The notes beneath the pieces are model-generated. The model saw nothing but the letters and a program-made list of their open reading frames with translations, made no database searches and had not been told where the DNA came from. The translations under genes and the position numbers were made by a program. Positions 1 through 64,000 of a DNA stretch of 64,000 nucleotides are shown here, piece by piece. Source of the DNA: Candidatus Saccharimonadales bacterium (GTDB lineage Bacteria > Patescibacteriota > Saccharimonadia > Saccharimonadales > JAGPDM01); contig JBGAVT010000002.1 in assembly GCA_044227985.1 (NCBI GenBank), positions 19,452 through 83,451 on the forward strand. The letters are read 5' to 3'. Within the stretch, counting starts at the first letter, position 1; each line of letters opens with the position of its first letter.

Positions 1-13
1 ATTGTTATACTAT

Positions 14-232
14 ATGTCGAAAAAAGATGTGATCGAATTAACCGGTACTATTACAGAAGCGCTTCCAGGAGCAATGTTTCGAGTAGAGCTGGATAACGGA
101 CATATGATCATGGCCCACGTCGGTGGAAAAATGCGAAAGCACTACATCCGTATCGTACGAGGAGACAAAGTAACCGTCGAGCTAACACCATATGATATGG
201 AAAAGGGAAGGATAACATACCGTAACCGGTAA
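14..232 (+). CDS. infA: translation initiation factor IF-1
   Basis: [30 protein letters not shown]...[10 protein letters not shown] is the canonical IF-1 sequence. The ATG at 14 is preferred over the track's TTG at 2. It is the first gene of the infA-rpmJ-rpsM-rpsK-rpsD-rpoA-rplQ order. Confidence 0.9.
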
Positions 233-241
233 AAAGACATT

Positions 242-358
242 ATGAAAGTACAAGCAAGCGTAAAGAAAATTAGTCCCGATGATCAGATCGTCCGACGCAA
301 AGGCCGAGTCTATGTTATCAATAAGAAGAAACCTAAGCATAAGCAGAGACAAGGTTAA
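242..358 (+). CDS. rpmJ: 50S ribosomal protein L36
   Basis: 38-codon ORF below the track cutoff: [38 protein letters not shown]. It sits between infA and rpsM as expected. Confidence 0.85.
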
Positions 359-360
359 TC

Positions 361-747
361 ATGGCAAGAATTGCAAACGTAACTATTCCAGCACAGAAAC
401 AAGTTCAGATTTCACTCACCTATATTTATGGTATTGGCCTGACAACTTCTCAGAAGATTCTTGATGAGCTTTCAATTGATCCAACAGCTCGCGTCAAAGA
501 TTTAACTGAAACAGAAATACAGAAGATCCGTGATGAGCTTGATGCTAACTACACTATTGAAGGCGATCTTCAGCGTATTGTTAGCAATAACATCAAGCGA
601 CTGAAAGATATCGGCAGTTACCGTGGTGAGCGACATAAGAAAAATCTTCCAAGCCGTGGTCAGCGTACCCGAACTAACAGCCGAACCAAGCGTGGCCGTC
701 GTGTCGCAGTTGGTGGCTCACAACCTAAAGCAGCAAGTAAGACATAG
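361..747 (+). CDS. rpsM: 30S ribosomal protein S13
   Basis: [34 protein letters not shown]... is a typical S13 N-terminus, and the C-terminal tail is basic. Confidence 0.95.
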
Positions 748-755
748 GAGAATTT

Positions 756-1154
756 GTGGCAGAACCCAAAAAACCGACGACTAAGAAAAAGAAGCAGAAG
801 AGATCAGTTCCTTCTGCACAGGTCCATATTCAAGCGACTACAAATAATACGATAATTTCGTTTACAGATACAAAAGGTAATCTTTTATGTGCTTCTAGCG
901 CTGGAAGTTGTGGCTTCCGTGGCTCAAAGAAAAGCACTGCCTACGCAGCTCAGATTGCAGCCGAAGAAGTCTCAAATACTGCTCGTAACCAGTTCGGTGT
1001 TTCAAAAGCTGATGTTTTCGTTAAAGGCATTGGGCTCGGTCGAGACTCAGCCATCCGTGCGTTACAGAATGTTGATATCATGGTTAGCTCCATTGCTGAT
1101 GTTACCCCAATCAAACACGGTGGAACCCGTCCGCCTAAGGCAAGGAGAGTTTAA
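756..1154 (+). CDS. rpsK: 30S ribosomal protein S11
   Basis: VHIQATTNNTIISFTDTKGNLLCASSAGSCGFRGSKKSTAYAAQ...HGGTRPPKARRV is a typical S11 sequence. Confidence 0.95.
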   Translation: MAEPKKPTTKKKKQKRSVPSAQVHIQATTNNTIISFTDTKGNLLCASSAGSCGFRGSKKSTAYAAQIAAEEVSNTARNQFGVSKADVFVKGIGLGRDSAIRALQNVDIMVSSIADVTPIKHGGTRPPKARRV

Positions 1155-1679
1155 TGGCACGTAATTTAACATCGATCACAAAGCTTAGCCGTCGTGAAGG
1201 CGTTGCGCTTCATCCAAAGGCAGCTCGAATCATGGTCAAACGAACAAACAAGCCTGGTCAACAACCTGGCGCGCGTGCCCCACGTGTAAGTAACTACGGC
1301 CTTCAACTGCGAGAAAAACAGAAAGCTAAGCGAATGTACGGTTTGCTTGAAAAGCAGTTCAAACGTTTAATGGACAAGGCGACTCGTCACAAAGGTCAAA
1401 CTGGTGTCGTTTTACTTGAACTCCTCGAACGACGGCTCGACAACGTTATCTATAGAGCTGGTTTTGCACCAAGCCGACCAGCTGCCCGACAGCTTGTTAG
1501 TCATGGTCACTTCGAATTGAATGGTCGCCGAGTTGATGAATGATGTCCCCGTTGATAGTTATAGTTGGTTAACAGCTGATGACAAGAAATTTACCGTGAA
1601 AATCACTGGTCAGCCTACCCGAGCGGAAGCTGAGCCTGAGATAAATGAACAATTAATCGTAGAGTACTACCAGCGGTAG
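1154..1679 (+). pseudogene. rpsD: 30S ribosomal protein S4, split or frame-broken with an internal deletion
   Basis: The N-terminal 129 codons (1154-1543) end ...LVSHGHFELNGRRVDE-TGA. The conserved S4 C-terminus SWLTADDKKFTVKITGQPTRAEAEPEINEQLIVEYYQR is in the +1 frame (small ORF 1521-1679). About 30 residues of the S4 domain appear to be missing between the two parts. Confidence 0.75.
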
Positions 1680-1705
1680 TACAGAAGATAAAGGAGCAAA
1701 TTATA

Positions 1706-2650
1706 ATGGCACACGCAAACACCATACTTACACCAAACTTAACGAAGGCCGATGATCAGGATGATAATACTACTACCCTGACAATCGAACCACTTCACAC
1801 TGGTTACGGCACAACTCTAGGAAATAGCATTCGACGAGTATTGCTTTCAAGCATTGCAGGTTCAGCTATAATCGCATTTAAAATCGCTGAAGCTACTCAT
1901 GAATTCACAACTATTGATGGTGTGAAAGAAGATGTAGTTGATATTATGCTTAACCTTAAGCACATCAACATCAAGGTTCACAGCGATGAACCAGTAAACA
2001 TTCGTCTTTCAACCAAAAAAGCTGGTGTAGTTACTGCCGGTGATATCGAGGCAAATTCAGATATCGAGATTGTTGACCCAAGCCAACCTATCGCTACTAT
2101 TGATGGTTCAAGCACTTTTACTATTGATATGCTTGCTGAGCAAGGTCGTGGCTACCTTACCGTAGAGGAACGACAAGAATCAGTACCAAGTGACATGATT
2201 GCTATCGACGCTTTATATAGTCCTGTAACTCGTGTTCGTTATAACGTCGAGAATACTCGCGTCGGACAGATCACTAACCTTGATAAATTGATTATCTCGA
2301 TCAAGACTGATGGAACTATTTCTCCAAAAGATGCTTTTGAAGAAGCTAATGCAATTCTGAAGTCACAGTATGAGGCTCTAGCAGGACAGACTACAGTGGC
2401 AACTAGCCAAGTTGACCGAACTCCAGCAGCACCAGTTGTTGCCGAAGTTGCCGATGATGGTAGTGAGCTTAATACCTCGATCGAAGATCTTGGCTTGTCA
2501 GCTCGTACTACTAACGCACTGATCAACAACGAAATTCATACCGTCAGTGATCTGATTTCACTTACAGATAGCGACCTGAAAGAACTAAAAGGCTTTGGCA
2601 ACAAAGCTATGGAAGAAGTACAAGATAAGATTAGCGAATTGAGCTTATAG
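1706..2650 (+). CDS. rpoA: DNA-directed RNA polymerase alpha subunit
   Basis: 314 aa. GYGTTLGNSIRRVLLSSIAGSAI marks the N-terminal domain, and the C-terminal domain contains LGLSARTTNAL. Position after rpsD fits. AAAGGAG RBS upstream. Confidence 0.95.
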   Translation: MAHANTILTPNLTKADDQDDNTTTLTIEPLHTGYGTTLGNSIRRVLLSSIAGSAIIAFKIAEATHEFTTIDGVKEDVVDIMLNLKHINIKVHSDEPVNIRLSTKKAGVVTAGDIEANSDIEIVDPSQPIATIDGSSTFTIDMLAEQGRGYLTVEERQESVPSDMIAIDALYSPVTRVRYNVENTRVGQITNLDKLIISIKTDGTISPKDAFEEANAILKSQYEALAGQTTVATSQVDRTPAAPVVAEVADDGSELNTSIEDLGLSARTTNALINNEIHTVSDLISLTDSDLKELKGFGNKAMEEVQDKISELSL

Positions 2651-2657
2651 GAATTTT

Positions 2658-3044
2658 ATGCACCGACACAGTTACCAAGGAAGAAAATTAGGCAGAAAGC
2701 GCGACACACGTCGAGCATTGCTAAAGACAATGGCTGTTTCTCTCATTAAAGAGGGTTCAATCCAGACCACTGTACCGAAAGCAAAAGAACTCGTACCATT
2801 TATTGAGAAGTTGATAAGTAAATCTAAAGTTGGAACACTTCATAGTCGAAGACTAATAATCGCTCGATTAGGTAGTGAACAATATGCACATCAACTGGTT
2901 GACGTAATTGCTCCACAGTTAAAGCGTGATAGTGGACACGTCCGATTGGTCCGAGAAGGCTTTCGTCGCGGCGATAACGCCGAGCTTGCACGTGTTAGTT
3001 TTGTTGATGAAATAGATCTAAGCGTTAAAAGTGAGGCCAAATAA
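2658..3044 (+). CDS. rplQ: 50S ribosomal protein L17
   Basis: MHRHSYQGRKLGRKRDTRRALLKTMAVSLIKEGSIQTT is a typical L17 sequence. It follows rpoA. Confidence 0.9.
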   Translation: MHRHSYQGRKLGRKRDTRRALLKTMAVSLIKEGSIQTTVPKAKELVPFIEKLISKSKVGTLHSRRLIIARLGSEQYAHQLVDVIAPQLKRDSGHVRLVREGFRRGDNAELARVSFVDEIDLSVKSEAK

Positions 3045-3502
3045 TGATTCGTCGACAAAAAACATTTTCCCAGAAACCAGCTGACGTTAGTCGCGAATGG
3101 TTACTGCTTGATGCAACCAACCGTTCAATCGGTGACATTGCTAGTGAAGCTGCAACCTTAATCATCGGCAAGAACAAACCTACCGTTACTCCACACGTTG
3201 ATGGTGGTGATTTTGTAGTTATCATAAATGCAGCGAAACTATCAGTAAGTGAGCGAAAAGCCGACCAAAAGATTTATTATCGACACAGTGGCTATGTTGG
3301 TTCAATGAAAGAAGAAAAACTCGGCGCTAAGATGAGTCGAAAGCCTGAAGAAGTAATTACGCTAGCTGTTAAAGGCATGCTTCCAAAGAATAAGCTTGGG
3401 CCTAACCGCCTAGCTCGACTTCGAGTTTTTGCTGGTCCTGAGCATGATCATAATGCTCAACAACCAAAAGAGGTCACTACTAACTCCAGGAAAGGGGCAT
3501 AA
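3044..3502 (+). CDS. rplM: 50S ribosomal protein L13
   Basis: REWLLLDATNRSIGDIASEAATLIIGKNKPTVTPHVDGGDFVVIINA is a typical L13 sequence. Its start overlaps the rplQ stop (TAATG). Confidence 0.95.
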   Translation: MIRRQKTFSQKPADVSREWLLLDATNRSIGDIASEAATLIIGKNKPTVTPHVDGGDFVVIINAAKLSVSERKADQKIYYRHSGYVGSMKEEKLGAKMSRKPEEVITLAVKGMLPKNKLGPNRLARLRVFAGPEHDHNAQQPKEVTTNSRKGA

Positions 3503-3504
3503 TC

Positions 3505-3900
3505 ATGGCGCAATATTACTACGGCCTCGGACGACGTAAAGAATCTACAGCACGTTCACGACTGACTACAAACGGCAAGGGTGTAATCACTATCAATGGA
3601 CATACCGCTGAAGAATACTTAAGCAACAACCAAAGATTACTTCACCAGCTAAATCGTCCTTTGAGTTTGCTCGAACTAGCTGATAATCATGATGTTAGTC
3701 TTGTTATTAGCGGGGGCGGACACTCTGGACAGGTAGATGCAGCTGTTATGGCGATCGCTAAGTCAGCAACTGAGCTTAATCCTGACTGGCGTGGAACACT
3801 GAAAAAAGCTGGTTTTCTGAAACGAGACCCTAGAATGAAAGAACGTAAAAAATACGGTCTTCGCCGGGCACGTAAGCGAGAGCAATTCTCAAAACGTTAA
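3505..3900 (+). CDS. rpsI: 30S ribosomal protein S9
   Basis: YYGLGRRKESTARSRL...GGGHSGQVDA...RDPRMKERKKYGLRRARKREQFSKR is a typical S9 sequence. Confidence 0.95.
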   Translation: MAQYYYGLGRRKESTARSRLTTNGKGVITINGHTAEEYLSNNQRLLHQLNRPLSLLELADNHDVSLVISGGGHSGQVDAAVMAIAKSATELNPDWRGTLKKAGFLKRDPRMKERKKYGLRRARKREQFSKR

Positions 3901-3922
3901 TTCTTTTAGAACACGTTTATTT

Positions 3923-3960
3923 ATAACCATCATCTTCAGCGGATGATGGTTATTTTGTTT
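3923..3960 (+). terminator. rho-independent terminator after rpsI
   Basis: Perfect 12-bp stem ATAACCATCATC / GATGATGGTTAT with a 7-nt loop, followed by TTTGTTT. Confidence 0.75.
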
Positions 3961-4089
3961 ATACTGATAAGAGTATAAAGCTGACAATGTACCTATCACA
4001 CTTCAGTTTGATTTATTTTTTACTTGCGTCGGTTTACTACTTCACTCTCAATGTGCTATTGTTTAACGAGTAATTAAAGCAACAAAAAC

Positions 4090-4959
4090 ATGAAACAACA
4101 TATCAAAACAGCCGTCTGGGCACATCAGGAAAATAACTACGTACCAGTTGCTTTGAAGTTGCCGATTCTTACAGCCTTTTCTTTTGTTATCGCGCTTTGT
4201 CTTTTCGCTAGTTATCTACAAACATATCGTCCGGAAGTGCTTGGTACGACTACATTACTAAATCAACAGAACATCGTCGAAGAATTAAATATCAGTAGAC
4301 AGCAGCATGGTGTTGGACAGTTACAACCAAATGAGCAGCTAAACCGAGCAGCTCAAGCTAAAGCTAGTGATATGACCAGTCATAAATACTGGTCGCACGT
4401 TGCACCTGATGGAACAACGCCATGGCAATGGATAGACAAAACAGGTTACAGCTACAGTGTTGCTGGTGAAAACCTCGCACGGGGCTTCTCGACAACTCCA
4501 GGAGTTATGACAGCATGGGAAGAGTCGCCAACCCATCGTGACAATATGCTCGACGGTCGCTATCGTGACGTCGGAGTCGCTGTTGTTCCAAGTGGCGTGT
4601 ATGGACACGAAAGTACGATCGTTGTTCTTTTGCTTGCGAAACCATCCGGGCTAATAGCAGCTGGAAGCAACGAACAATCTGTGCTTGCTGGGCGCACGCA
4701 AGCACCTGAAATGCCTCACAAAGCTATTTTTGGTCAATTTGCAGCCATTTCGATTCGGTATATGCAACCATTCTCGCTCGTAGCCCTCGGTATGCTATTA
4801 ATGTTGGCTGTCCTGGGTACTTTAGCTCATATTCGATTTATTGCCGTTCCACGGGAGCTACGCAAGTCATGGCGGGCTCATCAAGGTTTATATACAGCGG
4901 TCATTGCCTGTATTTCGATTTTTGCCACGATACTACTATTTGGTGGCGCACAAATCTAG
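4090..4959 (+). CDS. membrane-anchored CAP/SCP (YkwD-like) domain protein
   Basis: N-terminal TM helix. CAP-domain motifs are present (LNRAAQAKASDMTSHKYWSHVAPDG...AGENLARGF...AWEESPTHRDNML...YRDVGVAV). Hydrophobic helices at the C-terminus. Confidence 0.65.
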   Translation: MKQHIKTAVWAHQENNYVPVALKLPILTAFSFVIALCLFASYLQTYRPEVLGTTTLLNQQNIVEELNISRQQHGVGQLQPNEQLNRAAQAKASDMTSHKYWSHVAPDGTTPWQWIDKTGYSYSVAGENLARGFSTTPGVMTAWEESPTHRDNMLDGRYRDVGVAVVPSGVYGHESTIVVLLLAKPSGLIAAGSNEQSVLAGRTQAPEMPHKAIFGQFAAISIRYMQPFSLVALGMLLMLAVLGTLAHIRFIAVPRELRKSWRAHQGLYTAVIACISIFATILLFGGAQI

Positions 4960-4979
4960 ATTAAGTAAAGGAGAAAATT

Positions 4980-6008
4980 ATGTTTGGATCAACGATACTA
5001 ACTGGAATTAAAAATAGCGGAGAGCTTCATATTGGTAGCTATCTTGGTGCTATTAAACCAATGATTCAACTACAACAAAAATATATCGATGACAATAAAA
5101 TGCGTATGAATATGTTTATACCAGATCTTCACTCCCTAACCGTACCGACTAACTATGATCAACTAATGCGATTCACAGTGCGAAACACAAAGCTTTATAT
5201 GGCATGTGGTTTCGATTTAACTGATAGAAATACGTTTATCTACCGCCAGAGTAGAGTTTCAGCGCACAGTGAACTAGCAGTTCTCCTTAATAATTTTACA
5301 ACTTTCGGTGAGCTTGGTCGTCAAACCCAGTTTAAGGATAAACAAAGCAAAGGTGAGAGCGTTTCGGTAGGATTATTTGATTACCCCGTCCTTATGGCGG
5401 CGGATATTCTCCTCTACAATGCTAAGTATATTCCTGTTGGCGAGGATCAACGACAGCATTTAGAGCTTACCCGCGACTTAGCCATTCGTATAAACAATAA
5501 ATTTGGACAAATCTTTCTTGTTCCAGATGCCATAGAAGAACAGATCAAATTTATGGAGATTGAAAAGCCGCTAAGAATAATGAGCCTGAGTGATCCAACT
5601 AAAAAAATGAGTAAATCAGTCGTTGATGCTTCAGGTACGATAAATCTTATCGATACACCGTCCGCCGCTCGTAAAAAGGTTATGAGCGCAACAACCGACT
5701 CCCTACAGCAAGTTCGTTATGATCAAGATACACAACCTGGCATAAGCAACCTACTGCAGATTTTTGCTAGCTTCAAAGGTATAACTGTAAAAGAAGCTGA
5801 GAAGTATTTCAAAGATGTCACGCACTATGGTACATTCAAGGAAATTGTTGCTGATGTTGTTTGCGAGTTTTTACTTGATGTTCAACAAAACTTTGAATCA
5901 ATCAGCGATGATATCATTTTTGAATACATGACTAACGACGAAGTAAAGGTTAATTTGGTTGCAAATGAGACATTAGCTCGGTTCCAGACTGCCTTAGGGT
6001 TGAGATAG
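4980..6008 (+). CDS. trpS: tryptophanyl-tRNA synthetase
   Basis: Class I aaRS of 342 aa. GELHIGSYLGAIKP is the HIGH-type motif, KKMSKS is the KMSKS motif, and the GEDQRQHLELTRDLA block is present. Confidence 0.88.
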   Translation: MFGSTILTGIKNSGELHIGSYLGAIKPMIQLQQKYIDDNKMRMNMFIPDLHSLTVPTNYDQLMRFTVRNTKLYMACGFDLTDRNTFIYRQSRVSAHSELAVLLNNFTTFGELGRQTQFKDKQSKGESVSVGLFDYPVLMAADILLYNAKYIPVGEDQRQHLELTRDLAIRINNKFGQIFLVPDAIEEQIKFMEIEKPLRIMSLSDPTKKMSKSVVDASGTINLIDTPSAARKKVMSATTDSLQQVRYDQDTQPGISNLLQIFASFKGITVKEAEKYFKDVTHYGTFKEIVADVVCEFLLDVQQNFESISDDIIFEYMTNDEVKVNLVANETLARFQTALGLR

Positions 6009-6050
6009 ATTTTTAGAAATTTTACTGTCTTTATCTGTTACAGTACTTAG

Positions 6051-6923
6051 ATGGATGTTCGTGAGCTCAATCAAGAAATAATTGTTAGCATATCAGGACG
6101 GCTTGATGCAGTCTTGGCAAGGCAGCTACCAGAGCGTAGTCGTGCATTTTGGCAAAAGGCTATCGATTCTTCTTATATATACCTAAACGGCCAGGTTTGT
6201 AGTGAAAAAAAGCAAAAAGTCGTACTAGGTGATTCCATCAAGATAGACATTCCAGACCAAGCTGCTGCACCAGTTTCTTTAGATATACTGTACGAAGATA
6301 GTGACGTTATCGTGGTTGATAAACCAAGTGGCATGTTAGCACATAATAAAAGTCACTGGCTTCCAGAGCAAAGTGTTGTTGAAAGCATTTTTGAGAAGCT
6401 CGATCATGAGAAACTAAAAGATTCATTCCGACCTGGTATTGTCCACCGACTTGATCGGGCTACTAGCGGAGTAATGATAGTTGCTAAAAATACTGCAGCT
6501 TTAGGTTTCCTGCAAAAACAATTTGCCGATAGAAAGGTGACCAAGCAATATATAGCAATCACCACCGGCATACCGACCCTTAAGCAGGCCGAGATAGATA
6601 TTGCTATAGGACGAGACCTGAAGCGCCCCACTGCGTTTAAGCCTGATAAGGACGGCAAAGTAAGTAAAACTATGTATCGAATCCTGAATTCAGATGATAA
6701 ACATGCGCTATTAGAGCTACTGCCGCTCACAGGTAGAACACATCAGCTTCGAGTCCACCTTCAGTCTATTGGGACACCAATAGTAGGTGATGACCTATAT
6801 GGTATCGAGAGCGCTTCTAGACTGTTGCTACATGCTAAAAGCTTAAAATTAAAACTTCCTAACGGTGAAACTATGACTTTCAACTCTCAGATTCCTAGTG
6901 AAATATCAGATTTTTTTAGTTAA
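6051..6923 (+). CDS. rluD: RluA/RluD-family 23S rRNA pseudouridine synthase
   Basis: S4-like N-terminus. Catalytic motif HRLDRATSGVMIVAKN and the GRTHQLRVH block are present. Confidence 0.85.
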   Translation: MDVRELNQEIIVSISGRLDAVLARQLPERSRAFWQKAIDSSYIYLNGQVCSEKKQKVVLGDSIKIDIPDQAAAPVSLDILYEDSDVIVVDKPSGMLAHNKSHWLPEQSVVESIFEKLDHEKLKDSFRPGIVHRLDRATSGVMIVAKNTAALGFLQKQFADRKVTKQYIAITTGIPTLKQAEIDIAIGRDLKRPTAFKPDKDGKVSKTMYRILNSDDKHALLELLPLTGRTHQLRVHLQSIGTPIVGDDLYGIESASRLLLHAKSLKLKLPNGETMTFNSQIPSEISDFFS

Positions 6924-6945
6924 GCTTTGAGTCTATACTAGAAGT

Positions 6946-7755
6946 GTGGAAGATCTATTATTACACCCCCGAACTAAAAAGGAATTGGCAATCGCAATAG
7001 CCCAGCCATCGCATGCTACTCTCGTAGTTGGTTCTCATGGGTTGGGTTTGCGAGAGGTGGTTCAGTCTTTAATCACATCATGGGGTGTAAGTGTTGGCGA
7101 TACAATTTTTGTTGAGGGTGTTGACAAGAAAAAGATTAGCACAGATCAAGTCCGTGAAATGCGCAAACTGCTGCAACTTAAAAACAAACAGATAGTAGCA
7201 TTTGTACTGATGGCAGTTAACGGCATCGAAATCACTGCTCAAAATGCCTTATTAAAAGATATGGAAAATGGCCACCAAAATATACGACTAATTCTAGCCA
7301 CTCCAGATGAAAATATGATTTTGACAACTGTTCGATCGCGGATGCGAAGAATTAGAATCAACAAACCCGAAAAATCAGAGTATATTTCATTTTTGAAAAA
7401 ATCTGATAGAACTATGACAGAAGTAGAATTGTTAAGAAGCTATTATGCTAATAATGGAGAATTTTATCGCACAAAAATAAAATCTGACGATTCTGCAATT
7501 GCTAAGGAGTTTTTAACATCTACCATACCGAAACGAATAGGGATGCTTAATCAACATAAAATATCGAATGAAAAAGGCCTAGTATTGGTGAGGCAGATGC
7601 TAACCATGAGCCATGCTGTGCTACAGACCGCCCAAGACCCCAGTAAGCTAGGAATTTGGGCACAACGACAGCAATCATTACTGGCGGCCGAGTCAAACCT
7701 TCAGAAGAATGCCAATGCGCGGTTAGTTTTTCTCAATTTAATGGTAGAATTATAG
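6946..7755 (+). CDS. holB: DNA polymerase III delta-prime-like clamp-loader subunit
   Basis: GTG start. Degenerate P-loop (GSHGLGLREV). AQNALLKDMENGHQNIRLILAT and TTVRSRMRRI match the clamp-loader sensor blocks. Confidence 0.6.
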   Translation: MEDLLLHPRTKKELAIAIAQPSHATLVVGSHGLGLREVVQSLITSWGVSVGDTIFVEGVDKKKISTDQVREMRKLLQLKNKQIVAFVLMAVNGIEITAQNALLKDMENGHQNIRLILATPDENMILTTVRSRMRRIRINKPEKSEYISFLKKSDRTMTEVELLRSYYANNGEFYRTKIKSDDSAIAKEFLTSTIPKRIGMLNQHKISNEKGLVLVRQMLTMSHAVLQTAQDPSKLGIWAQRQQSLLAAESNLQKNANARLVFLNLMVEL

Positions 7756-7757
7756 GC

Positions 7758-8642
7758 ATGCTTGAGTTTATTATCATTATTATCGCTGCAATAAGCTTAG
7801 TTTTTACACTACAATCTTTAAAGGTTAAAAAACAAGCCAAATCCCCTGAAAACAAAAAAAAGCTTACCGAGCTTTGGGACTTAGCACAAACTGCTATGCG
7901 CAAACGTGCATATATTCCTGCCGAGAAAGCACTTCTAGCGATTCTCCAAATCGATCATCGTAATGCTGCTGCATACAATCGACTCGGTATCCTGTACGCT
8001 AAACAGCAACAGTTTGATGATGCCATTGTCTGTTTTGAGATTGCCACTAGCATAAGCCCCACTGCTTCGAGCCTTCACAATTTAGGCCTTGTTTACTATG
8101 AAAATGAAAAATTCGAAAAAGCTGCTCGTGTGCTTGAACAAGCATTAGCCAAGGAGGCCCTAGCAGTTCGGTACATAGCTCATGCCAAAGCTTTAAACGC
8201 TTTACTACGCTTCTCTGAGGTTACTAAGGCTCTAGAAAAGGCAGTCGCACTAGAAGAAAATCCGCAAACACTCGAATTATTGGTAGAAGCACACGAGAAA
8301 GAAAACAACTTGGTGCTTGCCGAAGAGGTAAGAACCCGACTACTACAGATTGTTTCACCAACCGTTATTCAACAATCGCAAGCAGCTAACATACCCAAAG
8401 CTAGCATCTCGTCAGCCTCAAGGTCTAAGACACAAGACAAATCTGAAGTCAATTCAGTCGTCAAAAAACCGTCTCAAAAAAAGCCATCACCACAGTTACG
8501 AAAGATAGCAGCAAGAGCAAATAAAGCGCCTCATAGAGCGAAAGAGCGCATACATCGTAAGGCTTCGAGTTCCACGAAAACGTCTACAGGATCTTCAGCT
8601 CGTCCACAGCAAAAGAAACGTCCAGCCCGCAGAGTTAATTAA
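7758..8642 (+). CDS. TPR-repeat protein with N-terminal TM helix and basic C-terminal tail
   Basis: The in-frame ATG at 7758 (MLEFIIIIIAAISLVF) is preferred over the track start at 7656, which overlaps holB. TPR-like AAAYNRLGILYAKQQQFDDAIVCFEIA repeats are present. The tail is rich in K, R and S. Confidence 0.6.
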   Translation: MLEFIIIIIAAISLVFTLQSLKVKKQAKSPENKKKLTELWDLAQTAMRKRAYIPAEKALLAILQIDHRNAAAYNRLGILYAKQQQFDDAIVCFEIATSISPTASSLHNLGLVYYENEKFEKAARVLEQALAKEALAVRYIAHAKALNALLRFSEVTKALEKAVALEENPQTLELLVEAHEKENNLVLAEEVRTRLLQIVSPTVIQQSQAANIPKASISSASRSKTQDKSEVNSVVKKPSQKKPSPQLRKIAARANKAPHRAKERIHRKASSSTKTSTGSSARPQQKKRPARRVN

Positions 8643-8689
8643 TAATCGTTTTACAGTTACGCCAAGCTTCGATATAATGATGCAACGTT

Positions 8690-8767
8690 GCCGGCATAGC
8701 TCAGTTGGTCTAGAGCAACTGTTTTGTAAACAGTGGGTCGTGGGTTCGAATCCCTCTGCCGGCTCCA
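8690..8767 (+). tRNA. tRNA-Thr (anticodon UGU), CCA encoded
   Basis: Hand-folded cloverleaf. Acceptor GCCGGCA/TGCCGGC, D arm GCTC..GAGC, anticodon stem ACTGT/ACAGT with loop TTTGTAA, and T loop TTCGAAT with one U-U mismatch in the T stem. Confidence 0.85.
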
Positions 8768-8810
8768 TAGAAAAGAAGTCATCATAAGGTGGCTTCTTTT
8801 CTATTTAGTT
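8768..8810 (+). terminator. hairpin terminator after tRNA-Thr
   Basis: 11-bp stem TAGAAAAGAAG / CTTCTTTTCTA immediately after the CCA end. The trailing T-run is short. Confidence 0.5.
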
Positions 8811-8938
8811 GCGGATGTGAACCACTGGCAAAGCAGACTGACCAATAATTGTAAGATTTTATAATTATTGAACGATATTGAGGTAGTAGCAGCATGTCTA
8901 ATATTGAGTGTTATTTTTCTGCCTTCTCAATATACTAA

Positions 8939-8967
8939 TTGACAAAACTTTATATATAAAATATAAT
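8939..8967 (+). promoter_or_regulatory. sigma70-like promoter for the 80-aa membrane protein gene
   Basis: TTGACA (8939-8944), 17-nt spacer, TATAAT (8962-8967). An AGGAG RBS precedes the ATG at 8990. Confidence 0.6.
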
Positions 8968-8989
8968 ATGAATATAATTTAGGAGCATT

Positions 8990-9232
8990 ATGTTAAAAGA
9001 AATCTATCAATCATGGAAAAAGAAGAGTGATTTTAAGAAAGTCCAAGCAGTTTACATTGCTTTTGTTGTAATTGGACTGGTGGTCGCTGGACTTATTTCC
9101 TTACTAAATCAGAGCGTGGGACAGATTATTGTCGAACTTGTTAAATATGCTGCGATTATAGCAGTCGTGAACCTCCTTGTTTGGGCCGTTATCAAATCAA
9201 GTGAGGATTCTAATCCTGCTATCGAAAAGTAG
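8990..9232 (+). CDS. small two-TM membrane protein, unknown function
   Basis: 80 aa with two hydrophobic helices. It has its own consensus promoter and RBS and lies between two tRNA genes. Confidence 0.45.
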   Translation: MLKEIYQSWKKKSDFKKVQAVYIAFVVIGLVVAGLISLLNQSVGQIIVELVKYAAIIAVVNLLVWAVIKSSEDSNPAIEK

Positions 9233-9275
9233 ATTTGGCGGTTTAGAGAAATTTCCTTTATACTAGTTTGCATCC

Positions 9276-9361
9276 GCTGGGATAGTGAAGCGGTCAAACA
9301 CGTCAGACTGTAAATCTGATGGCTTATGCCTTCGCAGGTTCGAATCCTGCTCCCAGCACCA
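9276..9361 (+). tRNA. tRNA-Tyr (anticodon GUA), long variable arm, CCA encoded
   Basis: Acceptor GCTGGGA/TCCCAGC. Anticodon stem TCAGA/TCTGA with loop CTGTAAA. Variable arm TGGCTTATGCCTTC. T arm GCAGG-TTCGAAT-CCTGC. Confidence 0.9.
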
Positions 9362-9369
9362 TATAAAAC

Positions 9370-9393
9370 GCCACCATTTCGGTGGCTTTTTTT
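9370..9393 (+). terminator. rho-independent terminator after tRNA-Tyr
   Basis: GCCACC-ATTTC-GGTGGC followed by TTTTTTT. Confidence 0.8.
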
Positions 9394-9616
9394 ATGGTTA
9401 TGAGAAACAATCCGAGAATCTCCGAGCTTGGCTCGGCAAGGTTCAGATTATTGCCAAATCTTTGATTTGTGCAATAACTTAGGGAGATGATGGAATAACG
9501 AAGTTAGTCTATCATCGAGTGATCATCCTGCTCCTCGTATAATATTTTACAAATAAGTAGAGGAGCGAAGGCTAAATCCTCTTCCTAGTAGCTAATTTTG
9601 AATTTTATATTTATAA

Positions 9617-9644
9617 TTGACAGGTATATTACAACCTGTATAAT
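9617..9644 (+). promoter_or_regulatory. promoter with embedded inverted repeat (candidate PadR operator)
   Basis: TTGACA (9617-9622), 16-nt spacer, TATAAT (9639-9644). The inverted repeat ACAGGT (9620-9625) - 8 nt - ACCTGT (9634-9639) fills the spacer. Confidence 0.55.
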
Positions 9645-9654
9645 ACAACGTGTT

Positions 9655-10023
9655 ATGAATAAATACGAAGCAAAGCTTTTATCAAATTGGGAAGATGTCT
9701 TCCAGCAAGGACTTCTGACGTTTTGGGTTTTTGTAACGTTAAAAGGTAATGAACTCGATGTTCAAGCTATAAAAGAAGGAGTTGAACGACTAACAAAAGG
9801 TACGTATATAAGCTCAGAACAAGCGCTCTATAGGGTTTTGCGAAAACATTATGACCTGGAGCTGGTCGATTTCAGGAGCATAGCTGGAAACAATGGTCCG
9901 AAAAAAAAGCTATACAGGTTATCGGTGCTTGGTGAGCAGCTTTTAAGCGAGTTCGCGAGTAAAAATATCAGTTTGTTTGAACAGCAAGAAGTTCAACAAT
10001 TAATTAAAGGAGTTTCAAGATGA
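9655..10023 (+). CDS. PadR-family winged-helix transcriptional regulator
   Basis: The in-frame ATG at 9655 (MNKYEAKLL) is used. GLLTFWVFVTLKGNELDVQAIKEGVERLTKG...ALYRVLRKH...KKLYRLSVLGEQLL matches the PadR pattern. Confidence 0.6.
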   Translation: MNKYEAKLLSNWEDVFQQGLLTFWVFVTLKGNELDVQAIKEGVERLTKGTYISSEQALYRVLRKHYDLELVDFRSIAGNNGPKKKLYRLSVLGEQLLSEFASKNISLFEQQEVQQLIKGVSR

Positions 10024-10433
10024 AGTTATCAAGGAATATTAAAATCTATACTGTGATCAATTTAATATCGAGTCTGTTATTCTTCACATTTTTAGCGAGG
10101 GGGGTACTGACAACCAGGGTAGAAGGTGAAGCTAATACGTATGTTTCATCTTTGCCAGCTTTCTATGCTGTAATTTGGTTTTTTAGCGGACTAGTACTCG
10201 CGGGCACAGACAAGGCGCGAAACTCACGATATAATCTCGCGCTAGCTTATCATGTAGCTTCGAGCGCTATCATCGTAATCTCAATGATATACGCCCTTAT
10301 AATGTTCGAGGTCTTTCGAAATATCGAATTTGCTGTGATTCCTATATTTCTTATGGCTATCAGCTTCGGGATTCATTGGTTTGTAGTGAGAAATAACCCT
10401 AAGGGCATTGATAAAAAAGATGCATTTAAATAA
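10020..10433 (+). CDS. four-TM membrane protein co-transcribed with PadR
   Basis: Its start overlaps the padR stop (ATGA). There are four hydrophobic segments. No motif recognised. Confidence 0.5.
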   Translation: MKLSRNIKIYTVINLISSLLFFTFLARGVLTTRVEGEANTYVSSLPAFYAVIWFFSGLVLAGTDKARNSRYNLALAYHVASSAIIVISMIYALIMFEVFRNIEFAVIPIFLMAISFGIHWFVVRNNPKGIDKKDAFK

Positions 10434-10448
10434 TATGCAGGATTTAAA

Positions 10449-10604
10449 ATGAATTGCCCAACGTGCGGAAAACAAATGAAGCCAATTCGCAAGATTATTA
10501 CCAATAACCTCGAATCGCAAGAAAAACTTATTGAGTACAATAGTATTACATACAATTGCAAGCTCAACGACACCTGGGTGACGACCGAAATACCGGTGAA
10601 GTAA
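10449..10604 (+). CDS. possible small zinc-ribbon-like protein (51 aa)
   Basis: MNCPTCGKQMKPIRK...YNCKLNDTWVTTEIPVK. It has a CPxCG motif plus one further Cys. It is below the track cutoff and lies directly after the membrane protein gene. Confidence 0.35.
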   Translation: MNCPTCGKQMKPIRKIITNNLESQEKLIEYNSITYNCKLNDTWVTTEIPVK

Positions 10605-10732
10605 CCTACGGAAAATAATAACTAATTTTAGTGAAACAATATTAAGCTCTTATTAAAACGAGCTTTTATCAGATAGCCTATCATTACCAACTTTGACTCT
10701 AAATCAAACTAGATTACAATATATCGAAGTGT

Positions 10733-10808
10733 GCCGCGATAGCTCAGTTGGTAGAGCGCATCCATGGTAAGGATGAGGTCTGGGGTTCGAATCCCCATCG
10801 TGGCTCCA
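10733..10808 (+). tRNA. tRNA-Thr (anticodon GGU), CCA encoded
   Basis: Acceptor GCCGCGA/TCGTGGC. Anticodon stem CATCC/GGATG with loop ATGGTAA. T arm TGGGG-TTCGAAT-CCCCA. Promoter TTGACT (10693-10698), 16-nt spacer, TACAAT (10715-10720) upstream. Confidence 0.9.
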
Positions 10809-10849
10809 AAGAGAATATTCAATACAGAATAAAATACAAAGGCTATAGA

Positions 10850-11689
10850 ATGGGACTTAGGTTTGATAGTCGAATGCTTCGGAACGATCGAAAGATTAGA
10901 CTAAAGAAATTTGGTTTTGGCTCGTTACTATTTTTCTGGACAATAAGTGCTTTTCTCGTTGGTATTGGCTATCTAGTGCAAGACTCAAACTCAATCGACC
11001 CGGACTGGTATAGTGTTTCGGGCGTAGTGATTGATGCCAAGAGATCAAGCGGGGGCCGTTCCAGTAGTTCAGGAAGAACATATTCCGCTGTTGTCAGCTA
11101 CAAGGTTAATGGCAAGAATTTTGAGATTACTGCAAGTGATGGCTCTTCGAAGTTCCCTAAGAAGGGTGAAACTCGTCAAGTTACGTATAATCCCGACCAG
11201 CCGGTTGAGGCAAAAGTTGTTGCGAACAACAGTACAAAACTCTTTGGCACTATTACGCCAATAGTTGGTGTGGCCATCTTCATTGGTTCGATAATTGCTT
11301 TCATACGATCCATTAAACGTACAAAGATTTCAAAAGACCTAATGCAGCCAGAGAACAAAAGGATGGGTATATTGACGGATATCAGGAGAAAACCGACAAA
11401 TAATGAATATTATAATTTAATTGTTACAGCGACAGATCTTTCTGGAGAGGTACGAAACTATGTCAGTGATGACTTGGAGAGTGTTGCTGGATTGGCGATA
11501 GCTGATTTTGCAACAAGCACTATTCCTATCGATCTGTACGTAGATCCTGCAAACCCAGACAGGTACTTCGTCGACATAGACAGCGCACCTAAACTTACAC
11601 CAGAAAGAATTAAAGAACTACAGAAATCAGTTATCGAGCAAACAATGCCGAGCATTAGATCAGATGACGAAAAGCCGTCTCAGCTTTAA
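10850..11689 (+). CDS. DUF3592-like membrane protein
   Basis: The start is moved to ATG 10850 because the track's N-terminus translates the tRNA. TM helix, then the block YSVSGVVIDAKRS...YSAVVSYKVNGKNFEITAS...GETRQVTYNPDQPVEAKV, then a second TM helix. This layout is typical of DUF3592. Confidence 0.55.
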   Translation: MGLRFDSRMLRNDRKIRLKKFGFGSLLFFWTISAFLVGIGYLVQDSNSIDPDWYSVSGVVIDAKRSSGGRSSSSGRTYSAVVSYKVNGKNFEITASDGSSKFPKKGETRQVTYNPDQPVEAKVVANNSTKLFGTITPIVGVAIFIGSIIAFIRSIKRTKISKDLMQPENKRMGILTDIRRKPTNNEYYNLIVTATDLSGEVRNYVSDDLESVAGLAIADFATSTIPIDLYVDPANPDRYFVDIDSAPKLTPERIKELQKSVIEQTMPSIRSDDEKPSQL

Positions 11690-11754
11690 TGGCCATCCGT
11701 GTTTATTAAATTAATCTTGAATTATATCTTTCAGTCTGATAGAATATATCGAAT

Positions 11755-11943
11755 ATGGCTAAGAAAAGTAAAGTTAAATACGCAGGAATGGTTTGTCAAG
11801 AGTGTGGAACTCGTGGCTACGTAACTACTCGTAACCCACAGAATCAAAGCGATGCGCTTGTAATGAAGAAGTATTGTAAAGTAGATCGTGCTCACACTGA
11901 ACATAAAGAAACCAAGAAAAACCTCGGACGCAACGAAGCGTAG
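11755..11943 (+). CDS. rpmG: 50S ribosomal protein L33
   Basis: MAKKSKVKYAGMVCQECGTRGYVTTRNPQN...KKYCKVDRAHTEHKETK follows the L33 zinc-ribbon pattern. Confidence 0.85.
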   Translation: MAKKSKVKYAGMVCQECGTRGYVTTRNPQNQSDALVMKKYCKVDRAHTEHKETKKNLGRNEA

Positions 11944-11991
11944 TTATCAGTTTTTCTCTTTTTGTGATGAACTAGTTTATACTATATTGGT

Positions 11992-13668
11992 ATGACAAAA
12001 AATAGTTTAATCACAGCAATCCAAGCAATCGTTCTATCAGAATTCTCGCTAAGTGAGTCTGTTGAACTTACTCGACCTGATATCAAGTTTGGTGATTATG
12101 CTACTAATATACCCATGAAGCTCAGCAAACAATTAAAGATGCATCCGCGGGCAATAGCAGAAACAATATTAGAATCTTTATCTAGCAACGAATTGATTGA
12201 TTCAATTGATATCGCTGGTCCTGGATTTTTAAACTTAAAACTAAACAATAGAGCCCTATGGAGAGAGACCACTAGAAGTACTGAACTATTGTACCAAGAT
12301 GAAAACATAGTAACTGAGTATTCCGACCCGAATGTAATGAAAGACCTTCACGCAGGGCATCTGTACACAACAATTATTGGCGATGTTGTTTCGCGCCTTA
12401 TAGAAAAAGGTGGTGCTTCGGTTCATCGAACTAATTTTGGTGGGGATGTTGGGCTTCACGTTGCAAAAGCCATGTGGGGTATATTAAAAAATCTGGATGG
12501 TGAGAACCTAGAAGGTCTTAAAGATATTAGCACTGAAAATCGAACCATTTGGCTTAGCCAGTGCTACGTGTCTGGTGCGAAAGCATATGATGAAGACGAA
12601 GCCGCCAAAATTGAAATAACCAAACTCAATAAACGAGTGTATGAAATTCACAACAATAAAGATTCAAGTTCAGATTTTGCCAAGATTTATTGGGCAGCTC
12701 GCGAATGGAGCTATGACGGATTTAAGACGCTGTATGATCGTCTAGGAACCAATCAATTTGAAAAATATTACCCAGAAAGCGTAACAACTCCTCCCGGTCT
12801 GGCTGCCGTCAAAACTGGACTAGAGAAAGGAATTTTCGAAGAGTCAGATGGTGCAATTGTCTATAAAGGCGAAGACAAGGGTTTGCATACTCGAGTTTTC
12901 CTCAACAGCCAAGGTTTACCAACCTATGAGGCTAAAGACCTCGGTTTGACCTATTGCAAATGGGAAGACTATAGCTATGACCGAAACATCATTATTACTG
13001 GTAACGATATTACCGAATACATGAAAGTTGTTTTGGCGGCCTTGGCGGAATTACTACCAGAAACCGAAGGTAAAACCACGCATTTGACCCATGGCATGAT
13101 CAAGATGAAGGGCGGTGTAAAGATGTCATCTCGTAAAGGTAATGTTCTGCGAGGTTTTGATATGATCGATGCTGCAGAAAAAGCAGCGAGATTCAGTCGA
13201 GAAAATGAATCCCAGCCAGCATGGCTGGCGATTGGCGCTCTGAAATATTCTCTGCTAAAACAGCGAATTGGTGGCGATATCATCTATGATCCCGAAGATT
13301 CAGTATCTCTAGAAGGCAATAGTGGCCCATATCTGATGTATGCCCACGCCAGAGCCTCTAGCATCCTCCGAAAAGCGAAAGATGAGCCAGTAACCGAAAC
13401 TACCGATTTTGAGCCAGCAGAACGCACCATGGTTCAACAACTCAGCCGATATGCGGAAACAATCGAACACGCAATGCAGAGCTATGAGCCACATCATATT
13501 TGTACATATATCTATGAAACTTCACAAGCGTTTAACCGCTTCTATGAAAACAACAAAGTCATCGGCTCCGATCGACAAGCAATTCGGTTGATGATAGTAA
13601 GACGATATACAGAAATCATTGGTGAATCACTCGGTTTGCTCGGTATTCACGCTCCAGAATCAATGTAA
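11992..13668 (+). CDS. argS: arginyl-tRNA synthetase
   Basis: 558 aa. The N-terminal Arg-tRNA-binding domain (GPGFLNLKL), the HAGHL (HIGH) motif and a C-terminal anticodon-binding domain are present. Confidence 0.9.
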   Translation: MTKNSLITAIQAIVLSEFSLSESVELTRPDIKFGDYATNIPMKLSKQLKMHPRAIAETILESLSSNELIDSIDIAGPGFLNLKLNNRALWRETTRSTELLYQDENIVTEYSDPNVMKDLHAGHLYTTIIGDVVSRLIEKGGASVHRTNFGGDVGLHVAKAMWGILKNLDGENLEGLKDISTENRTIWLSQCYVSGAKAYDEDEAAKIEITKLNKRVYEIHNNKDSSSDFAKIYWAAREWSYDGFKTLYDRLGTNQFEKYYPESVTTPPGLAAVKTGLEKGIFEESDGAIVYKGEDKGLHTRVFLNSQGLPTYEAKDLGLTYCKWEDYSYDRNIIITGNDITEYMKVVLAALAELLPETEGKTTHLTHGMIKMKGGVKMSSRKGNVLRGFDMIDAAEKAARFSRENESQPAWLAIGALKYSLLKQRIGGDIIYDPEDSVSLEGNSGPYLMYAHARASSILRKAKDEPVTETTDFEPAERTMVQQLSRYAETIEHAMQSYEPHHICTYIYETSQAFNRFYENNKVIGSDRQAIRLMIVRRYTEIIGESLGLLGIHAPESM

Positions 13669-13719
13669 CAATTTGTGTCTTAAGAAAAACTGCAAAATAC
13701 TCTATACTGTTACGAGCGT

Positions 13720-13796
13720 AGGGGTGTAGCTCAGTTGGCTAGAGCGTCGGTCTCCAAAACCGAAGGCCTCGGGTTCGAGTCCCGCCACCCCTGCCA
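13720..13796 (+). tRNA. tRNA-Trp (anticodon CCA), CCA end encoded
   Basis: Acceptor AGGGGTG/CACCCCT. Anticodon stem TCGGT/ACCGA with loop CTCCAAA. T loop TTCGAGT. Confidence 0.88.
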
Positions 13797-13805
13797 ATTA
13801 AAAAC

Positions 13806-13828
13806 GCCACCACCACGGTGGCCTTTTT
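13806..13828 (+). terminator. rho-independent terminator after tRNA-Trp
   Basis: GCCACC-ACCAC-GGTGGC followed by CTTTTT. The stem sequence is the same as in the tRNA-Tyr terminator. Confidence 0.75.
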
Positions 13829-13951
13829 AATTGCCTGTGTCGTAGACAAGAATCCGTTTCTGGTTCATATAATTGTCAATTCTATATTTTGTACGATTTT
13901 TTGCGAAGTGACGGAATAGCGAAGATGTTAATTTATTTAAAATTCAAGCTA

Positions 13952-13980
13952 TTGACAAATACATAATATATTGTTATAAT
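13952..13980 (+). promoter_or_regulatory. consensus sigma70-like promoter, probably giving a leaderless mRNA
   Basis: TTGACA (13952-13957), 17-nt spacer, TATAAT (13975-13980). The ATG at 13989 is only 8 nt downstream and has no SD. Confidence 0.6.
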
Positions 13981-13988
13981 TGTCAATT

Positions 13989-14621
13989 ATGACTAAACAT
14001 AAACCAAGTAAAAATCAAGGTAGGAATAGAAATCGAAGAAACGATACGGGTAAACCGCCACAAATTCATTTTTCTGACCTAGAACGAACTCTCATATTGC
14101 ATCCAGAGGCTAGTGAAGGTGACGGACGTTTCTCATCCATATTACAAGAACCCACTAAACCAGAAATTGGTTCCGAGCAAGATATGATAACCAAAGAAGA
14201 TCGAAAAGCGCTAATCTCAGCAATTAAGGATACAAAGCCTTTGAAATTAGATGAGTCCAAAGAAGAAAATCTCGGCGGCCGTCTCACAAAAAGATTTAAA
14301 GGCAATAAATTTCTGCGCCGTATGCTTGCCTATAGAGATCAAACTATAAGCACGCCAGAACAGCGCACCGACGTACCTGTGCAAAGCCAAGGAATATCGA
14401 ATTTAGATCCGAAAGCATCTAGCCACTTAAACATGATGATTGCGCTACACTCTGTACCCTTGGTAATTAAGGCAAGTGGGCCTGCGCAATATGCTGCCCT
14501 CTTTGAAGTATTGGGCAGTGAGGTTGAAGAAAAAATAACCGAGATAGCAAAAGCTGATGAAGCGGATGCTCCCATGCCTGAAGCGATAAGGAGTGCAATA
14601 GAGGACTCAAGCGCTGTCTGA
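13989..14621 (+). CDS. hypothetical protein, largely low-complexity and charged
   Basis: ORF of about 210 aa with no recognisable motif. ATG 13989 is preferred over the TTG at 13980. Confidence 0.45.
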   Translation: MTKHKPSKNQGRNRNRRNDTGKPPQIHFSDLERTLILHPEASEGDGRFSSILQEPTKPEIGSEQDMITKEDRKALISAIKDTKPLKLDESKEENLGGRLTKRFKGNKFLRRMLAYRDQTISTPEQRTDVPVQSQGISNLDPKASSHLNMMIALHSVPLVIKASGPAQYAALFEVLGSEVEEKITEIAKADEADAPMPEAIRSAIEDSSAV

Positions 14622-14706
14622 ATATATTTACAAAGTTTCCAGCTGAATTATCTAAACTGGTTCTGATACTAAAGATTATCCGATACATATTATTTATAAT
14701 GTATTG

Positions 14707-15042
14707 TCATTTTGAGCTATATTTCCATGGTTTCACTAAGAATAAGAAACTAAAAATCGGAGTTGTCAAAAATATTATTATTGCATATATCGCCAGACCT
14801 ATTTTCGCAAAATCACCAGGCTTTTCGGCTAAACAAGAAGTATCATCATTATCGATAATAGCTTCCGAAACCCCTCCTTCGCAATAGGGAAGAAATTGTT
14901 TACCCTCAGGTGCTGGGAGTTGGTTACTTATTTCCTGCTGTTGTCTTTTCTGATCATTACTTATTGACCAGAATGCCAACCCATAAATGCAGAGTAGAAC
15001 TATTAAAACGTACAGTTGGATCTTAACAATTTTATTAACCAT
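14707..15042 (-). CDS. hypothetical two-TM membrane protein
   Basis: The ORF extends to 15099, but that part overlaps the csoR promoter and operator. The internal ATG at 15042 (MVNKIVKIQLYVLIVLL) is preferred. TATAAT lies 6 nt upstream on the minus strand. Confidence 0.4.
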   Translation of the reverse strand: MVNKIVKIQLYVLIVLLCIYGLAFWSISNDQKRQQQEISNQLPAPEGKQFLPYCEGGVSEAIIDNDDTSCLAEKPGDFAKIGLAIYAIIIFLTTPIFSFLFLVKPWKYSSK

Positions 15043-15071
15043 AAGATAATTATACTCTCGTTCTCTTAAAT

Positions 15072-15100
15072 TTGATGAATACCCTATGGGGGTATACAAT
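15072..15100 (+). promoter_or_regulatory. csoR-copA promoter with CsoR-type operator
   Basis: TTGATG (15072-15077), 17-nt spacer, TACAAT (15095-15100). The spacer carries the GC-tract pseudo-palindrome ATACCC-TATGG-GGGTAT (15079-15095). From memory, this resembles CsoR operators such as the B. subtilis copZA operator. Confidence 0.65.
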
Positions 15101-15122
15101 GAATTTACTAATCGGAGTAAAT

Positions 15123-15407
15123 ATGATTGCAGACATCAAAAAACGAGCACTACATAGATCCAAAATACTTGCGGGTCAGCTTCGCGGTATTGAAAAGATG
15201 ATAGAGAGCGAAGAATACTGCATGGATATCATTACTCAGAACTTAGCTATTCAACGCTCGATTGGTTCTCTCAATAAACTTATCCTCGAGAACCATTTGC
15301 GAACTCATGTTGAAGAGGGGATGAGAGATGGGGATGATGAGCAGCGGAAGCAATTGATCGAAGAGCTATTAGTCCTCTATGAATTAAACAATCTAAAAAC
15401 AAAATAA
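15123..15407 (+). CDS. csoR: CsoR/RcnR-family metal-sensing repressor
   Basis: 94 aa from the ATG at 15123, preceded by GGAG. LHRSKILAGQLRGIEKMIESEEYCMDIITQNLAIQRSIGSLNKLILENHLRTHV matches the family signature, including the Cys and His ligand positions. Confidence 0.8.
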   Translation: MIADIKKRALHRSKILAGQLRGIEKMIESEEYCMDIITQNLAIQRSIGSLNKLILENHLRTHVEEGMRDGDDEQRKQLIEELLVLYELNNLKTK

Positions 15408-15482
15408 GGAGCATGTATCAAACACGAAGCAAACAAATCACAAGTCAAACCTAATGAGAAACAGCCAAAATATGTTTGTCCT

Positions 15483-17534
15483 ATGCACCCAGAGCAAACT
15501 TCAGACAAGCCAGGTATGTGTCCTGAGTGTCATATGGCTCTTGAGAAACCTAAGAAAAAGCAAGAAGCCGAGCATGGTAATCACGACAGTCACAATCCAA
15601 ACATCTTTAAACAGAAATTCTGGGTTTCACTGGTATTGAGTCTACCCGTTCTATACTTCTCGAAAACTATTCAGGAACTAGTCGGCTTTGATCCTATCTC
15701 ATTTAGTTCCAGCCAATATATCCCAGCATTGCTCGGTGTAATACTGTTCGCATATGGAGGGATGGTATTTCTTCGTAGTGCACGCTACGAGATAGCAGCC
15801 AAGAAGCCAGGGATGATGACGTTGATTTCGTTGGCTATTTCAGTGGCTTTTATCTATAGCTTATTGATAACCCTTGGTATTTTTACCGGTATGGATTTCT
15901 GGTGGGAGCTGGTTAGTCTAATAACTATAATGCTACTCGGACACTGGCTAGAAATGGCTTCGGTTGAAAACGCTCAAGGAGCATTAAAAGAATTAGCTAA
16001 ACTTTTGCCGGATGAAGCAGAGCTTGTTACAAAGACCGGTACAGAAACCATAAGTCTGTGCCATATAAAAAGAAACGACAATGTTCTAGTTCGTCCGGGC
16101 GCTAAGATTCCAACTGATGGCGTTGTTGTTAAAGGCGAGTCAAACGTTAATGAAGCCCTACTCACCGGAGAATCAGCGCCAGTCAAAAAAGTAGCAGGCG
16201 ATATGGTGATAGCTGGAGCAATCAATAGAAGTGGCTCTCTGACTGTTAAGGTAATAAAAACAGGTGACGATACAACACTTTCTGGCATCATGAGATTGGT
16301 TAGTGAGGCACAAAAAAGCAAATCAAAAACCCAACTGCTTGCCGACAAAGCAGCTGGATATTTATTCTATTATTCTATTAGCGCGGCATTCATAACTACA
16401 ATCTGCTGGATGTTACTCGGCGCCAACACTGGTTTTATCATCGAACGCGTAGTAGCAGTTTTGATTATTGCCTGTCCTCATGCTTTAGGGCTGGCAATCC
16501 CGCTGGTCACAGCTATATCGACTACTAAGGCTGCAAAAGCTGGGTTACTCGTTCGTGAGCGTTCAGCACTCGAAAATGCGCGTAAGGTTGATGTTATTTT
16601 ATTTGATAAAACCGGAACACTTACGAGAGGAGAGCAAGGAGTAGTCACTATTATCGCCGACAATAAGTCAGAAGCTATAAGGATTGCGGCCAGCGTTGAA
16701 TCAGACTCCGAACATCCCATCGCTAAGGCAATTACCGATTATGCTAAATCCCAGGACTCAATAATAGATAATGTAAATAAATTCAATAGCATAGAGGGTC
16801 GCGGTGTAAGCGCAGTAATTGACGGGGTAACATATTTTGTTGGCGGTCCACAATTGCTGAAAGAAAAAAATATTCAACTTACTGCAAAATATAAAAAATC
16901 AGCAACAAAAGCTGCAAATAACGGTCATTCTGTTATTTATGTTTTGGAGCAAAAAAAGCTTCTTGGATGTTTCGTTATTGCTGATGTTCTACGAGATGAA
17001 TCTAAAGCTGCTGTTGCAAGTTTGCGTCGATCAGGGTTACGGGTAGCTATGGTTACCGGAGATTCTGAAGGGGTAGCAGTCGACATAGCAAAGAAGCTGC
17101 ATATTACAGACTATTTTGCCGAAGTTTTGCCGGAAAATAAAGTCGATGTGGTGCGAAGCCTGCAAGAACAGGGCTTAATGGTTGCCATGGTGGGTGATGG
17201 TGTAAATGATGCGCCGGCTTTAACTGCTGCTGATATTGGCATCGCAATTGGTGCAGGAACTGACGTAGCAATTGAGTCGGCTGGAATAGTATTGGCCAGT
17301 AACGATCCGACAGGTGTAGCCAGGATTATCACCTTGTCACAAAAAACATACAATAAAATGGTTCAAAACCTGTTTTGGGCAGCTGGCTACAATATCATTG
17401 CAGTCCCTTTGGCTGGCGGCGCGCTGGCATTTACAGGTTTCATATTATCTCCTGCGGTTGGCGCTGCGTTGATGTCTTTGTCGACTATCATTGTGGCCGT
17501 TAATGCACAGCTTCTGCGAGAAGTTGAGTTGTAG
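15483..17534 (+). CDS. copA: P1B-type heavy-metal (copper) translocating ATPase; true start probably upstream of 15483
   Basis: TGES, the CPH transmembrane motif (ACPHALGLAIP), DKTGTLT and GDGVNDAPAL are present. The N-terminal motif (YVC)PMHPE...PGMCPECHMAL starts upstream of the first ATG. Confidence 0.9.
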   Translation: MHPEQTSDKPGMCPECHMALEKPKKKQEAEHGNHDSHNPNIFKQKFWVSLVLSLPVLYFSKTIQELVGFDPISFSSSQYIPALLGVILFAYGGMVFLRSARYEIAAKKPGMMTLISLAISVAFIYSLLITLGIFTGMDFWWELVSLITIMLLGHWLEMASVENAQGALKELAKLLPDEAELVTKTGTETISLCHIKRNDNVLVRPGAKIPTDGVVVKGESNVNEALLTGESAPVKKVAGDMVIAGAINRSGSLTVKVIKTGDDTTLSGIMRLVSEAQKSKSKTQLLADKAAGYLFYYSISAAFITTICWMLLGANTGFIIERVVAVLIIACPHALGLAIPLVTAISTTKAAKAGLLVRERSALENARKVDVILFDKTGTLTRGEQGVVTIIADNKSEAIRIAASVESDSEHPIAKAITDYAKSQDSIIDNVNKFNSIEGRGVSAVIDGVTYFVGGPQLLKEKNIQLTAKYKKSATKAANNGHSVIYVLEQKKLLGCFVIADVLRDESKAAVASLRRSGLRVAMVTGDSEGVAVDIAKKLHITDYFAEVLPENKVDVVRSLQEQGLMVAMVGDGVNDAPALTAADIGIAIGAGTDVAIESAGIVLASNDPTGVARIITLSQKTYNKMVQNLFWAAGYNIIAVPLAGGALAFTGFILSPAVGAALMSLSTIIVAVNAQLLREVEL

Positions 17535-17589
17535 TAGTATTTAAAGCTGTAATTCAGTTTGTTTCACTACATGGTATGATTTATCTGGA

Positions 17590-17871
17590 ATGATAAAAAG
17601 TCGACTAGGCAAACGTATTGATACAATTGAGCAACGCAATATTTCGGTTGAAGCCGACAAAGCTTGGGAGACAAGCTGGACTCGGAAAGGTGCAATAGCA
17701 CTTCTTACATACTTTGTGGTGGTTATATACCTTCAGTTTGTAGTTCAAATTGAGCCTTGGTTTAATGCGCTCGTTCCTGTTGTCGGCTATCTATTATCAA
17801 CATTAACCATTAATTTTCTAAAAAAAATATGGATCGTCCGACATATTAATAAAAATAAGCTAAAACATTAG
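17590..17871 (+). CDS. small two-TM membrane protein
   Basis: 93 aa with two hydrophobic helices. Function unknown. Confidence 0.4.
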   Translation: MIKSRLGKRIDTIEQRNISVEADKAWETSWTRKGAIALLTYFVVVIYLQFVVQIEPWFNALVPVVGYLLSTLTINFLKKIWIVRHINKNKLKH

Positions 17872-17906
17872 CAGTCTATAAAGTGCTTGTGGCATACTAG
17901 AAGGTA

Positions 17907-19589
17907 ATGGATGGGGAAAACATAGTTTCAACACGTGAGCTTTTCCGGCGAGCACTTAAAAATCCCGTCATTTTAGCAGGCCAACTAATAATTGTCGGAT
18001 TATTATTATACGATTATTTTTTTACTCCTCACCTGATTAGAAATATCGGATTTATTCCAATTCTAATAGCTATCGGTACGGCAGCTGCGGTCATTCTTGT
18101 TGAAAAATCTTCGGTCAAAAATTTTCGCAACTACATTGTTGTGCAATCAGCTATTGCCCTCTTGTTCGCAGCTAGTTTGATATTCGTGATACCAATCGAT
18201 TCAGTCTACAGTTCATTGGCGTACTTAGTTATACTAACCAGTCAATACTGGATTGGAACACGTGGTTTTATCGGTAGTTATGCTGTTGTCTTATCGGCTT
18301 CTATAATTGGGATCGTTTTTCAAAGCAATGGACAGCCTGTCGATTGGCACGGTTTTATTATTTTCCAGATTCTTCTGCTTGTAACCGGGATAATTATCGG
18401 CGAGCTGTTCAGTGATCTACAACGTGATCGAATAAATCTTAAACATGCAACAAACAGCATTATCTTTGAGCGAGAGAGGCTGGAAAGCTTGATCAACAGT
18501 ATGACAGATGCCGTGATTGCTACAACTGAAGAAGGTATCGTAACCGCATATAACGGTGCGGCTCTTGAGCTACTTGATACTAACAAATCGCCCTTAGACG
18601 AACACTTTAATAGCCTTATGCAGATATTTGACGAAGACGATAAGCAAATTGTAATTTTTGATGAGAATCGTGATGACAGCATCATCAAGCATGATGATTG
18701 GCATTTTATTAATCAGGATCAAGAGAGAATTAATTTGTATATGTCCCTCTCTCCGATAATCACCGAAAGCTCAGCCATCAATAATGGATTTATTTTGGTG
18801 CTGCGCGACATTACAAAAGAAAAAAGCCTAGAGGAGCAACGTGATGATTTCGTTTCGATAGTCAGTCATGAGCTAAGAACCCCACTGGCTATCACTGAAG
18901 CAAACCTAAGCACTGCGCAATTACCGGCGATAAAAGACGACGCTAGCAAACGGCAGCCATTGCTAGAACAAGCATACAAAAATGTTTTATTCTTGTCTGA
19001 TCTTGTCAACGATATTACTACCATTAGTCGTGCAGAGCGCGGGATCCTAGAAAATGAAATTGAAGAATTTGATCCAATTGAGTTAGCGACAGAACTTGAG
19101 AAGGATTACGTTCCGAAAGCAGCAGAAAAAGGATTGAAATTCAGCCTAGAGATAGACGACAAAATTCCCAAGATTTTTTCAAACCGTCATAGAGTGAAGG
19201 AAATTCTACAGGACTTTATAACTAATGCAGTTAAGTACACCGAGGATGGAAATGTTTCTTTGATTATAAGTCTAAAGAACATCTCAACACTTCGTTTTTC
19301 AGTCAAAGATAGTGGCATTGGCATCAGCCAAACTGACCAAAAGCATATTTTTTCTAAGTTCTACAGGAGTGAAGACTTCCGAACTCGCGATCATAACGGA
19401 ACAGGATTAGGGCTATTTATTGCAACCAAACTGGTTGAGTTAATCGGTGGAAAAATGGGAGTAGAGTCTGAGCTTAACAAGGGCTCAGTTTTTTGGCTTG
19501 AATTACCGATTAAGCCGAGGGTTGAACTTGAGTCGACGGTGGAATCTTCTGAAGCGTCGGATAACAAACCAGTCGATTCCTCCAACTAA
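17907..19589 (+). CDS. membrane sensor histidine kinase (multi-TM, PAS-like, HisKA, HATPase)
   Basis: H-box FVSIVSHELRTPLA. N and G boxes are present (NAVKYT, DSGIGI, GTGLGLFIA). No response regulator gene is seen anywhere in the window. Confidence 0.85.
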   Translation: MDGENIVSTRELFRRALKNPVILAGQLIIVGLLLYDYFFTPHLIRNIGFIPILIAIGTAAAVILVEKSSVKNFRNYIVVQSAIALLFAASLIFVIPIDSVYSSLAYLVILTSQYWIGTRGFIGSYAVVLSASIIGIVFQSNGQPVDWHGFIIFQILLLVTGIIIGELFSDLQRDRINLKHATNSIIFERERLESLINSMTDAVIATTEEGIVTAYNGAALELLDTNKSPLDEHFNSLMQIFDEDDKQIVIFDENRDDSIIKHDDWHFINQDQERINLYMSLSPIITESSAINNGFILVLRDITKEKSLEEQRDDFVSIVSHELRTPLAITEANLSTAQLPAIKDDASKRQPLLEQAYKNVLFLSDLVNDITTISRAERGILENEIEEFDPIELATELEKDYVPKAAEKGLKFSLEIDDKIPKIFSNRHRVKEILQDFITNAVKYTEDGNVSLIISLKNISTLRFSVKDSGIGISQTDQKHIFSKFYRSEDFRTRDHNGTGLGLFIATKLVELIGGKMGVESELNKGSVFWLELPIKPRVELESTVESSEASDNKPVDSSN

Positions 19590-20967
19590 CTTCAGAAAAC
19601 TCATATCGGTACATCGAGACTAATAGTAATATCGGCTCAATGATGTACGAAACAATATAGCTGAATGGAGCCAGAAACCATACGCTAGGTGTAAGAACTG
19701 TTGTAGCTACAAATTCTCGTACAAGTAGGCAACCAATGGCAATAATAATCATCAACAAATAAACAATATGATTGCTTGTTGCTGCAACATAAATTACATA
19801 AGCTAATATCAACGGCAGCGCCAGTCGCCATACAGAATAAGCAATAGATTTTAGAGGCATCATTTCATGTAGCGGATACAAAGTCCTAATCAAATTATTA
19901 ATGTGCGAGTCCGGCCGTTTTCTAACCGTGATGCCGAGGTCTGGATTACTGATGATATAGCTGTAGCCGTTCCTTTCAGAAAAAATTTCTGCCAAGGTTA
20001 TTTCGGGCAATACATGGTTCTTGACCGAATCAAATCCGCCAATATTCCTTAGCGATTCAGACTGTACTAACCAAAATTTTCCGGATACTGGATTATCAAT
20101 TCTACTCATTTGTAATTGTTGTTTGCCGATACTCGGCTCAAGCAGAGAAGCTGCTACATCTATACTGTATCTCTGCGGCCAAACACTCAACATATCGAGC
20201 TTCTGGGCTTCTACATAGTCAATTAGCTTGGTGATCGTATCCACTTGAAGATCTACGTCAACGTCACAAAATATCAACCATTTACCACTCGCTTCCTCGC
20301 TAAGCCGCTGTAATGCGTTATTTTTGCCATTCCAGTCTGTTCTGGGCTCACTCCCAGATATAAAGCGCACGCCGTCATGTGCAAAGTTTTTAATAACTTC
20401 AGGAGTCTTGTCGCTTGAACAATCGTCTAGCACTATAATTTCAAGTTTTTCGTAATTACTATTAATGCTCTGTTGTAAACACTTTGAAAGATTAATGTCC
20501 TCATTGCGTGCGGGGATCAGGAGCGAAACTGCTGGTTGTGCTCCAGTAGTTAACATCGGAGCCGGTTGATAATGAAAAATAGTTTTTGCTCGAAGGGTCT
20601 TGAAAAGCCCAGCTAATTGCCGATAGATAAATATAGTAGGAATTAAAATTAAAAAATTCTCAGGGAGCATGTAAAGAAACCGGGTGCCAAGTATGGTGCA
20701 TATGACTATAAGATTAATAATAAAAATAGATTGAAGTTGTTCGGTTTTTTGCTGAGCGGATATGTTGCTGAAGCGTCGGACTTCAAGTAGGTTAAATATT
20801 AAAAATAAACCAAAAAGGTTACTATAACTGAAATAAAGCGTTAGACCGATGATGATCAAGCTTAAAAGAATTTTATGTGGTTTGTCTCGCTTGTATTGAA
20901 TCACCCAAACTAGGAAAAAAATAACAGGTAATGTCACTGATACTAAGTAGTTGTATTGCGCCCACAT
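19510..20967 (-). CDS. family-2 glycosyltransferase with N- and C-terminal TM domains
   Basis: VSLLIPARNEDINLSKCL...LEIIVLDDCSSDKT is the GT-A/GT2 signature, and a DVD motif (FCDVDVD) is present. Multiple TM helices flank the catalytic domain. Confidence 0.7.
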   Translation of the reverse strand: MWAQYNYLVSVTLPVIFFLVWVIQYKRDKPHKILLSLIIIGLTLYFSYSNLFGLFLIFNLLEVRRFSNISAQQKTEQLQSIFIINLIVICTILGTRFLYMLPENFLILIPTIFIYRQLAGLFKTLRAKTIFHYQPAPMLTTGAQPAVSLLIPARNEDINLSKCLQQSINSNYEKLEIIVLDDCSSDKTPEVIKNFAHDGVRFISGSEPRTDWNGKNNALQRLSEEASGKWLIFCDVDVDLQVDTITKLIDYVEAQKLDMLSVWPQRYSIDVAASLLEPSIGKQQLQMSRIDNPVSGKFWLVQSESLRNIGGFDSVKNHVLPEITLAEIFSERNGYSYIISNPDLGITVRKRPDSHINNLIRTLYPLHEMMPLKSIAYSVWRLALPLILAYVIYVAATSNHIVYLLMIIIAIGCLLVREFVATTVLTPSVWFLAPFSYIVSYIIEPILLLVSMYRYEFSEVSWRNRLVCYPTLQKIPPSTQVQPSA

Positions 20968-20985
20968 GTTGATATACTATCATTC

Positions 20986-22413
20986 ATGAAGTCATTTGAC
21001 CTAGTTGTAATCGGGGCAGGATCAGGTGGGTTAACCGCAGCTACCTACGCCAAAAAACTAGGCGCAAGTGTCGCGATGATAGAAAAACGAGATGTGCTCG
21101 GTGGTGAATGCCTCCAAAATGGTTGTGTGCCGAGTAAAACACTCATACATGCTTCAAAACGATACTACCAGTCAGATAGTTCATCTAAATTCGGCGTTAA
21201 CGGAAAGCCAACTTTAGATTTCGAAGATTTAAACAAAAGTATTGTTCGTGCCATACGCCGAATCGAAGATAGGGACGAAAATGACGAACATTTTGAAAAG
21301 CTTGGCGTCAAAGTTTTTCATGGTGAAGCTAAATTTATTGACGGAAACACTGTTGAAGTTAACGGTGAGAAAGTCCACGGTCGAAGATTTATAATTGCTA
21401 CTGGCAGCAGGCCTCGAGTAGTTGATGTTCCTGGACAAGAACACCTCGATGTTTATTCAAATGAAACAATCTTTAACATTAAGAAGAAACCCGAAAGTAT
21501 GGCTATCTTAGGTGGTGGGGTAATCGGCTGTGAAATTGGTTGCGCCTACAACTTCCTTGAGACTAATATCACTATTTTTGAACGATATGATCATCTTTCT
21601 CTTAGAGTCGACCCGGAAATTGCTAAATTCGTAACCTCCAAATTCACTGAACGTGGCATAGATGTCGTTACGAACTCAAATCTTGAGAAAATTACTAAGA
21701 AAAAAGGCGACAAGTTGGCTACACTTCATTATAAAAAAGGGAAACAAAGCTTGACCTCGAAAGCTGATAGTCTGTTCATGGCAATAGGTCGAATCCCAAA
21801 CACTGACCTTGATCTTGAAAACGCTGGCGTCGAATACACGAGCCGAGGCATAACCATTAACGGCTACGGACAGACCTCTCGTAAGAATATCTGGGCAGTT
21901 GGAGATGTAACAGGCATGGCTGGCTTCACGCATGTAGCCGGTGAGCAGGCATACTATGCCGTTGTTCACGCAATGTTTGGCCTAAGGCATAAAGTCAGTC
22001 TGCACGCATTACCATTTGTCATCTTTACGCGCCCTGAAGTCGCCCACGTTGGTAAAACAGAAAAAGACTTAAAGGCAGAGGGGATTCCTCATGTAGTCCG
22101 TGCGATGGATTATTCAGAAATAGATAGAGCAATGATTGAAGACAAGCCTGGAATGATAAAAGTTATGCTTGATAAGCGAGATCGTATTCTTGGTGCTACT
22201 GTTGCTGGCTCACAAGCGACCGAACAGATTGGTACTTTTGTCTTAGCTATGAGCAACCGTTTAACAATGCGAGACATTGCTAAAACGATTCTTCCGTACC
22301 CAACCTATGCCATGGCACCAAAAACATTGGCAGCTAATCACATCACTGAAAAAGTGATTAATAATAAGCTTGGTGAACACGCTATGAGAATTTTCCGTCA
22401 GCTACGTAGATAA
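20986..22413 (+). CDS. class I pyridine nucleotide-disulfide oxidoreductase (dihydrolipoyl dehydrogenase / glutathione-reductase-like)
   Basis: The ATG at 20986 (MKSFDLVVIGAGSGG) is used. The redox-active disulfide motif GGECLQNGCVPSK, a second Rossmann motif (ILGGGVIGCE) and a C-terminal dimerisation domain are present. Confidence 0.75.
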   Translation: MKSFDLVVIGAGSGGLTAATYAKKLGASVAMIEKRDVLGGECLQNGCVPSKTLIHASKRYYQSDSSSKFGVNGKPTLDFEDLNKSIVRAIRRIEDRDENDEHFEKLGVKVFHGEAKFIDGNTVEVNGEKVHGRRFIIATGSRPRVVDVPGQEHLDVYSNETIFNIKKKPESMAILGGGVIGCEIGCAYNFLETNITIFERYDHLSLRVDPEIAKFVTSKFTERGIDVVTNSNLEKITKKKGDKLATLHYKKGKQSLTSKADSLFMAIGRIPNTDLDLENAGVEYTSRGITINGYGQTSRKNIWAVGDVTGMAGFTHVAGEQAYYAVVHAMFGLRHKVSLHALPFVIFTRPEVAHVGKTEKDLKAEGIPHVVRAMDYSEIDRAMIEDKPGMIKVMLDKRDRILGATVAGSQATEQIGTFVLAMSNRLTMRDIAKTILPYPTYAMAPKTLAANHITEKVINNKLGEHAMRIFRQLRR

Positions 22414-22483
22414 AGCACTTGACCGGACAGACAATTCGGCCTATAGTTGACAGAAGCGAGCCATTGTAGGCTCTTTTTAATTT

Positions 22484-22936
22484 GTGGAGAAAACATGGCG
22501 AAAGCTAAAAAAACTGAAAAAAAAACCAGAAAGCACTAAAGCCGAAACAAAAGTACGGGTTATTAAAGCTAGTGATGCGGCGCCTCTTCGCAAAAAAACT
22601 AGCAGTAAAACTACAAAATCAGCGAAGTCATCTAAGCAAACTATCGTAAAAACAAGCAAGGACACTAAGAAAACTAGTAAAAAAGCAGATAAATCGATAA
22701 AAGAGCCAATGGTGCTCGAATCAAAAGCTAGTGACAAACCGAGCCTCGACGATAGGATTAAAACCTATTTCAAAGGCTCAGTCTCTGAAATTAGGAAAGT
22801 TACTTGGCCAGGAAGAAAAGAATCCTGGAATCTGACTATTTCTGTTTTGGTATTTAGTGGATTGTTCGCAGCATTTACTACCGTGATTGATTACGGTATT
22901 GTTCAGGCATTAGAAAAATTCGTATTAGGAAAATAA
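22484..22936 (+). CDS. secE: preprotein translocase subunit SecE with long Lys-rich N-terminal extension; start ambiguous
   Basis: The C-terminus YFKGSVSEIRKVTWPGRKESWNLTISVLVFSGLFAAFTTVIDYGI is typical of SecE. It lies directly upstream of nusG. See the finding on the A9 tract and the start codon. Confidence 0.8.
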   Translation: MEKTWRKLKKLKKKPESTKAETKVRVIKASDAAPLRKKTSSKTTKSAKSSKQTIVKTSKDTKKTSKKADKSIKEPMVLESKASDKPSLDDRIKTYFKGSVSEIRKVTWPGRKESWNLTISVLVFSGLFAAFTTVIDYGIVQALEKFVLGK

Positions 22937-22965
22937 CAAATTAGTAACTAGGAGTTTAAAGTTTT

Positions 22966-23499
22966 ATGAGTAAAAAAGCATTTTGGTACGCCATCCACAC
23001 AAGCAGTGGCTATGAAGAAAAAGTAAAAGAGAGTATTCGCCAGCGAGCCGAAAGCCTCGACATGGCCGATAAGATTCTCGACGTCATGGTTCCGAAAGAA
23101 AAACAGATTGAAATCAAGAACGGCAAGCGAAAAGTTGTTGAAAAACGTATTTTCCAAGGCTATGTCTTTGTGCACATGACAATGAGTGAAGATGTTTGGT
23201 ATGTCGTCCGAAATACACCTAATGTAACTGGTTTCGTCGGAAGCAACAGTAATGACCCGACCCCAGTAGATGAAGAAGAGATTGATAAAATTAAGAAACG
23301 TATGGGCGTTGAAGATCCAACCCATAAACTCGACTTTGCTGAAGGCGAAGTTGTTGGTATTATCGACGGTCCCTTCAAAGGCTTCGATGGTGCAGTCAGT
23401 GAAGTTGACTCAGTCAAGGGTAAGATCAAAGTACTGGTTAACCTTTTCGGTCGAGAAACCCCTGTCGAACTTGATGGCCTCCAAGTTAAGAAGTCTTAG
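22966..23499 (+). CDS. nusG: transcription termination/antitermination factor NusG
   Basis: FWYAIHTSSGYEEKVKESI marks the NGN domain. The KOW domain reads GEVVGIIDGPFKGFDGAVSEVD...KIKVLVNLFGRETPVEL. Confidence 0.95.
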   Translation: MSKKAFWYAIHTSSGYEEKVKESIRQRAESLDMADKILDVMVPKEKQIEIKNGKRKVVEKRIFQGYVFVHMTMSEDVWYVVRNTPNVTGFVGSNSNDPTPVDEEEIDKIKKRMGVEDPTHKLDFAEGEVVGIIDGPFKGFDGAVSEVDSVKGKIKVLVNLFGRETPVELDGLQVKKS

Positions 23500-23611
23500 T
23501 TAAATTCAGTAAAAACAACAAGTAATACAAAGTGCTTGCATAATAATCATATATGTGATATTATTATGTTGTTAAATAATTTCCACATTACGTGGAGCAA
23601 GGACAAAAATA

Positions 23612-23881
23612 ATGAATAAAAATCAACGAACACATGAGCACGAACCAACTGATGGCGAGGGTTTTGTCGCTCCAGGTGAGCATAGCAATGAAGGTGGACT
23701 CGGGCTCGAAGCCCATTTACCTAACCAGGATACAACTTTAGTTGACCAAACAGCAAAAAAACCTGAATTTAGTGTTGAGAAGTCTCAAACCCATTCAACC
23801 GCATTTGAAGGTGCAACTCCTATAGAAAATACTGTAAAAGAAAACAGTGATCCGTGGGGGCAGTGGCCCGACAAGCTTTAA
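23612..23881 (+). CDS. hypothetical acidic, probably disordered 89-aa protein
   Basis: No motif recognised. Candidate promoter TTGCAT, 17-nt spacer, TATTAT near 23536-23564, with a GGAG-like RBS. Confidence 0.35.
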   Translation: MNKNQRTHEHEPTDGEGFVAPGEHSNEGGLGLEAHLPNQDTTLVDQTAKKPEFSVEKSQTHSTAFEGATPIENTVKENSDPWGQWPDKL

Positions 23882-24255
23882 ACGTAAAGTGTTGCGTCTC
23901 TTTTTCCAATCACTTAACCTTTGAAAATTATTTTTTCTGAGAGTACATTTAAGTATTCATTGATATGAAACATAGACTTTACCTAGCTTCAAAACAGACG
24001 TCGTTTAATTTCTACTACCAATTTTTAATAGTTTTTTCTCAGTCTAAAGACGTCACACAGAATGATTGACAATGTATTTTACGAGTAATTTTCAAGAATA
24101 TTAAAATAACTGATTGTGTCTATTAAATTTTGTCTATTTCTTAAGCCATATCTACGTGTGTCCTGAGCTTTAATCAGAACAATTTTTTATTAGTTTTATG
24201 TGTAAAATCAAAAACTTCATACAGTTGTATAGTATATACATTTTAATCGATATTA

Positions 24256-24285
24256 TTGACGTATCATGAAATAATCTTATATAAT
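24256..24285 (+). promoter_or_regulatory. candidate promoter of the 745-aa orphan gene
   Basis: TTGACG (24256-24261), 18-nt spacer, TATAAT (24280-24285), at the end of a 433-nt very AT-rich spacer. Confidence 0.45.
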
Positions 24286-24314
24286 AAAATTATTACTAAT
24301 AGGATTATTAAACA

Positions 24315-26552
24315 ATGGCTCGAGATTTAGATTTTCTGCATAAGGACATCACAATGGATGCTGGTGAAAGAGCAATCTGTGCGATTAGGGTTAGCCATTT
24401 GTTACAGGAAATTAAGGCAACTGGGTATGAAACTTCAGGTTTCGACATTCAATATTTTCCAGATACCGGAATAGACAACCCTAGGCAAAGAATAAATAGG
24501 TTCCATCCATCTGTAGAGGATCAAAATGGTAGGAACTGGCAGTTCTGTGCCATTCCTGACGGTGAAGCTACGGCGATTGGTATTGCTTATGGTAATGCAG
24601 TGGTACCAATATTTTCTCTGTTAACCAAAGAATCTTCTGACCCTACACAGAGAAATTGCGTTACATTGATGCCTATACCAAGACTAATTGATGACGGAGC
24701 TACTAAAACTGTTGATGATTGGCTAGAAAATATGGTTACGACTAATGATGATGAACGCAAGCCGCTTTACGAACTTGAAGACGGCGCAGTTGTTCCGTCA
24801 GCTCAAATTGTTGAAAGTATCCTACATTTAGTCGGCAGACCTTCGGCATTGGAAGACCATCCCGAGGGATACGTGTTGACCGCACCTCAACTCTTTGGAG
24901 TGCTAAATTTGCAACATTACATCGATGTCACAGGTCTTACGGAAGAAATTATAAAATCTGAAGAATCCGTTGCGCTCTCAAAAACAGAAAAACTCGAGCC
25001 AGTCGAAGAGGCACTATCTGTAGCCTCAGCTATAGTCGAAGCTGAAAGAAAGCTGACTGAACAAGCAGAGCCTAAAGGATGGGTCATCAAGAGTAGCTTG
25101 GGGGAACGCGGACGTCGTCTTGAATCAACTGCTGTAACTACTCTAAATTTTGTACCCGGGGAAGGCCTAGCGATTACTACAACTGTATCTCCGAAACATA
25201 GTGATAAATATTCTTATGGTGTGGCAACCATCAGAGATGGCAAGGTTGTGTATCTTGATAATAGAAGAGAAGTAAGCGAGGAACAAATAAAAAGACTTCA
25301 GCTAGAAGTGGCAGAAAGAATTGGCGCTCAAACAAAAGTGGTTTTGCCTAAACCAACTGAACGTGAATACAATGGTGAAGAATCTTTGAATGCTGAAGTA
25401 GAAAAAGCTAATGTTGTTGATTATAGTGAAGCTGATATAACTCAGGGCAAACAACTATTAGTAGATAGGCTTGAATTATTAGCGGCTAGTAGTGGAAGAG
25501 GTAGCAACTGGCAACGTGCAGTCCAAGTTTCAGAAGAAATAGATCAATTCATTCGAGGTTTTGAGCTGCTCCCTAATACTTTATTCGATCTAAATGGTTG
25601 CGATAGTGAAAAAATGAAAAGTTCAGTATTATTAGAATCTCTTCTGCAAGAATACCCACCGAGACATAGATTTACTGGAACTTTTAATCTCGAAGAGAGC
25701 TCTCTGATATATGATTTGAACTATGCCTTAAGTGCCGATATCGCCTTAGTGGAAACAGAAACAGCCAGATTTGGTTTTATGCCTAACTTTGCCACTCTCC
25801 ATCTATTAAATGCAGGTGCGCAAAAAGTCCAAGCAACTAATAAAAAAAACGAAAATAGGTTATTAGTTATAGCCAATGATGGTAGAGCAGCTGCTAGAAA
25901 AGGTGGCCCAGTAATTTTATATACAGAGGAAAACAACAGGTTGTACAACATACATGATGGTGTAGACGAGATAAGGTTCTATTGGGTAAGAGGTAAAAAT
26001 TCAGGATTTAATCCTCGTTCAGTCGGGAATCTTCCCGGTAATACAATTGCGCACTTCGTGAAAACAGAATCAAATGGCAAAAACGCCAGGGTTATGGCGA
26101 TAAATGGACAGACAGTAAGAATCGAAGATAGCTCCTATGATGAAAAAAAACGAAAACTTGTAAAAGATCGCTCTAGTCGGAAAAGAAAAAAAGCTCTCGT
26201 TTCAGAAACCGATAAGATAATAGATGATATGCGTGAAGTCTGCTCTCGTGTAGGTATAAATTTTGGTTACATTAGTGCTGAATATGCAACAGAGCTGCCC
26301 CACACTTACACTAAGACAGGGCTAAACAAAAGAGCGATTGGAGAATTGGTAAAATATGCGACGATGTTTGGCGGAGGTGGGGCTGGGGTAACTGCAGCAG
26401 CTCATCTTGCAGTTGAATCTCCATTCATAAACCCAGTAATTGCTGGTCTATTTGGCGGAGGCGTAGCGTTAAAAAAATCACGAATTCTAAAAAGAAGTAT
26501 TGATGCTTTTAGAGCAAAAAAAGCACTCAAAACAGCCGATTCCGACAAATAA
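24315..26552 (+). CDS. orphan 745-aa protein with C-terminal glycine-zipper membrane anchor
   Basis: Long uninterrupted ORF with no signal peptide and no motif I recognise. The K/R-rich stretch KKRKLVKDRSSRKRKK is followed near the C-terminus by FGGGGAGVTAAAHLAV...VIAGLFGGGVAL and a basic tail. Confidence 0.7.
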   Translation: MARDLDFLHKDITMDAGERAICAIRVSHLLQEIKATGYETSGFDIQYFPDTGIDNPRQRINRFHPSVEDQNGRNWQFCAIPDGEATAIGIAYGNAVVPIFSLLTKESSDPTQRNCVTLMPIPRLIDDGATKTVDDWLENMVTTNDDERKPLYELEDGAVVPSAQIVESILHLVGRPSALEDHPEGYVLTAPQLFGVLNLQHYIDVTGLTEEIIKSEESVALSKTEKLEPVEEALSVASAIVEAERKLTEQAEPKGWVIKSSLGERGRRLESTAVTTLNFVPGEGLAITTTVSPKHSDKYSYGVATIRDGKVVYLDNRREVSEEQIKRLQLEVAERIGAQTKVVLPKPTEREYNGEESLNAEVEKANVVDYSEADITQGKQLLVDRLELLAASSGRGSNWQRAVQVSEEIDQFIRGFELLPNTLFDLNGCDSEKMKSSVLLESLLQEYPPRHRFTGTFNLEESSLIYDLNYALSADIALVETETARFGFMPNFATLHLLNAGAQKVQATNKKNENRLLVIANDGRAAARKGGPVILYTEENNRLYNIHDGVDEIRFYWVRGKNSGFNPRSVGNLPGNTIAHFVKTESNGKNARVMAINGQTVRIEDSSYDEKKRKLVKDRSSRKRKKALVSETDKIIDDMREVCSRVGINFGYISAEYATELPHTYTKTGLNKRAIGELVKYATMFGGGGAGVTAAAHLAVESPFINPVIAGLFGGGVALKKSRILKRSIDAFRAKKALKTADSDK

Positions 26553-26670
26553 AAAACTTGAGCTATAAGCTAACATCTGTTAATATGGCAGACGTTACGC
26601 AAAAAATATGAATATGCTTCACTTAATATTCAGTCAATTATTGCAATCAAGAAAATTAGGAGTTTAGATT

Positions 26671-27108
26671 ATGGCAAAGAAGAAAAAGAAGATATCGGCA
26701 CGAGTAAAGTTCCGCGTACCAGCTGGTAATGCGACCCCTGGGCCACCTGTTGGTTCAACACTCGGTCAGCATGGACTTCAAGCGCAAGATTTTATCAGTC
26801 AATACAACGACCGAACCTCAGACCTAAAAGGTCAGGGCGATGTAACAGTAAAAATGAACATTTTTGATGATCGCACCTTTACCTTTACAACTAGTGGTAT
26901 TCCTGCAGATGATTTAATTCGTAAAGCCCTCAATATCAAAAAAGGTAGCGGAGTTCCTCAGAAGGATAAAGTTGGCAAGCTTACACAAGCACAACTTACT
27001 GAAATCGCTGAGATGAAAATGAGTCAGACTAATGCTAATGATATCGAAGCAACAAAGGCCCAAATCGCTGGAACTGCTCGAAGCATGGGTGTTGAAGTAG
27101 AAAAATAA
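26671..27108 (+). CDS. rplK: 50S ribosomal protein L11
   Basis: KFRVPAGNATPGPPVGSTLGQHGLQAQDFISQYN is the canonical L11 N-terminal domain. Confidence 0.95.
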   Translation: MAKKKKKISARVKFRVPAGNATPGPPVGSTLGQHGLQAQDFISQYNDRTSDLKGQGDVTVKMNIFDDRTFTFTTSGIPADDLIRKALNIKKGSGVPQKDKVGKLTQAQLTEIAEMKMSQTNANDIEATKAQIAGTARSMGVEVEK

Positions 27109-27116
27109 TTTTAATA

Positions 27117-27156
27117 TGTGGGAGATGTTTAAAACATCGATTGCACCACAGGAAGG
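27117..27156 (+). promoter_or_regulatory. candidate L1-binding mRNA structure in front of rplA
   Basis: Outer stem TGTGG (27117-27121) / CCACA (27146-27150). It encloses the GA / GATTGCA internal loop and a 6-bp hairpin GATGTT-TAA-AACATC. The structure abuts the SD GGAAGG (27151-27156). The GUGGGAG...CACCAC arrangement recalls the 23S L1-stalk site. Confidence 0.35.
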
Positions 27157-27165
27157 TCATATATA

Positions 27166-28191
27166 ATGGCAAAGAAAGCAGATTTACTAGAAGAAGCCAA
27201 GAAGCTTAACCTAGAAGTAACAGAAAAGAATACAATTGCCGAGATAACCGAAGCGATTAAGAATGCAGAGCAACCAGAAGAAACGTCTGAGACTCCAAGT
27301 GTTTCTAAGGAAACCAAGGAAACTGAAGAAAAGAAGTTCACAAAAGCCGGTAAACACAGTAAGAAAGCTGCTGAAGAAGCTGAAGCTGAAGAAGCTAAAG
27401 AAGAGCGCAAAGCTAAGATTGCTGCTGGTGAACTTGATCCTTCAACTAACGAAGATGGTGATGTTGTTTCTAGTAAAGGCCCAGTGCCGATTCCTCGTGC
27501 ACGTGTTGAACGTCGTAGTAAGCGCTACCAAGCTACTGTTACTAATATCGACAGAGATAAGACGTATGATGTTGATCAAGCAGTCCAAATGGTACAAAAA
27601 GCTAGTACTGTCAAATTTGACGCTAGTATCGAGCTACACATGAACTTAAATATTAATCCGAAGCACGCCGATCAAAACATCCGTGGAAGCATGGTTCTTC
27701 CACATGGTAATGGTAAGACGCAACGCGTTGCAGTCTTCGCAGCTGAAGACCTTCACAAAGACGCTAAAGCAGCTGGTGCGGACGCTGTCTATGCAGATGA
27801 ACTGCTTGATAAGCTAAAAGCCGAAGAAATTGATTTCGACGTACTCGTTTCTACGCCTGAAAATATGGCTAAGCTTGGTCGCTATGCGAAACTGCTCGGT
27901 CCAAAAGGCCTTATGCCTAATCCAAAGAGCGGTACCGTGACTAAGGACGTTGCTAAGGCCGTTTCAGAAGCTAAAGCTGGTCGAGTTGAATACAGAGTCG
28001 ATAAGGCTGGAATCATGCACCTCGCTGTCGGTAAAGTTAGTTTTAAAAACGACCAGTTGATGCAAAATATCGATGCTGTTATAAAGGTTGTTAAAGATGC
28101 TCGACCTGCAAGCGTTAAATCAGATTACATCAAGTCTATCTCAATCAATAGCACTATGGGGCCAGGCGTTAAAATAAATCTCTCAGCGTAA
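27166..28191 (+). CDS. rplA: 50S ribosomal protein L1 with an N-terminal extension of about 115 aa
   Basis: The canonical L1 part starts near [26 protein letters not shown]...[23 protein letters not shown]. Residues 1 to about 115 are an extra HeH-like motif plus an acidic, Lys-rich linker. Confidence 0.9.
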
Positions 28192-28196
28192 ATAAG

Positions 28197-29015
28197 ATGG
28201 ATGATCAAAGCGTAGCTTTGAAATATATCCCTAATCATTTTTCTTATCGTGCTAAACGAGCAGCGACTATCTTAGTATCACAACGTGATCTACTACTTTC
28301 AGGATATGGTACGGATAATTTCGAGACAAAGTCTAATCCAAACGACATTCTAACTGAGATAGATACAAAAGTAGAAAAAAATCTCAAAATAGCATTTGCC
28401 AATATTGATGAAAATTTGCAAGGTGAAGAACTAGGGTATGACCCTAATCTGTCTGATCCATTTTGGATATGTGATCCGATCGATGGTACTGGTTGCTATG
28501 TGCGGCAACAGCCGTTCTGCGTCAGTATGATTGCTTATATCGTCGATGGTGAAGTTGAAATTGGACTCATCTATGACTTTTTAGCCGACCAGCTCTACGC
28601 TGCCGAACGGGGCAAGGGTGCGTTTTGCAACACCAAGCCAGTTCATGTCAGTAATCGTGGCATCGATGAGCTGAAGGGTAGTGTGTCGGGTAGTTATATA
28701 GATAATGCAGTTAATTCGATGCGAATATACCTAAAGTCTCACCACATGAACAGATATAACGTTTATGCTGCTGGTAACGAATTTTTCAATGTCGCAAATG
28801 GTAAGAACGATATAAAAATATGTGTAAATGCCGGAAACATGGACTGGGATAGAGCACCTGGAATGCTCCTTATTCGTGAAGCAGGCGGTGTATACAAACG
28901 ACTTGACGGTAAAGATGCTAGCTATCGCGAAAACACTTTTATTGCTACAAATCCGATTGCATATAAACAAATAATTAGCGACCCGCAAAGTCCATTTTAC
29001 CTGGGAGACACGTAG
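28197..29015 (+). CDS. inositol monophosphatase family protein (SuhB/CysQ-like)
   Basis: Metal-binding motifs EELG and WICDPIDGTGCYV are present. The C-terminal WDRAPG block is typical of the IMPase fold. Confidence 0.75.
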   Translation: MDDQSVALKYIPNHFSYRAKRAATILVSQRDLLLSGYGTDNFETKSNPNDILTEIDTKVEKNLKIAFANIDENLQGEELGYDPNLSDPFWICDPIDGTGCYVRQQPFCVSMIAYIVDGEVEIGLIYDFLADQLYAAERGKGAFCNTKPVHVSNRGIDELKGSVSGSYIDNAVNSMRIYLKSHHMNRYNVYAAGNEFFNVANGKNDIKICVNAGNMDWDRAPGMLLIREAGGVYKRLDGKDASYRENTFIATNPIAYKQIISDPQSPFYLGDT

Positions 29016-29017
29016 AT

Positions 29018-29251
29018 ATGTGGCAAGACGCCTTATTAGCTGTCATCGCCTATTTGCTGGCTGCTGCTCTTTTGCCTACGATACTCTCGAAAAAGAAACC
29101 GGCTTTTACGACTTGCTTGTTCAACACAATCTTAGTCATAATTGCTACTTTAACACTAGGCAGTCTGGGGCTTTGGATAACATTCAGTGGTCAAGCCATA
29201 TTGTCCCTAGGATGGCTTATATTAACAATTCAGACTTACCATAAAGCATAG
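29018..29251 (+). CDS. small three-TM membrane protein
   Basis: 77 aa, hydrophobic, starting 2 nt after the IMPase stop. Function unknown. Confidence 0.4.
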   Translation: MWQDALLAVIAYLLAAALLPTILSKKKPAFTTCLFNTILVIIATLTLGSLGLWITFSGQAILSLGWLILTIQTYHKA

Positions 29252-29284
29252 TATGCAATTCTATTTCATTCAGATATAGCAAAA

Positions 29285-29779
29285 TTAATTTCGCTTATAG
29301 TTCATAAATGTATAGCTATGCCGATTTTTTTCGTCTGAATTAAAGTGTTCATTATAAACTTGCTTCCAAGCAGTCTTATCAAAATCTGAAAAAAAGATAT
29401 CACCGTTATATTCAGCGTCTATGATAGTTAGATAGATGAGCTGAGCGTATGGCAAAAAAAGATCAAATACTTTACTTCCTCCGATAACAAAGATCTCTTC
29501 AGTTTCAAATCTGTATTTTGCTATGGCTTGTTCGAAAGTCATAAAATCAACCAGCTCACCACTACTCGGATTAGGCTTATGAGTAATAACAACATGATGA
29601 CGATTAGGTAATGGTTCAGATAGTTCATCGAACGTGGTTCGCCCCATGATTATCGTGTGGTGCTCTGTTAATTCGCGGTACCGTTTTAGGTCAGCTTTCT
29701 GTGACTTGCCCCAAGGAAGACCACCATTTCTACTGCCCATCACGCCATTTTTATCGGTTGCGACTACAAAGCTAAACAT
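29285..29779 (-). CDS. folA: dihydrofolate reductase
   Basis: From the internal ATG (MFSFVVATDKNGVMG). GGLPWGKSQKADLKRYRELT, IIMGRTTFDEL, LPNRHHVVIT, IFVIGGSKVF and GDIFF match the DHFR blocks. Confidence 0.85.
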   Translation of the reverse strand: MFSFVVATDKNGVMGSRNGGLPWGKSQKADLKRYRELTEHHTIIMGRTTFDELSEPLPNRHHVVITHKPNPSSGELVDFMTFEQAIAKYRFETEEIFVIGGSKVFDLFLPYAQLIYLTIIDAEYNGDIFFSDFDKTAWKQVYNEHFNSDEKNRHSYTFMNYKRN

Positions 29780-29894
29780 TATTGAAAGTATAGCAAGATA
29801 CAACAACTATCAAAATGTAGCACACAAGAAAACACTAGCGACTTGCATGAGTATAGCTGTTATATTTAGGGGAATAAATAATGGAGTGAATGAA

Positions 29895-30605
29895 ATGAAA
29901 ACACCGATGAAAAAATCAACGAAGTACATGCTAATAGGTTTATTTGAAATAATACTGCTAATAGTTGCTATTGGAGCTTTTTACTTGATAACTAAAAATA
30001 ACCAATCCCAAGATTCCGAAAAAGCAGAAACGGTTGTGCGGAAACCAAGTCAAAAAGACGAATCGAAGCCTAAAACCTACACTTCGAAGTACGAGATGCT
30101 AAGTTTCAAATATGACCCGAAACGCGTCACTTTAAAGGATGAATACGGACCAGGCCTCGAAGAAGGCCTAAACTCCGAAAGATTAACTGCAACCAGTGGA
30201 AACTACGTTCTCGAACTACAGAATGGAATGAATGGGTTAGGCGGTTTCGATCCGTGTAGTGGTGATGAAGCAACTTGCGAAGTCGTTGAAACCTTTCCGC
30301 TTACCCTTTTCAATAAACCTAAGACTTTAGACTTACGCAAGGAAACTAAGGTCGGCGACTGTTTAAGCGAAGAAGAATGTAAAACTTCCAAAACAACTAG
30401 CTATAACTTTGTTATTGGTAGCGACCGTAGTATAGCCACATACTTCTACAATTCGAAAAATATTATCTCAACAGATATGAATACACGCTACATCAATCTT
30501 ATTACCTTGTACTTTAAAGAGGGCGTCGATATTAATCCAGCCACCGTAAAAGATGACCCTAACTTTCAAGCACTACTTGAAGTTATAAGTTCGCTACATT
30601 ACTAG
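29895..30605 (+). CDS. hypothetical N-terminally anchored exported protein
   Basis: The ATG at 29895 is preceded by GGAG. MKTPMKKSTKYMLIGLFEIILLIVAIGAFYLI is a signal-anchor. The track's upstream extension overlaps folA antisense and is rejected. Confidence 0.5.
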   Translation: MKTPMKKSTKYMLIGLFEIILLIVAIGAFYLITKNNQSQDSEKAETVVRKPSQKDESKPKTYTSKYEMLSFKYDPKRVTLKDEYGPGLEEGLNSERLTATSGNYVLELQNGMNGLGGFDPCSGDEATCEVVETFPLTLFNKPKTLDLRKETKVGDCLSEEECKTSKTTSYNFVIGSDRSIATYFYNSKNIISTDMNTRYINLITLYFKEGVDINPATVKDDPNFQALLEVISSLHY

Positions 30606-30660
30606 ATTTCAATAATCTGCTTTAAGAATCGATTAAAATCACCTATACTAGACACTATCC

Positions 30661-31395
30661 GTGGTGGGAGACAAAAACGAGGTAAAAGTGGATCAAAATC
30701 AGATGCAATTCGGTGTATATAGTAATATGCAGATTCGTGCTGCTATCAAACATAGCCATATTGTTGCCCATCCTTTTAACGATGAACAAGTAAATGGTAG
30801 TAGTTATGACGTGACATTAGGTCACTGGTATTATTCGACCGAGATGGACGGCGACCGTAGTCTCTATAACCCTTTCGACCAAACCGACGTAAACCGCTAC
30901 TTCAGTGGCCCGCATCACTCATCTGCCCATAATCTATGGTGCGCCGAAAATGGACGTTCTCTTATGCCAGGGATTCCTGACGACCACCCAATCATTGTAT
31001 TACGACCTGGGGAACGAATTTTGGCTCACACCCATGAGTTTATTGGAATCAAAGCCCCCGGTACAAGTACTATGCAAGCACGAAGTACTTGGGGTAGAAA
31101 CGGTGTAGCCGTTTGCCTAGATGCCGGATGGGGTGATCCTGGTTACATAAACCGTTGGACAATGGAAATATATAACATGAATAAACGCGATAGCGTAGTA
31201 CTTCCTGTTGGTGAACGAATCGCCCAAGTTGTTTTTTACCACACCGGCCCGGTAGAAGGAGAATATTCCAGTTTGAGCGGAAAATATCAACAAAGCCCAG
31301 AGTCTGACTTATCAGAAATTGTCCGAAACTGGAGACCAGAATCAATGTTGCCACAGGCATTCAAGGACGAACGTAAGAAACCACAAAAGATATAG
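30661..31395 (+). CDS. dcd: dCTP deaminase / dUTPase-superfamily enzyme
   Basis: MQIRAAIKHSHIVAHPFNDEQVNGSSYDVTLG and ARSTWGRNGVAV...DAGWGDPGYINRWTMEIYN...GERIAQVVF match the Dcd blocks. The start (GTG 30661 or ATG 30703) is uncertain. Confidence 0.7.
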   Translation: MVGDKNEVKVDQNQMQFGVYSNMQIRAAIKHSHIVAHPFNDEQVNGSSYDVTLGHWYYSTEMDGDRSLYNPFDQTDVNRYFSGPHHSSAHNLWCAENGRSLMPGIPDDHPIIVLRPGERILAHTHEFIGIKAPGTSTMQARSTWGRNGVAVCLDAGWGDPGYINRWTMEIYNMNKRDSVVLPVGERIAQVVFYHTGPVEGEYSSLSGKYQQSPESDLSEIVRNWRPESMLPQAFKDERKKPQKI

Positions 31396-31404
31396 GAGAC
31401 AACG

Positions 31405-33627
31405 ATGGCAAAGGGCAAATACATTGTAATCGAAGGCGCAGATGGTAGCGGTAAAACTACCATGGCGAGAAATATTCAGGCCTTACTCTTTCAAAAACTA
31501 GGTATCAAAGCAGTTATTCTGCGCGAGCCAGGCAGTACGGAATTTGCCGACAAAATCCGCGAAGTTCTAAAAAGTACGACTAGTCGTAGCCCTGAGGCAA
31601 ACGTCTTAGCTTTTAATGCCGCACGTGCCGACACAATGCGTGAAGTTGCGAAGCATATCGAAAACGGTGGCTGGGTTATTGCTGATCGAAGCTGGATTTC
31701 CACTGTGGTGTATCAAGGTTACGGCGAAGGGCTTGATATCGACAATCTGCGACGAATCAGCCAGTACGCGGCTGCAGCTCAAGCAGACTTGACTGTAGTC
31801 TTAGATGCACCAGTTGATGTTCGACGAGCTCGTAACCACAAACGTGGTGGTAGTGATTATTTCGAGAACCAATCAGATGACTTCCATGAACGAGTGCGTC
31901 AAGGCTATTTGGAGGAAGCTGAATTTCTTGGTTTACCATTAATTAATGCTAACGATAGTGAATCTAGTATCGCTACCCAGCTATGGGGTATGGTTGAAGA
32001 GATTACTGATATTAAAAGTAAAACTAAAAAGACTAAACGTAACCCATTTGTTGAAAAGACAGAACATGGCATGCAGCCGACTGAGCTCGGCAATCAATGG
32101 CTTGGTAATGTGCTGAGTAATCCAAATAAAAATGCCTATGTTTTCAATAACAATCTCAGCCCAATCACCATCGCAGCAGCAATGGCACGACTCAGTCGTC
32201 GTGCCGACGATATGCGAGTAACAATTCTTGACGAATTCAGCCAGATCGAAGGCAAGGACGATTCATTGCTGCGTCGGGTGATTACAGCTTACGGTGATGA
32301 TTCAGTCCAACAATTAACAGGGATCCATGCTGTCGTAGAGAATGCTAGCAACCTTTTGACGAAGAAACTTGAGTGGGGAAGACTGGCTGCCTATCTTGAA
32401 CAATCAACCCGATATATCTATTACGACCGTAAAACACGAGAAGGTAAGTACCGCTATTATACGCCAACAGAGTTCGATGAATCGACCACTAAAATTTATA
32501 ATGAAACGCTTGACCAGATCTTCGATCTTTACTCTATAGTTGTACACGAATTAACAGATTTTATTACAGCTCGAGACGAAACCCCTAAAGAAGAACGAGA
32601 TATCGCCTGGAAGGGGGCGATTCGCGCTCAGGCCTGCGACGTGGCACGAGCGATGCTTCCTGTGGCTACAACATCTACTGTTGGGCTGTATGCAAGTGGG
32701 CAGGCCTATGAAAGCTTAGTCATGCACTTGATGAGTGATGAGCTAGAGGAATCACGTGCAACCGGAGAAGACCTCCTTGAAGCTGGTCGCACCGTAGCAG
32801 CAACATTCCTAGAGCGAGCTGATAAACCAAGTCGTGGTGGAGCAATGCAAGCATATAGAGCCAATACAAGAAATGCCGTCGCAGAAATCACCGAGAAACT
32901 GCTGTCTAATACTGGCTATAGCGACGATAAACGAGACGTGCATTTAGTCAGTACATCCATGCGTAACGAACTGGATGTCGTACCGTATATCCTTTACGAA
33001 GCCTCCGAACTATCACTTGATGAGTTACAAAAAGAAGTAGCCGATTGGAGCTATGATAAAAAACTAGAAGTCTTTAATGCCTACATTGGAGAGAGATTAA
33101 ACCGACGACACAAGCCAGGGCGGGCATTTGAGCATATCGAGTACAACTGGGATTTAATGTGTGACTACGGTATTTTCCGCGATTTACAGCGTCATCGCAT
33201 GGTTGAAGGTCTTCAGTGGCAGAAGCTTACACCACGTTACGGCTATGAAACACCAAAATTAATTGAAGATGCTAACTTAACCGAAGCATACGACCAAGCT
33301 TTTGAGCTGAGCCAGCATCTTTTTAGTCGGCTTCAAGCTTTAGGCTTATATGAACAAGCGCAGTATGCAACGTTAATGGGTCACCGTATGCGGTGGAAAA
33401 TTTCTTTCAATGCTCGTGAAGCTTTTCATTTCATGGAACTACGAACAGCCCCACAAGGCCACCCAGCATATCGAGCACTTGTGAAAACCATGCATGAGCA
33501 GCTTTCAGAAATCCACCCACTGACAGGGGGCGCTATGAAGTTTGTTAATCAAGACGAAGACGCCGCACTAACTCGTCTCGCAGCCGAACGCTACACTCAG
33601 TTTAAGCTCAACCAACTAGGCCAGTGA
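31405..33627 (+). CDS. fusion protein: thymidylate kinase plus tandem ThyX-like (flavin-dependent thymidylate synthase) domains
   Basis: The N-terminal ~200 aa is Tmk (YIVIEGADGSGKTT, VIADRSWISTVVYQG, LID RRARNHKRGG). Two ThyX-like repeats follow. Repeat A has LEWGRLAAYLEQSTRY with the RHR triad lost. Repeat B has FRDLQRHRMVEGLQWQKLTPRY and WKISFNAREAFHFMELRTAPQGH. Confidence 0.8.
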   Translation: MAKGKYIVIEGADGSGKTTMARNIQALLFQKLGIKAVILREPGSTEFADKIREVLKSTTSRSPEANVLAFNAARADTMREVAKHIENGGWVIADRSWISTVVYQGYGEGLDIDNLRRISQYAAAAQADLTVVLDAPVDVRRARNHKRGGSDYFENQSDDFHERVRQGYLEEAEFLGLPLINANDSESSIATQLWGMVEEITDIKSKTKKTKRNPFVEKTEHGMQPTELGNQWLGNVLSNPNKNAYVFNNNLSPITIAAAMARLSRRADDMRVTILDEFSQIEGKDDSLLRRVITAYGDDSVQQLTGIHAVVENASNLLTKKLEWGRLAAYLEQSTRYIYYDRKTREGKYRYYTPTEFDESTTKIYNETLDQIFDLYSIVVHELTDFITARDETPKEERDIAWKGAIRAQACDVARAMLPVATTSTVGLYASGQAYESLVMHLMSDELEESRATGEDLLEAGRTVAATFLERADKPSRGGAMQAYRANTRNAVAEITEKLLSNTGYSDDKRDVHLVSTSMRNELDVVPYILYEASELSLDELQKEVADWSYDKKLEVFNAYIGERLNRRHKPGRAFEHIEYNWDLMCDYGIFRDLQRHRMVEGLQWQKLTPRYGYETPKLIEDANLTEAYDQAFELSQHLFSRLQALGLYEQAQYATLMGHRMRWKISFNAREAFHFMELRTAPQGHPAYRALVKTMHEQLSEIHPLTGGAMKFVNQDEDAALTRLAAERYTQFKLNQLGQ

Positions 33628-33697
33628 TCTATCGATGCTTGTAGCCGACTTCATTAACACAATAATTACAATAGAATTCAAATAAAACAACTAAAAA

Positions 33698-34255
33698 TTA
33701 CATTTTACTCAGAATCTTTTCCGTGCTTAACACTTCGCAGAACTCTCCACTCAAACTAGCTAGAGCTAAGTCGTGTACGTTGTTAGCACTAAAAACCTTG
33801 CCATCATAGCTCTGTCTTTCAAACGTTGCTGTAGCATCGTTAATCACAATACAAGAAAAACCTAAATTAGCTGCCATTCTGGTAGTTGTTGATACACAGT
33901 GGTCAGTGGTTAGGCCTACTATTACCAATGGATTTGCCTCCATTTCTAATAACAATTGTTCGAGGTTTGTACCTATAAAAGCACTGTTCACCTTTTTTAT
34001 TATTATAGTTTCTCCGCGTTCCGGCCTTGCAACTGATTTGTACTGATTGCCGATGTTCTCGGGATGGAGAAGTGAATTCGCATCGGATGAATCATGCTTT
34101 ACGTGTATTATTGGCAAATTTTTCTTTCTCCAAGCTTCCAGCAACTTCCCGATATTGTCTTCAGCTTCCAAGTTATTTCTTTCTCCCCAGCTAGGATCAT
34201 CGAAACCTATCTGTATGTCGATAAGAATGAGGGTAGGGTTTCTAAGGTGTTTCAT
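33698..34255 (-). CDS. isochorismatase-family cysteine hydrolase (nicotinamidase-like)
   Basis: LILIDIQIGFDD, IIHVKH and VVGLTTDHCVSTTTRMAANLGF (catalytic Cys block) are present. Confidence 0.8.
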   Translation of the reverse strand: MKHLRNPTLILIDIQIGFDDPSWGERNNLEAEDNIGKLLEAWRKKNLPIIHVKHDSSDANSLLHPENIGNQYKSVARPERGETIIIKKVNSAFIGTNLEQLLLEMEANPLVIVGLTTDHCVSTTTRMAANLGFSCIVINDATATFERQSYDGKVFSANNVHDLALASLSGEFCEVLSTEKILSKM

Positions 34256-34478
34256 TGTATTTTTTAATATATATCTGCTATTTTAGTTTAGCACTCAAGT
34301 TTTCGGTCAACAATCTTGTTTTCAACAAGGAGCATAGACGATAATCCAGTGACTAGGTAAGCTGCATATTATATGGGTAATTAGATTCATTGTTATTTCT
34401 TTAATTTACCTTCACTCTCATGGCTAACGAACCAATATATTTCTATCTAAAATTGTTAAAATATACAATTTTCGCTTT

Positions 34479-34507
34479 TTGACAAAAGACGCTCAATAAA
34501 GTATCAT
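34479..34507 (+). promoter_or_regulatory. promoter of the leuA leader
   Basis: TTGACA (34479-34484), 17-nt spacer, TATCAT (34502-34507). The leader-peptide ATG lies 7 nt downstream. Confidence 0.6.
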
Positions 34508-34514
34508 CGGAAAT

Positions 34515-34592
34515 ATGAATTTTTTGAATAAAAGAATTGATCAGCTGCTACTAATCGCGCTTGTGCGTGATGAGCTGGAGCCTGCTTACTAA
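34515..34592 (+). CDS. candidate branched-chain amino acid leader peptide (25 aa)
   Basis: MNFLNKRIDQLLLIALVRDELEPAY has 6 Leu codons, including the run CTG-CTA-CTA followed by Ile-Ala-Leu-Val. Alternative hairpins and a terminator follow it upstream of leuA. Confidence 0.5.
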   Translation: MNFLNKRIDQLLLIALVRDELEPAY

Positions 34593-34622
34593 GCCACGAC
34601 ACAAGCCTAAAATATTAAAAAG

Positions 34623-34651
34623 GGTTCCAGTTTCGGAACCATTTTTAATTT
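34623..34651 (+). terminator. attenuator terminator in the leuA leader
   Basis: GGTTCC-AGTTTC-GGAACC followed by ATTTTTAATTT. It lies about 100 nt upstream of the leuA start. Confidence 0.6.
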
Positions 34652-34743
34652 ACAATATTTTAGGAGAATTTCAATGAGCGACACAGAGAAACAAATGCAA
34701 TTTAGGGCAATTTCACGTATCATTAAGCGTGAACAAATCGTAA

Positions 34744-36321
34744 TTGGAGATGATGGTGCCGTACCGAGAAGCTAATAAAGTTTTAATTTTTGACACGACC
34801 TTGCGTGATGGCGAACAAAGTCCTGGTATTTCTCTGAACAAAACAGAAAAACTAACAATCGCACACGCTCTGGCTGAGCTTGGTGTCGACGTCATCGAAG
34901 CTGGATTTCCAATTGCTAGTATCGGTGATTTTGAAGCCGTTCAAGCAATTGCGCGAGAAGTGCATGGTCCTACTATTTGTGGACTTGCTCGAGCGGTCAA
35001 CGGTGATATCGACCGTGCATGGGAGGCGATCAAAGACGCTGAAAAACCTCGTATCCACACCTTTATTGCAACCAGCAAGGTTCACATGGAGCATAAGCTG
35101 AAGATGACACCGGAAAAAGTCGCGGAAAAGGCCAATGCAGCTGTTGCTCGCGCTAAAAGCTATACTGACGATGTCGAGTTTAGTCCCGAAGACGCTGCTA
35201 GAACAAGCCTAGACGTCATGCTGGCCGTTATACAGGCGGCGGTTGATGCTGGAGCAACAACTATTAACATCCCTGATACTGTTGGTTACACAACACCACA
35301 CGAGTTTGCGGAACGAATTGCTGAGGTTAGGAAAAACATAAAAGGTGATTATATAATTTCCACTCATTGCCATAATGATCTTGGCATGGCGACTGCAAAC
35401 AGCTTGGCTGGAGTAGGTGCTGGTGCCCGGCAAGTAGAAGTGGCGGTCAACGGAATCGGCGAACGGGCAGGTAATGCGGCTTTAGAAGAGATTGTTATGG
35501 CTATTAAGCTGAAGTCGGATAGCTACGGCGGTGTTTATACTGAAGTCGATTCAAAGCTTATCACTCGGACAAGCCGACTTGTCAGTAATCTAACTGGCTA
35601 TCCGGTTCAGTACAACAAAGCGATTGTTGGCCGCAATGCTTTTTCTCATGAGTCGGGTATTCATCAAGATGGAGTTATCAAGAAGCGCGAAACTTACGAG
35701 ATTATAGACCCAGCAGATGTTGGCGCTGGTGAAAGCCAAATTATCCTTGGAAAACACTCTGGCCGTGCGGCAATTTCATCTGCACTAAAAAAATTAGGTC
35801 ACGAGCTAGACAAAAACCAAATGGATGAAGTTTTCATTGATTTCAAAGCCTTAGCTGATCAAAAAAATAATGTGTCTAATGCTGATTTAAGCGCAATTGT
35901 TGACTCCACCGTTCTTCACTTAAACGATACAAACAATCGCTACGAGTTAGAGTCCGCTTCTTTTGCGCTTAATGATGACGAAAAGCCGTCGGCTACTATC
36001 AAAATCAAAACACCTAACGGCGAAACTATCGAACAATCTGCAGTCGGTAACGGCATGGTAGATGCGGTTTGCACCGCTATCCGTGAAGTAGTTGGGCTTA
36101 AGATTGAACTTGTCGAGTATCTCGTCCAGGCAGTAACTGAAAGTATTGATGCACTTGCGTCCGTTAATATACAGCTACGTTCACACGATAAAGTCGCAAC
36201 TGGGCGAGGCAGTGATACTGATGTTGTCCGTGCTTCTGCAAAAGCCTACCTCGACGCGGTAAATCGACTACTCACGATTGATGATGATAGAAATATGAAA
36301 ACGAAGGCTCGGGGACAGTAA
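34744..36321 (+). CDS. leuA: 2-isopropylmalate synthase / citramalate synthase family enzyme
   Basis: IFDTTLRDGEQSPG, HCHNDLGMATANSLAG and a C-terminal LeuA-dimer regulatory domain are present. The likely start is GTG 34756, 6 nt after GGAG, or ATG 34750/34753. Confidence 0.85.
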   Translation: MEMMVPYREANKVLIFDTTLRDGEQSPGISLNKTEKLTIAHALAELGVDVIEAGFPIASIGDFEAVQAIAREVHGPTICGLARAVNGDIDRAWEAIKDAEKPRIHTFIATSKVHMEHKLKMTPEKVAEKANAAVARAKSYTDDVEFSPEDAARTSLDVMLAVIQAAVDAGATTINIPDTVGYTTPHEFAERIAEVRKNIKGDYIISTHCHNDLGMATANSLAGVGAGARQVEVAVNGIGERAGNAALEEIVMAIKLKSDSYGGVYTEVDSKLITRTSRLVSNLTGYPVQYNKAIVGRNAFSHESGIHQDGVIKKRETYEIIDPADVGAGESQIILGKHSGRAAISSALKKLGHELDKNQMDEVFIDFKALADQKNNVSNADLSAIVDSTVLHLNDTNNRYELESASFALNDDEKPSATIKIKTPNGETIEQSAVGNGMVDAVCTAIREVVGLKIELVEYLVQAVTESIDALASVNIQLRSHDKVATGRGSDTDVVRASAKAYLDAVNRLLTIDDDRNMKTKARGQ

Positions 36322-36756
36322 ATGATTCAGGCAATCTACGCTAGCACATCCGGAAATGTTGAGTACGTGATGACGCAGATTGCTAAACTTGAACCACGAG
36401 TGAGCTTGTTACGAGCAGAATATATAGAATCCGGATCTTTTGATAGCGACATATTCATATTTGCAACTTCGACATGGGCTCACGGCGAAGTAAATCCATT
36501 TTTCGTTCCCGTCCTCAAACAAATTGAGAATCTCGATATGACTGGCAAAAAAGCATTTTTTATCGGTCTCGGTGATAATCGTTATGAACCCGTATTGTTC
36601 TGTGAGGCTATCAATATTACCCGTAGAGCCTTCGATGCTTCGGGCGGCCAATCACTCGGGAAAACATTTAGACTCAATGGTGATCCGTATACTCAGGAAG
36701 ATAAAGTCGAAGACTGGGTAAAGAATATGTTGCAAAAGGAGCTTATAAATGCGTAA
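36322..36756 (+). CDS. flavodoxin
   Basis: 144 aa. IYASTSGNVEYVM matches the FMN phosphate-binding loop pattern (S/T-x-T-G-N-T/V-E). The gene starts 1 nt after the leuA stop. Confidence 0.7.
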   Translation: MIQAIYASTSGNVEYVMTQIAKLEPRVSLLRAEYIESGSFDSDIFIFATSTWAHGEVNPFFVPVLKQIENLDMTGKKAFFIGLGDNRYEPVLFCEAINITRRAFDASGGQSLGKTFRLNGDPYTQEDKVEDWVKNMLQKELINA

Positions 36757-38482
36757 AGATCGTCTGCGTATAAAGTTTGCCGGTGAGAGCGGTCAGGGGA
36801 TCGACTCAGTCGGTAAAGCTATCACTGAAGCCTTGGTTTGGGCCGGGTATTACACCTTTGGTTACCGTGAGTATCCAAGTCTAATTAAGGGTGCTTGGGC
36901 CAATTATCAAGTAGATGTTTCAGATCAACCGCTACAGTCAAGCTCTGAAAAATGCGACATTCTGCTATGTATCAGTCGTTATAGTATTTATGAATATTTG
37001 CCAACGCTTGCCGACGGAGGTCAGCTAATTCACAGTATGGAAAGGTTAGAGCTACCTGACGAGCTACAAGATTTTGTCAGCGATCACAACATCACTATTG
37101 AATATGTAAAAGCGATTGAGATTGCCGAAGCTCAGGGCGGCAATGCATTGATGGAGAACGTTGTTTTGGTCGGCGTACTCTGGCAGTTACTGGGAATACG
37201 ACTTGAACCGTTTCAAAATGAGCTCAAAAAGCTATTTGCTAAAAAACCAGATTTACTAGAACTTGACCTTAAATGCGCCGAAGCTGGCTATGTTTATAAA
37301 ACACAACACGCGAAAAAAATTGATTTCACGACTATGTTTAAATCAAATATGAAACTTATTAAGAACCAAGTAATCGACGGTAACTACGCAATCAGTAAAG
37401 GTGCGGTCGATGCCAGCGTCAGGGCTTTTTATGCTTATCCGATGACGCCAAGCTCATCCGTACTGACTTATCTGGCTGACTGGCAATTTGAAACCAAGAT
37501 GGTCGTGAAGCAGATAGAAGATGAAATATCGGCTGCCCAATTTACGATTGGTAGTAGTTTTATGGGAACCCGAGCCATGACCGCAACGAGTGGTGGAGGC
37601 TTTGATCTCATGACGGAAAGTGTTAGTTTGGCTGGAATAACCGAAACTCCACTCGTCATATTTTTGTCACAACGACCCGGGCCTGGCACCGGGCTTCCAA
37701 CTTGGACAATGGCAAGTGATTTGCCAATAGCGGTCTACGGCGGACATGGTGAATTTGCCCGAATCGTTGTGGCGGCAAGCGATCCGAAAACTGCTTATCG
37801 CGTTACACAGGAGGCTCATAACCTAGCGGAAATGTATCGAGTGCCAGTGATAATCTTGTCAGAAAAACAGATAGCCGAATCGCTTTATAATATTGATAGT
37901 TTAGGTGAAAAAGTACCTATTAAACGTCAATTAACAGATACACCAATCATTCCAGAATCAGCGAGTGATTTCTACAATGAACACGAAACAGGTGTCAGCA
38001 CACGATGGTTCCCGGGTGATAACTTACCAGTTTTTCTCTCTAATAGTGATGAGCACGACGGTGAAGGAAATTCAATTGAAGATGGTCCAACCACAAAGCT
38101 TCAATATGGTAAGCGTATAGCAAAACAAAAATTAATTGAGGACGCTTTGCCGCTACCAAAAATTTATGGCAATAAAGAATCTAAAAACTACATAATCGGC
38201 TGGGGGAGTACGGCAAATACTGTGCTTGATTTAATCGATAACTATGAGAACCTAGCTTACGTACATTTCGAATATCTTTGGCCGTTGAATGCAGCTAAAA
38301 TTGCTGAGCTGCTAGATAATAAGACCTTGTTTAGCGTTGAAAACAACTACACCTCCCAATTAGCAACGTTGCTGAAGTCTCAGCTACCGCTCGAATTCGC
38401 GAAGCAGTTTACAAAGTATGATGGTCGCGGATTTTTCGTTGAAGATATGGAAGCAATCTTAGACGAGGTGAATCAATCATGA
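36749..38482 (+). CDS. 2-oxoacid:ferredoxin/flavodoxin oxidoreductase, fused gamma-alpha subunit
   Basis: The N-terminal gamma-like segment reads IKFAGESGQGIDSVGKAI. The alpha domain reads AVDASVRAFYAYPMTPSSSVL...ATSGGGFDLM. It overlaps both neighbours, consistent with an operon. Confidence 0.8.
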   Translation: MRKDRLRIKFAGESGQGIDSVGKAITEALVWAGYYTFGYREYPSLIKGAWANYQVDVSDQPLQSSSEKCDILLCISRYSIYEYLPTLADGGQLIHSMERLELPDELQDFVSDHNITIEYVKAIEIAEAQGGNALMENVVLVGVLWQLLGIRLEPFQNELKKLFAKKPDLLELDLKCAEAGYVYKTQHAKKIDFTTMFKSNMKLIKNQVIDGNYAISKGAVDASVRAFYAYPMTPSSSVLTYLADWQFETKMVVKQIEDEISAAQFTIGSSFMGTRAMTATSGGGFDLMTESVSLAGITETPLVIFLSQRPGPGTGLPTWTMASDLPIAVYGGHGEFARIVVAASDPKTAYRVTQEAHNLAEMYRVPVIILSEKQIAESLYNIDSLGEKVPIKRQLTDTPIIPESASDFYNEHETGVSTRWFPGDNLPVFLSNSDEHDGEGNSIEDGPTTKLQYGKRIAKQKLIEDALPLPKIYGNKESKNYIIGWGSTANTVLDLIDNYENLAYVHFEYLWPLNAAKIAELLDNKTLFSVENNYTSQLATLLKSQLPLEFAKQFTKYDGRGFFVEDMEAILDEVNQS

Positions 38483-39354
38483 GTTGTGGAAGCTGCCCAT
38501 CACTAGAGGATTGCGATCCAGGAACGCGAGCAAGTTTTGCTAGTAAAAATCTCTATACTTGGTGTACAAACTGCGGAAATTATGGAATTTTCGGAGCAGT
38601 CAAAAATGCTTTAACACAGGAGAATAAAAAACCACATGAAGTTTTATTAGCTTTTGATATTGGTTGCAACAGCAACGGTGCTGATAAGATTTCTGGCTAC
38701 CGCTTCAAAGGACTCCACGGACGAGTGATACCATTTGCCTGCGGCGCTAGTATTGCTAATCAAGACGTTCCAGTGCTTGCGTTTGCTGGCGATGGAGCCA
38801 CGCTCGGCGAGGGCATTAGCCACTTTGTTCACGCCGTACGCACTAACTACAATGTCACTTTTATCTTACATAACAATTATAACTACGGCTTAACAACTGG
38901 GCAGGCCAGTCCAGCTACACCAGACGGCATACCTATGAAAGTGTCTCCCTATGGAACGACTGCCGAGCAGCTCAATGTATCGCAGCTCGTCATGTCTCTT
39001 AAGCCAAGCTTTTATGCTCGTAGCTATTCGGGCCACGTTGGGCACATGACAAATGTGATTCGTAAAGGCATGCAACATAAGGGGTTTTCGGTCGTTGAAG
39101 TCATGCAGGCCTGTCCAACCTTTAATAAGGCCACGCCACACATGTGGTATATGGAACGAGCTTTTGATATCAGCGACATTAAAGATTACGATAAAACTGA
39201 TCTTGAACAAGCTAGACGAGTAGCCAATGACTTAACAGACAAAATTGCCATTGGCGTTTTATATCAACGCGAAGATATGCCTGATTTCATGGCTAAACAA
39301 CAACAACGCAAGAACGAAACCACTAACCTATCCTCAGAAGTATCAATTAACTAA
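38479..39354 (+). CDS. 2-oxoacid:ferredoxin/flavodoxin oxidoreductase, beta (TPP-binding) subunit
   Basis: WCTNCGNYGIF, the TPP motif AFAGDGATLGEG...LHNNYNYGLTTGQ and a further conserved Cys are present. Confidence 0.8.
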   Translation: MSCGSCPSLEDCDPGTRASFASKNLYTWCTNCGNYGIFGAVKNALTQENKKPHEVLLAFDIGCNSNGADKISGYRFKGLHGRVIPFACGASIANQDVPVLAFAGDGATLGEGISHFVHAVRTNYNVTFILHNNYNYGLTTGQASPATPDGIPMKVSPYGTTAEQLNVSQLVMSLKPSFYARSYSGHVGHMTNVIRKGMQHKGFSVVEVMQACPTFNKATPHMWYMERAFDISDIKDYDKTDLEQARRVANDLTDKIAIGVLYQREDMPDFMAKQQQRKNETTNLSSEVSIN

Positions 39355-39822
39355 GTTTTTTGATGGCATTATCTGCACCCTAGTCTCATCAGTTCGCGGG
39401 TGCACGATCGTTGGACTATTCCCACCCCAAACACCGCCCCATTTAGTGTCGCCAGGAATAAAGTTAGGACAAGTCCAGCAGTTACCAGGAACATCGGAAT
39501 CAGGACTTTTCATCTCTGTTGATGCTCCACGCGCCCAAGCACTATAATCATTTTCATCGTGGAAATGTCTCGTTAGTTTAAAATAGAAAGTCCCTAGTGT
39601 GACTAGCTGCGGCGGTATTGCTTCGTCGCTTGATGTAAAAACTTCAGCCAACTTACTTGGTTTTACATGTCTTGGCAATGCAATGTCGTTGCCTATTGCT
39701 TCTAGGACGGGTCCCCAAGTTTCGCTTCCACAATCATCCGGAGGCAGAAACTCTCCACTACACTGTGGCGGAACGTGGATAGTAGGCATTGACATTCTTA
39801 GTTTATCGCCGAAATTTGACAT
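39343..39822 (-). CDS. hypothetical Trp/Gly/Cys-containing protein, locally G+C-rich gene
   Basis: 159 aa with no recognised motif (features: PPQCSGEF, NCWTCPNF, WGGVWGG). A hand count of 39361-39480 gives about 52% G+C, against about 40% in typical neighbouring coding sequence. Confidence 0.45.
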   Translation of the reverse strand: MSNFGDKLRMSMPTIHVPPQCSGEFLPPDDCGSETWGPVLEAIGNDIALPRHVKPSKLAEVFTSSDEAIPPQLVTLGTFYFKLTRHFHDENDYSAWARGASTEMKSPDSDVPGNCWTCPNFIPGDTKWGGVWGGNSPTIVHPRTDETRVQIMPSKNLVN

Positions 39823-39892
39823 AATTATCTATTACTATAACCTAAAACTATTGTTAATCAATATATGTTAGAGTAATAGTCAAAGGAGAGAT

Positions 39893-40252
39893 ATGAACAA
39901 ACCAGCAGCTAAGTATTCACCAATTCGAAAAGTCGGTAATGCCTATTATATCTCCGGACAAGTAGCATTTAAGCCAGATACACTTGAGCTAATTAGCGAT
40001 GATATAAAGGAACAGATCGTTCAAGTCATGAAAAATATTAAGAATTTGCTAGAAAACAAAGGCTTATCAATGGGGGATCTCGTAAAAACTACCGTTCTTC
40101 TTGACGATATCGATAACTATGCTGTTATGAATGAAGTTTATGCTGAATTTATTGTCGGCGATACCCCACCTGCGAGGGCAGCTTATGCAGTCAAAGCACT
40201 GCCGTTTGGCGCTAAAATTGAAATTGAAGCTATTGCCTATAAAGAATCGTAA
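39893..40252 (+). CDS. ridA: RidA (YjgF/L-PSP) reactive enamine/imine deaminase
   Basis: 119 aa. YSPIRKVGNAYYISGQVA...MGDLVKTTVLLDDIDNYAVMNEVYAEF...PARAAYAVKALPFGAKIEIEAIA is typical of the family. Confidence 0.85.
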   Translation: MNKPAAKYSPIRKVGNAYYISGQVAFKPDTLELISDDIKEQIVQVMKNIKNLLENKGLSMGDLVKTTVLLDDIDNYAVMNEVYAEFIVGDTPPARAAYAVKALPFGAKIEIEAIAYKES

Positions 40253-40312
40253 TTCTTTTTCATAGCTTAAATACGTGCGAAAAATCTGTAGACCGAGTAT
40301 AATCCCTAATTT

Positions 40313-41797
40313 GTGGACCCTATAGTAAGCCAAATCAATAACAGCCTAGTTTACGACGTCAGCAAAGTAACTGCGCTAGATCATGCCAAGAAACTTTCCG
40401 ATAAACTGAATAATGCAATATATTTTAAACGCGAAGACCTGCAGCCGGTAAAATCGTTCAAAATTCGTGGCGCCTACAACCGAATTGCTCAGCTCAGTGA
40501 TAATGAAAAGAAAGCTGGAGTCATAGCTGCTAGCGCTGGAAACCATGCCCAAGGAGTAGCTTTAAGCGCACAAAAACTTGGAATAGAAGCGACAATCATT
40601 ATGCCGACGACGACACCTCAAATCAAAATCGATGCGGTTCGTTCATATGGTGCAGAGGTAGTACTTTTCGGTGATAGTTACAGCGATGCTGGTGACTATG
40701 CAAAAGAATTACAAAAGAATCGCGACATGATCTATGTTCATCCTTTTAACGATCTCGAAGTTATTGCTGGACAAGGAACTATTGGTAAAGAAATTGTCGA
40801 ACAGCTGACTCAAGTTGATTATATTTTTGTTCCAGTTGGCGGCGGCGGATTATTAGCTGGGATTGCAAGCTATGTCAAAAACATAAAACCAAACTGCAAC
40901 ATTATTGGTGTCGAACCAATCGATAGTAATGTAATGAATCGTTCGCTTAAAGAAGGTAAAATCGCCGAACTGAAAAGTGTTGGAATTTTTGCGGATGGTG
41001 TTGCGGTTAAAGTTCCAGGAGATAATACATACGAATTGTGCTCTAAATATGTAGATGAAATGATGACTGTTTCCACCGATGAAATATGTGCAGCAATAAA
41101 AAATATCTATGAAGATAGTCGCTCAATTGTCGAACCTGCAGGTGCACTAGCTATGGCTGGCGCTACACGATTTATAGAAAAAAACTCTCTCAAAAATAAA
41201 AATATCGTTGTTATTAATAGTGGTGCGAATATGACTTTTGAGCGTTTGCAGTTTATTGCCGAGCGAACTCTAGTTGGCAGCGGCAAAGAAGTTCTGTACA
41301 GCATAGAATTAGCAGAAAAGCCTGGTGCGCTTCGAGGTTTAGTCGAGAATGTAGTTAACGGCTATTCGATAAGTGAGTTTAATTATCGCAAACAAGATAT
41401 CAAAAAAGCGCATATTTTTGTTGGTATGCTCTTGGTTGAGCCAGAAGATAAACTAAGATTAGAAACCTCTCTCAATAAATATAACTATAAATTCAAAGAT
41501 TTAACTAGTAATGAGATCAGTAAACGACATTTACGCCATATGATAGGCGGCAAAGCACCAAAAGGAACAAACGAAGCCTTATTCGAATTTGTCTTCCCTG
41601 AGCGACCCGGGGCATTACATGAGTTTTTAATAGCAATTGAAGATCGTTATAATGTCAGCCTTTTTCACTACCGTAACAACGGGGGTGACAACGCGCGAGT
41701 CATGATCGGGCTTGAAGGCCATAGCATAAAACTTGATTTACCAGATGGGTTCGAAAAACATACTATCGCTCATAATACTTTTGCTGATTTCATCTAG
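40313..41797 (+). CDS. ilvA: threonine dehydratase (biosynthetic type with C-terminal regulatory domains)
   Basis: PLP lysine block QPVKSFKIRGAYN, GNHAQGVAL, VPVGGGGLLAGI, and about 170 aa of tandem ACT-like C-terminal domains. GTG start. Confidence 0.85.
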   Translation: MDPIVSQINNSLVYDVSKVTALDHAKKLSDKLNNAIYFKREDLQPVKSFKIRGAYNRIAQLSDNEKKAGVIAASAGNHAQGVALSAQKLGIEATIIMPTTTPQIKIDAVRSYGAEVVLFGDSYSDAGDYAKELQKNRDMIYVHPFNDLEVIAGQGTIGKEIVEQLTQVDYIFVPVGGGGLLAGIASYVKNIKPNCNIIGVEPIDSNVMNRSLKEGKIAELKSVGIFADGVAVKVPGDNTYELCSKYVDEMMTVSTDEICAAIKNIYEDSRSIVEPAGALAMAGATRFIEKNSLKNKNIVVINSGANMTFERLQFIAERTLVGSGKEVLYSIELAEKPGALRGLVENVVNGYSISEFNYRKQDIKKAHIFVGMLLVEPEDKLRLETSLNKYNYKFKDLTSNEISKRHLRHMIGGKAPKGTNEALFEFVFPERPGALHEFLIAIEDRYNVSLFHYRNNGGDNARVMIGLEGHSIKLDLPDGFEKHTIAHNTFADFI

Positions 41798-41800
41798 ATA

Positions 41801-41829
41801 TTGACAAATACTATAATTTGAACTATAAT
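41801..41829 (+). promoter_or_regulatory. consensus promoter, probable leaderless transcript
   Basis: TTGACA (41801-41806), 17-nt spacer, TATAAT (41824-41829). The ATG at 41836 lies 6 nt downstream with no SD. Confidence 0.55.
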
Positions 41830-41835
41830 ATATTT

Positions 41836-42639
41836 ATGTCTTTCAGAGAACGCGCACAAGTTCAACCAGCTTCGCAATTCGACCATATTGTCCATTGGGT
41901 AAGACAAGGACCTAAAGTTAGACCAGATGGTACCTACAATCATGGAATATTATTTCCTGTCACAGCCAATACAAAGCTTCGGCCAGCAGTAGCTCAGAGT
42001 AAAGACGATGAAGGTAAGTTACGTTCTGTAGAGCGCAGTGATATAAGCCCAGAAGAGTATGACTTCCTTAGGAAGACAAGTATACACGGATTAGTAAGAG
42101 CGATGGGAGCAGTTAAACAACGAGCCTGGGCTACAATGCCTGTTCGCAACATATACCTTGGTGTTGAAGGTAATTTTGTATCTCTACAAAAAGGGAACCC
42201 AACTATAGTAAAAATTAAAGAATTTGAAGAAGGATATTCTAGTAAAGTTAGAACTGTAACAGTCGCTAGCAGCAGAGGGTTCAACAAAGACGGAACTCCT
42301 CAACCTTATATGCCTCAAGCTAAATTTTCTACATACTGGGGGGAGGGTGATCCGAACGGAAAAAATACAACCATTCGAGCAAACCCGATACTGACAAAAA
42401 ATTTTCACAACATACCTATTCCGGATATAACTATCGATTTAGCAAGAAATAAACATGTTAAATCGAAAAGAGACGAGACCGCACCTGACATTTCGATTGC
42501 TGAAGCATTTGGCATACAGTCTTCAAGCTTAGATGCCGATTATGCACCACAGAATGAAGTATTACAAAGGATGCTACTTGGTGTAGCCGCAGCCGCAGTA
42601 ATAAAACTAGCAATTGAAATGCCATATGATGGAGAATAG
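41836..42639 (+). CDS. hypothetical protein (267 aa)
   Basis: No motif recognised. There is a hydrophobic C-terminal segment (MLLGVAAAAVIKLAI). It is the last cargo gene before rplJ. Confidence 0.45.
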   Translation: MSFRERAQVQPASQFDHIVHWVRQGPKVRPDGTYNHGILFPVTANTKLRPAVAQSKDDEGKLRSVERSDISPEEYDFLRKTSIHGLVRAMGAVKQRAWATMPVRNIYLGVEGNFVSLQKGNPTIVKIKEFEEGYSSKVRTVTVASSRGFNKDGTPQPYMPQAKFSTYWGEGDPNGKNTTIRANPILTKNFHNIPIPDITIDLARNKHVKSKRDETAPDISIAEAFGIQSSSLDADYAPQNEVLQRMLLGVAAAAVIKLAIEMPYDGE

Positions 42640-42675
42640 CCATCAGTTGACGCGTATTCGATAATAAGCTATTAT

Positions 42676-42813
42676 TGTCTTAGTTTTGCCAAAGACAGTA
42701 GCAGCAGAAATGCTTAATTCGCTACCGAGGACGAACGAACAGTCACTGTTTGTTTTGTGATAACACACATCGTTTTAGTCTTTGGTGAACAAAAGCCAAA
42801 GACTTTTTGTTTT
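42676..42813 (+). promoter_or_regulatory. candidate rplJ (L10) leader with alternative structures and intrinsic terminator
   Basis: Terminator AGTCTTTGG (42777-42785) / CCAAAGACT (42796-42804) followed by TTTTGTTTT, 37 nt before the rplJ ATG. An upstream copy of CCAAAGAC (42689-42696) can pair with the terminator's left arm, and is itself sequestered by the hairpin TGTCTT (42676-42681) / AAGACA (42692-42697). Confidence 0.55.
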
Positions 42814-42850
42814 AGCTAAAAATAATTAATAAGGTGAAAGGAAATAATCA

Positions 42851-43381
42851 ATGGCGATTACTCGAAAGAAAAAGGAAGAAATCATTTCTGGCGTAGCCGA
42901 TATTTTGGCGCAGTCAAAGATGACCGTCGTCGCAAACTACTCTGGTTTGACCGTTGCAGAAATGCAAACACTTCGACGTGCAGCACGAGCAGAAAATGTC
43001 GTTATCAAAGTTGCAAAAAACCGACTCGTTAAGCGAGCATTTGCAGCTGACAATAAGTTAAAAGACGTTGACAGCTCCATGCTAAAAGGTCAGTTAGCAG
43101 TTGCAGTAGGTCTAGATGACGAAGTTGCTCCAGCCCAAGTTTTGGCGCAATTTGCTAAAGAACATCCACAGCTCGAGCTAATTGGCGGCGTTAACGCTGA
43201 CGGTGAAGCTTTTGACGGTGCTCAGGTCAAGCAATTGAGCGAGCTACCAAGCAAAGACGTACTACGCGGCCAAGTTGTTGGAACGATTGCAGCACCACTC
43301 AGTGGTTTTGTTTCTGTTCTAGCTGGCAACATTCGCGGCTTTAACAACGTGCTTAACGCACGAAAAGACGCAATTTCATAA
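42851..43381 (+). CDS. rplJ: 50S ribosomal protein L10
   Basis: KKEEIISGVADILAQSKMTVVANYSGLTVAEMQTLRRAARAENVVIKVAKNRL is a typical L10 sequence. Confidence 0.92.
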   Translation: MAITRKKKEEIISGVADILAQSKMTVVANYSGLTVAEMQTLRRAARAENVVIKVAKNRLVKRAFAADNKLKDVDSSMLKGQLAVAVGLDDEVAPAQVLAQFAKEHPQLELIGGVNADGEAFDGAQVKQLSELPSKDVLRGQVVGTIAAPLSGFVSVLAGNIRGFNNVLNARKDAIS

Positions 43382-43425
43382 GTTTACTAAATATTTAATA
43401 ATTATATACAAGAAGGAGTTTTAGA

Positions 43426-43845
43426 ATGGCTGACGAAGCACCTAAGACAGAAGACAAAAAAGAAATCCCTAAGAAGTTTGCAAAACTAGTGAAAGAAATT
43501 GAAGAACTTTCAGTTCTTGATCTTTCTGAGCTCGTGAGTGTGCTTGAAGATCACTTCGGCGTAAGTGCTGCTGCACCTGCAATGGCAATGGTCGCAGGTC
43601 CAGCTGGTGATGCTGCCGCTGATGAAGATGAACAAACTGAGTTTGACGTTATCCTCAAAGATGCTGGAAGTCAAAAAGTTGCAGTGATCAAGGCTGTTAA
43701 AGAACTAACAGGTCTTGGTCTCGGCGAAGCTAAAGCTATGGTCGAAGGCGCACCTAAGACTGTAAAAGAAAAGCAGAACAAAGATGATGCTGCTGAAGCT
43801 AAAAAAGCTCTAGAAGCTGCTGGCGCAACTGTCGAGCTAGCTTAG
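43426..43845 (+). CDS. rplL: 50S ribosomal protein L7/L12
   Basis: The N-terminal dimerisation helix is followed by an Ala/Pro hinge. The C-terminal domain reads [43 protein letters not shown]. Confidence 0.95.
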
Positions 43846-43868
43846 TTCATCAGTTTTATAATCTCAAA

Positions 43869-43904
43869 ATAGACTCTTTCATAATGAAAGGGTCTATTTT
43901 TTTT
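43869..43904 (+). terminator. rho-independent terminator after rplL
   Basis: 13-bp stem (one C-G... G-U-type imperfection) ATAGACTCTTTCA / TGAAAGGGTCTAT followed by TTTTTTT. Confidence 0.8.
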
Positions 43905-44169
43905 GGGTTGATGGCCTCGAGCAACATAATTATTCTGGGAGCTCCAAGACTTTCTAGATTGAAGAGGCACCAGAATCGTAAATCTTGTGTTTTCTAGAAG
44001 TATTTACCAGGATCAACGCTCTCATCTAATAAATACGAACGCATTGATTTATTATAGCTATATACTTGTTCGGCACTAATTGGGTCTGGCATCGATGATT
44101 TATCTACGACCTCATCATGAGTAATTTAGTCTAAGCATATATAAACTATAGTAAGGAATAATAAACTTG

Positions 44170-44679
44170 TTACAAAGCAGCTTCGATGGCTGCCCATTCG
44201 GCTTCTGGATCTTCTTCAGGCACAACAACGCTAACCTGATCACCAAGCTCGAGCTTGAAGTACGTCACACTAGCCAGCAGTACACTATAGTTGGTACTAC
44301 CAACTTCGACATAGAACTGTCCTTCTTTTTGCTTGAGAACACCGACAAGTGTTTTGCGTGGAACAGGTCCAATTTGCTTGTAGAGAAATGAGCCATCATC
44401 TTGGATGGTTAGCTTCAAGACGTCACCTTGGACGAGTTTAGACTTTGAAGCGTAATTAGCTGGCACGGGGTAGTTCTTGCCATCAGGTCCGAGCATACTT
44501 CTACCTTCGAATACACCTTCTAATACCTTACCTCTAACTTCTTGAGGTTTAACACCATCAAATTGATCATCTTCTCCGACCAAACTGATTAATAGTTCTT
44601 TTGCCGCGGCAAGACTTGTTTCAGCCTCGTCTATTAACGATCGCAGGCGCTTTATTTGCTTATCTGCTAATTCTGCCAT
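44170..44679 (-). CDS. hypothetical protein (coiled-coil N-terminus plus two beta-rich segments)
   Basis: 169 aa, acidic. Contains NYPVPANYASKSKLVQGDVLKL and YFKLELGDQVSVVVPE. No family recognised. Confidence 0.5.
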   Translation of the reverse strand: MAELADKQIKRLRSLIDEAETSLAAAKELLISLVGEDDQFDGVKPQEVRGKVLEGVFEGRSMLGPDGKNYPVPANYASKSKLVQGDVLKLTIQDDGSFLYKQIGPVPRKTLVGVLKQKEGQFYVEVGSTNYSVLLASVTYFKLELGDQVSVVVPEEDPEAEWAAIEAAL

Positions 44680-44832
44680 GTCACATACCTAGTTCTTTGT
44701 TTTATTAGTAATAACTAATGAACTCTAGCAGTCTTCAAGACTTTTGTCAATTTGCGCAATATTTAAGTAGAAGCGTCTCAAGCGAAAAGCTATGGAACTT
44801 GCTATACTAGCGTACAAGAAGAGGAGTATCTA

Positions 44833-46323
44833 ATGGCGCTTTATCAGAAGTACCGTTCAAAAAATTTGGACACTATAATCGGGCAACAACATATCACCGA
44901 CGTCTTAAAAGCCGCTATTAAACGACAGCAAGTTTCTCATGCTTATCTTTTTACTGGCCCGCGAGGAGTCGGCAAAACTAGTATTGCTCGAATTGTTGCA
45001 CACGAGATAAATGGACTAAAGTACTCTGGGAATGCACCTGAGGATATCGACATAATAGAAATTGACGCTGCTAGTCATGGTAGCGTTGACGATATTCGTG
45101 ATATGCGAGAAAAGGCATATATAACTCCAGCAATTTCAAAATATAAAGTTTATATCATCGATGAAGTTCACATGCTTAGTTCTGCGGCATTTAATGCTCT
45201 ACTTAAAATTATCGAAGAGCCACCTGAGCATTTAGTATTTATACTCGCTACCACAGAGGCTCATAAAGTTCCGGATACAATTATCTCAAGAACACAGCGC
45301 TTTTCATTTCGTGAGATTCCAGTTTCATTATTAAAATCTCATATTCTTGAAATTGCCAAGAAAGAGAGCATTTCAATTGATGATGAGGCTGCTGAGCTAC
45401 TAGCAGAGCGAGCTCGTGGTAGTGCTAGAGATGCTTTGTCGGTCTTTGAACAAGTTGCTGATAGCGGAGAAAAGGTTGACGCTAATAATGTTTTACAGAC
45501 ACTCGGACTAGCCAGTAAACAATTGCTGGGGCAACTAACTAAAAATATACTCAGTGGAGATGTGGCAGCAGCGTTATCTATCTATAATCAAGCAATCACT
45601 CAAGGCGCGCAAGCTGAGCTATTAGCTGAGCAAATTGCGCGCTACTGGCTCAATCATAATATCGCAGCCAAGCAGGATAGAATCTCTCTTGAGATAATCA
45701 AAGCTGTTCTTGAAGCAAGTAATTCAGCTAATACAGAACTATTATTAGAAGTTTTGTTAGTTCAGGCAGCTCAGCAGTTCAACGGAACGACGGAAAAAAT
45801 AGTCAAGAATATTGAAATCGAAAAGGTGCAATCTAAAAAAGAAACAAAACACCTTACAGCTGAGATCTCAATACAAGAAAAATCAGAGATATCTCCACCA
45901 GTTCCCAAGCCTGAGGAAGTAGCTAAACCTCGGCCAGCCGAGAACAAAGCTGCTATTGCGCCAGATAAACCAAAAGAAACGATCAAAACTAGTCTAGTCG
46001 ACAAGAATCTTTGGATTAAGATTATCGGGGTTGTTAAAAAGAACTACAAACCACTTAGCGCGGTCTTGGGTTTGGCAGAGTTTGAATATGATAAAAAAGA
46101 AAATCTCGTTAAGCTTGGTTTTAGCTATTCATTTAATCGCCGGCAAGTAGAGAGCAGTTCTAACCAACAAAAATTACTAGATATTTTGCGTAGTGAAATC
46201 GACAGTGACGTACGATTAGAGATTATTGAAATAGACAAGGCTTTGCCTGAAGCTCCTTTAATTCAAGATAAGGTTCTTGATATGCTTGGTGGTGAGCCGA
46301 TGCAACTAGAGGCTAGAGTTTAG
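44833..46323 (+). CDS. dnaX: DNA polymerase III gamma/tau subunit
   Basis: YRSKNLDTIIGQQHI, FTGPRGVGKTSIARI, YIIDEVHMLS, NALLKIIEEPP and the SRTQRF sensor block are present. Confidence 0.92.
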   Translation: MALYQKYRSKNLDTIIGQQHITDVLKAAIKRQQVSHAYLFTGPRGVGKTSIARIVAHEINGLKYSGNAPEDIDIIEIDAASHGSVDDIRDMREKAYITPAISKYKVYIIDEVHMLSSAAFNALLKIIEEPPEHLVFILATTEAHKVPDTIISRTQRFSFREIPVSLLKSHILEIAKKESISIDDEAAELLAERARGSARDALSVFEQVADSGEKVDANNVLQTLGLASKQLLGQLTKNILSGDVAAALSIYNQAITQGAQAELLAEQIARYWLNHNIAAKQDRISLEIIKAVLEASNSANTELLLEVLLVQAAQQFNGTTEKIVKNIEIEKVQSKKETKHLTAEISIQEKSEISPPVPKPEEVAKPRPAENKAAIAPDKPKETIKTSLVDKNLWIKIIGVVKKNYKPLSAVLGLAEFEYDKKENLVKLGFSYSFNRRQVESSSNQQKLLDILRSEIDSDVRLEIIEIDKALPEAPLIQDKVLDMLGGEPMQLEARV

Positions 46324-46325
46324 TT

Positions 46326-47678
46326 ATGGCAAATAATAAAATAATAATTCCACCACAAAATCTCGAAGCTGAACGATCTCTTCTCGGTTCAGTTCTGCTC
46401 GACAGCGAAAGCTTACTTCGAATTGCCGATATTGTTTCTAAAGAAGATTTTTATGAACGACGCCACCAATTCATCTTTTCAGCAATCAGTCATCTTTATG
46501 AAAAACACCGTGCTATTGATGTGCTTACCGTCAGCAATCGGCTTCGAGATGAGCAGCTACTTGAAGAAATCGGTGGCGCTAGTTACCTAACAGAACTTGT
46601 GAATGGTGTTCCGACGGCTACTCATATAGTGCAATATGCTGAGATTGTCGGGCATAAAGGTAGCTTGCGACGGCTACTCGGTGCTGCCGAGGAAATTACT
46701 ACACTTGGACATGACGAGATGACTCCAATTCAAGAAATTCTTGACCAAGCAGAGCAGAGCCTGTTTGCTGTTTCGCAAAAAAGTCTTAAGCAAGACGTGA
46801 CAGCACTCGAAGATATTTTAGCTGACAGTTTTGAACGACTAGATATACTACACAAAAACAAAGGACAATTACGAGGCGTACCAACTGGCTTCAACGACTT
46901 GGATGGAAAGCTGGCTGGACTGCAAGCCTCTGATCTTATAATTCTAGCAGCACGTCCTGCTATGGGGAAAACAAGCTTAGCTCTGAATATCGCGCAACAC
47001 GTCGGAACCAAAGTTAAAAAGCCTGTTTTGATTTTCTCTCTCGAAATGAGCAAAGAGCAACTCGTTGATCGTTTTCTAGCTTCTGAATCTGGGATAAATT
47101 CGTGGAATCTTAGAACTGGTAACCTGACAGATGAGGACTTCGAGCGACTAGGTCATGCAATGGGGACATTGGGTGAAGCACCTATATTGATTGATGATAC
47201 AGCCGGAATAAATAGTCTAGAAATGCGTACCAAAGCTCGACGAGAGAATCAGAAACAAGAATTGGGCTTGATTGTCGTAGATTACTTGCAGCTAATGAGC
47301 GGTAGTGGAAAGAGTGGAGATAATCGGGTCCAGGAAATATCTGAAATAAGCCGTGGACTCAAATTACTCGGTCGCGAGCTCAATGTCCCCGTCTTGGCGT
47401 TATCTCAGTTATCTCGTAGTGTTGAATCTCGCAGTCCACAGATACCCCAACTTTCAGACTTACGCGAATCAGGATCAATTGAGCAGGATGCTGATGTAGT
47501 ACTTTTCATATACCGTGAGGAATACTACCATCCTGAGACCGAACGACAGGGAATTGCCGATATCCTGATACAAAAACATCGAAACGGCGAAACTGGAAGG
47601 GTAGAGTTATACTTTGACGGACCTCGTACTCAATTCAAGAACCTAGACAAAAAACATAATACTGAGGATTTTTCATGA
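46326..47678 (+). CDS. dnaB: replicative DNA helicase DnaB
   Basis: PPQNLEAERSLLGSVLLD is the N-terminal motif. Walker A ARPAMGKTSLALN, VVDYLQLM and the SQLSR.VE blocks are present. Confidence 0.95.
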   Translation: MANNKIIIPPQNLEAERSLLGSVLLDSESLLRIADIVSKEDFYERRHQFIFSAISHLYEKHRAIDVLTVSNRLRDEQLLEEIGGASYLTELVNGVPTATHIVQYAEIVGHKGSLRRLLGAAEEITTLGHDEMTPIQEILDQAEQSLFAVSQKSLKQDVTALEDILADSFERLDILHKNKGQLRGVPTGFNDLDGKLAGLQASDLIILAARPAMGKTSLALNIAQHVGTKVKKPVLIFSLEMSKEQLVDRFLASESGINSWNLRTGNLTDEDFERLGHAMGTLGEAPILIDDTAGINSLEMRTKARRENQKQELGLIVVDYLQLMSGSGKSGDNRVQEISEISRGLKLLGRELNVPVLALSQLSRSVESRSPQIPQLSDLRESGSIEQDADVVLFIYREEYYHPETERQGIADILIQKHRNGETGRVELYFDGPRTQFKNLDKKHNTEDFS

Positions 47679-48892
47679 ACAATAGATGGCGAAACCTAAA
47701 GCTTTTTTTACGAAGCCATGTCAGCGGCATTACCGCGCTAACTTTCACTTTATTAGCCAACGGATACATGTTCTGGAACATTCCAAATGGACTAAGTGAT
47801 AGTGAATTTGCAACGCTACGCGCTGCAGAAAGTCTTGAGCCAGATCAAGCCGCGAATTTTATTTACTACGGACTGGTCAATATTTCGACAGTTTTATTTG
47901 GACAAAATGCTCTAGCCGTTAGACTGCCGAGTATCTTGCTTGGTATTTCGGCAGTTTTGCTATTCTGGCAAGTGATTAGGAGCAGTCTCAATGCACAAGT
48001 TGGCAACTGGATGTTAATCATGGTGGCGACTTCTGGTTGGTTGTTACATGCTAGTCGCCTTGGTACACCGTTGATAACCTATTTTTTCTGGACAGCTGCG
48101 CTTCTATATATCGCTATGAGGATCATTCAGAATAGAGAAGAATGGCTGTGGTATGTACTGGCGGGCATTGTTCTTGGTTTGACGCTATATACACCGGGCA
48201 CGATATATATCGTGCTTCCATTACTTGTAGTGGGAATATATCTTATGCATAAAAATCATTGGAAGATTAACCAACAGGCCAGTACGCTAGGTTTCATTGC
48301 TTTTATTGCCGTAGCAAGTCTTTTCATAGCTAGTCTTTTCGTAAACTTTTCCCAGTGGAAGTCATTTTTACTTATTCCAGAAGTATTCAATATAACGGCA
48401 GCTAGTTTTTATACAAATGTCGGAAACTTATTGCAAGCAATTTTCTGGAACAACAACGTTGGTTTTGAATTTGGCCTGCCTAACGTAGCCCTATTCAGTC
48501 TTCCAGAAATGGCTCTCGGTATTTTAGGTGGTTTGATAATTATCATGCATATGCCTAGCATCCGTTCGGTTATAACTATTTGGTACGGTATTTTGGTGTT
48601 GCTGGTTTTTGGAATTTTTGGACTTCCGCCATCATTATATATTTTGTCGTTAATTGGAGCATATGTAGCTGTTGCTATCGGACTTTCGACACTTCAGGAG
48701 CGATGGAAGATTATCTTTCCCCATAACCCTGCAGCTAGGACTTTTGGAAGAGGGGTATTGTTGGGGTTGAGCACTCTTGTTGCATTATTTCACCTATATA
48801 ATTACTTTGGAATATGGGCTCAACTTCCAGCCACACATGACGAATTCAAAACTATTGAGCAACACGAAAGAACTGCTACACTAGATAAGTAA
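47675..48892 (+). CDS. polytopic membrane protein, GT39/GT83-like (ArnT/PMT-type) glycosyltransferase candidate
   Basis: About 10 TM helices. AVRLPSILLGISAVLLFWQV resembles the ArnT/PMT family loop. Assignment is tentative. Confidence 0.45.
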   Translation: MNNRWRNLKLFLRSHVSGITALTFTLLANGYMFWNIPNGLSDSEFATLRAAESLEPDQAANFIYYGLVNISTVLFGQNALAVRLPSILLGISAVLLFWQVIRSSLNAQVGNWMLIMVATSGWLLHASRLGTPLITYFFWTAALLYIAMRIIQNREEWLWYVLAGIVLGLTLYTPGTIYIVLPLLVVGIYLMHKNHWKINQQASTLGFIAFIAVASLFIASLFVNFSQWKSFLLIPEVFNITAASFYTNVGNLLQAIFWNNNVGFEFGLPNVALFSLPEMALGILGGLIIIMHMPSIRSVITIWYGILVLLVFGIFGLPPSLYILSLIGAYVAVAIGLSTLQERWKIIFPHNPAARTFGRGVLLGLSTLVALFHLYNYFGIWAQLPATHDEFKTIEQHERTATLDK

Positions 48893-48911
48893 ATAAAGGA
48901 GAATATAGATT

Positions 48912-49199
48912 ATGATGGATCAAGCTAAAGCAATGTTGAAGATGAAGAAGCTACAAAAAGAATTAGCTTCGACGATAATCGAAGCTGATGCTGGCGATGG
49001 CGCAGTAGTCATTCGTATCAACGGTGAGCAAAAACTGAAGGGTGTTTCGATCGATCCAACCGCAATTGACCTCGAAGACATTGAAGAACTTGAAAACTGG
49101 GTGAGTGAAGCATTCAAGAAAGCTGTTGAAGAAAGTCAACGTTTGGCGCAGGAAAAGATGAAACCGATGCTTGGAAGCCTCGGCAACCTCGGCATGTAG
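48912..49199 (+). CDS. ybaB: YbaB/EbfC nucleoid-associated protein
   Basis: 95 aa. KMKKLQKEL...GDGAVVIRINGEQKLKGVSIDP...EDIEELENWVSEAFKKA fits the family pattern. It lies upstream of recR. Confidence 0.85.
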   Translation: MMDQAKAMLKMKKLQKELASTIIEADAGDGAVVIRINGEQKLKGVSIDPTAIDLEDIEELENWVSEAFKKAVEESQRLAQEKMKPMLGSLGNLGM

Positions 49200-49206
49200 T
49201 TTTACG

Positions 49207-49812
49207 ATGTCATTACTGCCCGCCGCACTTGAAGATTTGATTGAAGCACTTGGCGCATTGCCAGGTGTTGGTCCTCGCACAGCCGAACGTTATGCACTTT
49301 ATCTACTCGAGCACAATAAACAGGCCACCAAGAAAATTTCTCGAGCAACCGATGATCTGCATGACCGGATTGCCTATTGTCCAAAGACATTTGCGCTGAT
49401 TGAATCAGACCAATCCATCTCACCGCTCTACGACAACCCCGAGCGAGACAAACAAATGATTGCCGTAGTTGAGGATGCCTTCGATGTCGTTGCACTTGAA
49501 AAGCTCGGAAGTTTTAATGGAACCTATCACGTATTAGGTGGACTACTTAATCCACTCGACAATATCGGACCAGACGAATTAACCATTATGCAGCTCTTGA
49601 ACCGGATCGAAGAAGATGAGGTAAAAGAAATAGTTCTGGCCACCAACGCCAGTGTAGAGGGAGAGAGTACCGCGCTTTACATCCAGAAACAGCTAACTGA
49701 TAGCGATATTGTCATCACACGCTTGGCTCGCGGACTACCAGTAGGTGTTGACCTCGACTACGCCGATATCGGCACACTGACTAGCGCCTTCCTCAACCGC
49801 ACCACTTTATAG
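49207..49812 (+). CDS. recR: recombination protein RecR (zinc-finger cysteines mostly lost)
   Basis: The ATG at 49207 is used. The HhH motif LIEALGALPGVGPRTAERYALYLL, the Toprim block (IAVVEDAFDVVALEK...GTYHVLGG) and the C-terminal RLARGLPVGVDLDYAD are present. The usual CxxC...CxxC region reads YCPKTFALIESDQSISPLYD. Confidence 0.85.
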   Translation: MSLLPAALEDLIEALGALPGVGPRTAERYALYLLEHNKQATKKISRATDDLHDRIAYCPKTFALIESDQSISPLYDNPERDKQMIAVVEDAFDVVALEKLGSFNGTYHVLGGLLNPLDNIGPDELTIMQLLNRIEEDEVKEIVLATNASVEGESTALYIQKQLTDSDIVITRLARGLPVGVDLDYADIGTLTSAFLNRTTL

Positions 49813-49816
49813 CACC

Positions 49817-50530
49817 TCAACTTGCTAAGCTAGGGTTTCTTGCTATCTCTTCAACCAATGTTGATCGTTGAACCACAAGAGCTCTATAATCCACACCCCC
49901 GCTCGTCACGTCAGCCGTTAGTGTATCTTCTTCGAACCCTTCCCTGAATCTATCGACAGCAGAGAATAACGAATTCTCTTGAGGCGTGGGCCTACGATCA
50001 GTAATCAATCCATCTTCCACGTGCTCTTCACCCCCACCGAAGGCCGTCAGTCTACGACCAATAATCTTTGGAATCTCCGCGCGTACTGGGCAATTTCTAC
50101 GATCCATCAGTCCATTGAACAGCTCAGTAGAGGTTGCAATTCTTAATGTCGCAATCGATAACTTTCTCATTTCATCGAGAGAAGGCCTCTCAGTTCTATA
50201 AAATGAGTAATCGCCAGGACCAAATTCTACCTGTATAGCATCAGCTTTAAGTATTTTTCCTACTCGATCTGGTTGTTTTGAACAAAGACTATCCCTAATT
50301 TTCGAAAATCTCGACCGTTTGCCTAAATCAACGACTTCTCTTGCAACTACAGCAGTTATCGATATGGGGAATTGTACTTGATCGATTTCGCTACCAGCAT
50401 TCTGTAAGACGGTTATTCCACTAGCATCAAGTTGAGAAATCATATCGTCCGGCAAAGGATTTTGCATGTCGACAATCGCCCTATCATCCCTAGGATGTAA
50501 AAATTCGATGTCCAATAGTCCATGAGCCAT
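49817..50530 (-). CDS. hypothetical protein, locally G+C-enriched gene
   Basis: 237 aa with no motif recognised. Hand counts of three 60-nt lines give roughly 42-57% G+C. Confidence 0.45.
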   Translation of the reverse strand: MAHGLLDIEFLHPRDDRAIVDMQNPLPDDMISQLDASGITVLQNAGSEIDQVQFPISITAVVAREVVDLGKRSRFSKIRDSLCSKQPDRVGKILKADAIQVEFGPGDYSFYRTERPSLDEMRKLSIATLRIATSTELFNGLMDRRNCPVRAEIPKIIGRRLTAFGGGEEHVEDGLITDRRPTPQENSLFSAVDRFREGFEEDTLTADVTSGGVDYRALVVQRSTLVEEIARNPSLAS

Positions 50531-50673
50531 GTTGCTATCCTATGAATTAATATAGGTTGAGAATATTCTCTCCATAACTATTTGTCAATTACACAATTGT
50601 GTATCTTTAATTTTACGAAATATATTTGTTTCTGCATGGTTTTTAAATAAATTACTATAGTATAATAAGTGGT

Positions 50674-51222
50674 ATGAAAGTAATTATTCTCCACGGAGCA
50701 AATGGAAATCCTCACGAGAATTGGTTTATGTGGCTCAAAAGTGAACTTGAAAAACACAGCATTGAATCTATCGTGCCAAGACTACCCATCGATGAAACAC
50801 AGAGCTATGCAAGCTGGGGCGCAATTGTTGACCCAATTGTGGAAAACGGCGACGTAATCATTGGCCACAGTCTCGGTGGGTTATTTTGGCTAAATTATTT
50901 AAAATGCACCAACAAGAACCTCCGAGCAACCCATCTTATAGCTACCCCCAACCCACTTCTTGATGAATTCAACCCAGGAAATGACAGTATTTTTAAAAAC
51001 AAAATATTATCGTTCAGCCAGAAGGAAAAATTAAAAGCCGGGGAAGTCGTAGTATACGAATCCAACAACGATCCATACATTCCGGAGGGTATAGGAAAAG
51101 ACATTTCAAAATTGCTTAACGGAGAATACATCCATATTCCAAACTCGGGACATTTCAACGAGTATTTTGGTTACGATACTTTTCCTGATTTATTAAAAAG
51201 TATCACAAAACACTTAACATAA
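50674..51222 (+). CDS. alpha/beta serine hydrolase of the YdeN/RBBP9 type
   Basis: 182 aa. MKVIILHGANGNPHENWFMWL, the nucleophile elbow IIGHSLGG, and C-terminal NNDPYIP and SGHF are present. Confidence 0.6.
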   Translation: MKVIILHGANGNPHENWFMWLKSELEKHSIESIVPRLPIDETQSYASWGAIVDPIVENGDVIIGHSLGGLFWLNYLKCTNKNLRATHLIATPNPLLDEFNPGNDSIFKNKILSFSQKEKLKAGEVVVYESNNDPYIPEGIGKDISKLLNGEYIHIPNSGHFNEYFGYDTFPDLLKSITKHLT

Positions 51223-51259
51223 ACGTAGCGACCTCTTGTTCTTGTGATATGATTAACTG

Positions 51260-52294
51260 ATGAATATGGAGAAAATCAAACAAGAAGCCGATCAATTGTT
51301 AGCTATTGTTAAAGACTCGCGCAACATCACGGTTATCCAGGCCGAAAACCCTGATGCAGATAGTCTTGGTACCGCATTGGCTCTCGAGAATATTTTCACT
51401 GACCTCGGCAAAGAAGTTGCACTTTTCTGTGCCGTCGACATGCCACAGCACATGCATCACATTGTTGGCTGGGAGCGAATCGAAAAAAAGATCCCGAATA
51501 AGACCGACTTATTAATCTTAGTTGATAATTCATCAAGCTCACCGATGGAGAAGGCAATTGTACATATTAACGAAACATTCGCTGGCAGTTGGCCAAAATT
51601 CGTAATCATTGACCACCACGACACCGTTGATGTGATACCAAACACGACTCTTCACATTAACCACAAAAAATCAGTCGCCACAAGCGAAGTTTTATATCAC
51701 TTAGCAAAAGCAAATGATTGGCCAATTAGCCCAGAAACTGCAAAGGTTATGGCTATTAGTATCCTAAGCGACTCTCTTGGATTAACTAGTATCAAAACCA
51801 CTGCTGGTACCTATCGAATCATGGCTGATTTGGTCGAAAACCACGAGTTAAATGTTTCCCAGCTTGATCATGAACGCAAACAGTCTATGGGTAAAACAGT
51901 CGAGATAGTTAATTACAAAGCCAAGCTTTTGCAGCGTGTTGAATACTTCTTCGATAACACTTTGGCAATTATCAATATTCCCTATGATGAAATTAAGCAA
52001 TTTAGCGACAAATATAATCCAAGTGTATTGGTCACAGAGGAGCTACGATTTGCATCACCAGTTGAGATGATTATAGCTTTGAAAGAATACCCAGACCGTA
52101 TCACAGGCGCTCTCAGAAGTGACAAGGTACAGGTCTGCAATCGCATCGCTGAAAGTTTTGGTGGTGGAGGACATCCGTTTGCTGCCGGATTTAAAACTCG
52201 TGACTGGAATCGTGCTGATTTACAAAAAGAAATTCTCAAACTATTTATCGAAAAAAAAGCCGAAAAACAAAAGGAAGAAGATGAAGCTATTTAA
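51260..52294 (+). CDS. nrnA: DHH/DHHA1 phosphoesterase (NrnA-like oligoribonuclease/pAp phosphatase)
   Basis: DADSLGTALAL, VIIDHHDT and the DHHA1 motif GGGGHPFAAG are present. Confidence 0.75.
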   Translation: MNMEKIKQEADQLLAIVKDSRNITVIQAENPDADSLGTALALENIFTDLGKEVALFCAVDMPQHMHHIVGWERIEKKIPNKTDLLILVDNSSSSPMEKAIVHINETFAGSWPKFVIIDHHDTVDVIPNTTLHINHKKSVATSEVLYHLAKANDWPISPETAKVMAISILSDSLGLTSIKTTAGTYRIMADLVENHELNVSQLDHERKQSMGKTVEIVNYKAKLLQRVEYFFDNTLAIINIPYDEIKQFSDKYNPSVLVTEELRFASPVEMIIALKEYPDRITGALRSDKVQVCNRIAESFGGGGHPFAAGFKTRDWNRADLQKEILKLFIEKKAEKQKEEDEAI

Positions 52295-53705
52295 TACTCT
52301 TTCACGACAAATAGAAGAGTTCAAACCGATTAATCCGCCCCTAGTGAAAATGTATACTTGCGGTATTACCGTTTACAGCCATCCGCACATTGGGAATTGG
52401 TTTGCATATATTTATAGCGACATTTTGAACAGAGTTCTGATAGCTGATGGATTCACAGTCGAACGAACTCAGAACATTACCGATGTTGGGCATTTAATTA
52501 GTGACGATGATGACGGTGAAGATAAAATGGAAAAGGGCGCTAGGGCTGAAGGCCTAACCGCTTGGGACGTTGCCGATAAATATATTCGTATTTGTGACAG
52601 TGAAGCAAAATCATTAGATTTGCTCAGCCCAACTCACTTAGTTCGCGCGACCGACTTAATCAACGAACAAATCAAGATGATACAAGAACTTGAGCGAAAA
52701 GGTTTCACATATGTAATCAAAGATGGCGTGTACTTCAATACAGCCAAGCTTGATGACTATGGAAAGCTTGCGCGACTTGATATCAAAGGTCTTAAAGCAG
52801 GCGCACGCGTCGAAATTCGAAGCAAAAAATATCCAACCGATTTTGCCCTCTGGAAATTTAGTCCGAAAGATCAGAAACGAGATATGGAGTGGGAAAGTCC
52901 TTGGGGAATTGGATTTCCTGGCTGGCATTTAGAATGTTCTGTCATTGCACGCGAAACACTAGGTGATCAGATTGATATTCATACTGGCGGAATTGACCAT
53001 ATCCCTGTTCACCATACAAATGAAATAGCACAAACTGAAGCAGCTACTGGCAAGATTCCTATGAGTCGCTACTGGTTCCACAACAACCATATCAAGATTG
53101 ATGGTGGTAAAATGAGTAAATCACTTGGTAATATTTACACACTCGAAGATATACAATCACGAGGATATAGCTTGCAGGCTTTCAGGCTGATGGTTCTTAG
53201 CAGTCACTATAGAACTGAGGGGAATTTTACATGGGAGATAATGCAATCTGCACAAAACCGACTCAATGGATGGCTTGCCTCAGCTGATAATAGATGGCAA
53301 TTTTCTGATTCATCTGATGCTAATGCTACATTAAACTTCGAAGAACTAACAATTAAATTTGAAGCTCATTTGGACAATGACTTGAACACCCCACAGGCTT
53401 TAACGGTGATCGACCAAGCAATGACTAAAATTTTTGATAAACAAATATCAGAAAATGATTCTAAACAAATAACGGCATTTTTAAAGTTAATAAAAAGCTA
53501 TTTGGGACTTAATTTATCACATCCTGATATATCAGAGGAGCAAAGAAAAGTACTGCACAACAGACAAGAAGCACGTAAAAACCAAGATTGGGCTAGCTCA
53601 GATAGATTACGTAAGGAACTTTGGTCAATGAATATTGCCATAAAAGACACTGAAAACGGACAAAAATGGCACTGGAACAATAACGGACGAACATTAATTA
53701 ACTAA
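52281..53705 (+). CDS. cysS: cysteinyl-tRNA synthetase
   Basis: The start is moved to ATG 52281 (MKLFNTLSRQIEEFKP), preceded by AAGGAAG. YTCGITVYSHPHIGN (HIGH-type), WHLECS and KMSKSLGN are present. The track's upstream extension overlaps nrnA. Confidence 0.9.
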   Translation: MKLFNTLSRQIEEFKPINPPLVKMYTCGITVYSHPHIGNWFAYIYSDILNRVLIADGFTVERTQNITDVGHLISDDDDGEDKMEKGARAEGLTAWDVADKYIRICDSEAKSLDLLSPTHLVRATDLINEQIKMIQELERKGFTYVIKDGVYFNTAKLDDYGKLARLDIKGLKAGARVEIRSKKYPTDFALWKFSPKDQKRDMEWESPWGIGFPGWHLECSVIARETLGDQIDIHTGGIDHIPVHHTNEIAQTEAATGKIPMSRYWFHNNHIKIDGGKMSKSLGNIYTLEDIQSRGYSLQAFRLMVLSSHYRTEGNFTWEIMQSAQNRLNGWLASADNRWQFSDSSDANATLNFEELTIKFEAHLDNDLNTPQALTVIDQAMTKIFDKQISENDSKQITAFLKLIKSYLGLNLSHPDISEEQRKVLHNRQEARKNQDWASSDRLRKELWSMNIAIKDTENGQKWHWNNNGRTLIN

Positions 53706-54783
53706 CTTTTTTTGCTTCGTCGTTTTTACGCTTCTCGATAATATTATGGTAGATATAGTCTTTTACAAATATTTTGAGACACGCAGCAATAGGAATCGCT
53801 ACTATGGCACCGAGTAGGCCTGCTACATATACGCCAGCAAGGGCGGCAACCAAAATTAACAATGGAGAGATATCTACTGTCTTACTCTGTACAAACGGTT
53901 GAATGACGTTATTTTCAATTTGCTGATAGATGACAAAATATATCAGCATAATAACTGCAGCACTAACACTTGTAAGCAATGATCCACCCGCAGCAATCAC
54001 TGAACCAATCGTTGCGCCAATCATTGGAATGACATCAAATATACCTACAAATACAGCCAAAGGCAAAGCATATTCCACGCCAAGAATTGTCATGACAACA
54101 AATGAAGAAACCGCGGCGATAGTACCGATAAAGATCTGCCCATTTACGAACCCAGTAACAACATGATACATTTTTGCTGCCATTTTTTTATGATGACTAC
54201 GGTTATCTGGTGGAAATAGATCCCAGAATCGAGCAATCCAAGCAGGACCTTCAACTAACATGAAAAATGTAAGTACAATTACAGTTAGAACAACGGCTAC
54301 ATTAGTAAAGATAGAACCGATAAAAGATAGGATTGGCCCCCCAGATTTTGATAACTTGCTAGTTACCTCACCTTGGATTTCGTCAAGACTGTTAGTCAAT
54401 TTGTATTTTTTTATAATTCGAGAGATTTCATTATCGCCAGAAGATATATCTGCGATAAACCCTGGAGAATTATCAATGAATTGTTCGGTTTGATTAATAA
54501 GTGTAGGAACAAAACTGTACAGTAGGCTAGATATAACAATTAGAACGGTTACATAACTTATGGCAGTAGCAAGCGCTCGACTTTTCCCTGGGACTCTTTC
54601 ACTTAACCAATTAACGGGTGGACTGACTGCGATCGCCAAGAAAGCACTTGCAAACAGGATAATAATCGCACTCTTTGCTAGATACATCGAGTATAGAAGG
54701 GCACTAAAACCAAGGATAACGAGAATAATTCGAACAATGGTTCTACTTCGGATGTCTATAATGACTTTATTTTGATTCGGCAT
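53698..54783 (-). CDS. AI-2E family (PerM/YhhT-like) transporter
   Basis: 361 aa with about 8 TM helices. FVGIFDVIPMIGATIGSVIAAG is the family-typical block. Confidence 0.75.
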   Translation of the reverse strand: MPNQNKVIIDIRSRTIVRIILVILGFSALLYSMYLAKSAIIILFASAFLAIAVSPPVNWLSERVPGKSRALATAISYVTVLIVISSLLYSFVPTLINQTEQFIDNSPGFIADISSGDNEISRIIKKYKLTNSLDEIQGEVTSKLSKSGGPILSFIGSIFTNVAVVLTVIVLTFFMLVEGPAWIARFWDLFPPDNRSHHKKMAAKMYHVVTGFVNGQIFIGTIAAVSSFVVMTILGVEYALPLAVFVGIFDVIPMIGATIGSVIAAGGSLLTSVSAAVIMLIYFVIYQQIENNVIQPFVQSKTVDISPLLILVAALAGVYVAGLLGAIVAIPIAACLKIFVKDYIYHNIIEKRKNDEAKKVS

Positions 54784-54889
54784 TTATACTCTGATTATGA
54801 ACGGTAGAAGGCAATAAATCAAACATGATAGCGAGGCTTGTACTGGAACGGATATTTACTTTGGGAGCAGAGTTGATACAATTATTATT

Positions 54890-55204
54890 GTGAACAAAAC
54901 AATAATTTCTGGCGGCTTGGTTCATGAACTACCGGATGATTTAACAGAAGCGCTAACTAAGAACAACGAGATCACGAAACTCTGGGAGAATATATCCCAG
55001 ATTGCCCGTAATGAATTCATTTGCTGGGTCGAGGATGCTAAACAAGAAAAAACTCGTACTAGAAGAATTAAAAGAACAGTCGAAGAGCTGATAGATGGTC
55101 AAAAACGTCCTTGCTGCTGGGTCGGCTGTATTCATCGCACCGACAAAAAGCCAAGCAAGTGGCAACAAAATGTTTTGATTGATAAAAATCCGAAAAACAC
55201 CTAA
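54890..55204 (+). CDS. YdeI/OmdA-family small protein
   Basis: LPDDLTEALTKNNEITKLWENISQIARNEFICWVEDAKQEKTRTRRIKRTVEEL matches the YdeI C-terminal domain pattern. GTG start. Confidence 0.55.
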   Translation: MNKTIISGGLVHELPDDLTEALTKNNEITKLWENISQIARNEFICWVEDAKQEKTRTRRIKRTVEELIDGQKRPCCWVGCIHRTDKKPSKWQQNVLIDKNPKNT

Positions 55205-55231
55205 AGCAATTATTCCGAAAACTACAGGGTT

Positions 55232-56449
55232 CTAATCTTTATCGAGATCATCGAACTTATTTGCCATCGTTGGGTTGCCACGTATTAACTTTTTTACAGT
55301 TAATTCAGTAGCTTTATTATTGGCAATTCGTAGGTTGTCCTCTGAACGTATAAGGTTTTCTTTGGTTTTCTGTAGTTGGACGATTGATTTATCGATACTA
55401 TCGATCGCAGTTTTAAATTTATCAGAAGCTAATCGATAGTTTCGACCAAATGACTCACGAAAATCATCTAATTGGTGTTCAAAGTTAGTTACGTCGGTGT
55501 TCTGTGCTTTGACTAAAGCCAATTCTGATTTATATTTCATTGAATTAAGTGCCGCATTGCGGAGCAGAGTAATCATAGGGATGAAGAACTGAGGCCTGAT
55601 GATATATGTTTTTTCGTGCCTATGTGACATGTCAACAATGCCAGTATTATAAAGTTCGTTGTCAGATTCAAGAAGTGAAACCAACACAGCATATTCACAA
55701 GACTTTTGGTTGCGATCTTTATCTAGCTCCTTTAAGAAATCCTCATTCTTTTTTTTACTAGCAGTTTCATCGCCTTCGTTTTTCATTTCGAACATTATCG
55801 ATATAATCTCATTACCATTCTCGTCATCCTCTCTGTAGATATAATCACCCTTGCTACCTGAGCTGGCATCATTATCTTTTTCAAAATATGCATTCTGAAA
55901 GGCAGTAGCTCGAAGTCTGTTAAACTCAGTTTCGCAATGCTGCTCAAGTGTTTCACCAATCATCTTAGTGGATAATTTGGCTTTCATATCCTTGTAGTAT
56001 GCAATCATCTCATCTTTAGTTTTTAGTTCGTTTTCGTATCTATCTTTTAAACTAGATTCCAGTAATTTATTCTCAATATCTTTATTTTCGAGATTATTTG
56101 CCAGTGCGTCTCGTTCCCTCTCTAGGCTAGAAACAGCTTCGTTTAATGCTAGCTTTTTTTCTATTTCCGAAGCAGAAATTTTTGCTTCTAACTTAATTAT
56201 TTCATTGTCTTTTACTGACTTGAGCTCTGCGAATTTTGTTTGTATCTTCTCATAATCTACACGAAGCTCATTTTTAGTCTTTTCTTGGGCGAGTAGCACA
56301 GCGCTTACTTTATCTTTTTCAGCTAACGTTAGTCTTTCATGTAGTTCTTTCTCAAACTGGCCATCACGAACTTGTTTTAAGATCTCTGCAAATCCTGCTT
56401 CATCAACCTTGAATGCTTTTTTACAATGTGGACATAGTATTTCATTCAT
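55232..56449 (-). CDS. DUF2130-like protein (N-terminal zinc ribbon, long coiled coil, C-terminal nuclease-like domain)
   Basis: [29 protein letters not shown] is followed by about 150 aa of coiled coil. The C-terminal part then contains GDYIYRE...[10 protein letters not shown] (a D...E.K-like motif). Confidence 0.55.
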
Positions 56450-56635
56450 TCGTCATATTATACACGTTTGATGGTTTAGCGTTTATCTATCTGATTTCGA
56501 TAATTCCACCAAAAAATTATTTGTTTAATTTTTTTTCAATATAAAAGCAAATCCAAATATGTTTATACATCTTTTATTTAAATTGCATGCATAAACTTTG
56601 AAGCCTATACTTCCATATAAATAAAGTAAAGTATT

Positions 56636-57904
56636 ATGAGCACACGAAAAACATTCAACCCATTAAACTCTTTGCCGCTAGCAGATATTCTTTTTCTAAA
56701 GGACAAGCGAATTCCTCTATTTCTCGAGCTTGACCTAGTAAAGAGAACTGAACTAATTCGAAGAGTAACAAAAACAGTCAAAAAAGATATTCTTAATCGT
56801 ATACCTGAAAATGATCTTATTAAGATACTTGAAATGGTAGATCCAGACGAAGCAACCGATATGCTTCAGATGCTCCATAAAAACAAACGTGAAAAGGCTT
56901 TAGAAAACTTAGCAGATGAAATCAAATCATCACTTTCAACATTGCTTGAGTTCGACCCCAAAACCGCTGCAGGATTGATGACTCTCGATTATATCCAAAC
57001 TCAGCCGTCAGATTCAGTTGCTACTGTTGCTAAAAAATTTAGACAACATGAAAAACGAACCGGACGCTTACCTGTAATATTAGTGATGGATGGTAATACA
57101 CTTATAGGCTATCTACCAGGTCACGAACTAGGATTTGCAGATAAAACAGAGATGATACAAAAGTACGTAAAGCGCATGCCAACTATTTCATATGCAGCAG
57201 ATCATCAAACAGTTATCGACACATTCCATGCACACCCTCACGGGAAAATTGCGGTTTTAACAGATGACAAGCAAGTTGTAGGAATTATTTATTCAGATGA
57301 TGTTCTACAGTTAATTGAGAGTCAAAGTGGACAATCACTGTATGATTTTGCCGGCGTTAGTAATGAAGAGAATGTTACGGATGCCACAAGAAAAAAAGTT
57401 AAATTTCGCTATAAATGGCTCATTATTAATCTTGCTACCGCGTTCCTAGCGTCTTTCACGGTCGGCCAATTTGAGAATACAATTTCAAAATACGTACTTT
57501 TAGCAGTATATATGCCAATTGTTGCTGGAATGGGCGGAAATGCTGCTACACAAACTTTAGCGGTGCTGGTTCGAGGCATAGCCTTAAAACAAATATCTTT
57601 CAAAACTGCATGGCGAACTTTAAAAAATGAGGTTGGCGCAGGATTTATAAATGGCATAATTAATGGTTTTTTAGTAGCACTAGTTGTTATCATTAAAGAC
57701 CATGACTGGAAAATTGCAGTAATTCTGGCTTTATCTATGGTTATTAATCTAATTGTAGCTGCCATATTCGGCACATTAGTGCCGTTGATCATGTCAAAAC
57801 TTAGAAAAGACCCCGCTTCATCTGCTACTATCTTTATCACTACAGCTACTGATGTACTTGGATTCTTAACGTTTCTAGGGCTTGCAACGATTATTTTAGG
57901 TTAA
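56636..57904 (+). CDS. mgtE: magnesium transporter MgtE
   Basis: An N-domain, tandem CBS domains and a 5-TM C-terminal domain are present, with MPIVAGMGGNAATQTLAVLVRG and FITTATDVLGF. Confidence 0.9.
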   Translation: MSTRKTFNPLNSLPLADILFLKDKRIPLFLELDLVKRTELIRRVTKTVKKDILNRIPENDLIKILEMVDPDEATDMLQMLHKNKREKALENLADEIKSSLSTLLEFDPKTAAGLMTLDYIQTQPSDSVATVAKKFRQHEKRTGRLPVILVMDGNTLIGYLPGHELGFADKTEMIQKYVKRMPTISYAADHQTVIDTFHAHPHGKIAVLTDDKQVVGIIYSDDVLQLIESQSGQSLYDFAGVSNEENVTDATRKKVKFRYKWLIINLATAFLASFTVGQFENTISKYVLLAVYMPIVAGMGGNAATQTLAVLVRGIALKQISFKTAWRTLKNEVGAGFINGIINGFLVALVVIIKDHDWKIAVILALSMVINLIVAAIFGTLVPLIMSKLRKDPASSATIFITTATDVLGFLTFLGLATIILG

Positions 57905-58106
57905 ATATAACTTTAATGAATTCGTTTGTATTGTTTTAGAGGCTTTCTTTTTAATACATTAATTCATCATCCTTCTATTCGGCGGATTGTATGATTTAAA
58001 AATTTGTTTTGATAAAAAGCTCTACGGATCTTTTTGGCAATTATGAGCAAAATAACAAAGTTATTTCATTCTATTCTTTCGTAACCGAATATTATATGCT
58101 TATGCT

Positions 58107-58439
58107 ATGAAAAAACTTAATAAACACCTAGGCAAACGGCGTCATGTTCTAATTTCCGCCAGAAAAGCTAAGCCTCTTTTAGTTGATAGGCTAACATATG
58201 CGGCTGCAATAATAGAGCCGATTATTACTATACCTCAAGTTATCGTGATTTTTCGCGACCAAACGGCAGCTGGCGTATCATTATTTTCTTGGGTAGGGTA
58301 TCAACTTATGACATTGGTTTGGATCTGGTATGCAATCGTTCATAAGGATAGGCTAATATTGATATATCAAGGTTTATTCTTCATTGTGCAGACTGCAGTT
58401 ATAATAGGTGGCATCATTTACGGAGCGCAATGGTTGTAG
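58107..58439 (+). CDS. SemiSWEET / PQ-loop three-TM transporter candidate
   Basis: 110 aa with three TM helices. The PQ motif lies in TM1 (EPIITIPQVIVIFRDQTAAGVSLFSW). Confidence 0.6.
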   Translation: MKKLNKHLGKRRHVLISARKAKPLLVDRLTYAAAIIEPIITIPQVIVIFRDQTAAGVSLFSWVGYQLMTLVWIWYAIVHKDRLILIYQGLFFIVQTAVIIGGIIYGAQWL

Positions 58440-58683
58440 TTTGATACGCTTATAAAATTAAGCAGAGAGTTGATATTTTGTAAAGATTAGTATCATTTTA
58501 GAACACTTAGCTAAACTAGCTATTCATACAGCCCATAGACCTGTATGAACGCTTGATGTTAAACCATGACATCGTAACAGCTATACGCTTACTAGAAATT
58601 GTTAAAGCTTAAAGATTTAACAATTATCTGTACCTAATCAAGAAAACCCTGAATGTTCTAATTCAAAGTAGTGAAAAAATTAA

Positions 58684-58711
58684 AAAGCCATAGCAAATGC
58701 TATAGCTTTTT
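58684..58711 (-). terminator. bidirectional hairpin terminator downstream of tRNA-Gln
   Basis: AAAAAGCCATAGC-AAAT-GCTATAGCTTTTT is an imperfect stem flanked by A- and T-runs. It lies 3 nt from the tRNA 3' end. Confidence 0.5.
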
Positions 58712-58713
58712 AA

Positions 58714-58787
58714 TGGCTCCGAGACTAGGATTCGAACCTAAATTGCCAGGACCAGAACCTGGTGTCCTACCATTAGACGATCTCGGA
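58714..58787 (-). tRNA. tRNA-Gln (anticodon CUG), CCA encoded
   Basis: The reverse complement folds with acceptor TCCGAGA/TCTCGGA (U1-A72). Anticodon stem CCAGG/CCTGG with loop TTCTGGT. T arm TTAGG-TTCGAAT-CCTAG. Confidence 0.85.
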
Positions 58788-58857
58788 ACACTGTTTACAT
58801 TTTACAGAAAAATAATAGATTTAAAAGTGCAAAGACCGAATCAACGTAACGTTTGCT

Positions 58858-59337
58858 TCATAAGTGATCACCATTAAAATCAATAATTTTTACTGAATGT
58901 ATTTTTTTAAAATGGATTGTATCTAAGTCTTTTTCAATCGGTGGGTTGCTCGTTTGTATATATTTTTCTTTTTTAACCGAAATATCGGCATTTACCTCGA
59001 GCAGATGTCCGTAATTACTGTCGTCATTCAACGATTTTCCAATTTTCCTGGCCGCCTTTTCATATGAGCCCTCATCGACACATATCTTGCCATCTCTACT
59101 GTATTCGTCAGCGGCCGTACGCTCGTAGCTGTAATAGCTACAACCCCCACCAACGAGTCTCTTCACGTTAACTAATACTACCTGGCGATCACTAGCCGCA
59201 ATATTGTTGTGCTGAGTGGTGTGAGGTAGAAAATAGAATCCAACGCATCCTAGTAATAAAATAGTACTTGATATAACTGAAGTTACTAAAATTATTATTA
59301 TTTTTTTTCTTTTATTCATATTTCGATAAGTATTCAA
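58858..59337 (-). CDS. hypothetical N-terminally anchored protein
   Basis: 159 aa with a basic N-terminus and a TM helix (IIIILVTSVISSTILLLGCVGFYF). It lies downstream of pilB on the same strand. Confidence 0.45.
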   Translation of the reverse strand: MNTYRNMNKRKKIIIILVTSVISSTILLLGCVGFYFLPHTTQHNNIAASDRQVVLVNVKRLVGGGCSYYSYERTAADEYSRDGKICVDEGSYEKAARKIGKSLNDDSNYGHLLEVNADISVKKEKYIQTSNPPIEKDLDTIHFKKIHSVKIIDFNGDHL

Positions 59338-59404
59338 TTAAATCTAAGCATATCAAGGAATGTCAGTCTAGTCCAAAGAAGCTCGATGGCCAGAACAACG
59401 GTAG

Positions 59405-60988
59405 TCAGATAACTCGGAATATTTCTTCTAAAGTAGTCTCACCATCATAAGCTTTTTTAATACCATCCTGCAGCATTGTCTGCATTCCTTGTGAAATCGC
59501 TAGTTTCTTAATCGCTTGACTGGTTACTTCGGCTGTTGGCCCACCAAGTAGATGCTCGAGCTCATCTGTCATCTGCAGCTGTTCAATAAGCATCATTCGT
59601 CCGCTATAAGGAATTTTAATATCTTTTTTCGGTCGGACATATTTCATATTTTTTGGGTCATAAAGTGGATCTTTTAGGACCGAAAGTTCTTCAGTGACCA
59701 TTTCTTTAATCTTCGTGCTCGGCTGATAGTCTTCTACATTTTCAGGCGTTATCTTACGGACCAAACGTTGCGCCATGATTAATCGGATTGCTGAGGCGAG
59801 CAAGGGATTATGGCCAATCATATCCATCAAACGACTAATTGCACTGCTAGCATCGGTTGCATGAAAAGTCGACAGTACTAAGTGTCCGGTAAGAGCGGCC
59901 TGTAGTGCTGTTTTAGCAGTATCTAGATCGCGAATCTCACCCACCATGATTACATCTGGATCCTCCCGCATAACTGCGCGTAGCTTTTCTGCAAAACTGT
60001 CGTTATCGTCAGTATAAACCGGAACCTGAGTAATGCCAGGAATTTCGTATTCGACTGGATCTTCAAGAGTAATAATCTTACGGGTTGGGCTATTAAGTTT
60101 GTTTATAATTGAGTACAAGGTAGTACTTTTACCGGAGCCAGTCGGACCAACTACCATCAAAAGTCCATGCGGATGATCGACGATATCGTCGACGATCTCA
60201 TGCTCTTTGTCCGTGAACCCAAGACTATCTAGGTTGAGCAAGCTCATATCCATATTAAAGATACGAACAACGACATCTTGACCGTAAATCGTAGGAATCG
60301 TTTCAACGCGGAGGTTTATGGATTTAATATCACCGGCTTCATCCTGGAAGTCTTGGCTAGCTCGTCCAGACTGGGGAGAGCGAGCATTATTACTTATGCC
60401 AGATTTAGCAGCGATATCTGCCATTGCATGTCGATACTGCTCGTGATCCATCTCTGCAATCGGATGAAGAGTACCGTCGATTCGAAAACGAATTCGTACG
60501 TTGTATTTCTGTGGTTCAATGTGAATATCGCTAGAGCTAAGCATATAAGCCTGTTTTATTAAAAAATTAAATATACGACGTGGTTGCTGCTCGGATAGAG
60601 TACGACTCACTTCGTCATAACTCGCACTTTCACCACCATCAATCACTACTACGTTTGGGTCAGGTTTAACAGGTGGTGGATCAACTCGTTCCATAACTTC
60701 ATTGAACCCAGACCGACTAATAACCAAAAACTGAACCATATGATCTTTAATATTTTCACTAACTTTTTCGATTGTCGATTTTTGGGTCTCAATAGTGTGG
60801 GCAAACAACATGCGGGGACCATCTATTTTAATTGGAATTATTTTAAAGGCTCGCATCTGCTTAAAACTGAGGATGTTGCGTGGTATTTCGTCGACATTGA
60901 ATGTGCGAGCATCGGCATACTCAGAACCGAGCATCTCCGAACGCTGATTGGTCATTAATTCTTCTTGTTCTCGTGCATCCATTGCCAT
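59405..60988 (-). CDS. pilB: type II/IV secretion ATPase (PilB/GspE family)
   Basis: Walker A VVGPTGSGKSTTLYS, the Asp box ITLEDPVEY, Walker B VIMVGEIRD and the His box LVLSTFHA are present. Confidence 0.85.
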   Translation of the reverse strand: MAMDAREQEELMTNQRSEMLGSEYADARTFNVDEIPRNILSFKQMRAFKIIPIKIDGPRMLFAHTIETQKSTIEKVSENIKDHMVQFLVISRSGFNEVMERVDPPPVKPDPNVVVIDGGESASYDEVSRTLSEQQPRRIFNFLIKQAYMLSSSDIHIEPQKYNVRIRFRIDGTLHPIAEMDHEQYRHAMADIAAKSGISNNARSPQSGRASQDFQDEAGDIKSINLRVETIPTIYGQDVVVRIFNMDMSLLNLDSLGFTDKEHEIVDDIVDHPHGLLMVVGPTGSGKSTTLYSIINKLNSPTRKIITLEDPVEYEIPGITQVPVYTDDNDSFAEKLRAVMREDPDVIMVGEIRDLDTAKTALQAALTGHLVLSTFHATDASSAISRLMDMIGHNPLLASAIRLIMAQRLVRKITPENVEDYQPSTKIKEMVTEELSVLKDPLYDPKNMKYVRPKKDIKIPYSGRMMLIEQLQMTDELEHLLGGPTAEVTSQAIKKLAISQGMQTMLQDGIKKAYDGETTLEEIFRVI

Positions 60989-61025
60989 ACCAGCTATTTT
61001 AGCATGAGCGTGATAATTATTAGTA

Positions 61026-62102
61026 CTATTCCAAATCAGTTAGCAGGTACGCTTTATTCAACATCTCCTGATATTCATCTTCTACATTAGAATCCCAAAC
61101 AATCCCACTGCCCACACCAAGCTTGAGCTGATTACCTGTTTTTTCCAAGGTTCGAATTAGTATTGACGAATTTAAACTACCATCGGCAAGAATCTGAAAA
61201 GCACAACCAGTGTAGAAACCTCTGGGATTTGGCTCTAACTGTACAATGCTCTTGATTGCTTCTGATTTTGGGCATCCAGTGATTGAGCCTCCAGGAAAGC
61301 AGGATACAAGCGCTCGAATCGGAGAGATATTTTCTTTCAGTTTTCCCGATATTATTGAAGAGGTATGGGTTATCCTTTCTAGATGTTGTACCTTGCGATC
61401 ATTTTCAACGACAACAGTGCCCGCATCGCAGACTTCTGATAAATCATTGCGAAGGAGGTCAGTTATCATTGCTAGCTCAGCTTCTTCTTTTCGGCTTGCT
61501 AATAGCTCTGCATCAAAGCCAACGACTCTGGCCGTACCTTTTATCGGCTCTGTCTTGACTGTTCTATGTGCGTCTATACACAAAAACATTTCAGGACTTG
61601 CACTGATTATCTGTTGTTCACCCAGATCGAATAGGCATGTGTGCGCTCGTGGGAATTCATGTGCAATATAACTAAACCAATCCACAACACTATAGTTTGA
61701 CTCGGCAGTCACTCTATCTGTTAAATTAATCTGGTAAATCTGCCCCTTCTTGATGAGTCGAATAATTTCCGCAAAGCGATTATTAAATATTGCCTGATTT
61801 GGAAAGTTCAGATTGGAGACCGTCGGTTTATGTGAAATATATTTATTTTTTTTATCAGATTGAGCATAAGAAAAAACATTAATTTTCTTATACGATAAAT
61901 TCATGTTGACCACTGATCCCCAACTATTTGAGACATCGAAAGGTATAACCCCAGCAACAATATTTCCCTTGCTATGTTCTGTTTCCACGAAATCTATTAA
62001 ATAATCTTTGTTTAGCCCGATGTAGCTCGAAATAGGTTGCGAAAAATTACTACCATTCCATAAACCAGATTTGCCAGAAAAACTTACATCGCCTAAAGCC
62101 AT
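61026..62102 (-). CDS. pabB: chorismate-binding enzyme (aminodeoxychorismate synthase component I-like)
   Basis: FPGGSITGCPKSEAIKSIVQLEPNPRGFYTGCAF and GVGSGIVWDS match TrpE/PabB C-terminal blocks. At 358 aa it is short, which fits PabB better than TrpE. Confidence 0.65.
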   Translation of the reverse strand: MALGDVSFSGKSGLWNGSNFSQPISSYIGLNKDYLIDFVETEHSKGNIVAGVIPFDVSNSWGSVVNMNLSYKKINVFSYAQSDKKNKYISHKPTVSNLNFPNQAIFNNRFAEIIRLIKKGQIYQINLTDRVTAESNYSVVDWFSYIAHEFPRAHTCLFDLGEQQIISASPEMFLCIDAHRTVKTEPIKGTARVVGFDAELLASRKEEAELAMITDLLRNDLSEVCDAGTVVVENDRKVQHLERITHTSSIISGKLKENISPIRALVSCFPGGSITGCPKSEAIKSIVQLEPNPRGFYTGCAFQILADGSLNSSILIRTLEKTGNQLKLGVGSGIVWDSNVEDEYQEMLNKAYLLTDLE

Positions 62103-62256
62103 TCTAAAAGTATAGCAATATCATTTAATTAGCATACATAAAGCTACGATAAAAGTTTTTGAAATATAGATTTAGTAATTTTATAACTACGATACTATAT
62201 TTGTGATTAATTACTGTTAAGTGTATAGTTTCTCTAATAAAAGAAAAGGATGGAAT

Positions 62257-62496
62257 ATGAAGCGCATAGTATTATTAGCATTTGTTTTGATCGCATTATC
62301 GTTTAGTTTTGTGGCTGTAGTGCCTATGGGCGATACATCTGCTGCAAGTTGTGCTCGCGGAGTTAATAGGTTTGAGCAATACAAACAATCAACAGTCTAT
62401 AGAGATAAAAGAAATGTCGCAGTCCGTTGCGTGAGAAGAGTTTGGATTCAAGGTCGAATTAAATATATTTATGGCTCTTGGCAGTATTATAGATAG
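62257..62496 (+). CDS. small secreted basic two-Cys protein (79 aa precursor)
   Basis: The ATG at 62257 follows GGATGG. The signal peptide is MKRIVLLAFVLIALSFSFVAVVPMGDTSAAS. The mature part is rich in Arg, Lys and Tyr and has 2 Cys. Confidence 0.45.
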   Translation: MKRIVLLAFVLIALSFSFVAVVPMGDTSAASCARGVNRFEQYKQSTVYRDKRNVAVRCVRRVWIQGRIKYIYGSWQYYR

Positions 62497-62945
62497 TTCG
62501 CAATAGCTTCGAAATGATCGAAGGCGAACTGTGATTTATCCGGTAAATTATTGATATGGAACCAATCGATCTCACTTGACTCGTCATCAGGCGTACCAAT
62601 TTGCTTGTTAGCAACGGCGGAATATAGAAAATTTATGTTTTGCCGATCTTCGCCAGGACGGTCGGGGTTGTCGTTAAATTTGATAAAAACGATGCTGAAT
62701 AAATCATAGCCGGTCTCTTCATAGACTTCACGAGCTGCCGTTTGAGCAGTTGTTTCGTCCCGATCCATATAGCCACCTGGTAAGCACCATTTACCAGCTT
62801 CAAGCTGTTCTGCCGCACGTTTTGCTAGCAAAATTTGTGTCTTGTCTGTATTAAGGACAATTGTATCTACCGTAACGTGACGAAGGCTTGCCTTACTACC
62901 ATTTTCAAAGTTACAGCTAATCATTTTGTTTGTATTTGTCGACAA
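62487..62945 (-). CDS. NUDIX hydrolase
   Basis: Nudix box GKWCLPGGYMDRDETTAQTAAREVYEETG. Confidence 0.8.
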   Translation of the reverse strand: MSTNTNKMISCNFENGSKASLRHVTVDTIVLNTDKTQILLAKRAAEQLEAGKWCLPGGYMDRDETTAQTAAREVYEETGYDLFSIVFIKFNDNPDRPGEDRQNINFLYSAVANKQIGTPDDESSEIDWFHINNLPDKSQFAFDHFEAIANYL

Positions 62946-64000
62946 TCATTCTAGTTTTTCTGGCTGCTAGTCCGATGTAGTGTGTTTCTGGTTCGATAAT
63001 CTTTAGGCGATCTTGTTCGGAGATTTTATCCCAGTATTTTTGCATGATTTCTTCATCTTTTTGAACTGCTTCACCAAAAGTGATTCCAGCGTCGAGTGCA
63101 GCATGGGCAATCTCTTTGGCCTTTTCGTGACCTGCAGTATGGCCAAGTTTACCTATAATTAAATAGAGGGGCTCAGCACCAATTGCACCACCGCTTAAAT
63201 TCAAATTACGTTTCATCGATTCTTCATCTACTTCAATCTTGCTCATAGTTTTGTTTAATCTCTTTGCCATTTCAGCTACGCAGCCGAGCAAGACAGGGTA
63301 GAAACGAGCAGAGGCAGAATCTGTTAAATCGCGCTGGTGTTCACTTATTAAGTTTTGCTGCACAACAAGCTGTTGGGCAATAACTTGCTTATACAGTGCA
63401 TTCACATTTTCAAAATTAATCGGATTTCGTTTATGCGCCATGGTCGAGCTACCAGTTTGGCCTTTTTCAAAGCTTTCTCGTAGTTCGGCAATTTCGCTAC
63501 GCTGCAAATGACGCATGTCGTGCGCGAGGTTGCTCATGGCTCCCGCGGCAATTACAGTCTCATCAAATAATCGAGCCAACGATTCTGGTGGTACAATCTG
63601 CGTCGAGTGCTCAGCAGTTTTAATTTTCAATTTATCTAGAACTATTTTTTCGAATTCTATTGGGTCGTCGACGAAAAGCCCAGAAGCATTGTAAGCACCT
63701 ACAGCACCAGAGAATTTACCTTGCAAATGTTCCGCCAAGTCTTTGATACCCGCTATGCTACCACCTAGTCGACTAATGTATTCGGCGATGGCGAAACCGA
63801 AAGTTATCGGAACTCCATGCTGACCGTGGGTTCGACCAATTTGAACAGTATCGGCATATTTATCGGCAAGTTCTATCAATGTATTCATTAGGTTTTGTAG
63901 GCGAGGCAATATGACATTCTCAACAGCTGCTTTGTATTGGACGGCGCTAGCAGTGCTAACAATGTCATAACTAGTTGCTGTCATGTGAACATAAGGTTTC
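62917..64000 (-). CDS. purB: adenylosuccinate lyase, 5' end outside the window
   Basis: GRTHGQHGVPITFG and the signature GSSTMAHKRNPINFEN are present. The frame stays open upstream of the track's ATG (KPYVHMTATSYDIVSTA matches the conserved HxGxTSxD block), so the gene runs off the window edge. Confidence 0.85.
   Translation of the reverse strand, partial: KPYVHMTATSYDIVSTASAVQYKAAVENVILPRLQNLMNTLIELADKYADTVQIGRTHGQHGVPITFGFAIAEYISRLGGSIAGIKDLAEHLQGKFSGAVGAYNASGLFVDDPIEFEKIVLDKLKIKTAEHSTQIVPPESLARLFDETVIAAGAMSNLAHDMRHLQRSEIAELRESFEKGQTGSSTMAHKRNPINFENVNALYKQVIAQQLVVQQNLISEHQRDLTDSASARFYPVLLGCVAEMAKRLNKTMSKIEVDEESMKRNLNLSGGAIGAEPLYLIIGKLGHTAGHEKAKEIAHAALDAGITFGEAVQKDEEIMQKYWDKISEQDRLKIIEPETHYIGLAARKTRMIVDKYKQND

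Follow-up and report, generated by a model that had tools for sequence, protein, structure and literature searches.

The junction between nusG and rplK is a variable accessory slot in Saccharibacteria, and in the 64-kb stretch of DNA analyzed here (the window) this slot holds ORF745, a genuine protein-coding gene with a restricted distribution that belongs to an uncultured Saccharibacterium (TM7). The explanation favored here, with a little better than even confidence, is that ORF745 is an accessory gene whose product combines a cytoplasmic body with a C-terminal hairpin reaching into or across the membrane.

The locus is arranged in the order secE, nusG, orf89, a 433-nt spacer, the promoter-like site TTGACG-18-TATAAT, ORF745, rplK and rplA (Table 1). 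An earlier sequence-only reading had described the acidic ORF, the AT-rich spacer, the promoter and the 745-codon ORF, and each of these elements is present. The nusG homologues of metagenomic Saccharibacteria are 74-82% identical, and ribosomal protein L1, the rplA product, shares 87% identity with a Candidatus Saccharibacteria MAG. The product of orf89 matches no family, including those of PADLOC-DB; its gene shows a good codon fit, is identical across all strains, and gene calling recovers it on 13 contigs.

Table 1. Features of the secE-rplA region, in window coordinates (aa, residues of the ORF745 product; P0002, its homologue).
Feature	Position	Strand	Remarks
secE	22484..22936	+	Pfam SecE 1e-16, residues 93-147; Lys-rich N-terminal extension of ~90 aa
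nusG	22966..23499	+	Pfam NusG 5e-30; conserved flank to the left of the variable slot
nusG-orf89 intergenic region	23500..23611	.	Contains a putative strain-level recombination boundary
orf89	23612..23881	+	Small acidic protein, 89 codons, pI 4.8
AT-rich spacer	23882..24314	.	433 nt, 25.6% G+C; predicted ORF745 promoter at its 3' end
Sigma-70-type promoter-like site TTGACG-18-TATAAT	24256..24285	+	11/12 matches
AGGA, Shine-Dalgarno-like motif	24301..24304	+	10 nt 5' of the ORF745 ATG, read from the sequence
ORF745	24315..26552	+	745 codons, 82.5 kDa, pI 5.7
N-terminal conserved region, aa 1-200	24315..24914	+	Cys residues C22, C78 and C115 common to P0002
Basic patch KKRKLVKDRSSRKRKK, aa 611-626	26145..26192	+	R619, S620, R622 and R624 kept in P0002
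Juxta-hairpin motif AEYATELPHTYTK	26277..26315	+	Conserved; P0002 form AQYAQPLPETYKK
Hydrophobic Gly/Ala-rich segment 1 MFGGGGAGVTAAAHLAV, aa 684-700	26364..26414	+	P0002 counterpart IGFTASPAIISGVAILAEV
Hydrophobic Gly-rich segment 2 FINPVIAGLFGGGVAL, aa 704-719	26424..26471	+	A710/G714/A718 are A/S/A in P0002
Strongly basic C-terminal tail, aa 720-745	26472..26549	+	In ORF745 and P0002 alike, +5 to +7 net per 18 residues
rplK promoter and leader	26553..26670	+	Right boundary of the variable slot
rplK	26671..27108	+	Pfam L11; right conserved flank, with rplA
rplA	27166..28191	+	Pfam L1

The spacer is the 433-nt stretch of lowest G+C content in the window, its poorest 60 nt falling to 15%. It is also among the two longest non-coding stretches, although its description as the longest has to be shared with a rival upstream of leuA (34256-34743), which measures 418-488 nt. 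No RNA element was found in the spacer by Rfam at E-values up to 1, its folding is no better than that of shuffled sequences (z-score 0.45) and it contains no ORF of more than 34 aa. The contigs L106 and L107 begin just past it (24277 and 24324 in the window). A 48-nt inverted repeat (23536-23583 / 24268-24315, 71% complementarity) was set aside, being located in very AT-rich DNA and probably due to chance. The TTGACG-18-TATAAT site ranks first among the promoter-like sites within positions 22300-27300, an interval in which the total number of such sites does not exceed that of shuffled sequences. An analogous element, TTGACT-17-TATTAT, can be read upstream of P0002, and ORF745 is predicted to be transcribed from its own promoter.

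An ORF of 745 codons cannot be a chance product, and it is collinear with a homologue of ~26% identity, and ORF745 can therefore be regarded as a real gene. Its start at 24315 is supported, since L5, F7 and L8 are kept in P0002. Codon usage is native, and all 16 strain contigs that cover the gene carry it intact; they derive from 13 samples and show only two polymorphic sites within the ORF.

The homologue P0002 was the only one detected when 1.84 billion representatives were scanned exhaustively. This protein of 823 aa shares ~26% identity with the ORF745 product (E 2e-16) over its full length, and because the alignment is collinear from end to end, spanning an NG..VRIE motif, the basic patch, LP.TY.K, both hydrophobic segments and the basic tail, the two sequences are taken to form a genuine but tiny family. 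With ORF745 included, this fast-diverging family counts two known sequences. Further searches were without result: ORF745 has no match in Pfam (noise only; neither LXG nor any other trafficking domain), NCBIfam, PHROGs, PADLOC, PDB sequences, phage and plasmid records or viral contigs, and PADLOC-DB offers no families for ORF745, P0002 or orf89. Word-index searches with ORF745, P0002 and a two-sequence profile returned the query alone each time, and no further homologue was revealed when metagenome contigs and viral contigs were scanned with profiles. A local profile search that covered all ORFs of the window together with 3,679 ORFs of related loci detected no paralogue, and local alignments of segments against each other detected no internal repeats (all z <1.7 relative to shuffles). 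A GRAM/PH-like domain (PF02893, gathering threshold 23.6 bits) was considered and rejected: a P0002 segment reaches only 17.1 bits (E 0.005), ORF745 has no match, and a PDB profile search yielded only noise (E ~1). The proposal that the protein is undescribed thus holds for all described families searched, and the clear homology to a known family that would have contradicted it did not emerge from the profile searches; the label "orphan" applies as far as described families are concerned, but has to be qualified by one distant homologue. P0002 also answers whether the gene is always located between nusG and rplK, which is not the case: it is encoded elsewhere, beside an apparent tRNA gene whose 3' end was read from the sequence, with a Peptidase_S66 gene ~400 nt downstream and no orf89 upstream.

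The body of the protein would comprise ~680 residues with an N-terminal region containing three conserved Cys, beta-rich regions and the basic patch, followed by a YA..LP.TY.K motif, two short Gly/Ala/Ser-rich segments split by E-x-P and the basic tail. Residues 1-200 form the block that is best conserved with P0002 (28-38% identity in windows). AlphaFold2 gave no structural support for domains, with a mean pLDDT of 32.6 for the single sequence and 32.5 for the two-sequence alignment. The basic patch and the two Gly-rich segments with their basic tail had been pointed out before and are indeed present; as judged from the alignment, this C-terminal architecture is conserved in kind between both family members. 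An amphipathic-helix reading of the tail was discarded, as amphipathicity is only moderate. Small-residue ladders occur in both segments (G687/G691/A695/A699 and A710/G714/A718), of which only the second is conserved in P0002.

The term "tail-anchored", which had been proposed for this protein, is not established. Instead of a single helix, two short segments are present, and these are only marginally hydrophobic. Segment 1 has a best 19-residue Kyte-Doolittle value of 1.1-1.2, compared with 1.68 for its P0002 counterpart, while segment 2 reaches 1.65 over 15 residues with a Hessa sum of +4.2. Both segments (Hessa sums +4.2 to +5.9) stay far below the transmembrane helix of SecE from the same genome, for which Kyte-Doolittle values of 2.15-2.27 and Hessa values of about -0.5 to -0.75 were obtained (2.27 and -0.75 in the direct comparison with segment 2). 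The segments of P0002 show values of 1.68-1.87 and a Hessa sum of +1.0. The ORF745 segments may not enter the membrane at all. The N-terminus is charged rather than hydrophobic, with no signal peptide visible by inspection, and the hairpin lies between basic residues, as seen in 50-residue charge blocks and in the tail sequence. The body of ~680 residues is therefore predicted to be cytoplasmic, and the likeliest topology would be N-in/C-in, with a hairpin reaching from the cytoplasmic side into or across the cytoplasmic membrane. A cytoplasmic body in turn speaks against a protein exposed at the envelope or in contact with the host, the function suggested in the sequence-only reading, unless it were exported by a secretion route of its own, for which no evidence was found; neither the ORF745 nor the P0002 neighborhood contains secretion genes.

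The low hydropathy of the segments, which lies under the usual transmembrane thresholds as well as far under SecE, speaks for an entirely soluble cytoplasmic protein, in which the Gly/Ala segments would be buried helices or flexible linkers, and the basic parts would interact with nucleic acid or with an acidic partner. This arrangement, possible though unlikely, agrees with the presence of a His and a Glu in segment 1 (inside it or at its end) and with the conservation of both the basic patch and the basic tail. However, a pattern typical of helical hairpins, two hydrophobic stretches joined by a short E-x-P turn between basic flanks, has been kept at ~26% identity, and the stretches of P0002 are the more hydrophobic ones.

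The small-xxx-small ladders of the two segments allow for a different and more doubtful function, in which ORF745 is a delivered effector, a large N-terminal carrier whose C-terminal glycine-zipper module would insert into the membrane of a competitor or of the actinobacterial host and depolarize it. C-terminal glycine zippers are needed for the toxicity of TelE (PMC10434224) and EsxX (PMC12744356), and the second ladder is preserved in P0002 as A/S/A. Saccharibacteria are epibionts, Patescibacteria carry type IV secretion systems (PMC12102498) and the basic C-terminal tail could mark the protein for export by a type IV-like system; the variable slot and the narrow distribution of the gene are likewise in keeping with an effector. 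Against this, the protein possesses neither an LXG or other trafficking domain nor a visible signal peptide, it matches no Pfam glycine-zipper family and secretion genes are absent from both neighborhoods. There is also no candidate immunity gene, with rplK beginning 118 nt after ORF745 and Peptidase_S66 following P0002, and the gene is almost invariant in the population, unlike typical polymorphic toxins. A further extension, according to which ORF745 and P0002 found a new effector class of Saccharibacteria consisting of a ~680-residue carrier and a glycine-zipper hairpin, delivered without T6SS or T7SS, has to be considered a long shot. If true, delivery would perhaps proceed via the type IV system of Patescibacteria with the basic tail as signal, and the nusG-rplK junction would be a clade-wide cassette site at which host-interaction genes are swapped by natural transformation.

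The preferred reading of ORF745 as an accessory gene is supported by a survey of its location. The nusG-rplK junction had been presented as one of the most conserved adjacencies in bacteria, which does not apply to Saccharibacteria: in 31 of 61 related genomes the interval measures at least 250 nt and is mostly filled by unrelated orphan ORFs, whereas none of 62 relatives has an interval of that size between secE and nusG. Three non-CPR loci used for comparison show nusG-rplK gaps of 95-203 nt. The slot ORFs are mostly without relation to one another, 8 of 10 having no Pfam match, and in the closest relative (L007) a different gene occupies the slot on the minus strand, with homology to the window resuming at 26594, 77 nt 5' of the rplK ATG. 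The junction is termed a variable accessory slot on the basis of these enlarged intervals, their unrelated contents and the different gene of L007, and because about half of the 61 relatives hold at least 250 nt at this site, the location of ORF745 says little about its function. The slot as a site of small two-segment membrane proteins, and thereby as a source of the hairpin, was tried and rejected, since enrichment is not significant (19/40 vs 146/404 background ORFs, p = 0.17; p = 0.34 for slot ORFs with two or more segments). A profile of the ORF745 C-terminus matched slot ORFs only at E-values of at least 1.2. The sequence QYDTELPAT in the slot ORFs of L041 and L047 resembles the juxta-hairpin motif AEYATELPHTYTK; of the links to slot ORFs, only this one gained some support (hhalign P 2.7e-4, probability 42%, uncorrected for ~70 candidates) and may serve as a weak lead. 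A literature search found no paper naming both "Saccharibacteria" and "nusG".

Strain variation points to a route for the exchange of slot contents. Between two strain contigs (L002 and L004) and the window, 13 SNPs occur in the 112 nt from 23500 to 23611 and 0-1 SNPs per kb from 23612 to ~29800. The boundary in SNP density is sharp, at 23591-23612, and haplotypes are mosaic in the few strains available; the block from orf89 to the DHFR gene, including rplKA, is nearly identical among strains. Natural competence is known in Saccharibacteria (PMC10633639). From these few strains and the slot survey, we infer that homologous recombination in the flanks is the probable route by which genes in the slot are swapped or replaced. 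The slot lies between the secE-nusG unit and the rplKA unit, each contributing a highly conserved core gene as boundary, and recombination in these conserved flanks would swap its content while leaving the promoter and leader of rplK intact; rplK keeps its own leader.

Variability of the slot, an AT-rich spacer adjoining the accessory gene and the position of P0002 at an apparent tRNA 3' end, a classic integration site at which the P0002 contigs break, could also be viewed as traces of a mobile element, prophage or anti-phage island, with ORF745 as cargo or remnant and the spacer as island boundary. This origin is very unlikely: neither integrase nor transposase was found, convincing flanking direct repeats, target-site duplications or element ends are missing, PHROGs, PADLOC, 50,697 phage records, 72,556 plasmid records and IMG/VR contigs gave no match, and the codon usage of ORF745 is native. 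A coupling of ORF745 to its neighbors, in which it might tether NusG, SecE or the L11/L1 stalk to the membrane, is hardly credible. It draws on position, including the near-identity of the block that contains rplKA, and on a basic patch that could bind RNA, and it is largely refuted by the sole homologue being encoded away from nusG and rplK. Relatives whose slot is empty or contains unrelated genes, the own predicted promoter of ORF745 and the own leader of rplK also speak against it.

About half of the genes of Patescibacteria are without assigned function, and few leads exist on how epibionts of this group differ from each other. ORF745 and P0002 add a protein family whose C-terminal architecture is conserved and lends itself to direct tests of membrane binding or toxicity, even though the finding of ORF745 alone reveals no new mechanism. 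The nusG-rplK junction, although tight in most bacteria, emerges as a slot for lineage-specific genes in Saccharibacteria, and its position between two very conserved genes would allow for easy amplification or metagenome recovery to sample strain-specific accessory genes. The slot may also be suited as a neutral insertion site for genetics in naturally competent Saccharibacteria.

Several known systems can be compared with ORF745. The glycine-zipper hairpin families PF05433 (Rick_17kDa_Anti), PF13488 (Gly-zipper_Omp) and PF13441 (Gly-zipper_YMGG) likewise present two adjacent short Gly/Ala-rich segments with small-xxx-small spacing, and a (G/A/S)xxxGxxx(G/A/S) ladder is found in the two-segment hairpin of ORF745. 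However, these families are not among the Pfam matches at E-values up to 1 (ORF745) or up to 5 (P0002), and they mostly comprise small lipoproteins or proteins of the outer membrane, equipped with signal peptides, whereas the ORF745 hairpin would end a protein of ~680 residues in which no signal peptide is visible. Tail-anchored proteins have no N-terminal signal sequence, and none is visible in ORF745, whose hydrophobic region likewise lies close to the C-terminus, within the last 62 residues; but they possess a single transmembrane helix of clear hydrophobicity in place of two marginal segments and a 26-residue basic tail that is predicted to be cytoplasmic. A sortase substrate, suggested by LP.TY, was rejected, as LPHTY and LPETY contain no Gly and no NCBIfam sorting signal is matched; the succession of an LP.T motif, a hydrophobic stretch and a basic C-terminus does recall LPXTG substrates, from which ORF745 differs in ~20 charged residues between motif and hydrophobic part, in its two segments, in its long tail and in an N-terminus that is not hydrophobic and shows no visible signal peptide. 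TelE (PMC10434224), EsxX (PMC12744356) and Tse4 (named in PMC10240207) also combine a large N-terminal part with a C-terminal glycine-zipper-like module and belong to bacteria in contact with other bacteria. TelE and EsxX are T7SS toxins and Tse4 is a T6SS toxin, unlike ORF745, at most a putative toxin, which is without a trafficking domain, an adjacent immunity gene or a nearby secretion locus and is of very low diversity in the population. Finally, comparative genomics knows the general concept of chromosomal hotspots at which accessory genes lie between core genes. The nusG-rplK slot departs from known hotspots in that it contains no mobility genes and in that the junction is tight almost universally in other bacteria, but it resembles them in its conserved flanks, its varying and mostly orphan content (31/61 enlarged intervals vs 0/62 at secE-nusG) and a putative recombination breakpoint in the flank.

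The 745-codon ORF between nusG and rplK (ORF745) is a genuine gene that has been maintained, belongs to a very small new family and is near-orphan rather than strictly orphan, as supported by its homology to one distant protein, its codon usage and its intactness across strains. Searches against Pfam, NCBIfam, PHROGs, PADLOC, PDB sequences (profile search), 50,697 phage records, 72,556 plasmid records and IMG/VR contigs returned nothing significant, and a word-index search across 5.8 billion proteins retrieved only ORF745 itself. When 1.84 billion cluster representatives were scanned exhaustively with phmmer, the single other protein found was P0002 (823 aa, E 2e-16), which aligns over the full length with 26-27% identity. 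The description as an orphan, made in an earlier sequence-only reading, thus holds with respect to known families, homology to which that reading had named as counter-evidence, and is relaxed by this one distant homologue. Conserved blocks comprise residues 1-200 with Cys22, Cys78 and Cys115, residues 300-360 and 420-460, and residues 560-720 with NG..VRIE, a basic patch, YA..LP.TY.K, both hydrophobic segments and a basic tail. The collinear alignment also speaks for the start codon as annotated. ORF745 uses codons in the way typical of the genome, with a synonymous-codon log-likelihood of -1.10 (genome -1.08 ± 0.05) and a GC3 of 0.286 (genome 0.357 ± 0.038). Decay in close relatives, which that reading had named as counter-evidence in combination with absent expression, is not seen among the 16 same-species contigs from 13 samples that cover the gene: 15 carry the complete ORF and the sixteenth (L107) ends after its first nine bases. 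Polymorphism is limited to two sites, a synonymous one and I/L705. As proposed, ORF745 is a real gene without an assigned function. Domain assignment provided nothing usable: a sub-threshold GRAM match (17 bits) is confined to P0002, PDB matches are noise, two AlphaFold2 runs for ORF745 gave a pLDDT of about 32 and no internal repeats were detected.

The basic patch, the two Gly-rich hydrophobic segments and the Lys-rich tail noticed earlier are all found in the ORF745 sequence. Both ORF745 and P0002 present two hydrophobic stretches separated by E-x-P, with basic residues on either side of the hairpin, and the small-residue ladder A710/G714/A718 is A/S/A in P0002. Applying the positive-inside rule to these basic flanks, it is moderately likely that both ends are cytoplasmic, a predicted topology that does not favour the suggested envelope or host-interaction role at the surface. 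The N-terminus is devoid of hydrophobic stretches. The proposed tail-anchored topology is weakened by the presence of two C-terminal segments where a single one would be expected, and a soluble protein is a less likely alternative. The segments are short, and the best one in ORF745 reaches a 15-residue Kyte-Doolittle value of 1.65 (Hessa sum +4.2), compared to 2.27 (-0.75) for the SecE transmembrane helix of the same genome; the best segment of P0002 scores 1.87 (+1.0). The LP.TY motif was considered as a sortase signal and rejected due to the lack of Gly, of a visible signal peptide and of an NCBIfam sorting-signal match, and its wrong spacing.

The source organism is an uncultured Saccharibacterium (TM7), judging by ribosomal protein L1, which shares 87% identity with its counterpart in a 'Candidatus Saccharibacteria' MAG and 56% with that of a Saccharimonadales MAG. 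The gene order of the region, including the 745-codon ORF, was borne out by ORF listing and Pfam.

Features of the nusG-rplK region and of selected surrounding loci (window coordinates)
Feature	Position	Size	Basis
tRNA-Trp	13720-13796		
secE	22484-22936		ORF listing + Pfam
nusG	22966-23499		ORF listing + Pfam
orf89 (small acidic ORF)	23612-23881	89 codons	ORF listing
Gap orf89-ORF745	between 23881 and 24315	433 nt	
Promoter-like site	24256-24285	TTGACG-18-TATAAT	
ORF745	24315-26552	745 codons	ORF listing
rplK leader	26594-26670	~77 nt	
rplK	26671-27108		ORF listing + Pfam
rplA	27166-28191		ORF listing + Pfam
Thymidylate kinase-ThyX fusion	31405-33627	740 aa	Pfam Thymidylate_kin, AAA_28, Thy1
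L10 leader	42671-42818		

The spacer preceding ORF745 is as AT-rich as claimed: its G+C content of 25.6% (15% in the poorest 60 nt) is the minimum for any stretch of equal length in the 64 kb, which average 40.6%. It is among the two longest non-coding stretches rather than clearly the longest, since the region upstream of leuA (34256-34775) has a comparable 418-488 nt. In the latter, a 33-codon ORF (34674-34775) overlaps the leuA start, and the region may be a leader or attenuator. The proposed promoter is present, matches at 11 of 12 positions and is the top promoter-like site within 22300-27300; AGGA lies 10 nt 5' of the ORF745 ATG. The gap gave zero Rfam matches, folds in no unusual way and holds only ORFs of at most 34 aa. 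The segment of orf89 plus spacer is flanked by an imperfect inverted repeat of 48 nt (arms 23536-23583 and 24268-24315, 71% complementarity), which is probably due to chance given the high AT content of both arms.

The nusG-rplK junction is, as judged from comparison of 80 metagenomic loci with NusG 74-82% identical to that of the window, a variable accessory slot in this clade: the gap is at least 250 nt in 31 of the 61 loci measured (median 251 nt, maximum 1,875 nt), slot ORFs are mostly without mutual relationship, and the closest available relative (L007) has different content, a minus-strand TPR-like ORF, upstream of position 26594, where homology resumes 77 nt ahead of rplK. The location is therefore less remarkable than the earlier reading took it to be. 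Between secE and nusG, 0 of 62 measured loci reach 250 nt (median 58 nt, maximum 183 nt), and three non-CPR loci have nusG-to-rplK gaps of 95-203 nt. Eight of ten slot ORFs scanned match no Pfam family, the exceptions being a sigma-70 factor and a 23S-rRNA-IVS protein. At 3.2 kb, the window's occupant is the largest among the surveyed loci and of the same kind as the others. No paper mentioning Saccharibacteria together with nusG was found. The conserved rplK leader (GTTACGCAA..ATGAATAT..GCTTCA..) is common to L007 (889-954) even though everything upstream differs; it may be an autoregulatory leader of the L11-L1 operon, and gave no Rfam match at the gathering threshold.

Statistics did not support the notion of slot ORFs as typically two-segment membrane proteins with a relationship to the ORF745 hairpin. 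QYDTELPAT followed by hydrophobic segments occurs only in the second slot ORF of two loci, L041 and L047, for which hhalign gave P 2.7e-4 before correction for ~70 candidates and a probability of 42%. These loci (L041 6569-7197, L047 6569-7188), from different studies, share the same ORF pair, the first 100% identical and the second at ~50% identity. Since divergence begins directly after QYDTELPAT, the hydrophobic C-terminal half of the second ORF is hypervariable.

The phyletic check also weakened the significance attached to the site, as P0002, the sole homologue, sits elsewhere. It lies ~135 nt downstream of sequence read as a tRNA 3' end (T-arm, acceptor strand, CCA), and has its own promoter-like TTGACT-17-TATTAT; downstream come a Peptidase_S66 gene, several unassigned genes, then hisS, tig and clpP. 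P0002 has no orf89-like gene beside it. Two of its contigs (L016 and L017, 1-30) start with the putative tRNA 3' end, …GGTTCAAGTCCTCTCTCGCGCACCA, a 30-nt fragment that ARAGORN did not call. In a third contig (L015, 1-125), G+C-rich sequence is joined instead at the same GCACCA point, which could be an integration site, a repeat-induced assembly break or a chimera.

From the copper-ATPase gene through nusG, strains differ by 10-34 SNPs per kb, with 13 SNPs in the 112 nt between nusG and orf89; over orf89, ORF745, rplKA and onward to ~29800 the density falls to 0-1 per kb. Each ORF745 allele occurs with both nusG haplotypes. In the few strains compared, the drop and the mixing point to frequent homologous recombination and to a probable breakpoint precisely where the slot begins on its left side. 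Frequent recombination in the population is also indicated by the mosaic across 14313-36553 against contigs L001-L006, where blocks of 0 SNPs per kb stand beside blocks of 15-34. As Saccharibacteria are naturally competent (PMC10633639), flank-mediated replacement would be a plausible route of slot turnover. The thymidylate kinase-ThyX fusion gene is among the most strain-divergent (~21 SNPs per kb), and gene calling in one strain (L099) splits it into two genes of 501 and 222 aa.

The canonical tRNA-Trp, secE, nusG, rplKA, rplJL cluster is broken at three places (13720-22484 and 28192-42850 involved). About 8.7 kb with a CsoR-like repressor, a P-type ATPase, a histidine kinase, a GT2 glycosyltransferase and a pyridine-nucleotide oxidoreductase separate tRNA-Trp from secE, and ~14.6 kb separate rplA from the L10 leader; in relatives, a distance of under 6 kb between rplA and rplJ is rare (9 loci, none with less than 1.8 kb). 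An N-terminal extension of ~90 residues rich in Lys, Ser and Thr (22484-22760) precedes the Pfam domain of SecE (residues 93-147), and SecE of the relative L008 is much shorter (102 aa). L1 carries an N-terminal extension of ~110 residues rich in Ala, Glu and Lys (27166-27500), starting MAKKA(D/E)LLE(E/K)A..L.L(E/K), with its Pfam domain beginning at residue 144; the extension is kept in two other Saccharibacteria (L007 1679-2010, L008 2212-2530).

Taken together, the original observation is confirmed and its interpretation partly supported. Finding an ORFan in a genome of the Patescibacteria is to be expected; the useful outcomes are the clade-wide nusG-rplK slot and a testable C-terminal module. 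The ORF745 C-terminus is similar to glycine-zipper hairpins, but without a profile match, and to the C-terminal zipper toxins TelE, EsxX and Tse4 (PMC10434224, PMC12744356, PMC10240207). Unlike these toxins, ORF745 has no trafficking domain, immunity gene, nearby secretion locus or population diversity. In genomic terms, ORF745 behaves like the cargo of a core-flanked hotspot devoid of mobility genes.

Follow-up and report, generated by a model that had tools for sequence, protein, structure and literature searches.

Introduction

In protozoa and plants, dihydrofolate reductase is fused to thymidylate synthase (DHFR-TS); this fusion uses ThyA chemistry, and electrostatic channelling has been documented for it. 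Bacterial thymidylate kinase (Tmk) is a homodimer. Some ThyX homologues of nucleoside-antibiotic pathways perform another pyrimidine modification or act on a substrate other than dUMP. Canonical ThyX/FDTS enzymes, represented by T. maritima TM0449 (1O26) and the enzymes of Mtb (2AF6/3GWC), PBCV-1 (2CFA/4FZB) and H. pylori (3AH5), are homotetramers with four active sites. In Mtb ThyX, each site combines the RHR motif and R199 of subunit A with S71 and R190 of subunit B and with R87, S105, R107 and Y108 of subunit C (PMC6514825), and in PBCV-1 ThyX Gln75 and Arg182 are provided by one monomer, Ser88 and Gln89 by another (PMC3498832). Each canonical site thereby draws on three subunits: one gives the RHR motif with the uracil-binding arginine, another the Ser/Arg flavin contacts, and the last the Ser-x-Arg-Tyr substrate loop. 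In addition, a baculovirus tmk-dut fusion has been described (PMC4895240).

Here, we analysed a 64 kb stretch of DNA (the window) from a genome of the Saccharibacteria type, harbouring a tmk-thyX gene. As in DHFR-TS and the baculovirus fusion, one polypeptide codes for two steps of dTTP synthesis, and the fused partners are operon or pathway neighbours elsewhere, whereas the partner enzymes differ. Two enzymes are united in a single gene: a double and lopsided ThyX for the formation of dTMP, and Tmk for its phosphorylation; tmk-thyX is a variant of enzymes already known.

Results and Discussion

The C-terminal part comprises two diverged ThyX folds

The fusion gene (31405..33627, plus strand) starts with ATG and comprises 740 codons plus stop codon, without an internal stop. 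It encodes a dTMP kinase domain (aa 1-200, 31405..32004), a linker (aa 201-235, 32005..32109), a ThyX-like half A (aa ~236-500, 32110..32904) and a ThyX-like half B (aa ~501-740, 32905..33624), all on the plus strand. This is in line with the first-pass annotation, which had proposed a single 740-codon ORF joining Tmk to two ThyX-like repeats: the halves are unequal, the domain-wise profiles Thymidylate_kin and Thy1 match Tmk and both ThyX halves, including the C-terminal part, and all motifs quoted there are found in the translated ORF.

With the Pfam profile Thy1, the whole protein yielded two stretches with 116.8 bits (cut-off 24.8). When tested alone, half A aligned to profile positions 9-160 (E 2.2e-14) and half B to positions 40-190 (E 1e-19), and these separate matches indicate two domains rather than a single domain with an insertion. 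The sequence is very diverged: a single-sequence search with the window protein retrieved no solved ThyX. Profiles of the halves matched Mtb ThyX 3gwc (half A, E 1.5e-11) and the H. pylori, PBCV-1, Mtb and T. maritima enzymes (half B, E 1.4e-5 to 1.3e-3), while a profile-profile comparison of half A with half B gave only E 0.018. Employing a ThyX-only model in Foldseek, 50/50 top PDB matches were ThyX/FDTS chains (probability 1.0), each spanning ~220 of the 526 model residues, with a TM to the target of up to 0.70; a tandem ThyX was not found among the PDB entries. The C-terminal 505 residues are therefore predicted to represent a 'long-form' flavin-dependent thymidylate synthase with two very diverged ThyX folds per chain. 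Since AlphaFold yielded a pTM of 0.85 for the ThyX part alone and of 0.65 for the full-length protein with Tmk attached, the halves seem to form one rigid body, probably packed as an intramolecular pseudo-dimer.

Thus, both halves share the fold and the Pfam family with canonical ThyX. In contrast to the canonical enzymes, however, the window protein contains two fused, diverged copies per chain with an attached Tmk, and with 49.5 bits it stays under the cut-off (87.9) of the NCBI ThyX equivalog TIGR02170.

The two halves retain complementary active-site residues

A residue census, broken down by clade, covered 134 representatives, each standing for one 50%-identity cluster. In half A, none of the three main clades shows variation at S300, R326, E332, S334, R336, Y337 or R415, the latter being the equivalent of Tm-R147. 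The motif LEWGRLAAYLEQSTRY (WGR-x7-S-x-R-Y; aa 322-337, 32368..32415, plus strand) retains the dUMP loop E-x-S-x-R-Y at the canonical RHRx7S spacing, but half A lacks the flavin-side arginines, and its equivalents of Mtb R95, H96, R190 and R199 vary. The loss of the RHR triad from this repeat, as previously annotated, is correct for R and H, whereas the third arginine is kept (W324-G325-R326). Conversely, half B shows little or no variation in the three main clades at R573, E576, R592, R596-H597-R598, R671, H675, R680 and H686, and most members also keep R690. Its motif FRDLQRHRMVEGLQWQKLTPRY (RHR-x10-T-x-R-Y; aa 591-612, 33175..33240, plus strand) bears, as noted before, the RHR with Thr in place of Ser; the spacing, though, is x10 and not x7-8, which places T609 within a loop bearing a 3-residue insertion. 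Across the family this loop varies, with T/S/G/D at position 609, R at 611 in 57/134 and L/Y/H at 612, and Q653 occupies the Tm-R147 (R172m) position. The mean column identity is 78% in either half. At the position of Mtb R87, half A has N316 and half B has Y588; as neither offers an arginine here, the dUMP phosphate has to be bound in a somewhat different way than in canonical ThyX.

The full RHRx7-8S motif occurs in neither half, and the ligand-contacting residues of canonical ThyX are present when both halves are combined. The earlier proposal of non-equivalent sites stands in that the halves are unequal; a scheme in which A lost and B kept the site is nevertheless too simple, as the losses are reciprocal, A strictly keeping the substrate loop together with one dUMP-side arginine and B, equally strictly, the flavin side, and A is as conserved as B. 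Half A is thus presumably not dead.

Judging from residue conservation rather than from geometry, we suggest that two chains would pair as the equivalent of the canonical homotetramer, half B giving the flavin/uracil side and half A the dUMP loop. As the halves keep complementary subsets of residues, no more than two of the four sites could be complete, and half A, supplying the dUMP loop, would be an indispensable active-site donor and not a relic. Taken together, the gene probably encodes a bifunctional dTMP synthase/dTMP kinase that assembles as a dimer-of-chains pseudo-tetramer with two composite sites, and that ends a dcd -> tmk-thyX operon; the pathway would run from dCTP via dUTP or dUMP to dTMP and dTDP. 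In Saccharibacteria, the own loop of half B may still contribute to the sites.

Alternatively, half A could be purely structural, serving just to keep the assembly together, and half B alone could complete the sites with its own T609-x-R611-Y612 loop. We consider this rather unlikely, although RHR and Thr-x-Arg-Tyr are both kept in half B, and although the loop L608-T609-P610-R611-Y612 is still conserved in Saccharibacteria, where 44 close homologues show no variation at L608, P610 and R611 and hardly any at Y612. The absence of R and H of the RHR and of the R190m and R199m equivalents from half A would likewise fit. However, the family-wide variability of the half-B loop stands against the invariance of E-x-S-x-R-Y and R415 of half A in all three main clades, the canonical spacing is found in A and the insertion in B, and the retention of exactly the ligand-contacting residues would be unexpected for a mere structural domain.

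The N-terminal domain resembles an intact dTMP kinase

The first 200 residues match Pfam Thymidylate_kin (PF02223; aa 9-186, 122.7 bits, cut-off 27), TIGR00041 (131.4 bits, equivalog cut-off 83.25) and E. coli Tmk 4tmk (E 1.4e-27), and in Foldseek the predicted fold was aligned with Aquifex Tmk at a TM of 0.90-0.92. The domain contains the P-loop GADGSGKT (aa 11-18), the DRS motif (aa 94-96) and the LID VRRARNHKRGGSDY (aa 139-152), all encoded on the plus strand, and across 44 homologues there is no variation at E10, G11, G16, K17, E41, P42, R52, R74, D94, R95, Q104, R143 and R147. It thus shares the P-loop, the DR-x motif, the LID arginines and the fold with bacterial Tmk (E. coli 4TMK, Aquifex 2PBR, Thermus 5X7J), to which the fusion adds 540 covalent residues of linker and ThyX. 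Based on these residues, the domain is likely to be a catalytically intact bacterial thymidylate kinase.

With all catalytic residues present and invariant among close relatives, the window protein represents a 'type 1' Tmk. Of about 30 sister loci, 16 have a fused domain of a degenerate 'type 2', with E41F and R52L in all, D94N/G, R143L/M and R147K each in most, and Gly after the P-loop Lys in 11/16. Since roughly every second sister locus in Saccharibacteria has lost key residues of the fused Tmk domain, the fusion is not kept solely for kinase activity. Moreover, eight related loci contain a separate standalone tmk, located 1-3 kb upstream in seven (L002, L006, L009, L018, L019, L022, L027) and directly upstream in L024; four of these eight loci are of the type-2 kind. 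Both observations would be compatible with a Tmk domain that serves here mainly as a dimerisation or regulatory (dTMP/dTTP-sensing) module, phosphorylation being performed by a standalone tmk elsewhere, and Tmk homodimerisation would fit a two-chain assembly. For the window protein this is improbable, given its complete set of catalytic residues, its score well over the TIGR00041 cut-off, and the absence of a second tmk from the 64 kb window.

Covalent coupling of the two enzymes, as initially envisaged, holds only in the sense of co-translation, and the fusion would fix a 1:1 stoichiometry and the proximity of two consecutive steps. However, AlphaFold places Tmk on a low-confidence linker, as reflected by the lower pTM of the full-length model. 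This linker is weakly conserved, with a pLDDT <50 at aa 204-209, and is flexible. Nothing in the AlphaFold models supports a structured channel between Tmk and ThyX; electrostatic channelling is a feature of DHFR-TS, of which the tmk-thyX fusion shows no sign.

The fusion gene is the last gene of a conserved operon with dcd

The dCTP deaminase-like gene dcd (30661..31395, plus strand; alternative ATG at 30703) lies 9 nt upstream of the fusion gene. It matches PF22769 with 112.8 bits, and with 88.1 bits is slightly below the TIGR02274 cut-off of 92.8. Its stop codon overlaps the AGGAG ribosome-binding site of the fusion gene (31393..31404, plus strand), the Shine-Dalgarno sequence being located 7 nt before the ATG. 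In 26/29 related loci dcd is found immediately upstream, and in L024, L028 and L030 dcd, tmk and thyX are three separate adjacent genes. Thus, dcd -> tmk-thyX is a conserved operon with the fusion gene in last position.

This context bears on the question of whether the ThyX-like module could catalyse another flavin-dependent pyrimidine modification or use a non-dUMP substrate, instead of being the thymidylate synthase of the cell. The great divergence from solved ThyX, none of which was found by single-sequence search, the score under the TIGR02170 cut-off, the classical motif unmet in both halves and the PolB-type ThyX homologue 4p5a among the weak profile matches of both halves would be in accord with such an activity. 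Yet Tmk is fused or adjacent and dcd precedes it in nearly every related locus, and a context of dTMP kinase and dCTP deaminase makes sense only with dTMP as product. Likewise, the family is widespread in many phyla as a single-copy housekeeping-type gene, its members are named FAD-dependent thymidylate synthase by their sources, and thyA was not found among the window ORFs >=150 aa. We therefore ascribe only a slight chance to this activity.

The tandem ThyX is more widespread than the fusion

The asymmetric tandem ThyX is not special to the window gene but belongs to a large and old family with 615 clusters (50% identity) at E<=1e-30 and at least 596 loci in GTDB species genomes, mostly without Tmk and across several phyla. 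Other CPR groups, as well as Acidimicrobiia, Chloroflexota, Acidobacteriota and Rokubacteria, possess unfused long-form proteins of 510-560 aa. NCBI/IMG records, whose sources include Microgenomates, Woesebacteria, Sungbacteria, Acidimicrobiia and others, list them as 'FAD-dependent thymidylate synthase' or 'thymidylate synthase ThyX'. These proteins have no N-terminal Tmk, but display the same A-then-B order and reciprocal residue pattern, with 30-53% identity across both halves. The chlamydial ThyX of ~530 aa may be of this type. We found no biochemical data on any tandem ThyX, nor an experimental characterisation of any unfused long-form member. As to the phyletic survey suggested at the outset, the tandem ThyX is older and wider than the fusion, and the Tmk fusion alone is largely a trait of Saccharibacteria.

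More than 100 full-length homologues with 50-99% identity derive from Saccharibacteria/Patescibacteria, and the fusion is real and lineage-wide in Saccharibacteria. A missed stop or frameshift, which had been named as a possible refutation, left no sign, and an assembly or sequencing artefact merging separate tmk and thyX genes, as they exist adjacent to each other in three related loci, merits virtually no credence, as the exact same 740-aa protein is found on 2 other, independent contigs, its 99%-identical cluster has 9 member sequences, the 120 best database matches, which stem from many independent assemblies and sources, are without exception full-length fusions (736-805 aa), and a single frame crosses the junction in 26/29 loci (those of L002-L032 retaining the 5' part of the gene). 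The fusion is already contained in sequence databases in thousands of copies under the 'dTMP kinase' label only, which NCBI and IMG also assign to the whole 740-aa protein.

Other genes in the vicinity

The dihydrofolate reductase gene folA (29285..29806, minus strand; likely start ATG at 29779; DHFR_1, PF00186, 154.2 bits) is indeed located divergently nearby and dcd directly upstream of the fusion, as first described, but folA and dcd are not adjacent. Between them lies an ORF of 236 aa (29895..30605, plus strand), membrane-anchored by one N-terminal hydrophobic segment, for which no family match was found and whose membership in the module is uncertain. The association of folA with the module is loose: among about 30 related loci, no more than 2 have folA at a distance of <=5 kb from the fusion. 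Its retention was thought to deserve explanation; it is in fact ordinary, because ThyX organisms still require some DHFR for finishing folate synthesis or for salvage (PMC1971073). The gene designated pabB at 61 kb encodes a chorismate-binding protein of 358 aa (61026..62102, minus strand), which at 239 bits is far under the cut-off of 408, although PabB models are its best NCBIfam matches.

Architecture of the fusion gene

The tmk-thyX gene (window positions 31405..33627, plus strand) comprises 740 codons in one open reading frame, and is preceded by dcd, whose stop codon is overlapped by an AGGAG sequence 7 nt before the ATG of the fusion. The first-pass annotation had described this frame as a thymidylate kinase (Tmk) joined to two ThyX-like repeats, and each of the motifs it quoted was located in the ORF where it had been placed. 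In line with this description, Pfam yielded separate matches to Thymidylate_kin (residues 9-186, 122.7 bits) and to Thy1, the latter in two stretches (116.8 bits for the whole protein; gathering score 24.8). When scanned alone, the N-terminal ThyX half (half A, residues ~236-500) matched profile positions 9-160 with residues ~254-438 (54.1 bits, E 2.2e-14), and the C-terminal half (half B, residues ~501-740) matched positions 40-190 with residues 560-706 (71.5 bits, E 1e-19). Since each half alone covers most of the Thy1 profile, the protein contains two ThyX-like domains, and a single ThyX domain with a large insertion was ruled out. The ThyX equivalog model TIGR02170 scored 49.5 bits, below its cut-off of 87.9. 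Moreover, the RHRx7-8S motif is not complete within either half, which read W-G-R-x7-S (half A) and R-H-R-x10-T (half B); it takes both halves to supply all of its elements.

The single reading frame is not an artefact. Two other public contigs encode exactly the same 740-aa protein, its 99%-identical cluster holds nine member sequences, and the best 120 database matches, 736-805 aa in length, are without exception full-length and show the Tmk plus Thy1 architecture. The named proteins among these 120 are assigned to Candidatus Saccharibacteria, Saccharimonadales or Patescibacteria and almost always carry only the label 'dTMP kinase', one record being termed 'putative thymidylate synthase'. 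A Saccharibacteria/Patescibacteria origin is likewise consistent with the ~40% G+C content of the window and the presence of secE-nusG, rplK-rplA and rplJ-rplL.

Structure prediction for the monomer recovered both the Tmk and the ThyX fold. For the full protein, AlphaFold gave a mean pLDDT of 84.7 with a pTM of only 0.65 and a pLDDT below 50 at residues 204-209, compared with a pLDDT of 85.5 and a pTM of 0.85 for residues 215-740 alone. We read these models as indicating that the ThyX halves form one rigid body, from which the Tmk domain would be suspended by a flexible linker. A Foldseek search with the full-length model returned thymidylate kinases only. With the ThyX-only model, the top 50 PDB hits were all ThyX/FDTS structures (M. 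tuberculosis, T. maritima, PBCV-1; probability 1.0), with TM-scores of up to 0.70 to the target and at most 0.31 to the query, and no solved chain covering both ThyX halves was found among the PDB entries.

Reciprocal retention of active-site residues in the two halves

Searches of PDB sequences with the single sequence or a narrow profile returned Tmk only or marginal ThyX matches, and broader profiles were used for residue mapping. With these, half A matched M. tuberculosis ThyX (E 1.5e-11), and half B matched the ThyX proteins of H. pylori, PBCV-1, M. tuberculosis and T. maritima (E 1.4e-5 to 1.3e-3). In M. tuberculosis numbering (T. maritima in brackets), S71 corresponds to S300 in half A and R573 in half B, and R87 to N316 and Y588. 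The R95-H96-R97 triad (R78-H79-R80) aligns with W324-G325-R326 in half A and with R596-H597-R598 in half B. Q103 (E86) is represented by E332 in half A and a variable position in half B, S105 (S88) by S334 and by T609, which follows a 3-residue insertion, R107 (R90) by R336 and R611, and Y108 (Y91) by Y337 and Y612. Finally, R172 (R147) aligns with R415 and Q653, R190 (R165) with Q433 and R671, and R199 (R174) with M443, a variable column, and R680.

Conservation was followed in an L-INS-i alignment of 134 representatives, divided by clade, with three main clades of 25, 40 and 23 members. In these three clades, S300, R326, E332, S334, R336, Y337 and R415 of half A are invariant. Half A varies at the equivalents of R95 (W/R/D), H96 (G/S/A/P), R190 (Q or R) and R199 (L/R/M/A). 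In half B, R573, E576, R592, the RHR triad, R671, H675, R680 and H686 are essentially invariant in the three main clades and R690 nearly so; variation is found at positions 609 (T/S/G/D) and 612 (L/Y/H) and at 611, where 57 of the 134 representatives have R. The earlier statement that repeat A had lost the triad and repeat B had kept it therefore holds for half B, but half A still keeps R326 together with the substrate-loop residues. Similarly, the threonine proposed to replace serine in the half-B motif is present as T609, but its spacing is x10, owing to the 3-residue insertion, and not x7-8. The window protein thus displays the features of the long-form ThyX, namely two Thy1 domains in the order A then B with reciprocal residue retention.

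Within Saccharibacteria the mean column identity is 78% for half A and 78% for half B, and invariant residues are scattered through both. Judged by this equal constraint, half A is not decaying.

A distant clade of seven members ('clade25'; P0134, P0135, P0139, P0143, P0158, P0185 and one more) consists mostly of long proteins, of which P0143 is a Tmk fusion according to Pfam. Several of them lack the half-A S/R/Y residues, R680 of half B is mostly missing, and both halves look degraded; these proteins could be fragments, misalignments or true pseudo-enzymes.

Distribution and origin of the tandem ThyX

At E<=1e-3, an exhaustive search with the ThyX part alone retrieved 3,445 clusters (50% identity), of which 615 reached E<=1e-30. 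The 133 near-full-length representatives include 99 unfused proteins, each 510-560 aa long, and 17 with a Tmk domain whose P-loop is standard. Another 17 bear an N-terminal extension of 100-270 aa without a standard P-loop, and eight of the ten scanned proved to be Tmk fusions. Named unfused members derive from Microgenomates, Woesebacteria, Sungbacteria and Acidimicrobiia and are annotated as 'FAD-dependent thymidylate synthase' or 'thymidylate synthase ThyX'. Chlamydial ThyX, ~530 aa long and biochemically characterised in C. trachomatis, may belong to the long-form type as well.

When one genome from each GTDB species was scanned, at least 596 loci were confirmed, the best 80 of which fall into two groups: Saccharibacteria-type loci with 48-66% identity, and unfused genes with 39-44% identity from Acidimicrobiia and other Actinomycetota, Chloroflexota, Acidobacteriota, Gemmatimonadales, Rokubacteria and Binatia. 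Throughout these 80 loci the first half is matched by the half-A profile and the second by the half-B profile. This common order points to a single duplication in the distant past, with Tmk captured much later. A recent tandem duplication was ruled out, since the half-A and half-B profiles align with each other only marginally (hhalign, E 0.018; 35 columns) and the A/B order and asymmetry are common across phyla. Two loci, L044 and L049, stem from MAGs titled uncultured Bifidobacteriaceae and encode an unfused tandem ThyX (41-42% identity), next to many Acidimicrobiia matches; a binning or labelling error or lateral transfer may account for this.

The phyletic survey that had been proposed for the fusion showed Tmk and both halves in one frame in 26 of 29 Saccharibacteria-type loci, the 29 being those of L002-L032 in which the 5′ part of the gene is still present. 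In L028 (3877-6599) and L030 (3953-6566), separate tmk and tandem thyX genes lie next to each other, which resembles a pre-fusion state. In L024 (3568-6581) a standalone tmk is located directly upstream of a ThyX ORF whose 270-aa N-terminal extension no longer scores as Tmk. Both L028 and L024 have dcd upstream of tmk. The series from dcd/tmk/thyX through dcd/tmk-thyX to a fusion with a decayed kinase offers a tidy example of evolution from operon to fusion.

The attached kinase and its degenerate relatives

The N-terminus of the fusion had been called a complete Tmk with P-loop, DRS motif and LID, which is borne out by scores of 122.7 bits for PF02223 (cut-off 27) and 131.4 bits for TIGR00041 (equivalog cut-off 83.25). 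The motif residues G11-ADGS-G16-K17-T18, D94-R95-S96 (Ser in third place), R74, R143 and R147 are invariant among 44 homologues with the exception of S96, and the AlphaFold model superimposes on solved Tmk structures with TM-scores to the target of 0.84-0.92 for most and an rmsd of 1.6-2.3 Å. The window protein shares with its close relatives an invariant P-loop, R52, R74, D94-R95, Q104 and LID arginines, and kinase activity is therefore expected of its Tmk domain. The 64 kb window contains no second tmk.

A degenerate fused Tmk, here termed type 2 as opposed to the intact type 1 of the window protein, is present in 16 of ~30 sister loci (L002-L004, L006, L007, L010, L011, L013-L016, L020, L022, L023, L027 and L029), where it forms the N-terminal ~200 aa of the fusion near locus position 4200. 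All 16 carry the changes E41F and R52L, 11 have Lys and then Gly in the P-loop, and D94N/G, R143L/M and R147K occur in most. A separate standalone tmk was observed in eight related loci, 1-3 kb upstream in seven of them (L002, L006, L009, L018, L019, L022 and L027) and immediately upstream in L024; type 2 accounts for four of the eight (L002, L006, L022, L027). The retention of the attached domain even where it seems catalytically dead suggests that it may have an additional structural or regulatory role.

A proposed two-site enzyme

In M. tuberculosis ThyX, three subunits contribute to each site: RHR and R199 from subunit A, S71 and R190 from subunit B, and R87, S105, R107 and the lid residue Y108 from subunit C (PMC6514825). 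In the PBCV-1 enzyme, Gln75 and Arg182 of one monomer are combined with Ser88 and Gln89 of another (PMC3498832). Compared with the M. tuberculosis enzyme, the 'subunit A' residue set is conserved in half B of the long form and the 'subunit C' set in half A. Whereas canonical ThyX is a homotetramer with four equivalent three-subunit sites, the residue pattern here leads to the prediction of a two-site dimer of tandem chains. Two chains would assemble as a ThyX-like pseudo-tetramer of two A-type and two B-type folds. In either symmetric arrangement, there would be exactly two sites at which the flavin side of a B-type fold meets the loop of an A-type fold, and the remaining two site positions would lack both RHR and the uracil-binding Arg. 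Based on these complementary residue sets and the published subunit assignments, we propose that the enzyme would have two sites, with half A as an essential active-site donor. The ThyX part is predicted to catalyze FAD-bound, NADPH- and CH2H4folate-dependent methylation of dUMP, and the Tmk domain ATP:dTMP phosphotransfer.

Somewhat tentatively, we extend this proposal to the long-form ThyX as a whole, which might be an obligate 'split-site' enzyme: of the two copies left by an ancient duplication, which would have divided the three-subunit active site between them, half B would have become the flavin/uracil holder and half A the dUMP-loop donor, in a pseudo-tetramer with exactly two working sites, and Saccharibacteria would then have captured Tmk and kept it despite decayed kinase residues. 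If this were true, the attached Tmk would have a second role, for example as a dimerisation clamp or as a dTMP/dTTP sensor for thymidylate synthesis. A site shared between the halves would represent clean subfunctionalisation within one polypeptide, and a large unstudied family of this kind, with non-identical halves, would be a natural experiment on subunit contributions.

Tmk and ThyX are both textbook enzymes with abundant sequences in public databases, and the fusion is no new kind of system. ThyX is studied as an antibacterial target on account of its absence from humans. The structural and mechanistic work on ThyX found in the literature concerns the short homotetrameric form throughout, and our literature search retrieved nothing relevant on ThyX in Saccharibacteria/CPR/TM7, on a ThyX-thymidylate kinase fusion, on tandem or duplicated ThyX, or on chlamydial ThyX architecture. 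We rate as most valuable the reciprocal split of the active site together with the thousands of Saccharibacteria proteins mis-annotated as plain 'dTMP kinase'. Because they carry this label only, metabolic reconstructions can miss de novo thymidylate synthesis in these reduced, host-dependent bacteria and record it as absent by mistake.

Genomic neighbourhood

The dcd gene (30661-31395, plus strand; PF22769 112.8 versus 27, TIGR02274 88.1 versus an equivalog cut-off of 92.8) encodes a dCTP deaminase-like product that is long for its family, with 244 aa from GTG or 230 aa from the ATG at 30703, and that may be either a monofunctional deaminase or a bifunctional deaminase-dUTPase. In 26 of the 29 Saccharibacteria-type loci, dcd lies directly upstream of the fusion on the same strand, an order that would follow the predicted route from dCTP via dUTP/dUMP and dTMP to dTDP. 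By itself, the fusion demonstrably fixes the stoichiometry and the proximity of the two enzymes; its flexible linker does not hint at a tunnel. A scan for promoters and terminators between 28.9 and 34.4 kb returned sites no more numerous than in shuffled sequence.

ThyX yields tetrahydrofolate, and the retained folA (PF00186, 154.2 versus 25) had for this reason been singled out as worth explaining. Its presence is ordinary: folA lies within 5 kb of the fusion in only two Saccharibacteria-type loci, and organisms with ThyX still require some DHFR for completing folate synthesis or salvage (PMC1971073). CPR folA genes complement an E. coli folA deletion, with host-symbiont folate exchange as the proposed role (PMC11974145). 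The gene at 61 kb taken for pabB (61026-62102, minus strand) encodes a short chorismate-binding protein of 358 aa; PabB models are indeed its best matches, but at about half their cut-offs (239 versus 408 bits), with TrpE models close behind. Other folate-synthesis genes, thyA and dut were not found among the window ORFs of at least 150 aa.

Between folA and dcd, a 236-aa ORF (29895-30605, plus strand) with one N-terminal hydrophobic segment and no Pfam/NCBIfam family possibly begins the dcd transcription unit. A further ORF of 745 aa without a Pfam match at E<=1e-4 (24315-26552, plus strand) is located between nusG and rplK. The usually contiguous rplK-rplA (26671-28191) and rplJ(-rplL) (42851-43381) genes are ~14.7 kb apart in the window; the region between them contains an inositol-monophosphatase-family gene, folA, the dcd/tmk-thyX module, an isochorismatase-family gene, leuA, a flavodoxin, a two-subunit 2-oxoacid:ferredoxin oxidoreductase and a threonine dehydratase.

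Follow-up and report, generated by a model that had tools for sequence, protein, structure and literature searches.

Leaderless leucine leader peptides are known upstream of leuA in Actinobacteria (PMC8079986, PMC5784534, PMC1262725). An example is LeuL1 of Streptomyces lividans, which has the sequence MRFGLLLLSCRGEGL. The LEU element that Seliverstov et al. described in 2005 comprises an upstream open reading frame (uORF) with a Leu codon run and two helices in a pseudoknot topology. Its defining feature is a base stem in which the Leu run pairs with the Shine-Dalgarno (SD) sequence of leuA (PMC1262725). The authors propose a protein-binding role for the element and cite an actinobacterial experiment in which mutation of the Leu codons left leuA regulation unchanged (PMC1262725).

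The window analysed here, a stretch of DNA of 64,000 nucleotides, comes from Candidatus Saccharibacteria (TM7). Saccharibacteria are ultra-small epibionts that are assumed to be without amino acid biosynthesis, and RNA regulation in them has barely been studied. As in the actinobacterial leuL and LEU element, a short open reading frame with a Leu run lies directly upstream of a leuA gene in the window. It is leaderless by its sequence; leuL is transcribed leaderless (PMC8079986). The leader appears to be a ribosome-mediated transcription attenuator, which would sense charged tRNA-Leu and control leuA and the genes behind it. We give this reading a probability of about three in four. The basis for it is computational throughout, i.e. 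sequence elements, conservation, covariation and in-silico folds. An attenuator had been proposed in an initial annotation of this DNA, and both ribosome-constrained folds and relatives with compensatory changes now support it.

Leader-peptide attenuation is a well-known form of bacterial control. Here the leader is very probably a genuine case of it, in a host where it was not expected (Saccharibacteria, with their tiny genomes) and with translation that would proceed without a ribosome-binding site. If real, this would be the first leader-peptide attenuator for Saccharibacteria or for any candidate-phyla-radiation bacterium, as judged by a literature search and Rfam, and it would mean that transcription and translation are coupled in these reduced epibionts and that they keep watch on the charging of tRNA-Leu.

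The leuA locus

The genes of the locus are the following:

34753..36321, plus strand: leuA (2-isopropylmalate synthase), with candidate starts ATG 34750, ATG 34753 and GTG 34756
36322-36756, plus strand: flavodoxin gene, first of the genes behind leuA (36322..39354), which abut or overlap it
36749-38482, plus strand: 2-oxoacid:acceptor oxidoreductase alpha/gamma gene, downstream of the flavodoxin gene
38479-39354, plus strand: 2-oxoacid:acceptor oxidoreductase beta gene, which overlaps the end of the alpha/gamma gene

The leuA product passes the NCBIfam equivalog cut-offs (NF002086, 727 bits with a cut-off of 532; TIGR00973, 671 bits with a cut-off of 598.7). The closest LeuA sequences outside Saccharibacteria are those of Acidimicrobiia/Actinomycetota, with 57%–60% identity; in a search of GTDB representative contigs, the best among the matches listed has 57% (Acidimicrobiales).

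No terminator-like site was found between the leuA, flavodoxin and oxidoreductase genes, and to judge from the sequence the four genes are probably co-transcribed. The gene order leuA-flavodoxin-oxidoreductase is also present with three of the related leaders described below (L096, L086 and L095). The genes ridA and ilvA are found further downstream. No leuBCD genes are present near leuA, which counts against a leucine attenuator. The attenuator, if real, gives a handle on the retention of an orphan leuA beside oxidoreductase genes in some Saccharibacteria.

Promoter and leader open reading frame

Two elements open the leader:

34479..34507, plus strand: sigma-70-type promoter, with -35 TTGACA at 34479-34484, a 17-nt spacer and -10 TATCAT at 34502-34507
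34515-34592, plus strand: leader open reading frame of 25 codons, MNFLNKRIDQLLLIALVRDELEPAY*, with the ATG 7 nt past the -10 box and the stop codon at 34590-92

The promoter scores 11/12 and is the top promoter-like site in a scan of 33500-35500. Promoter and open reading frame are both present as the initial annotation had them, including the six Leu codons (TTG, CTG, CTA, CTA, CTT and CTG). These are L4 (34524-26), L11–L13 (34545-34553), L16 (34560-62) and L21 (34575-77).

There is no SD sequence before the open reading frame, either in the window leader or in the leaders of eight relatives. The reading frame appears to be leaderless because its ATG sits about at +1 of the predicted transcript. 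Leaderless translation is plausible on sequence grounds and fits the SD-less genes of this genome that have a -10 box 6–8 nt before the ATG. Within the window, TANNNT is found at this distance in 9 of 14 SD-less genes, in 2 of 18 SD genes and before 6% of all ATGs. If the attenuator is real, Saccharibacteria would be another lineage with apparently frequent leaderless mRNAs, which matters for gene calling there. Against this, an A/U hairpin containing the AUG can form at the 5′ end of the leader and could hinder leaderless initiation.

Taken alone, the leader open reading frame is weak evidence and is barely above chance. The probability of six or more Leu in 25 codons is 0.025, and LLL is present in 25 of 720 short ATG open reading frames of the window (3.5%). 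Its significance comes from conservation in relatives.

Helices and terminator

The leader can form three pairings from the following segments:

34559..34569, plus strand: stem 1, 5′ arm (arm A), GCUUGUGCGUG, inside the leader open reading frame and containing Leu16 (CUU)
34595..34606, plus strand: stem 1, 3′ arm (arm B), CACG-A-CACAAGC, with A34599 bulged
34572..34583, plus strand: R2, 5′ arm of the putative antiterminator, GAGCUGGAGCCU, in the stem-1 loop, 2 nt past arm A and within the open reading frame
34622..34633, plus strand: R3, 3′ arm of the putative antiterminator, GGGUUCCAGUUU, overlapping the 5′ arm and loop of the terminator
34617..34651, plus strand: intrinsic terminator, with core hairpin GGUUCC-AGUUUC-GGAACC at 34623-34640

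Stem 1 (34559-34569 with 34595-34606) is the first pairing drawn in the initial annotation; it has 11 bp and one bulge and is present in the minimum-free-energy fold (z = -3.07). The second pairing, drawn there as 34575-34582 with 34623-34630, exists and extends to 12 bp with four G-U pairs (34572-34583 with 34622-34633). This R2:R3 duplex has -18.8 kcal/mol, the mean of shuffles being -9.1 (p = 0.001). The terminator, the third pairing, was recovered by a terminator scan and is shown in the fold. Its core has 6 bp and -8.2 kcal/mol, its stem is extended by pairing of an A-tract with the U-tract (34617-21 with 34642-46), and its U-rich tail, ATTTTTAATTT, runs to 34651. The predicted terminated transcript is ~132–137 nt.

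The three pairings had been described as mutually exclusive. This holds for R2:R3 and the terminator, which are the only two that overlap. Stem 1 and R2:R3 are not simply exclusive because they share no bases and R2 lies inside the stem-1 loop. The two helices have a pseudoknot topology, with connecting loops of 2–3 nt, in all three clades compared below. They could in principle coexist as a pseudoknot, and this is counted against the attenuator reading.

The terminator hairpin is symmetrical and was scored as a terminator on the minus strand too. This, with the near-chance figures for the open reading frame, would fit a chance open reading frame beside an ordinary terminator or insulator hairpin that has no regulatory role. 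Such an origin is very unlikely, as the whole arrangement is conserved with covariation over LeuA identities of 62%–91%. Furthermore, since the neighbouring gene is divergent, there is no gene end upstream of the hairpin.

Conservation and covariation in related leaders

Eight other distinct leuA leaders, drawn from three LeuA clades of Saccharibacteria, were compared with that of the window. The window clade, within which LeuA is 69%–100% identical, has L096-98 (LeuA identity 91%), L085 (77%), and L086 and L095 (69%). Two further clades, L087/L099 and L088/L089, have LeuA identities of 62%–64%. A protein search and cluster listing indicate no JGI leader variants beyond those compared.

All nine leaders, SD-less as noted above, have a -35/-10 promoter and an ATG 6–10 nt past the -10 box. 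The window-clade leaders keep TTGACx-17-TAnnnT, then 6–8 nt, then ATG, despite unrelated upstream sequence. They also keep a Leu-rich open reading frame (20–25 aa), stem 1, R2:R3, the terminator, and a second small open reading frame with its SD sequence (uORF2, described below). Neither the N-terminal codons nor the promoter spacer is shared among them.

The leader peptide and its Leu run, whose fate in relatives the initial annotation had singled out, are kept. L096, L085, L086, L095, L087/L099 and L088/L089 preserve the open reading frame together with its frame and Leu run, and their stop codon falls in the stem-1 loop; a one-codon indel between L086 and L095 leaves the frame intact. In every lineage, arm A contains a CUN Leu codon. 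In the compared leaders the stop codon is always within or just past R2, and R2 always starts 2–3 nt past arm A.

Covariation in relatives, the check that the initial annotation had proposed, is present in both helices. L087/L099 and L088/L089 keep the open reading frame, stem 1 and R2:R3, with helices built from wholly different sequences. Stem 1 is 11–12 bp long across the compared leaders. In an alignment registered by hand, its 11 pairs form in 100% of 7 distinct sequences, and both partners have changed in 7 of these pairs; for R2:R3, both have changed in 9 of the 12 pairs. The covariation score is 0.81, compared with 0.30 in shuffles (0/500 reach 0.81) and ≤0.24 with partners slid, on this alignment, which was registered on the helices and is biased towards the structure. 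Registration was done by hand because arm B of L086 and that of the distant clades were misplaced in several MAFFT alignments. Against dinucleotide shuffles, R2:R3 gives p = 0.001, 0.000, 0.002, 0.049, 0.077 and 0.041.

A covariance model made from the three closest sequences aligns L086/L095 (E about 1e-4) with both helices kept. The model finds no match in the L087-L089 clades, no leader outside Saccharibacteria and no second copy in the window.

The terminator is kept in L086/L095 with a completely different stem (GACUUC/GAAGUC), and the hairpin of L085 is stronger (-15.8 kcal/mol). The distinct terminator-bearing leaders are only five, three of which are nearly identical in the core. The terminator is absent from the L087/L099 and L088/L089 leaders. 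Because these sister clades have the peptide and both helices without it, the ancestral output may not be transcription termination. Natural leader variants with and without a terminator, and with and without uORF2, are open to comparison.

The two helices in clades that lack the terminator, and the short-looped pseudoknot topology in all three clades, would also suit a translation-independent structured leader. In this case stem 1 and R2:R3 would form an LEU-element-like pseudoknot bound by a factor, and the Leu open reading frame would be a by-product. The protein-binding role proposed for the LEU element, and the Leu-codon mutations without effect, point the same way, and the mutation result is counted against the attenuator (PMC1262725). 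A structured leader of this type is unlikely. The ATG stays at its fixed distance from the -10 box in nine leaders with differing promoters, the open frame survives a codon indel, and the stop codon keeps its place at R2. Leu is enriched in every lineage, and so is a Leu codon always present in arm A. The base stem of the LEU element is unsupported, since duplexes of the Leu run with the uORF2 and leuA starts are no better than shuffles in seven leaders (p = 0.06–0.88). R3 in the window clade clearly forms half of a terminator.

uORF2

A second open reading frame follows the terminator:

34674-34775, plus strand: uORF2, MSDTEKQMQFRAISRIIKREQIVIGDDGAVPRS*, with SD AGGAG at 34662-34666, 7 nt before its ATG

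The 33-codon, SD-preceded reading frame of the initial annotation is confirmed here; it runs out of frame across the leuA start (34750/34753/34756). The peptide is kept in L085, L096 (with a GTG start) and L086/L095, where it is 25–33 aa long, SD-led and abuts leuA. To judge from these sequences, uORF2 is a conserved coding open reading frame and no accident. It is clade-restricted, since an exhaustive search of representatives gave only the L085 peptide and one probably spurious match. The uORF2 peptide is Ile-rich.

RNAalifold supports no RNA structure over uORF2 and the leuA start. A hairpin sequestering an SD sequence at these starts was considered and rejected, as none is supported or conserved.

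Translation might instead be the main regulated step. Leader translation and the alternative helices would then gate the uORF2 and leuA starts or act via Rho, and the hairpin would be a weak terminator. The overlap of uORF2 with the leuA start is typical of coupling, the terminator has a short core of 6 bp and -8.2 kcal/mol, and in the sister clades without a terminator the leuA SD comes soon after R3. Actinobacterial leuA leaders are likewise described without typical terminators (PMC8079986). This explanation is decidedly improbable, because the hairpin and U tract are kept with compensatory changes in five leaders, with the stronger L085 hairpin among them, no conserved hairpin sequesters the uORF2 or leuA SD, and R3 is ~30 nt upstream of the uORF2 SD.

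A more speculative proposal is that Saccharibacteria have a working actinobacterial-style leucine sensor, in which transcription is coupled to translation, on an orphan leuA fused to the flavodoxin and oxidoreductase genes. In this proposal uORF2 is added either as a relay that cannot be bypassed on the way to leuA or as a second checkpoint for amino acids. We think this rather unlikely. If true, such a leader-peptide device with two tiers would have no described counterpart.

Folding with a placed ribosome

In folds limited to nested structures, stem 1 together with the terminator is the ground state by 2–9 kcal/mol in the four terminator-bearing leaders folded. Full-length equilibrium folds with a stalled ribosome mostly keep the terminator, and those of the classical Acidimicrobiia leaders do so as well. 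Whole-leader equilibrium folding is therefore uninformative, and truncated and decision-point transcripts were used instead.

When the window transcript ends before the 3′ arm of the terminator, the antiterminator forms with the ribosomal A site at Leu13 or Leu16 and does not form with the ribosome at the stop codon. Such transcripts of L085 and L086 give the antiterminator on stalling and the terminator side at the stop. With the full terminator present, the window leader still forms the antiterminator at Leu13/16 and the terminator at the stop codon; termination with a ribosome at the stop (34590) had been proposed in the initial annotation. At equilibrium with the full terminator, the terminator of L096 wins at every ribosome position, and L085 and L086 have only one position each at which the antiterminator wins. 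This lack of robustness of the equilibrium switch among relatives counts against the attenuator, and the model therefore needs co-transcriptional kinetics.

Stalling at the Leu run had been suggested to free R2. In the folds this is the case at Leu13 (and at Leu16), but a ribosome stalled at Leu11, the first codon of the run, leaves stem 1 intact. In these models the most effective stall site is probably Leu16 in arm A along with Leu13, and the codon that opens the run is less effective.

Proposed mechanism

From these elements we infer the transcription start, translation of the open reading frame, stalling, the order of folding, uORF2 coupling and the response to leucine. Transcription would begin at or beside A34515, so that translation of the 25-codon open reading frame would start on a leaderless mRNA. 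A ribosome supplied with enough Leu-tRNA would reach the stop codon at 34590 and cover R2 (34572-34583). With no ribosome, stem 1 (34559-69 with 34595-606) would close around R2. Whether R2 is covered or enclosed, R3 would be free to form the terminator (34623-34640 and the U tract), and a transcript of ~135 nt would be released.

When Leu-tRNA is scarce, the ribosome would stall at the Leu codons, chiefly with Leu13 or Leu16 in the A site, and would keep arm A open and R2 free. R2 could then pair with R3 as it emerges, before the 3′ arm of the terminator is made. With this 12-bp antiterminator in place, RNA polymerase would continue into uORF2, leuA and the flavodoxin and oxidoreductase genes. 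uORF2 would be translated from its own strong SD and end on or just past the leuA start, and it probably hands ribosomes to leuA by translational coupling.

If real, the leader would be a compact example of attenuation, with sensor codons, a helix arm and an antiterminator arm packed in one 25-codon leaderless open reading frame.

Comparison with other leaders

Rfam 15 shows no family at gathering score at the leader locus, RF00512, the Leu/Phe leader and RF00230 included, and a permissive search of 34250-34850 shows no relevant family even at E values up to 10. A T-box (RF00230), the enteric Leu leader and riboswitches were rejected for want of a relevant match.

The logic had been called that of the enteric leu/ilv leaders. 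The stall logic is the same. As in enterobacterial leuL (RF00512) and the trp, his and ilv attenuators, a promoter-proximal open reading frame carries the cognate codons, antiterminator and terminator are exclusive, and a stall would select the antiterminator. The E. coli leu leader has mostly CUA Leu codons, and the window run uses CUA as well, together with CUG. Unlike enterobacterial leuL, the window leader is without an Rfam match, its start is leaderless rather than SD-led, its antiterminator 5′ arm is in the loop of the first hairpin and not in the 3′ arm of that hairpin, and its host belongs to a different phylum. By analogy of their parts, the closest analogues are the actinobacterial leaderless leuA leaders, rather than a T-box or an enteric Rfam family.

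A likeness of another kind is to the leaderless polycysteine uORF attenuators of mycobacteria. According to Canestrari et al. in 2020, these reportedly control downstream biosynthetic genes, respond to Cys and act without a canonical terminator. The window open reading frame is likewise short, leaderless and enriched in one amino acid. It differs in having Leu rather than Cys, and the two have no known sequence or structural relation.

The arrangement of stem 1 and R2:R3, which would be a pseudoknot if both helices coexist, resembles the topology of the LEU element (PMC1262725). The terminator-less leaders L087-L089 and L099 are similar to actinobacterial leuL, which “lacks a typical Rho-independent terminator” (PMC8079986); unlike leuL, the window clade has a clear intrinsic terminator. 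Compared with leuL and the LEU element, the window peptide has a greater length and extends across arm A and R2, and in the window clade a conserved uORF2 is intercalated before leuA.

Two leuA leaders of the Acidimicrobiia type show a related design. L001 (Acidimicrobiales AG-414-N20) has a -10 TAGAAT, an ATG 7 nt on and no SD sequence, as in the window. L001 and L092 each have a Leu run (MITKNLLLLM* and MNTRVTNSAATILLLI*). A hairpin follows, and after it comes a terminator that is GC-rich and has a U tract. Unlike in the window, their peptides end directly behind the Leu run, with the first hairpin lying wholly downstream of the stop codon. They are without an antiterminator arm in the hairpin loop and without uORF2. 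The covariance model R1, made from the Saccharibacteria leaders, does not detect L001 or L092.

Leu-run open reading frames were also sought in front of 80 other leuA genes. At a single locus such a frame often arises by chance, and only recurrent motifs are meaningful. Two such motifs were seen: ...LLLLIRP* in Alphaproteobacteria and ...LLLRR* in Planctomycetota.

Features of the leuA leader

The region upstream of leuA displays the following features (window positions):

34479-34484, + strand: promoter -35 box TTGACA, with a 17-nt spacer and the -10 box TATCAT at 34502-34507
34515-34592, + strand: leader open reading frame from ATG 34515, 25 codons, six of them Leu, MNFLNKRIDQLLLIALVRDELEPAY
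34559-34569 with 34595-34606, + strand: stem 1 (arms A and B), 11 bp and one bulged A
34572-34583 with 34622-34633, + strand: candidate antiterminator (arms R2 and R3), 12 bp including four G-U pairs
34623-34640, + strand: hairpin of an intrinsic terminator, followed by AUUUUUAAUUU
34674-34775, + strand: uORF2, a second small open reading frame, with AGGAG 7 nt before it; it overlaps the leuA start in a different frame

These elements had been proposed in the initial annotation, and the promoter, the Leu-rich open reading frame, the pairings and uORF2 are all present. The promoter has 11 of 12 matches and is the top promoter-like site in a scan of positions 33500–35500. The leader open reading frame begins seven bases 3′ of the -10 box and has no Shine-Dalgarno (SD) sequence. 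Stem 1 and the terminator hairpin with its U-rich tail both appear in the minimum-free-energy fold of positions 34513–34655 (z = -3.07 relative to shuffles), and the antiterminator, described as a pairing of 34575–34582 with 34623–34630, can be extended to the 12 bp listed. The three pairings were thought to be mutually exclusive. All three exist, but stem 1 and the antiterminator have no base in common because R2 lies within the loop of stem 1.

Taken alone, the Leu content of the leader open reading frame is barely beyond chance (P = 0.025), and LLL is present in 25 of 720 short open reading frames of the window. Rfam has no family for this leader and gives zero matches at the locus, even with E-values up to 10; no paper on attenuators or leuA in Saccharibacteria was found in the literature searched.

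The terminator (34617–34646), with an A tract before its hairpin and a T tract after it, is symmetrical, and its minus strand is also scored as a terminator. R1, a covariance model built from the three closest leaders, matches the minus strand as well (34612–34715). The terminator could halt antisense transcription arriving from leuA.

Conservation in related Saccharibacteria

LeuA homologues of >60% identity form three small Saccharibacteria clades, whose loci were retrieved for comparison. The window's own leader recurs in four copies identical to it, except for one additional A in uORF2 of one assembly. In the window clade, leaders of L096–L098 (LeuA 91% identical), L085 (77%) and L086/L095 (69%) were compared. 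All keep TTGACx, 17 nt, TAnnnT, 6–8 nt and ATG, followed by a Leu-rich open reading frame of 20–25 codons (MKFVSNTFSQLLLLALVRDELEPAY, MTTATASLKQLLLIALVREELEPAY, MIINRQSQLNLLALAALCVRG, MINQQAQLNLLALAALCVRG), while promoter spacers and N-terminal codons are unrelated. Stem 1 is kept in all; R2 begins 2–3 nt past arm A, the stop codon lies inside or directly after R2, and R3 is the 5′ arm of a U-tract terminator. AGGAG and uORF2 are also common to all.

In L086 and L095 the terminator stem (GACUUC/GAAGUC) and the antiterminator (GGUUGAAGUCU with AGACUUCAACC, 11 perfect pairs) are unrelated in sequence to those of the window, yet the three-way relationship is preserved. Between the two contigs LeuA is 99.6% identical, and the leaders are set apart by an in-frame indel of one codon. 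The sequences 5′ of the leader ATG (L086 3721–3760, L095 532–572) are unrelated to each other, with TTGACA-17-TAnnnT and the ATG spacing kept; this difference suggests a promoter replacement through recombination.

In the other two clades (L087/L099 and L088/L089) the Leu-rich open reading frame begins 10 nt past the -10 box, and stem 1 (11–12 bp) and R2:R3 (7–9 bp) are again of different sequence. These leaders show no terminator, no uORF2 and no clear hairpin sequestering the SD. The Leu-rich open reading frame is kept in all three clades, and a Leu codon lies within arm A in every lineage.

Covariation in relatives, a further proposed check, is found for both helices. In an alignment whose helices were placed in register manually, and so biased towards structure by construction, stem 1 is 100% paired across seven distinct sequences with 7 of 11 pairs changed on both sides, as are 9 of 12 pairs of R2:R3; the covariation score is 0.81, which compares with 0.30 for shuffles (none of 500 as high) and ≤0.24 with partners slid. 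The model R1 detects L086 and L095 with E-values of about 1e-4, both helices aligned. Without an alignment, the best duplex between the stem 1 loop and the next 55 nt gives p = 0.001, 0.000, 0.002, 0.049, 0.077 and 0.041 against dinucleotide shuffles.

Predicted switching and leaderless translation

In each of the four leaders that carry a terminator, the fold with stem 1 and terminator (OFF) is 2–9 kcal/mol more stable than the antiterminator fold (ON), which makes termination the default state. When transcripts are cut ahead of the terminator 3′ arm, the antiterminator forms with Leu13 or Leu16 in the ribosomal A site, but not when a ribosome at the stop codon covers R2. With the whole terminator included, the constrained folding suggested earlier still gives this switch for the window, but L085 and L086 switch only at a single ribosome position each and L096 at none. 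The decision would therefore have to be a kinetic one, like that of classical attenuators. Acidimicrobiia leaders showed the same behavior in equilibrium folds. Stem 1 stays closed when a ribosome is held on the run's first Leu; the effective sensor is probably the arm-A Leu codon combined with the final codon of the run.

Translation of the leader open reading frame without an SD is credible, since TANNNT stands 6–8 nt before the ATG in 9 of the window's 14 SD-less genes (2 of 18 SD-bearing genes; 6% of all ATGs). Leaderless genes look common in this genome; examples of such starts are 50674(+), 51260(+), 55232–56449(-), 59405–60988(-), 61026–62102(-), 6051(+) and 11992(+). Within 41801–41836, a perfect consensus promoter (TTGACA-17-TATAAT, 12/12) ends 6 nt 5′ of ATG 41836. 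The open reading frame called there from TTG 41818, immediately 5′ of the L10 leader, encodes an unknown protein that matches no family and probably starts leaderless at 41836.

With all its functional steps inferred, the leuA leader is judged to be a functional Leu-responsive leader-peptide attenuator with a probability of about three in four.

The uORF2 sequence

The peptide (MSxxEKxMQxxAISRIIxRE...) is conserved clade-wide with synonymous changes, and has a GTG start in L096; in the window, 5 of its 33 residues are Ile, and an additional role in sensing is hypothetical. No homologues outside the clade were found among 1.84 billion representatives, and no supported RNA structure was found over uORF2. 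Relative to the leuA start, its end lies 5–20 nt downstream in L085, L096 and the window, and 17 nt upstream in L086. uORF2 is probably coupled translationally to leuA. In L082, a metagenome copy of the leader that is identical elsewhere, an extra A in the GAGAAAC run (~3180, window about 34688) would shift the frame, and no 33-aa gene is called there; either a sequencing error or natural variation could account for it.

Relationship to known systems

The leader follows classical attenuation logic. Among described systems, actinobacterial leuA leaders come nearest; they have leaderless Leu-run peptides and frequently lack a typical terminator (PMC8079986; also PMC5784534, PMC3890552). The LEU element, which combines a Leu-run uORF with a pseudoknot, is close as well (PMC1262725). 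Like these systems, the present leader has a leaderless start, a Leu run and pseudoknot topology. A plain terminator is present in the window clade. The base stem between Leu run and SD that defines the LEU element is not supported here, and the leader is not placed in that family. The Acidimicrobiia leaders L001 and L092 are of leaderless type with a Leu run and terminator, as here, but differ in architecture and are not detected by R1.

On this comparison, the leader is classed as a leader-peptide transcription attenuator; by analogy it would work like actinobacterial leuL plus a classical terminator. This is a known kind of element in an unexpected lineage, with variant features: the leaderless start, an antiterminator arm placed in the loop of a hairpin, and a conserved open reading frame that probably acts as a relay.

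Host and gene context

The source genome is Candidatus Saccharibacteria (TM7): RpoA shares 97% identity with a Saccharibacteria protein at NCBI, its best hits are all Saccharibacteria, and members of the LeuA 90% clusters carry the name Candidatus Saccharibacteria. The gene 3′ of the leader scores above NCBIfam equivalog cut-offs for 2-isopropylmalate synthase. The nearest LeuA outside Saccharibacteria are from Acidimicrobiia and other Actinomycetota (57%–60% identity). Following leuA without gaps are a flavodoxin gene and genes for 2-oxoacid:acceptor oxidoreductase alpha/gamma and beta subunits, with ridA and ilvA further on; no leuBCD or ilvBCDE is found in the 64-kb window. This orphan leuA block (34753–41797) is flanked by rplA and rplJ; in other Saccharibacteria clades just leuA-ridA precedes rplJ-rplL.

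A 159-aa minus-strand open reading frame (39343–39822) with no family hit occupies the gap that separates ridA from the oxidoreductase beta gene. The 91% relative L096 has neither this open reading frame nor the gap, and the open reading frame is possibly an insertion or a spurious gene call. A 745-aa open reading frame between nusG and rplK (24315–26552) has no Pfam match. A ribosomal protein L10 leader (Rfam RF00557, 68.3 bits; 42671–42818) lies 5′ of rplJ with its own promoter-like site (42647–42675) and terminator-like hairpin (42777–42804). The 740-aa open reading frame at 31405–33627 is a fusion of dTMP kinase (N-terminal) and ThyX-type thymidylate synthase (C-terminal), also kept in L085 and L096.
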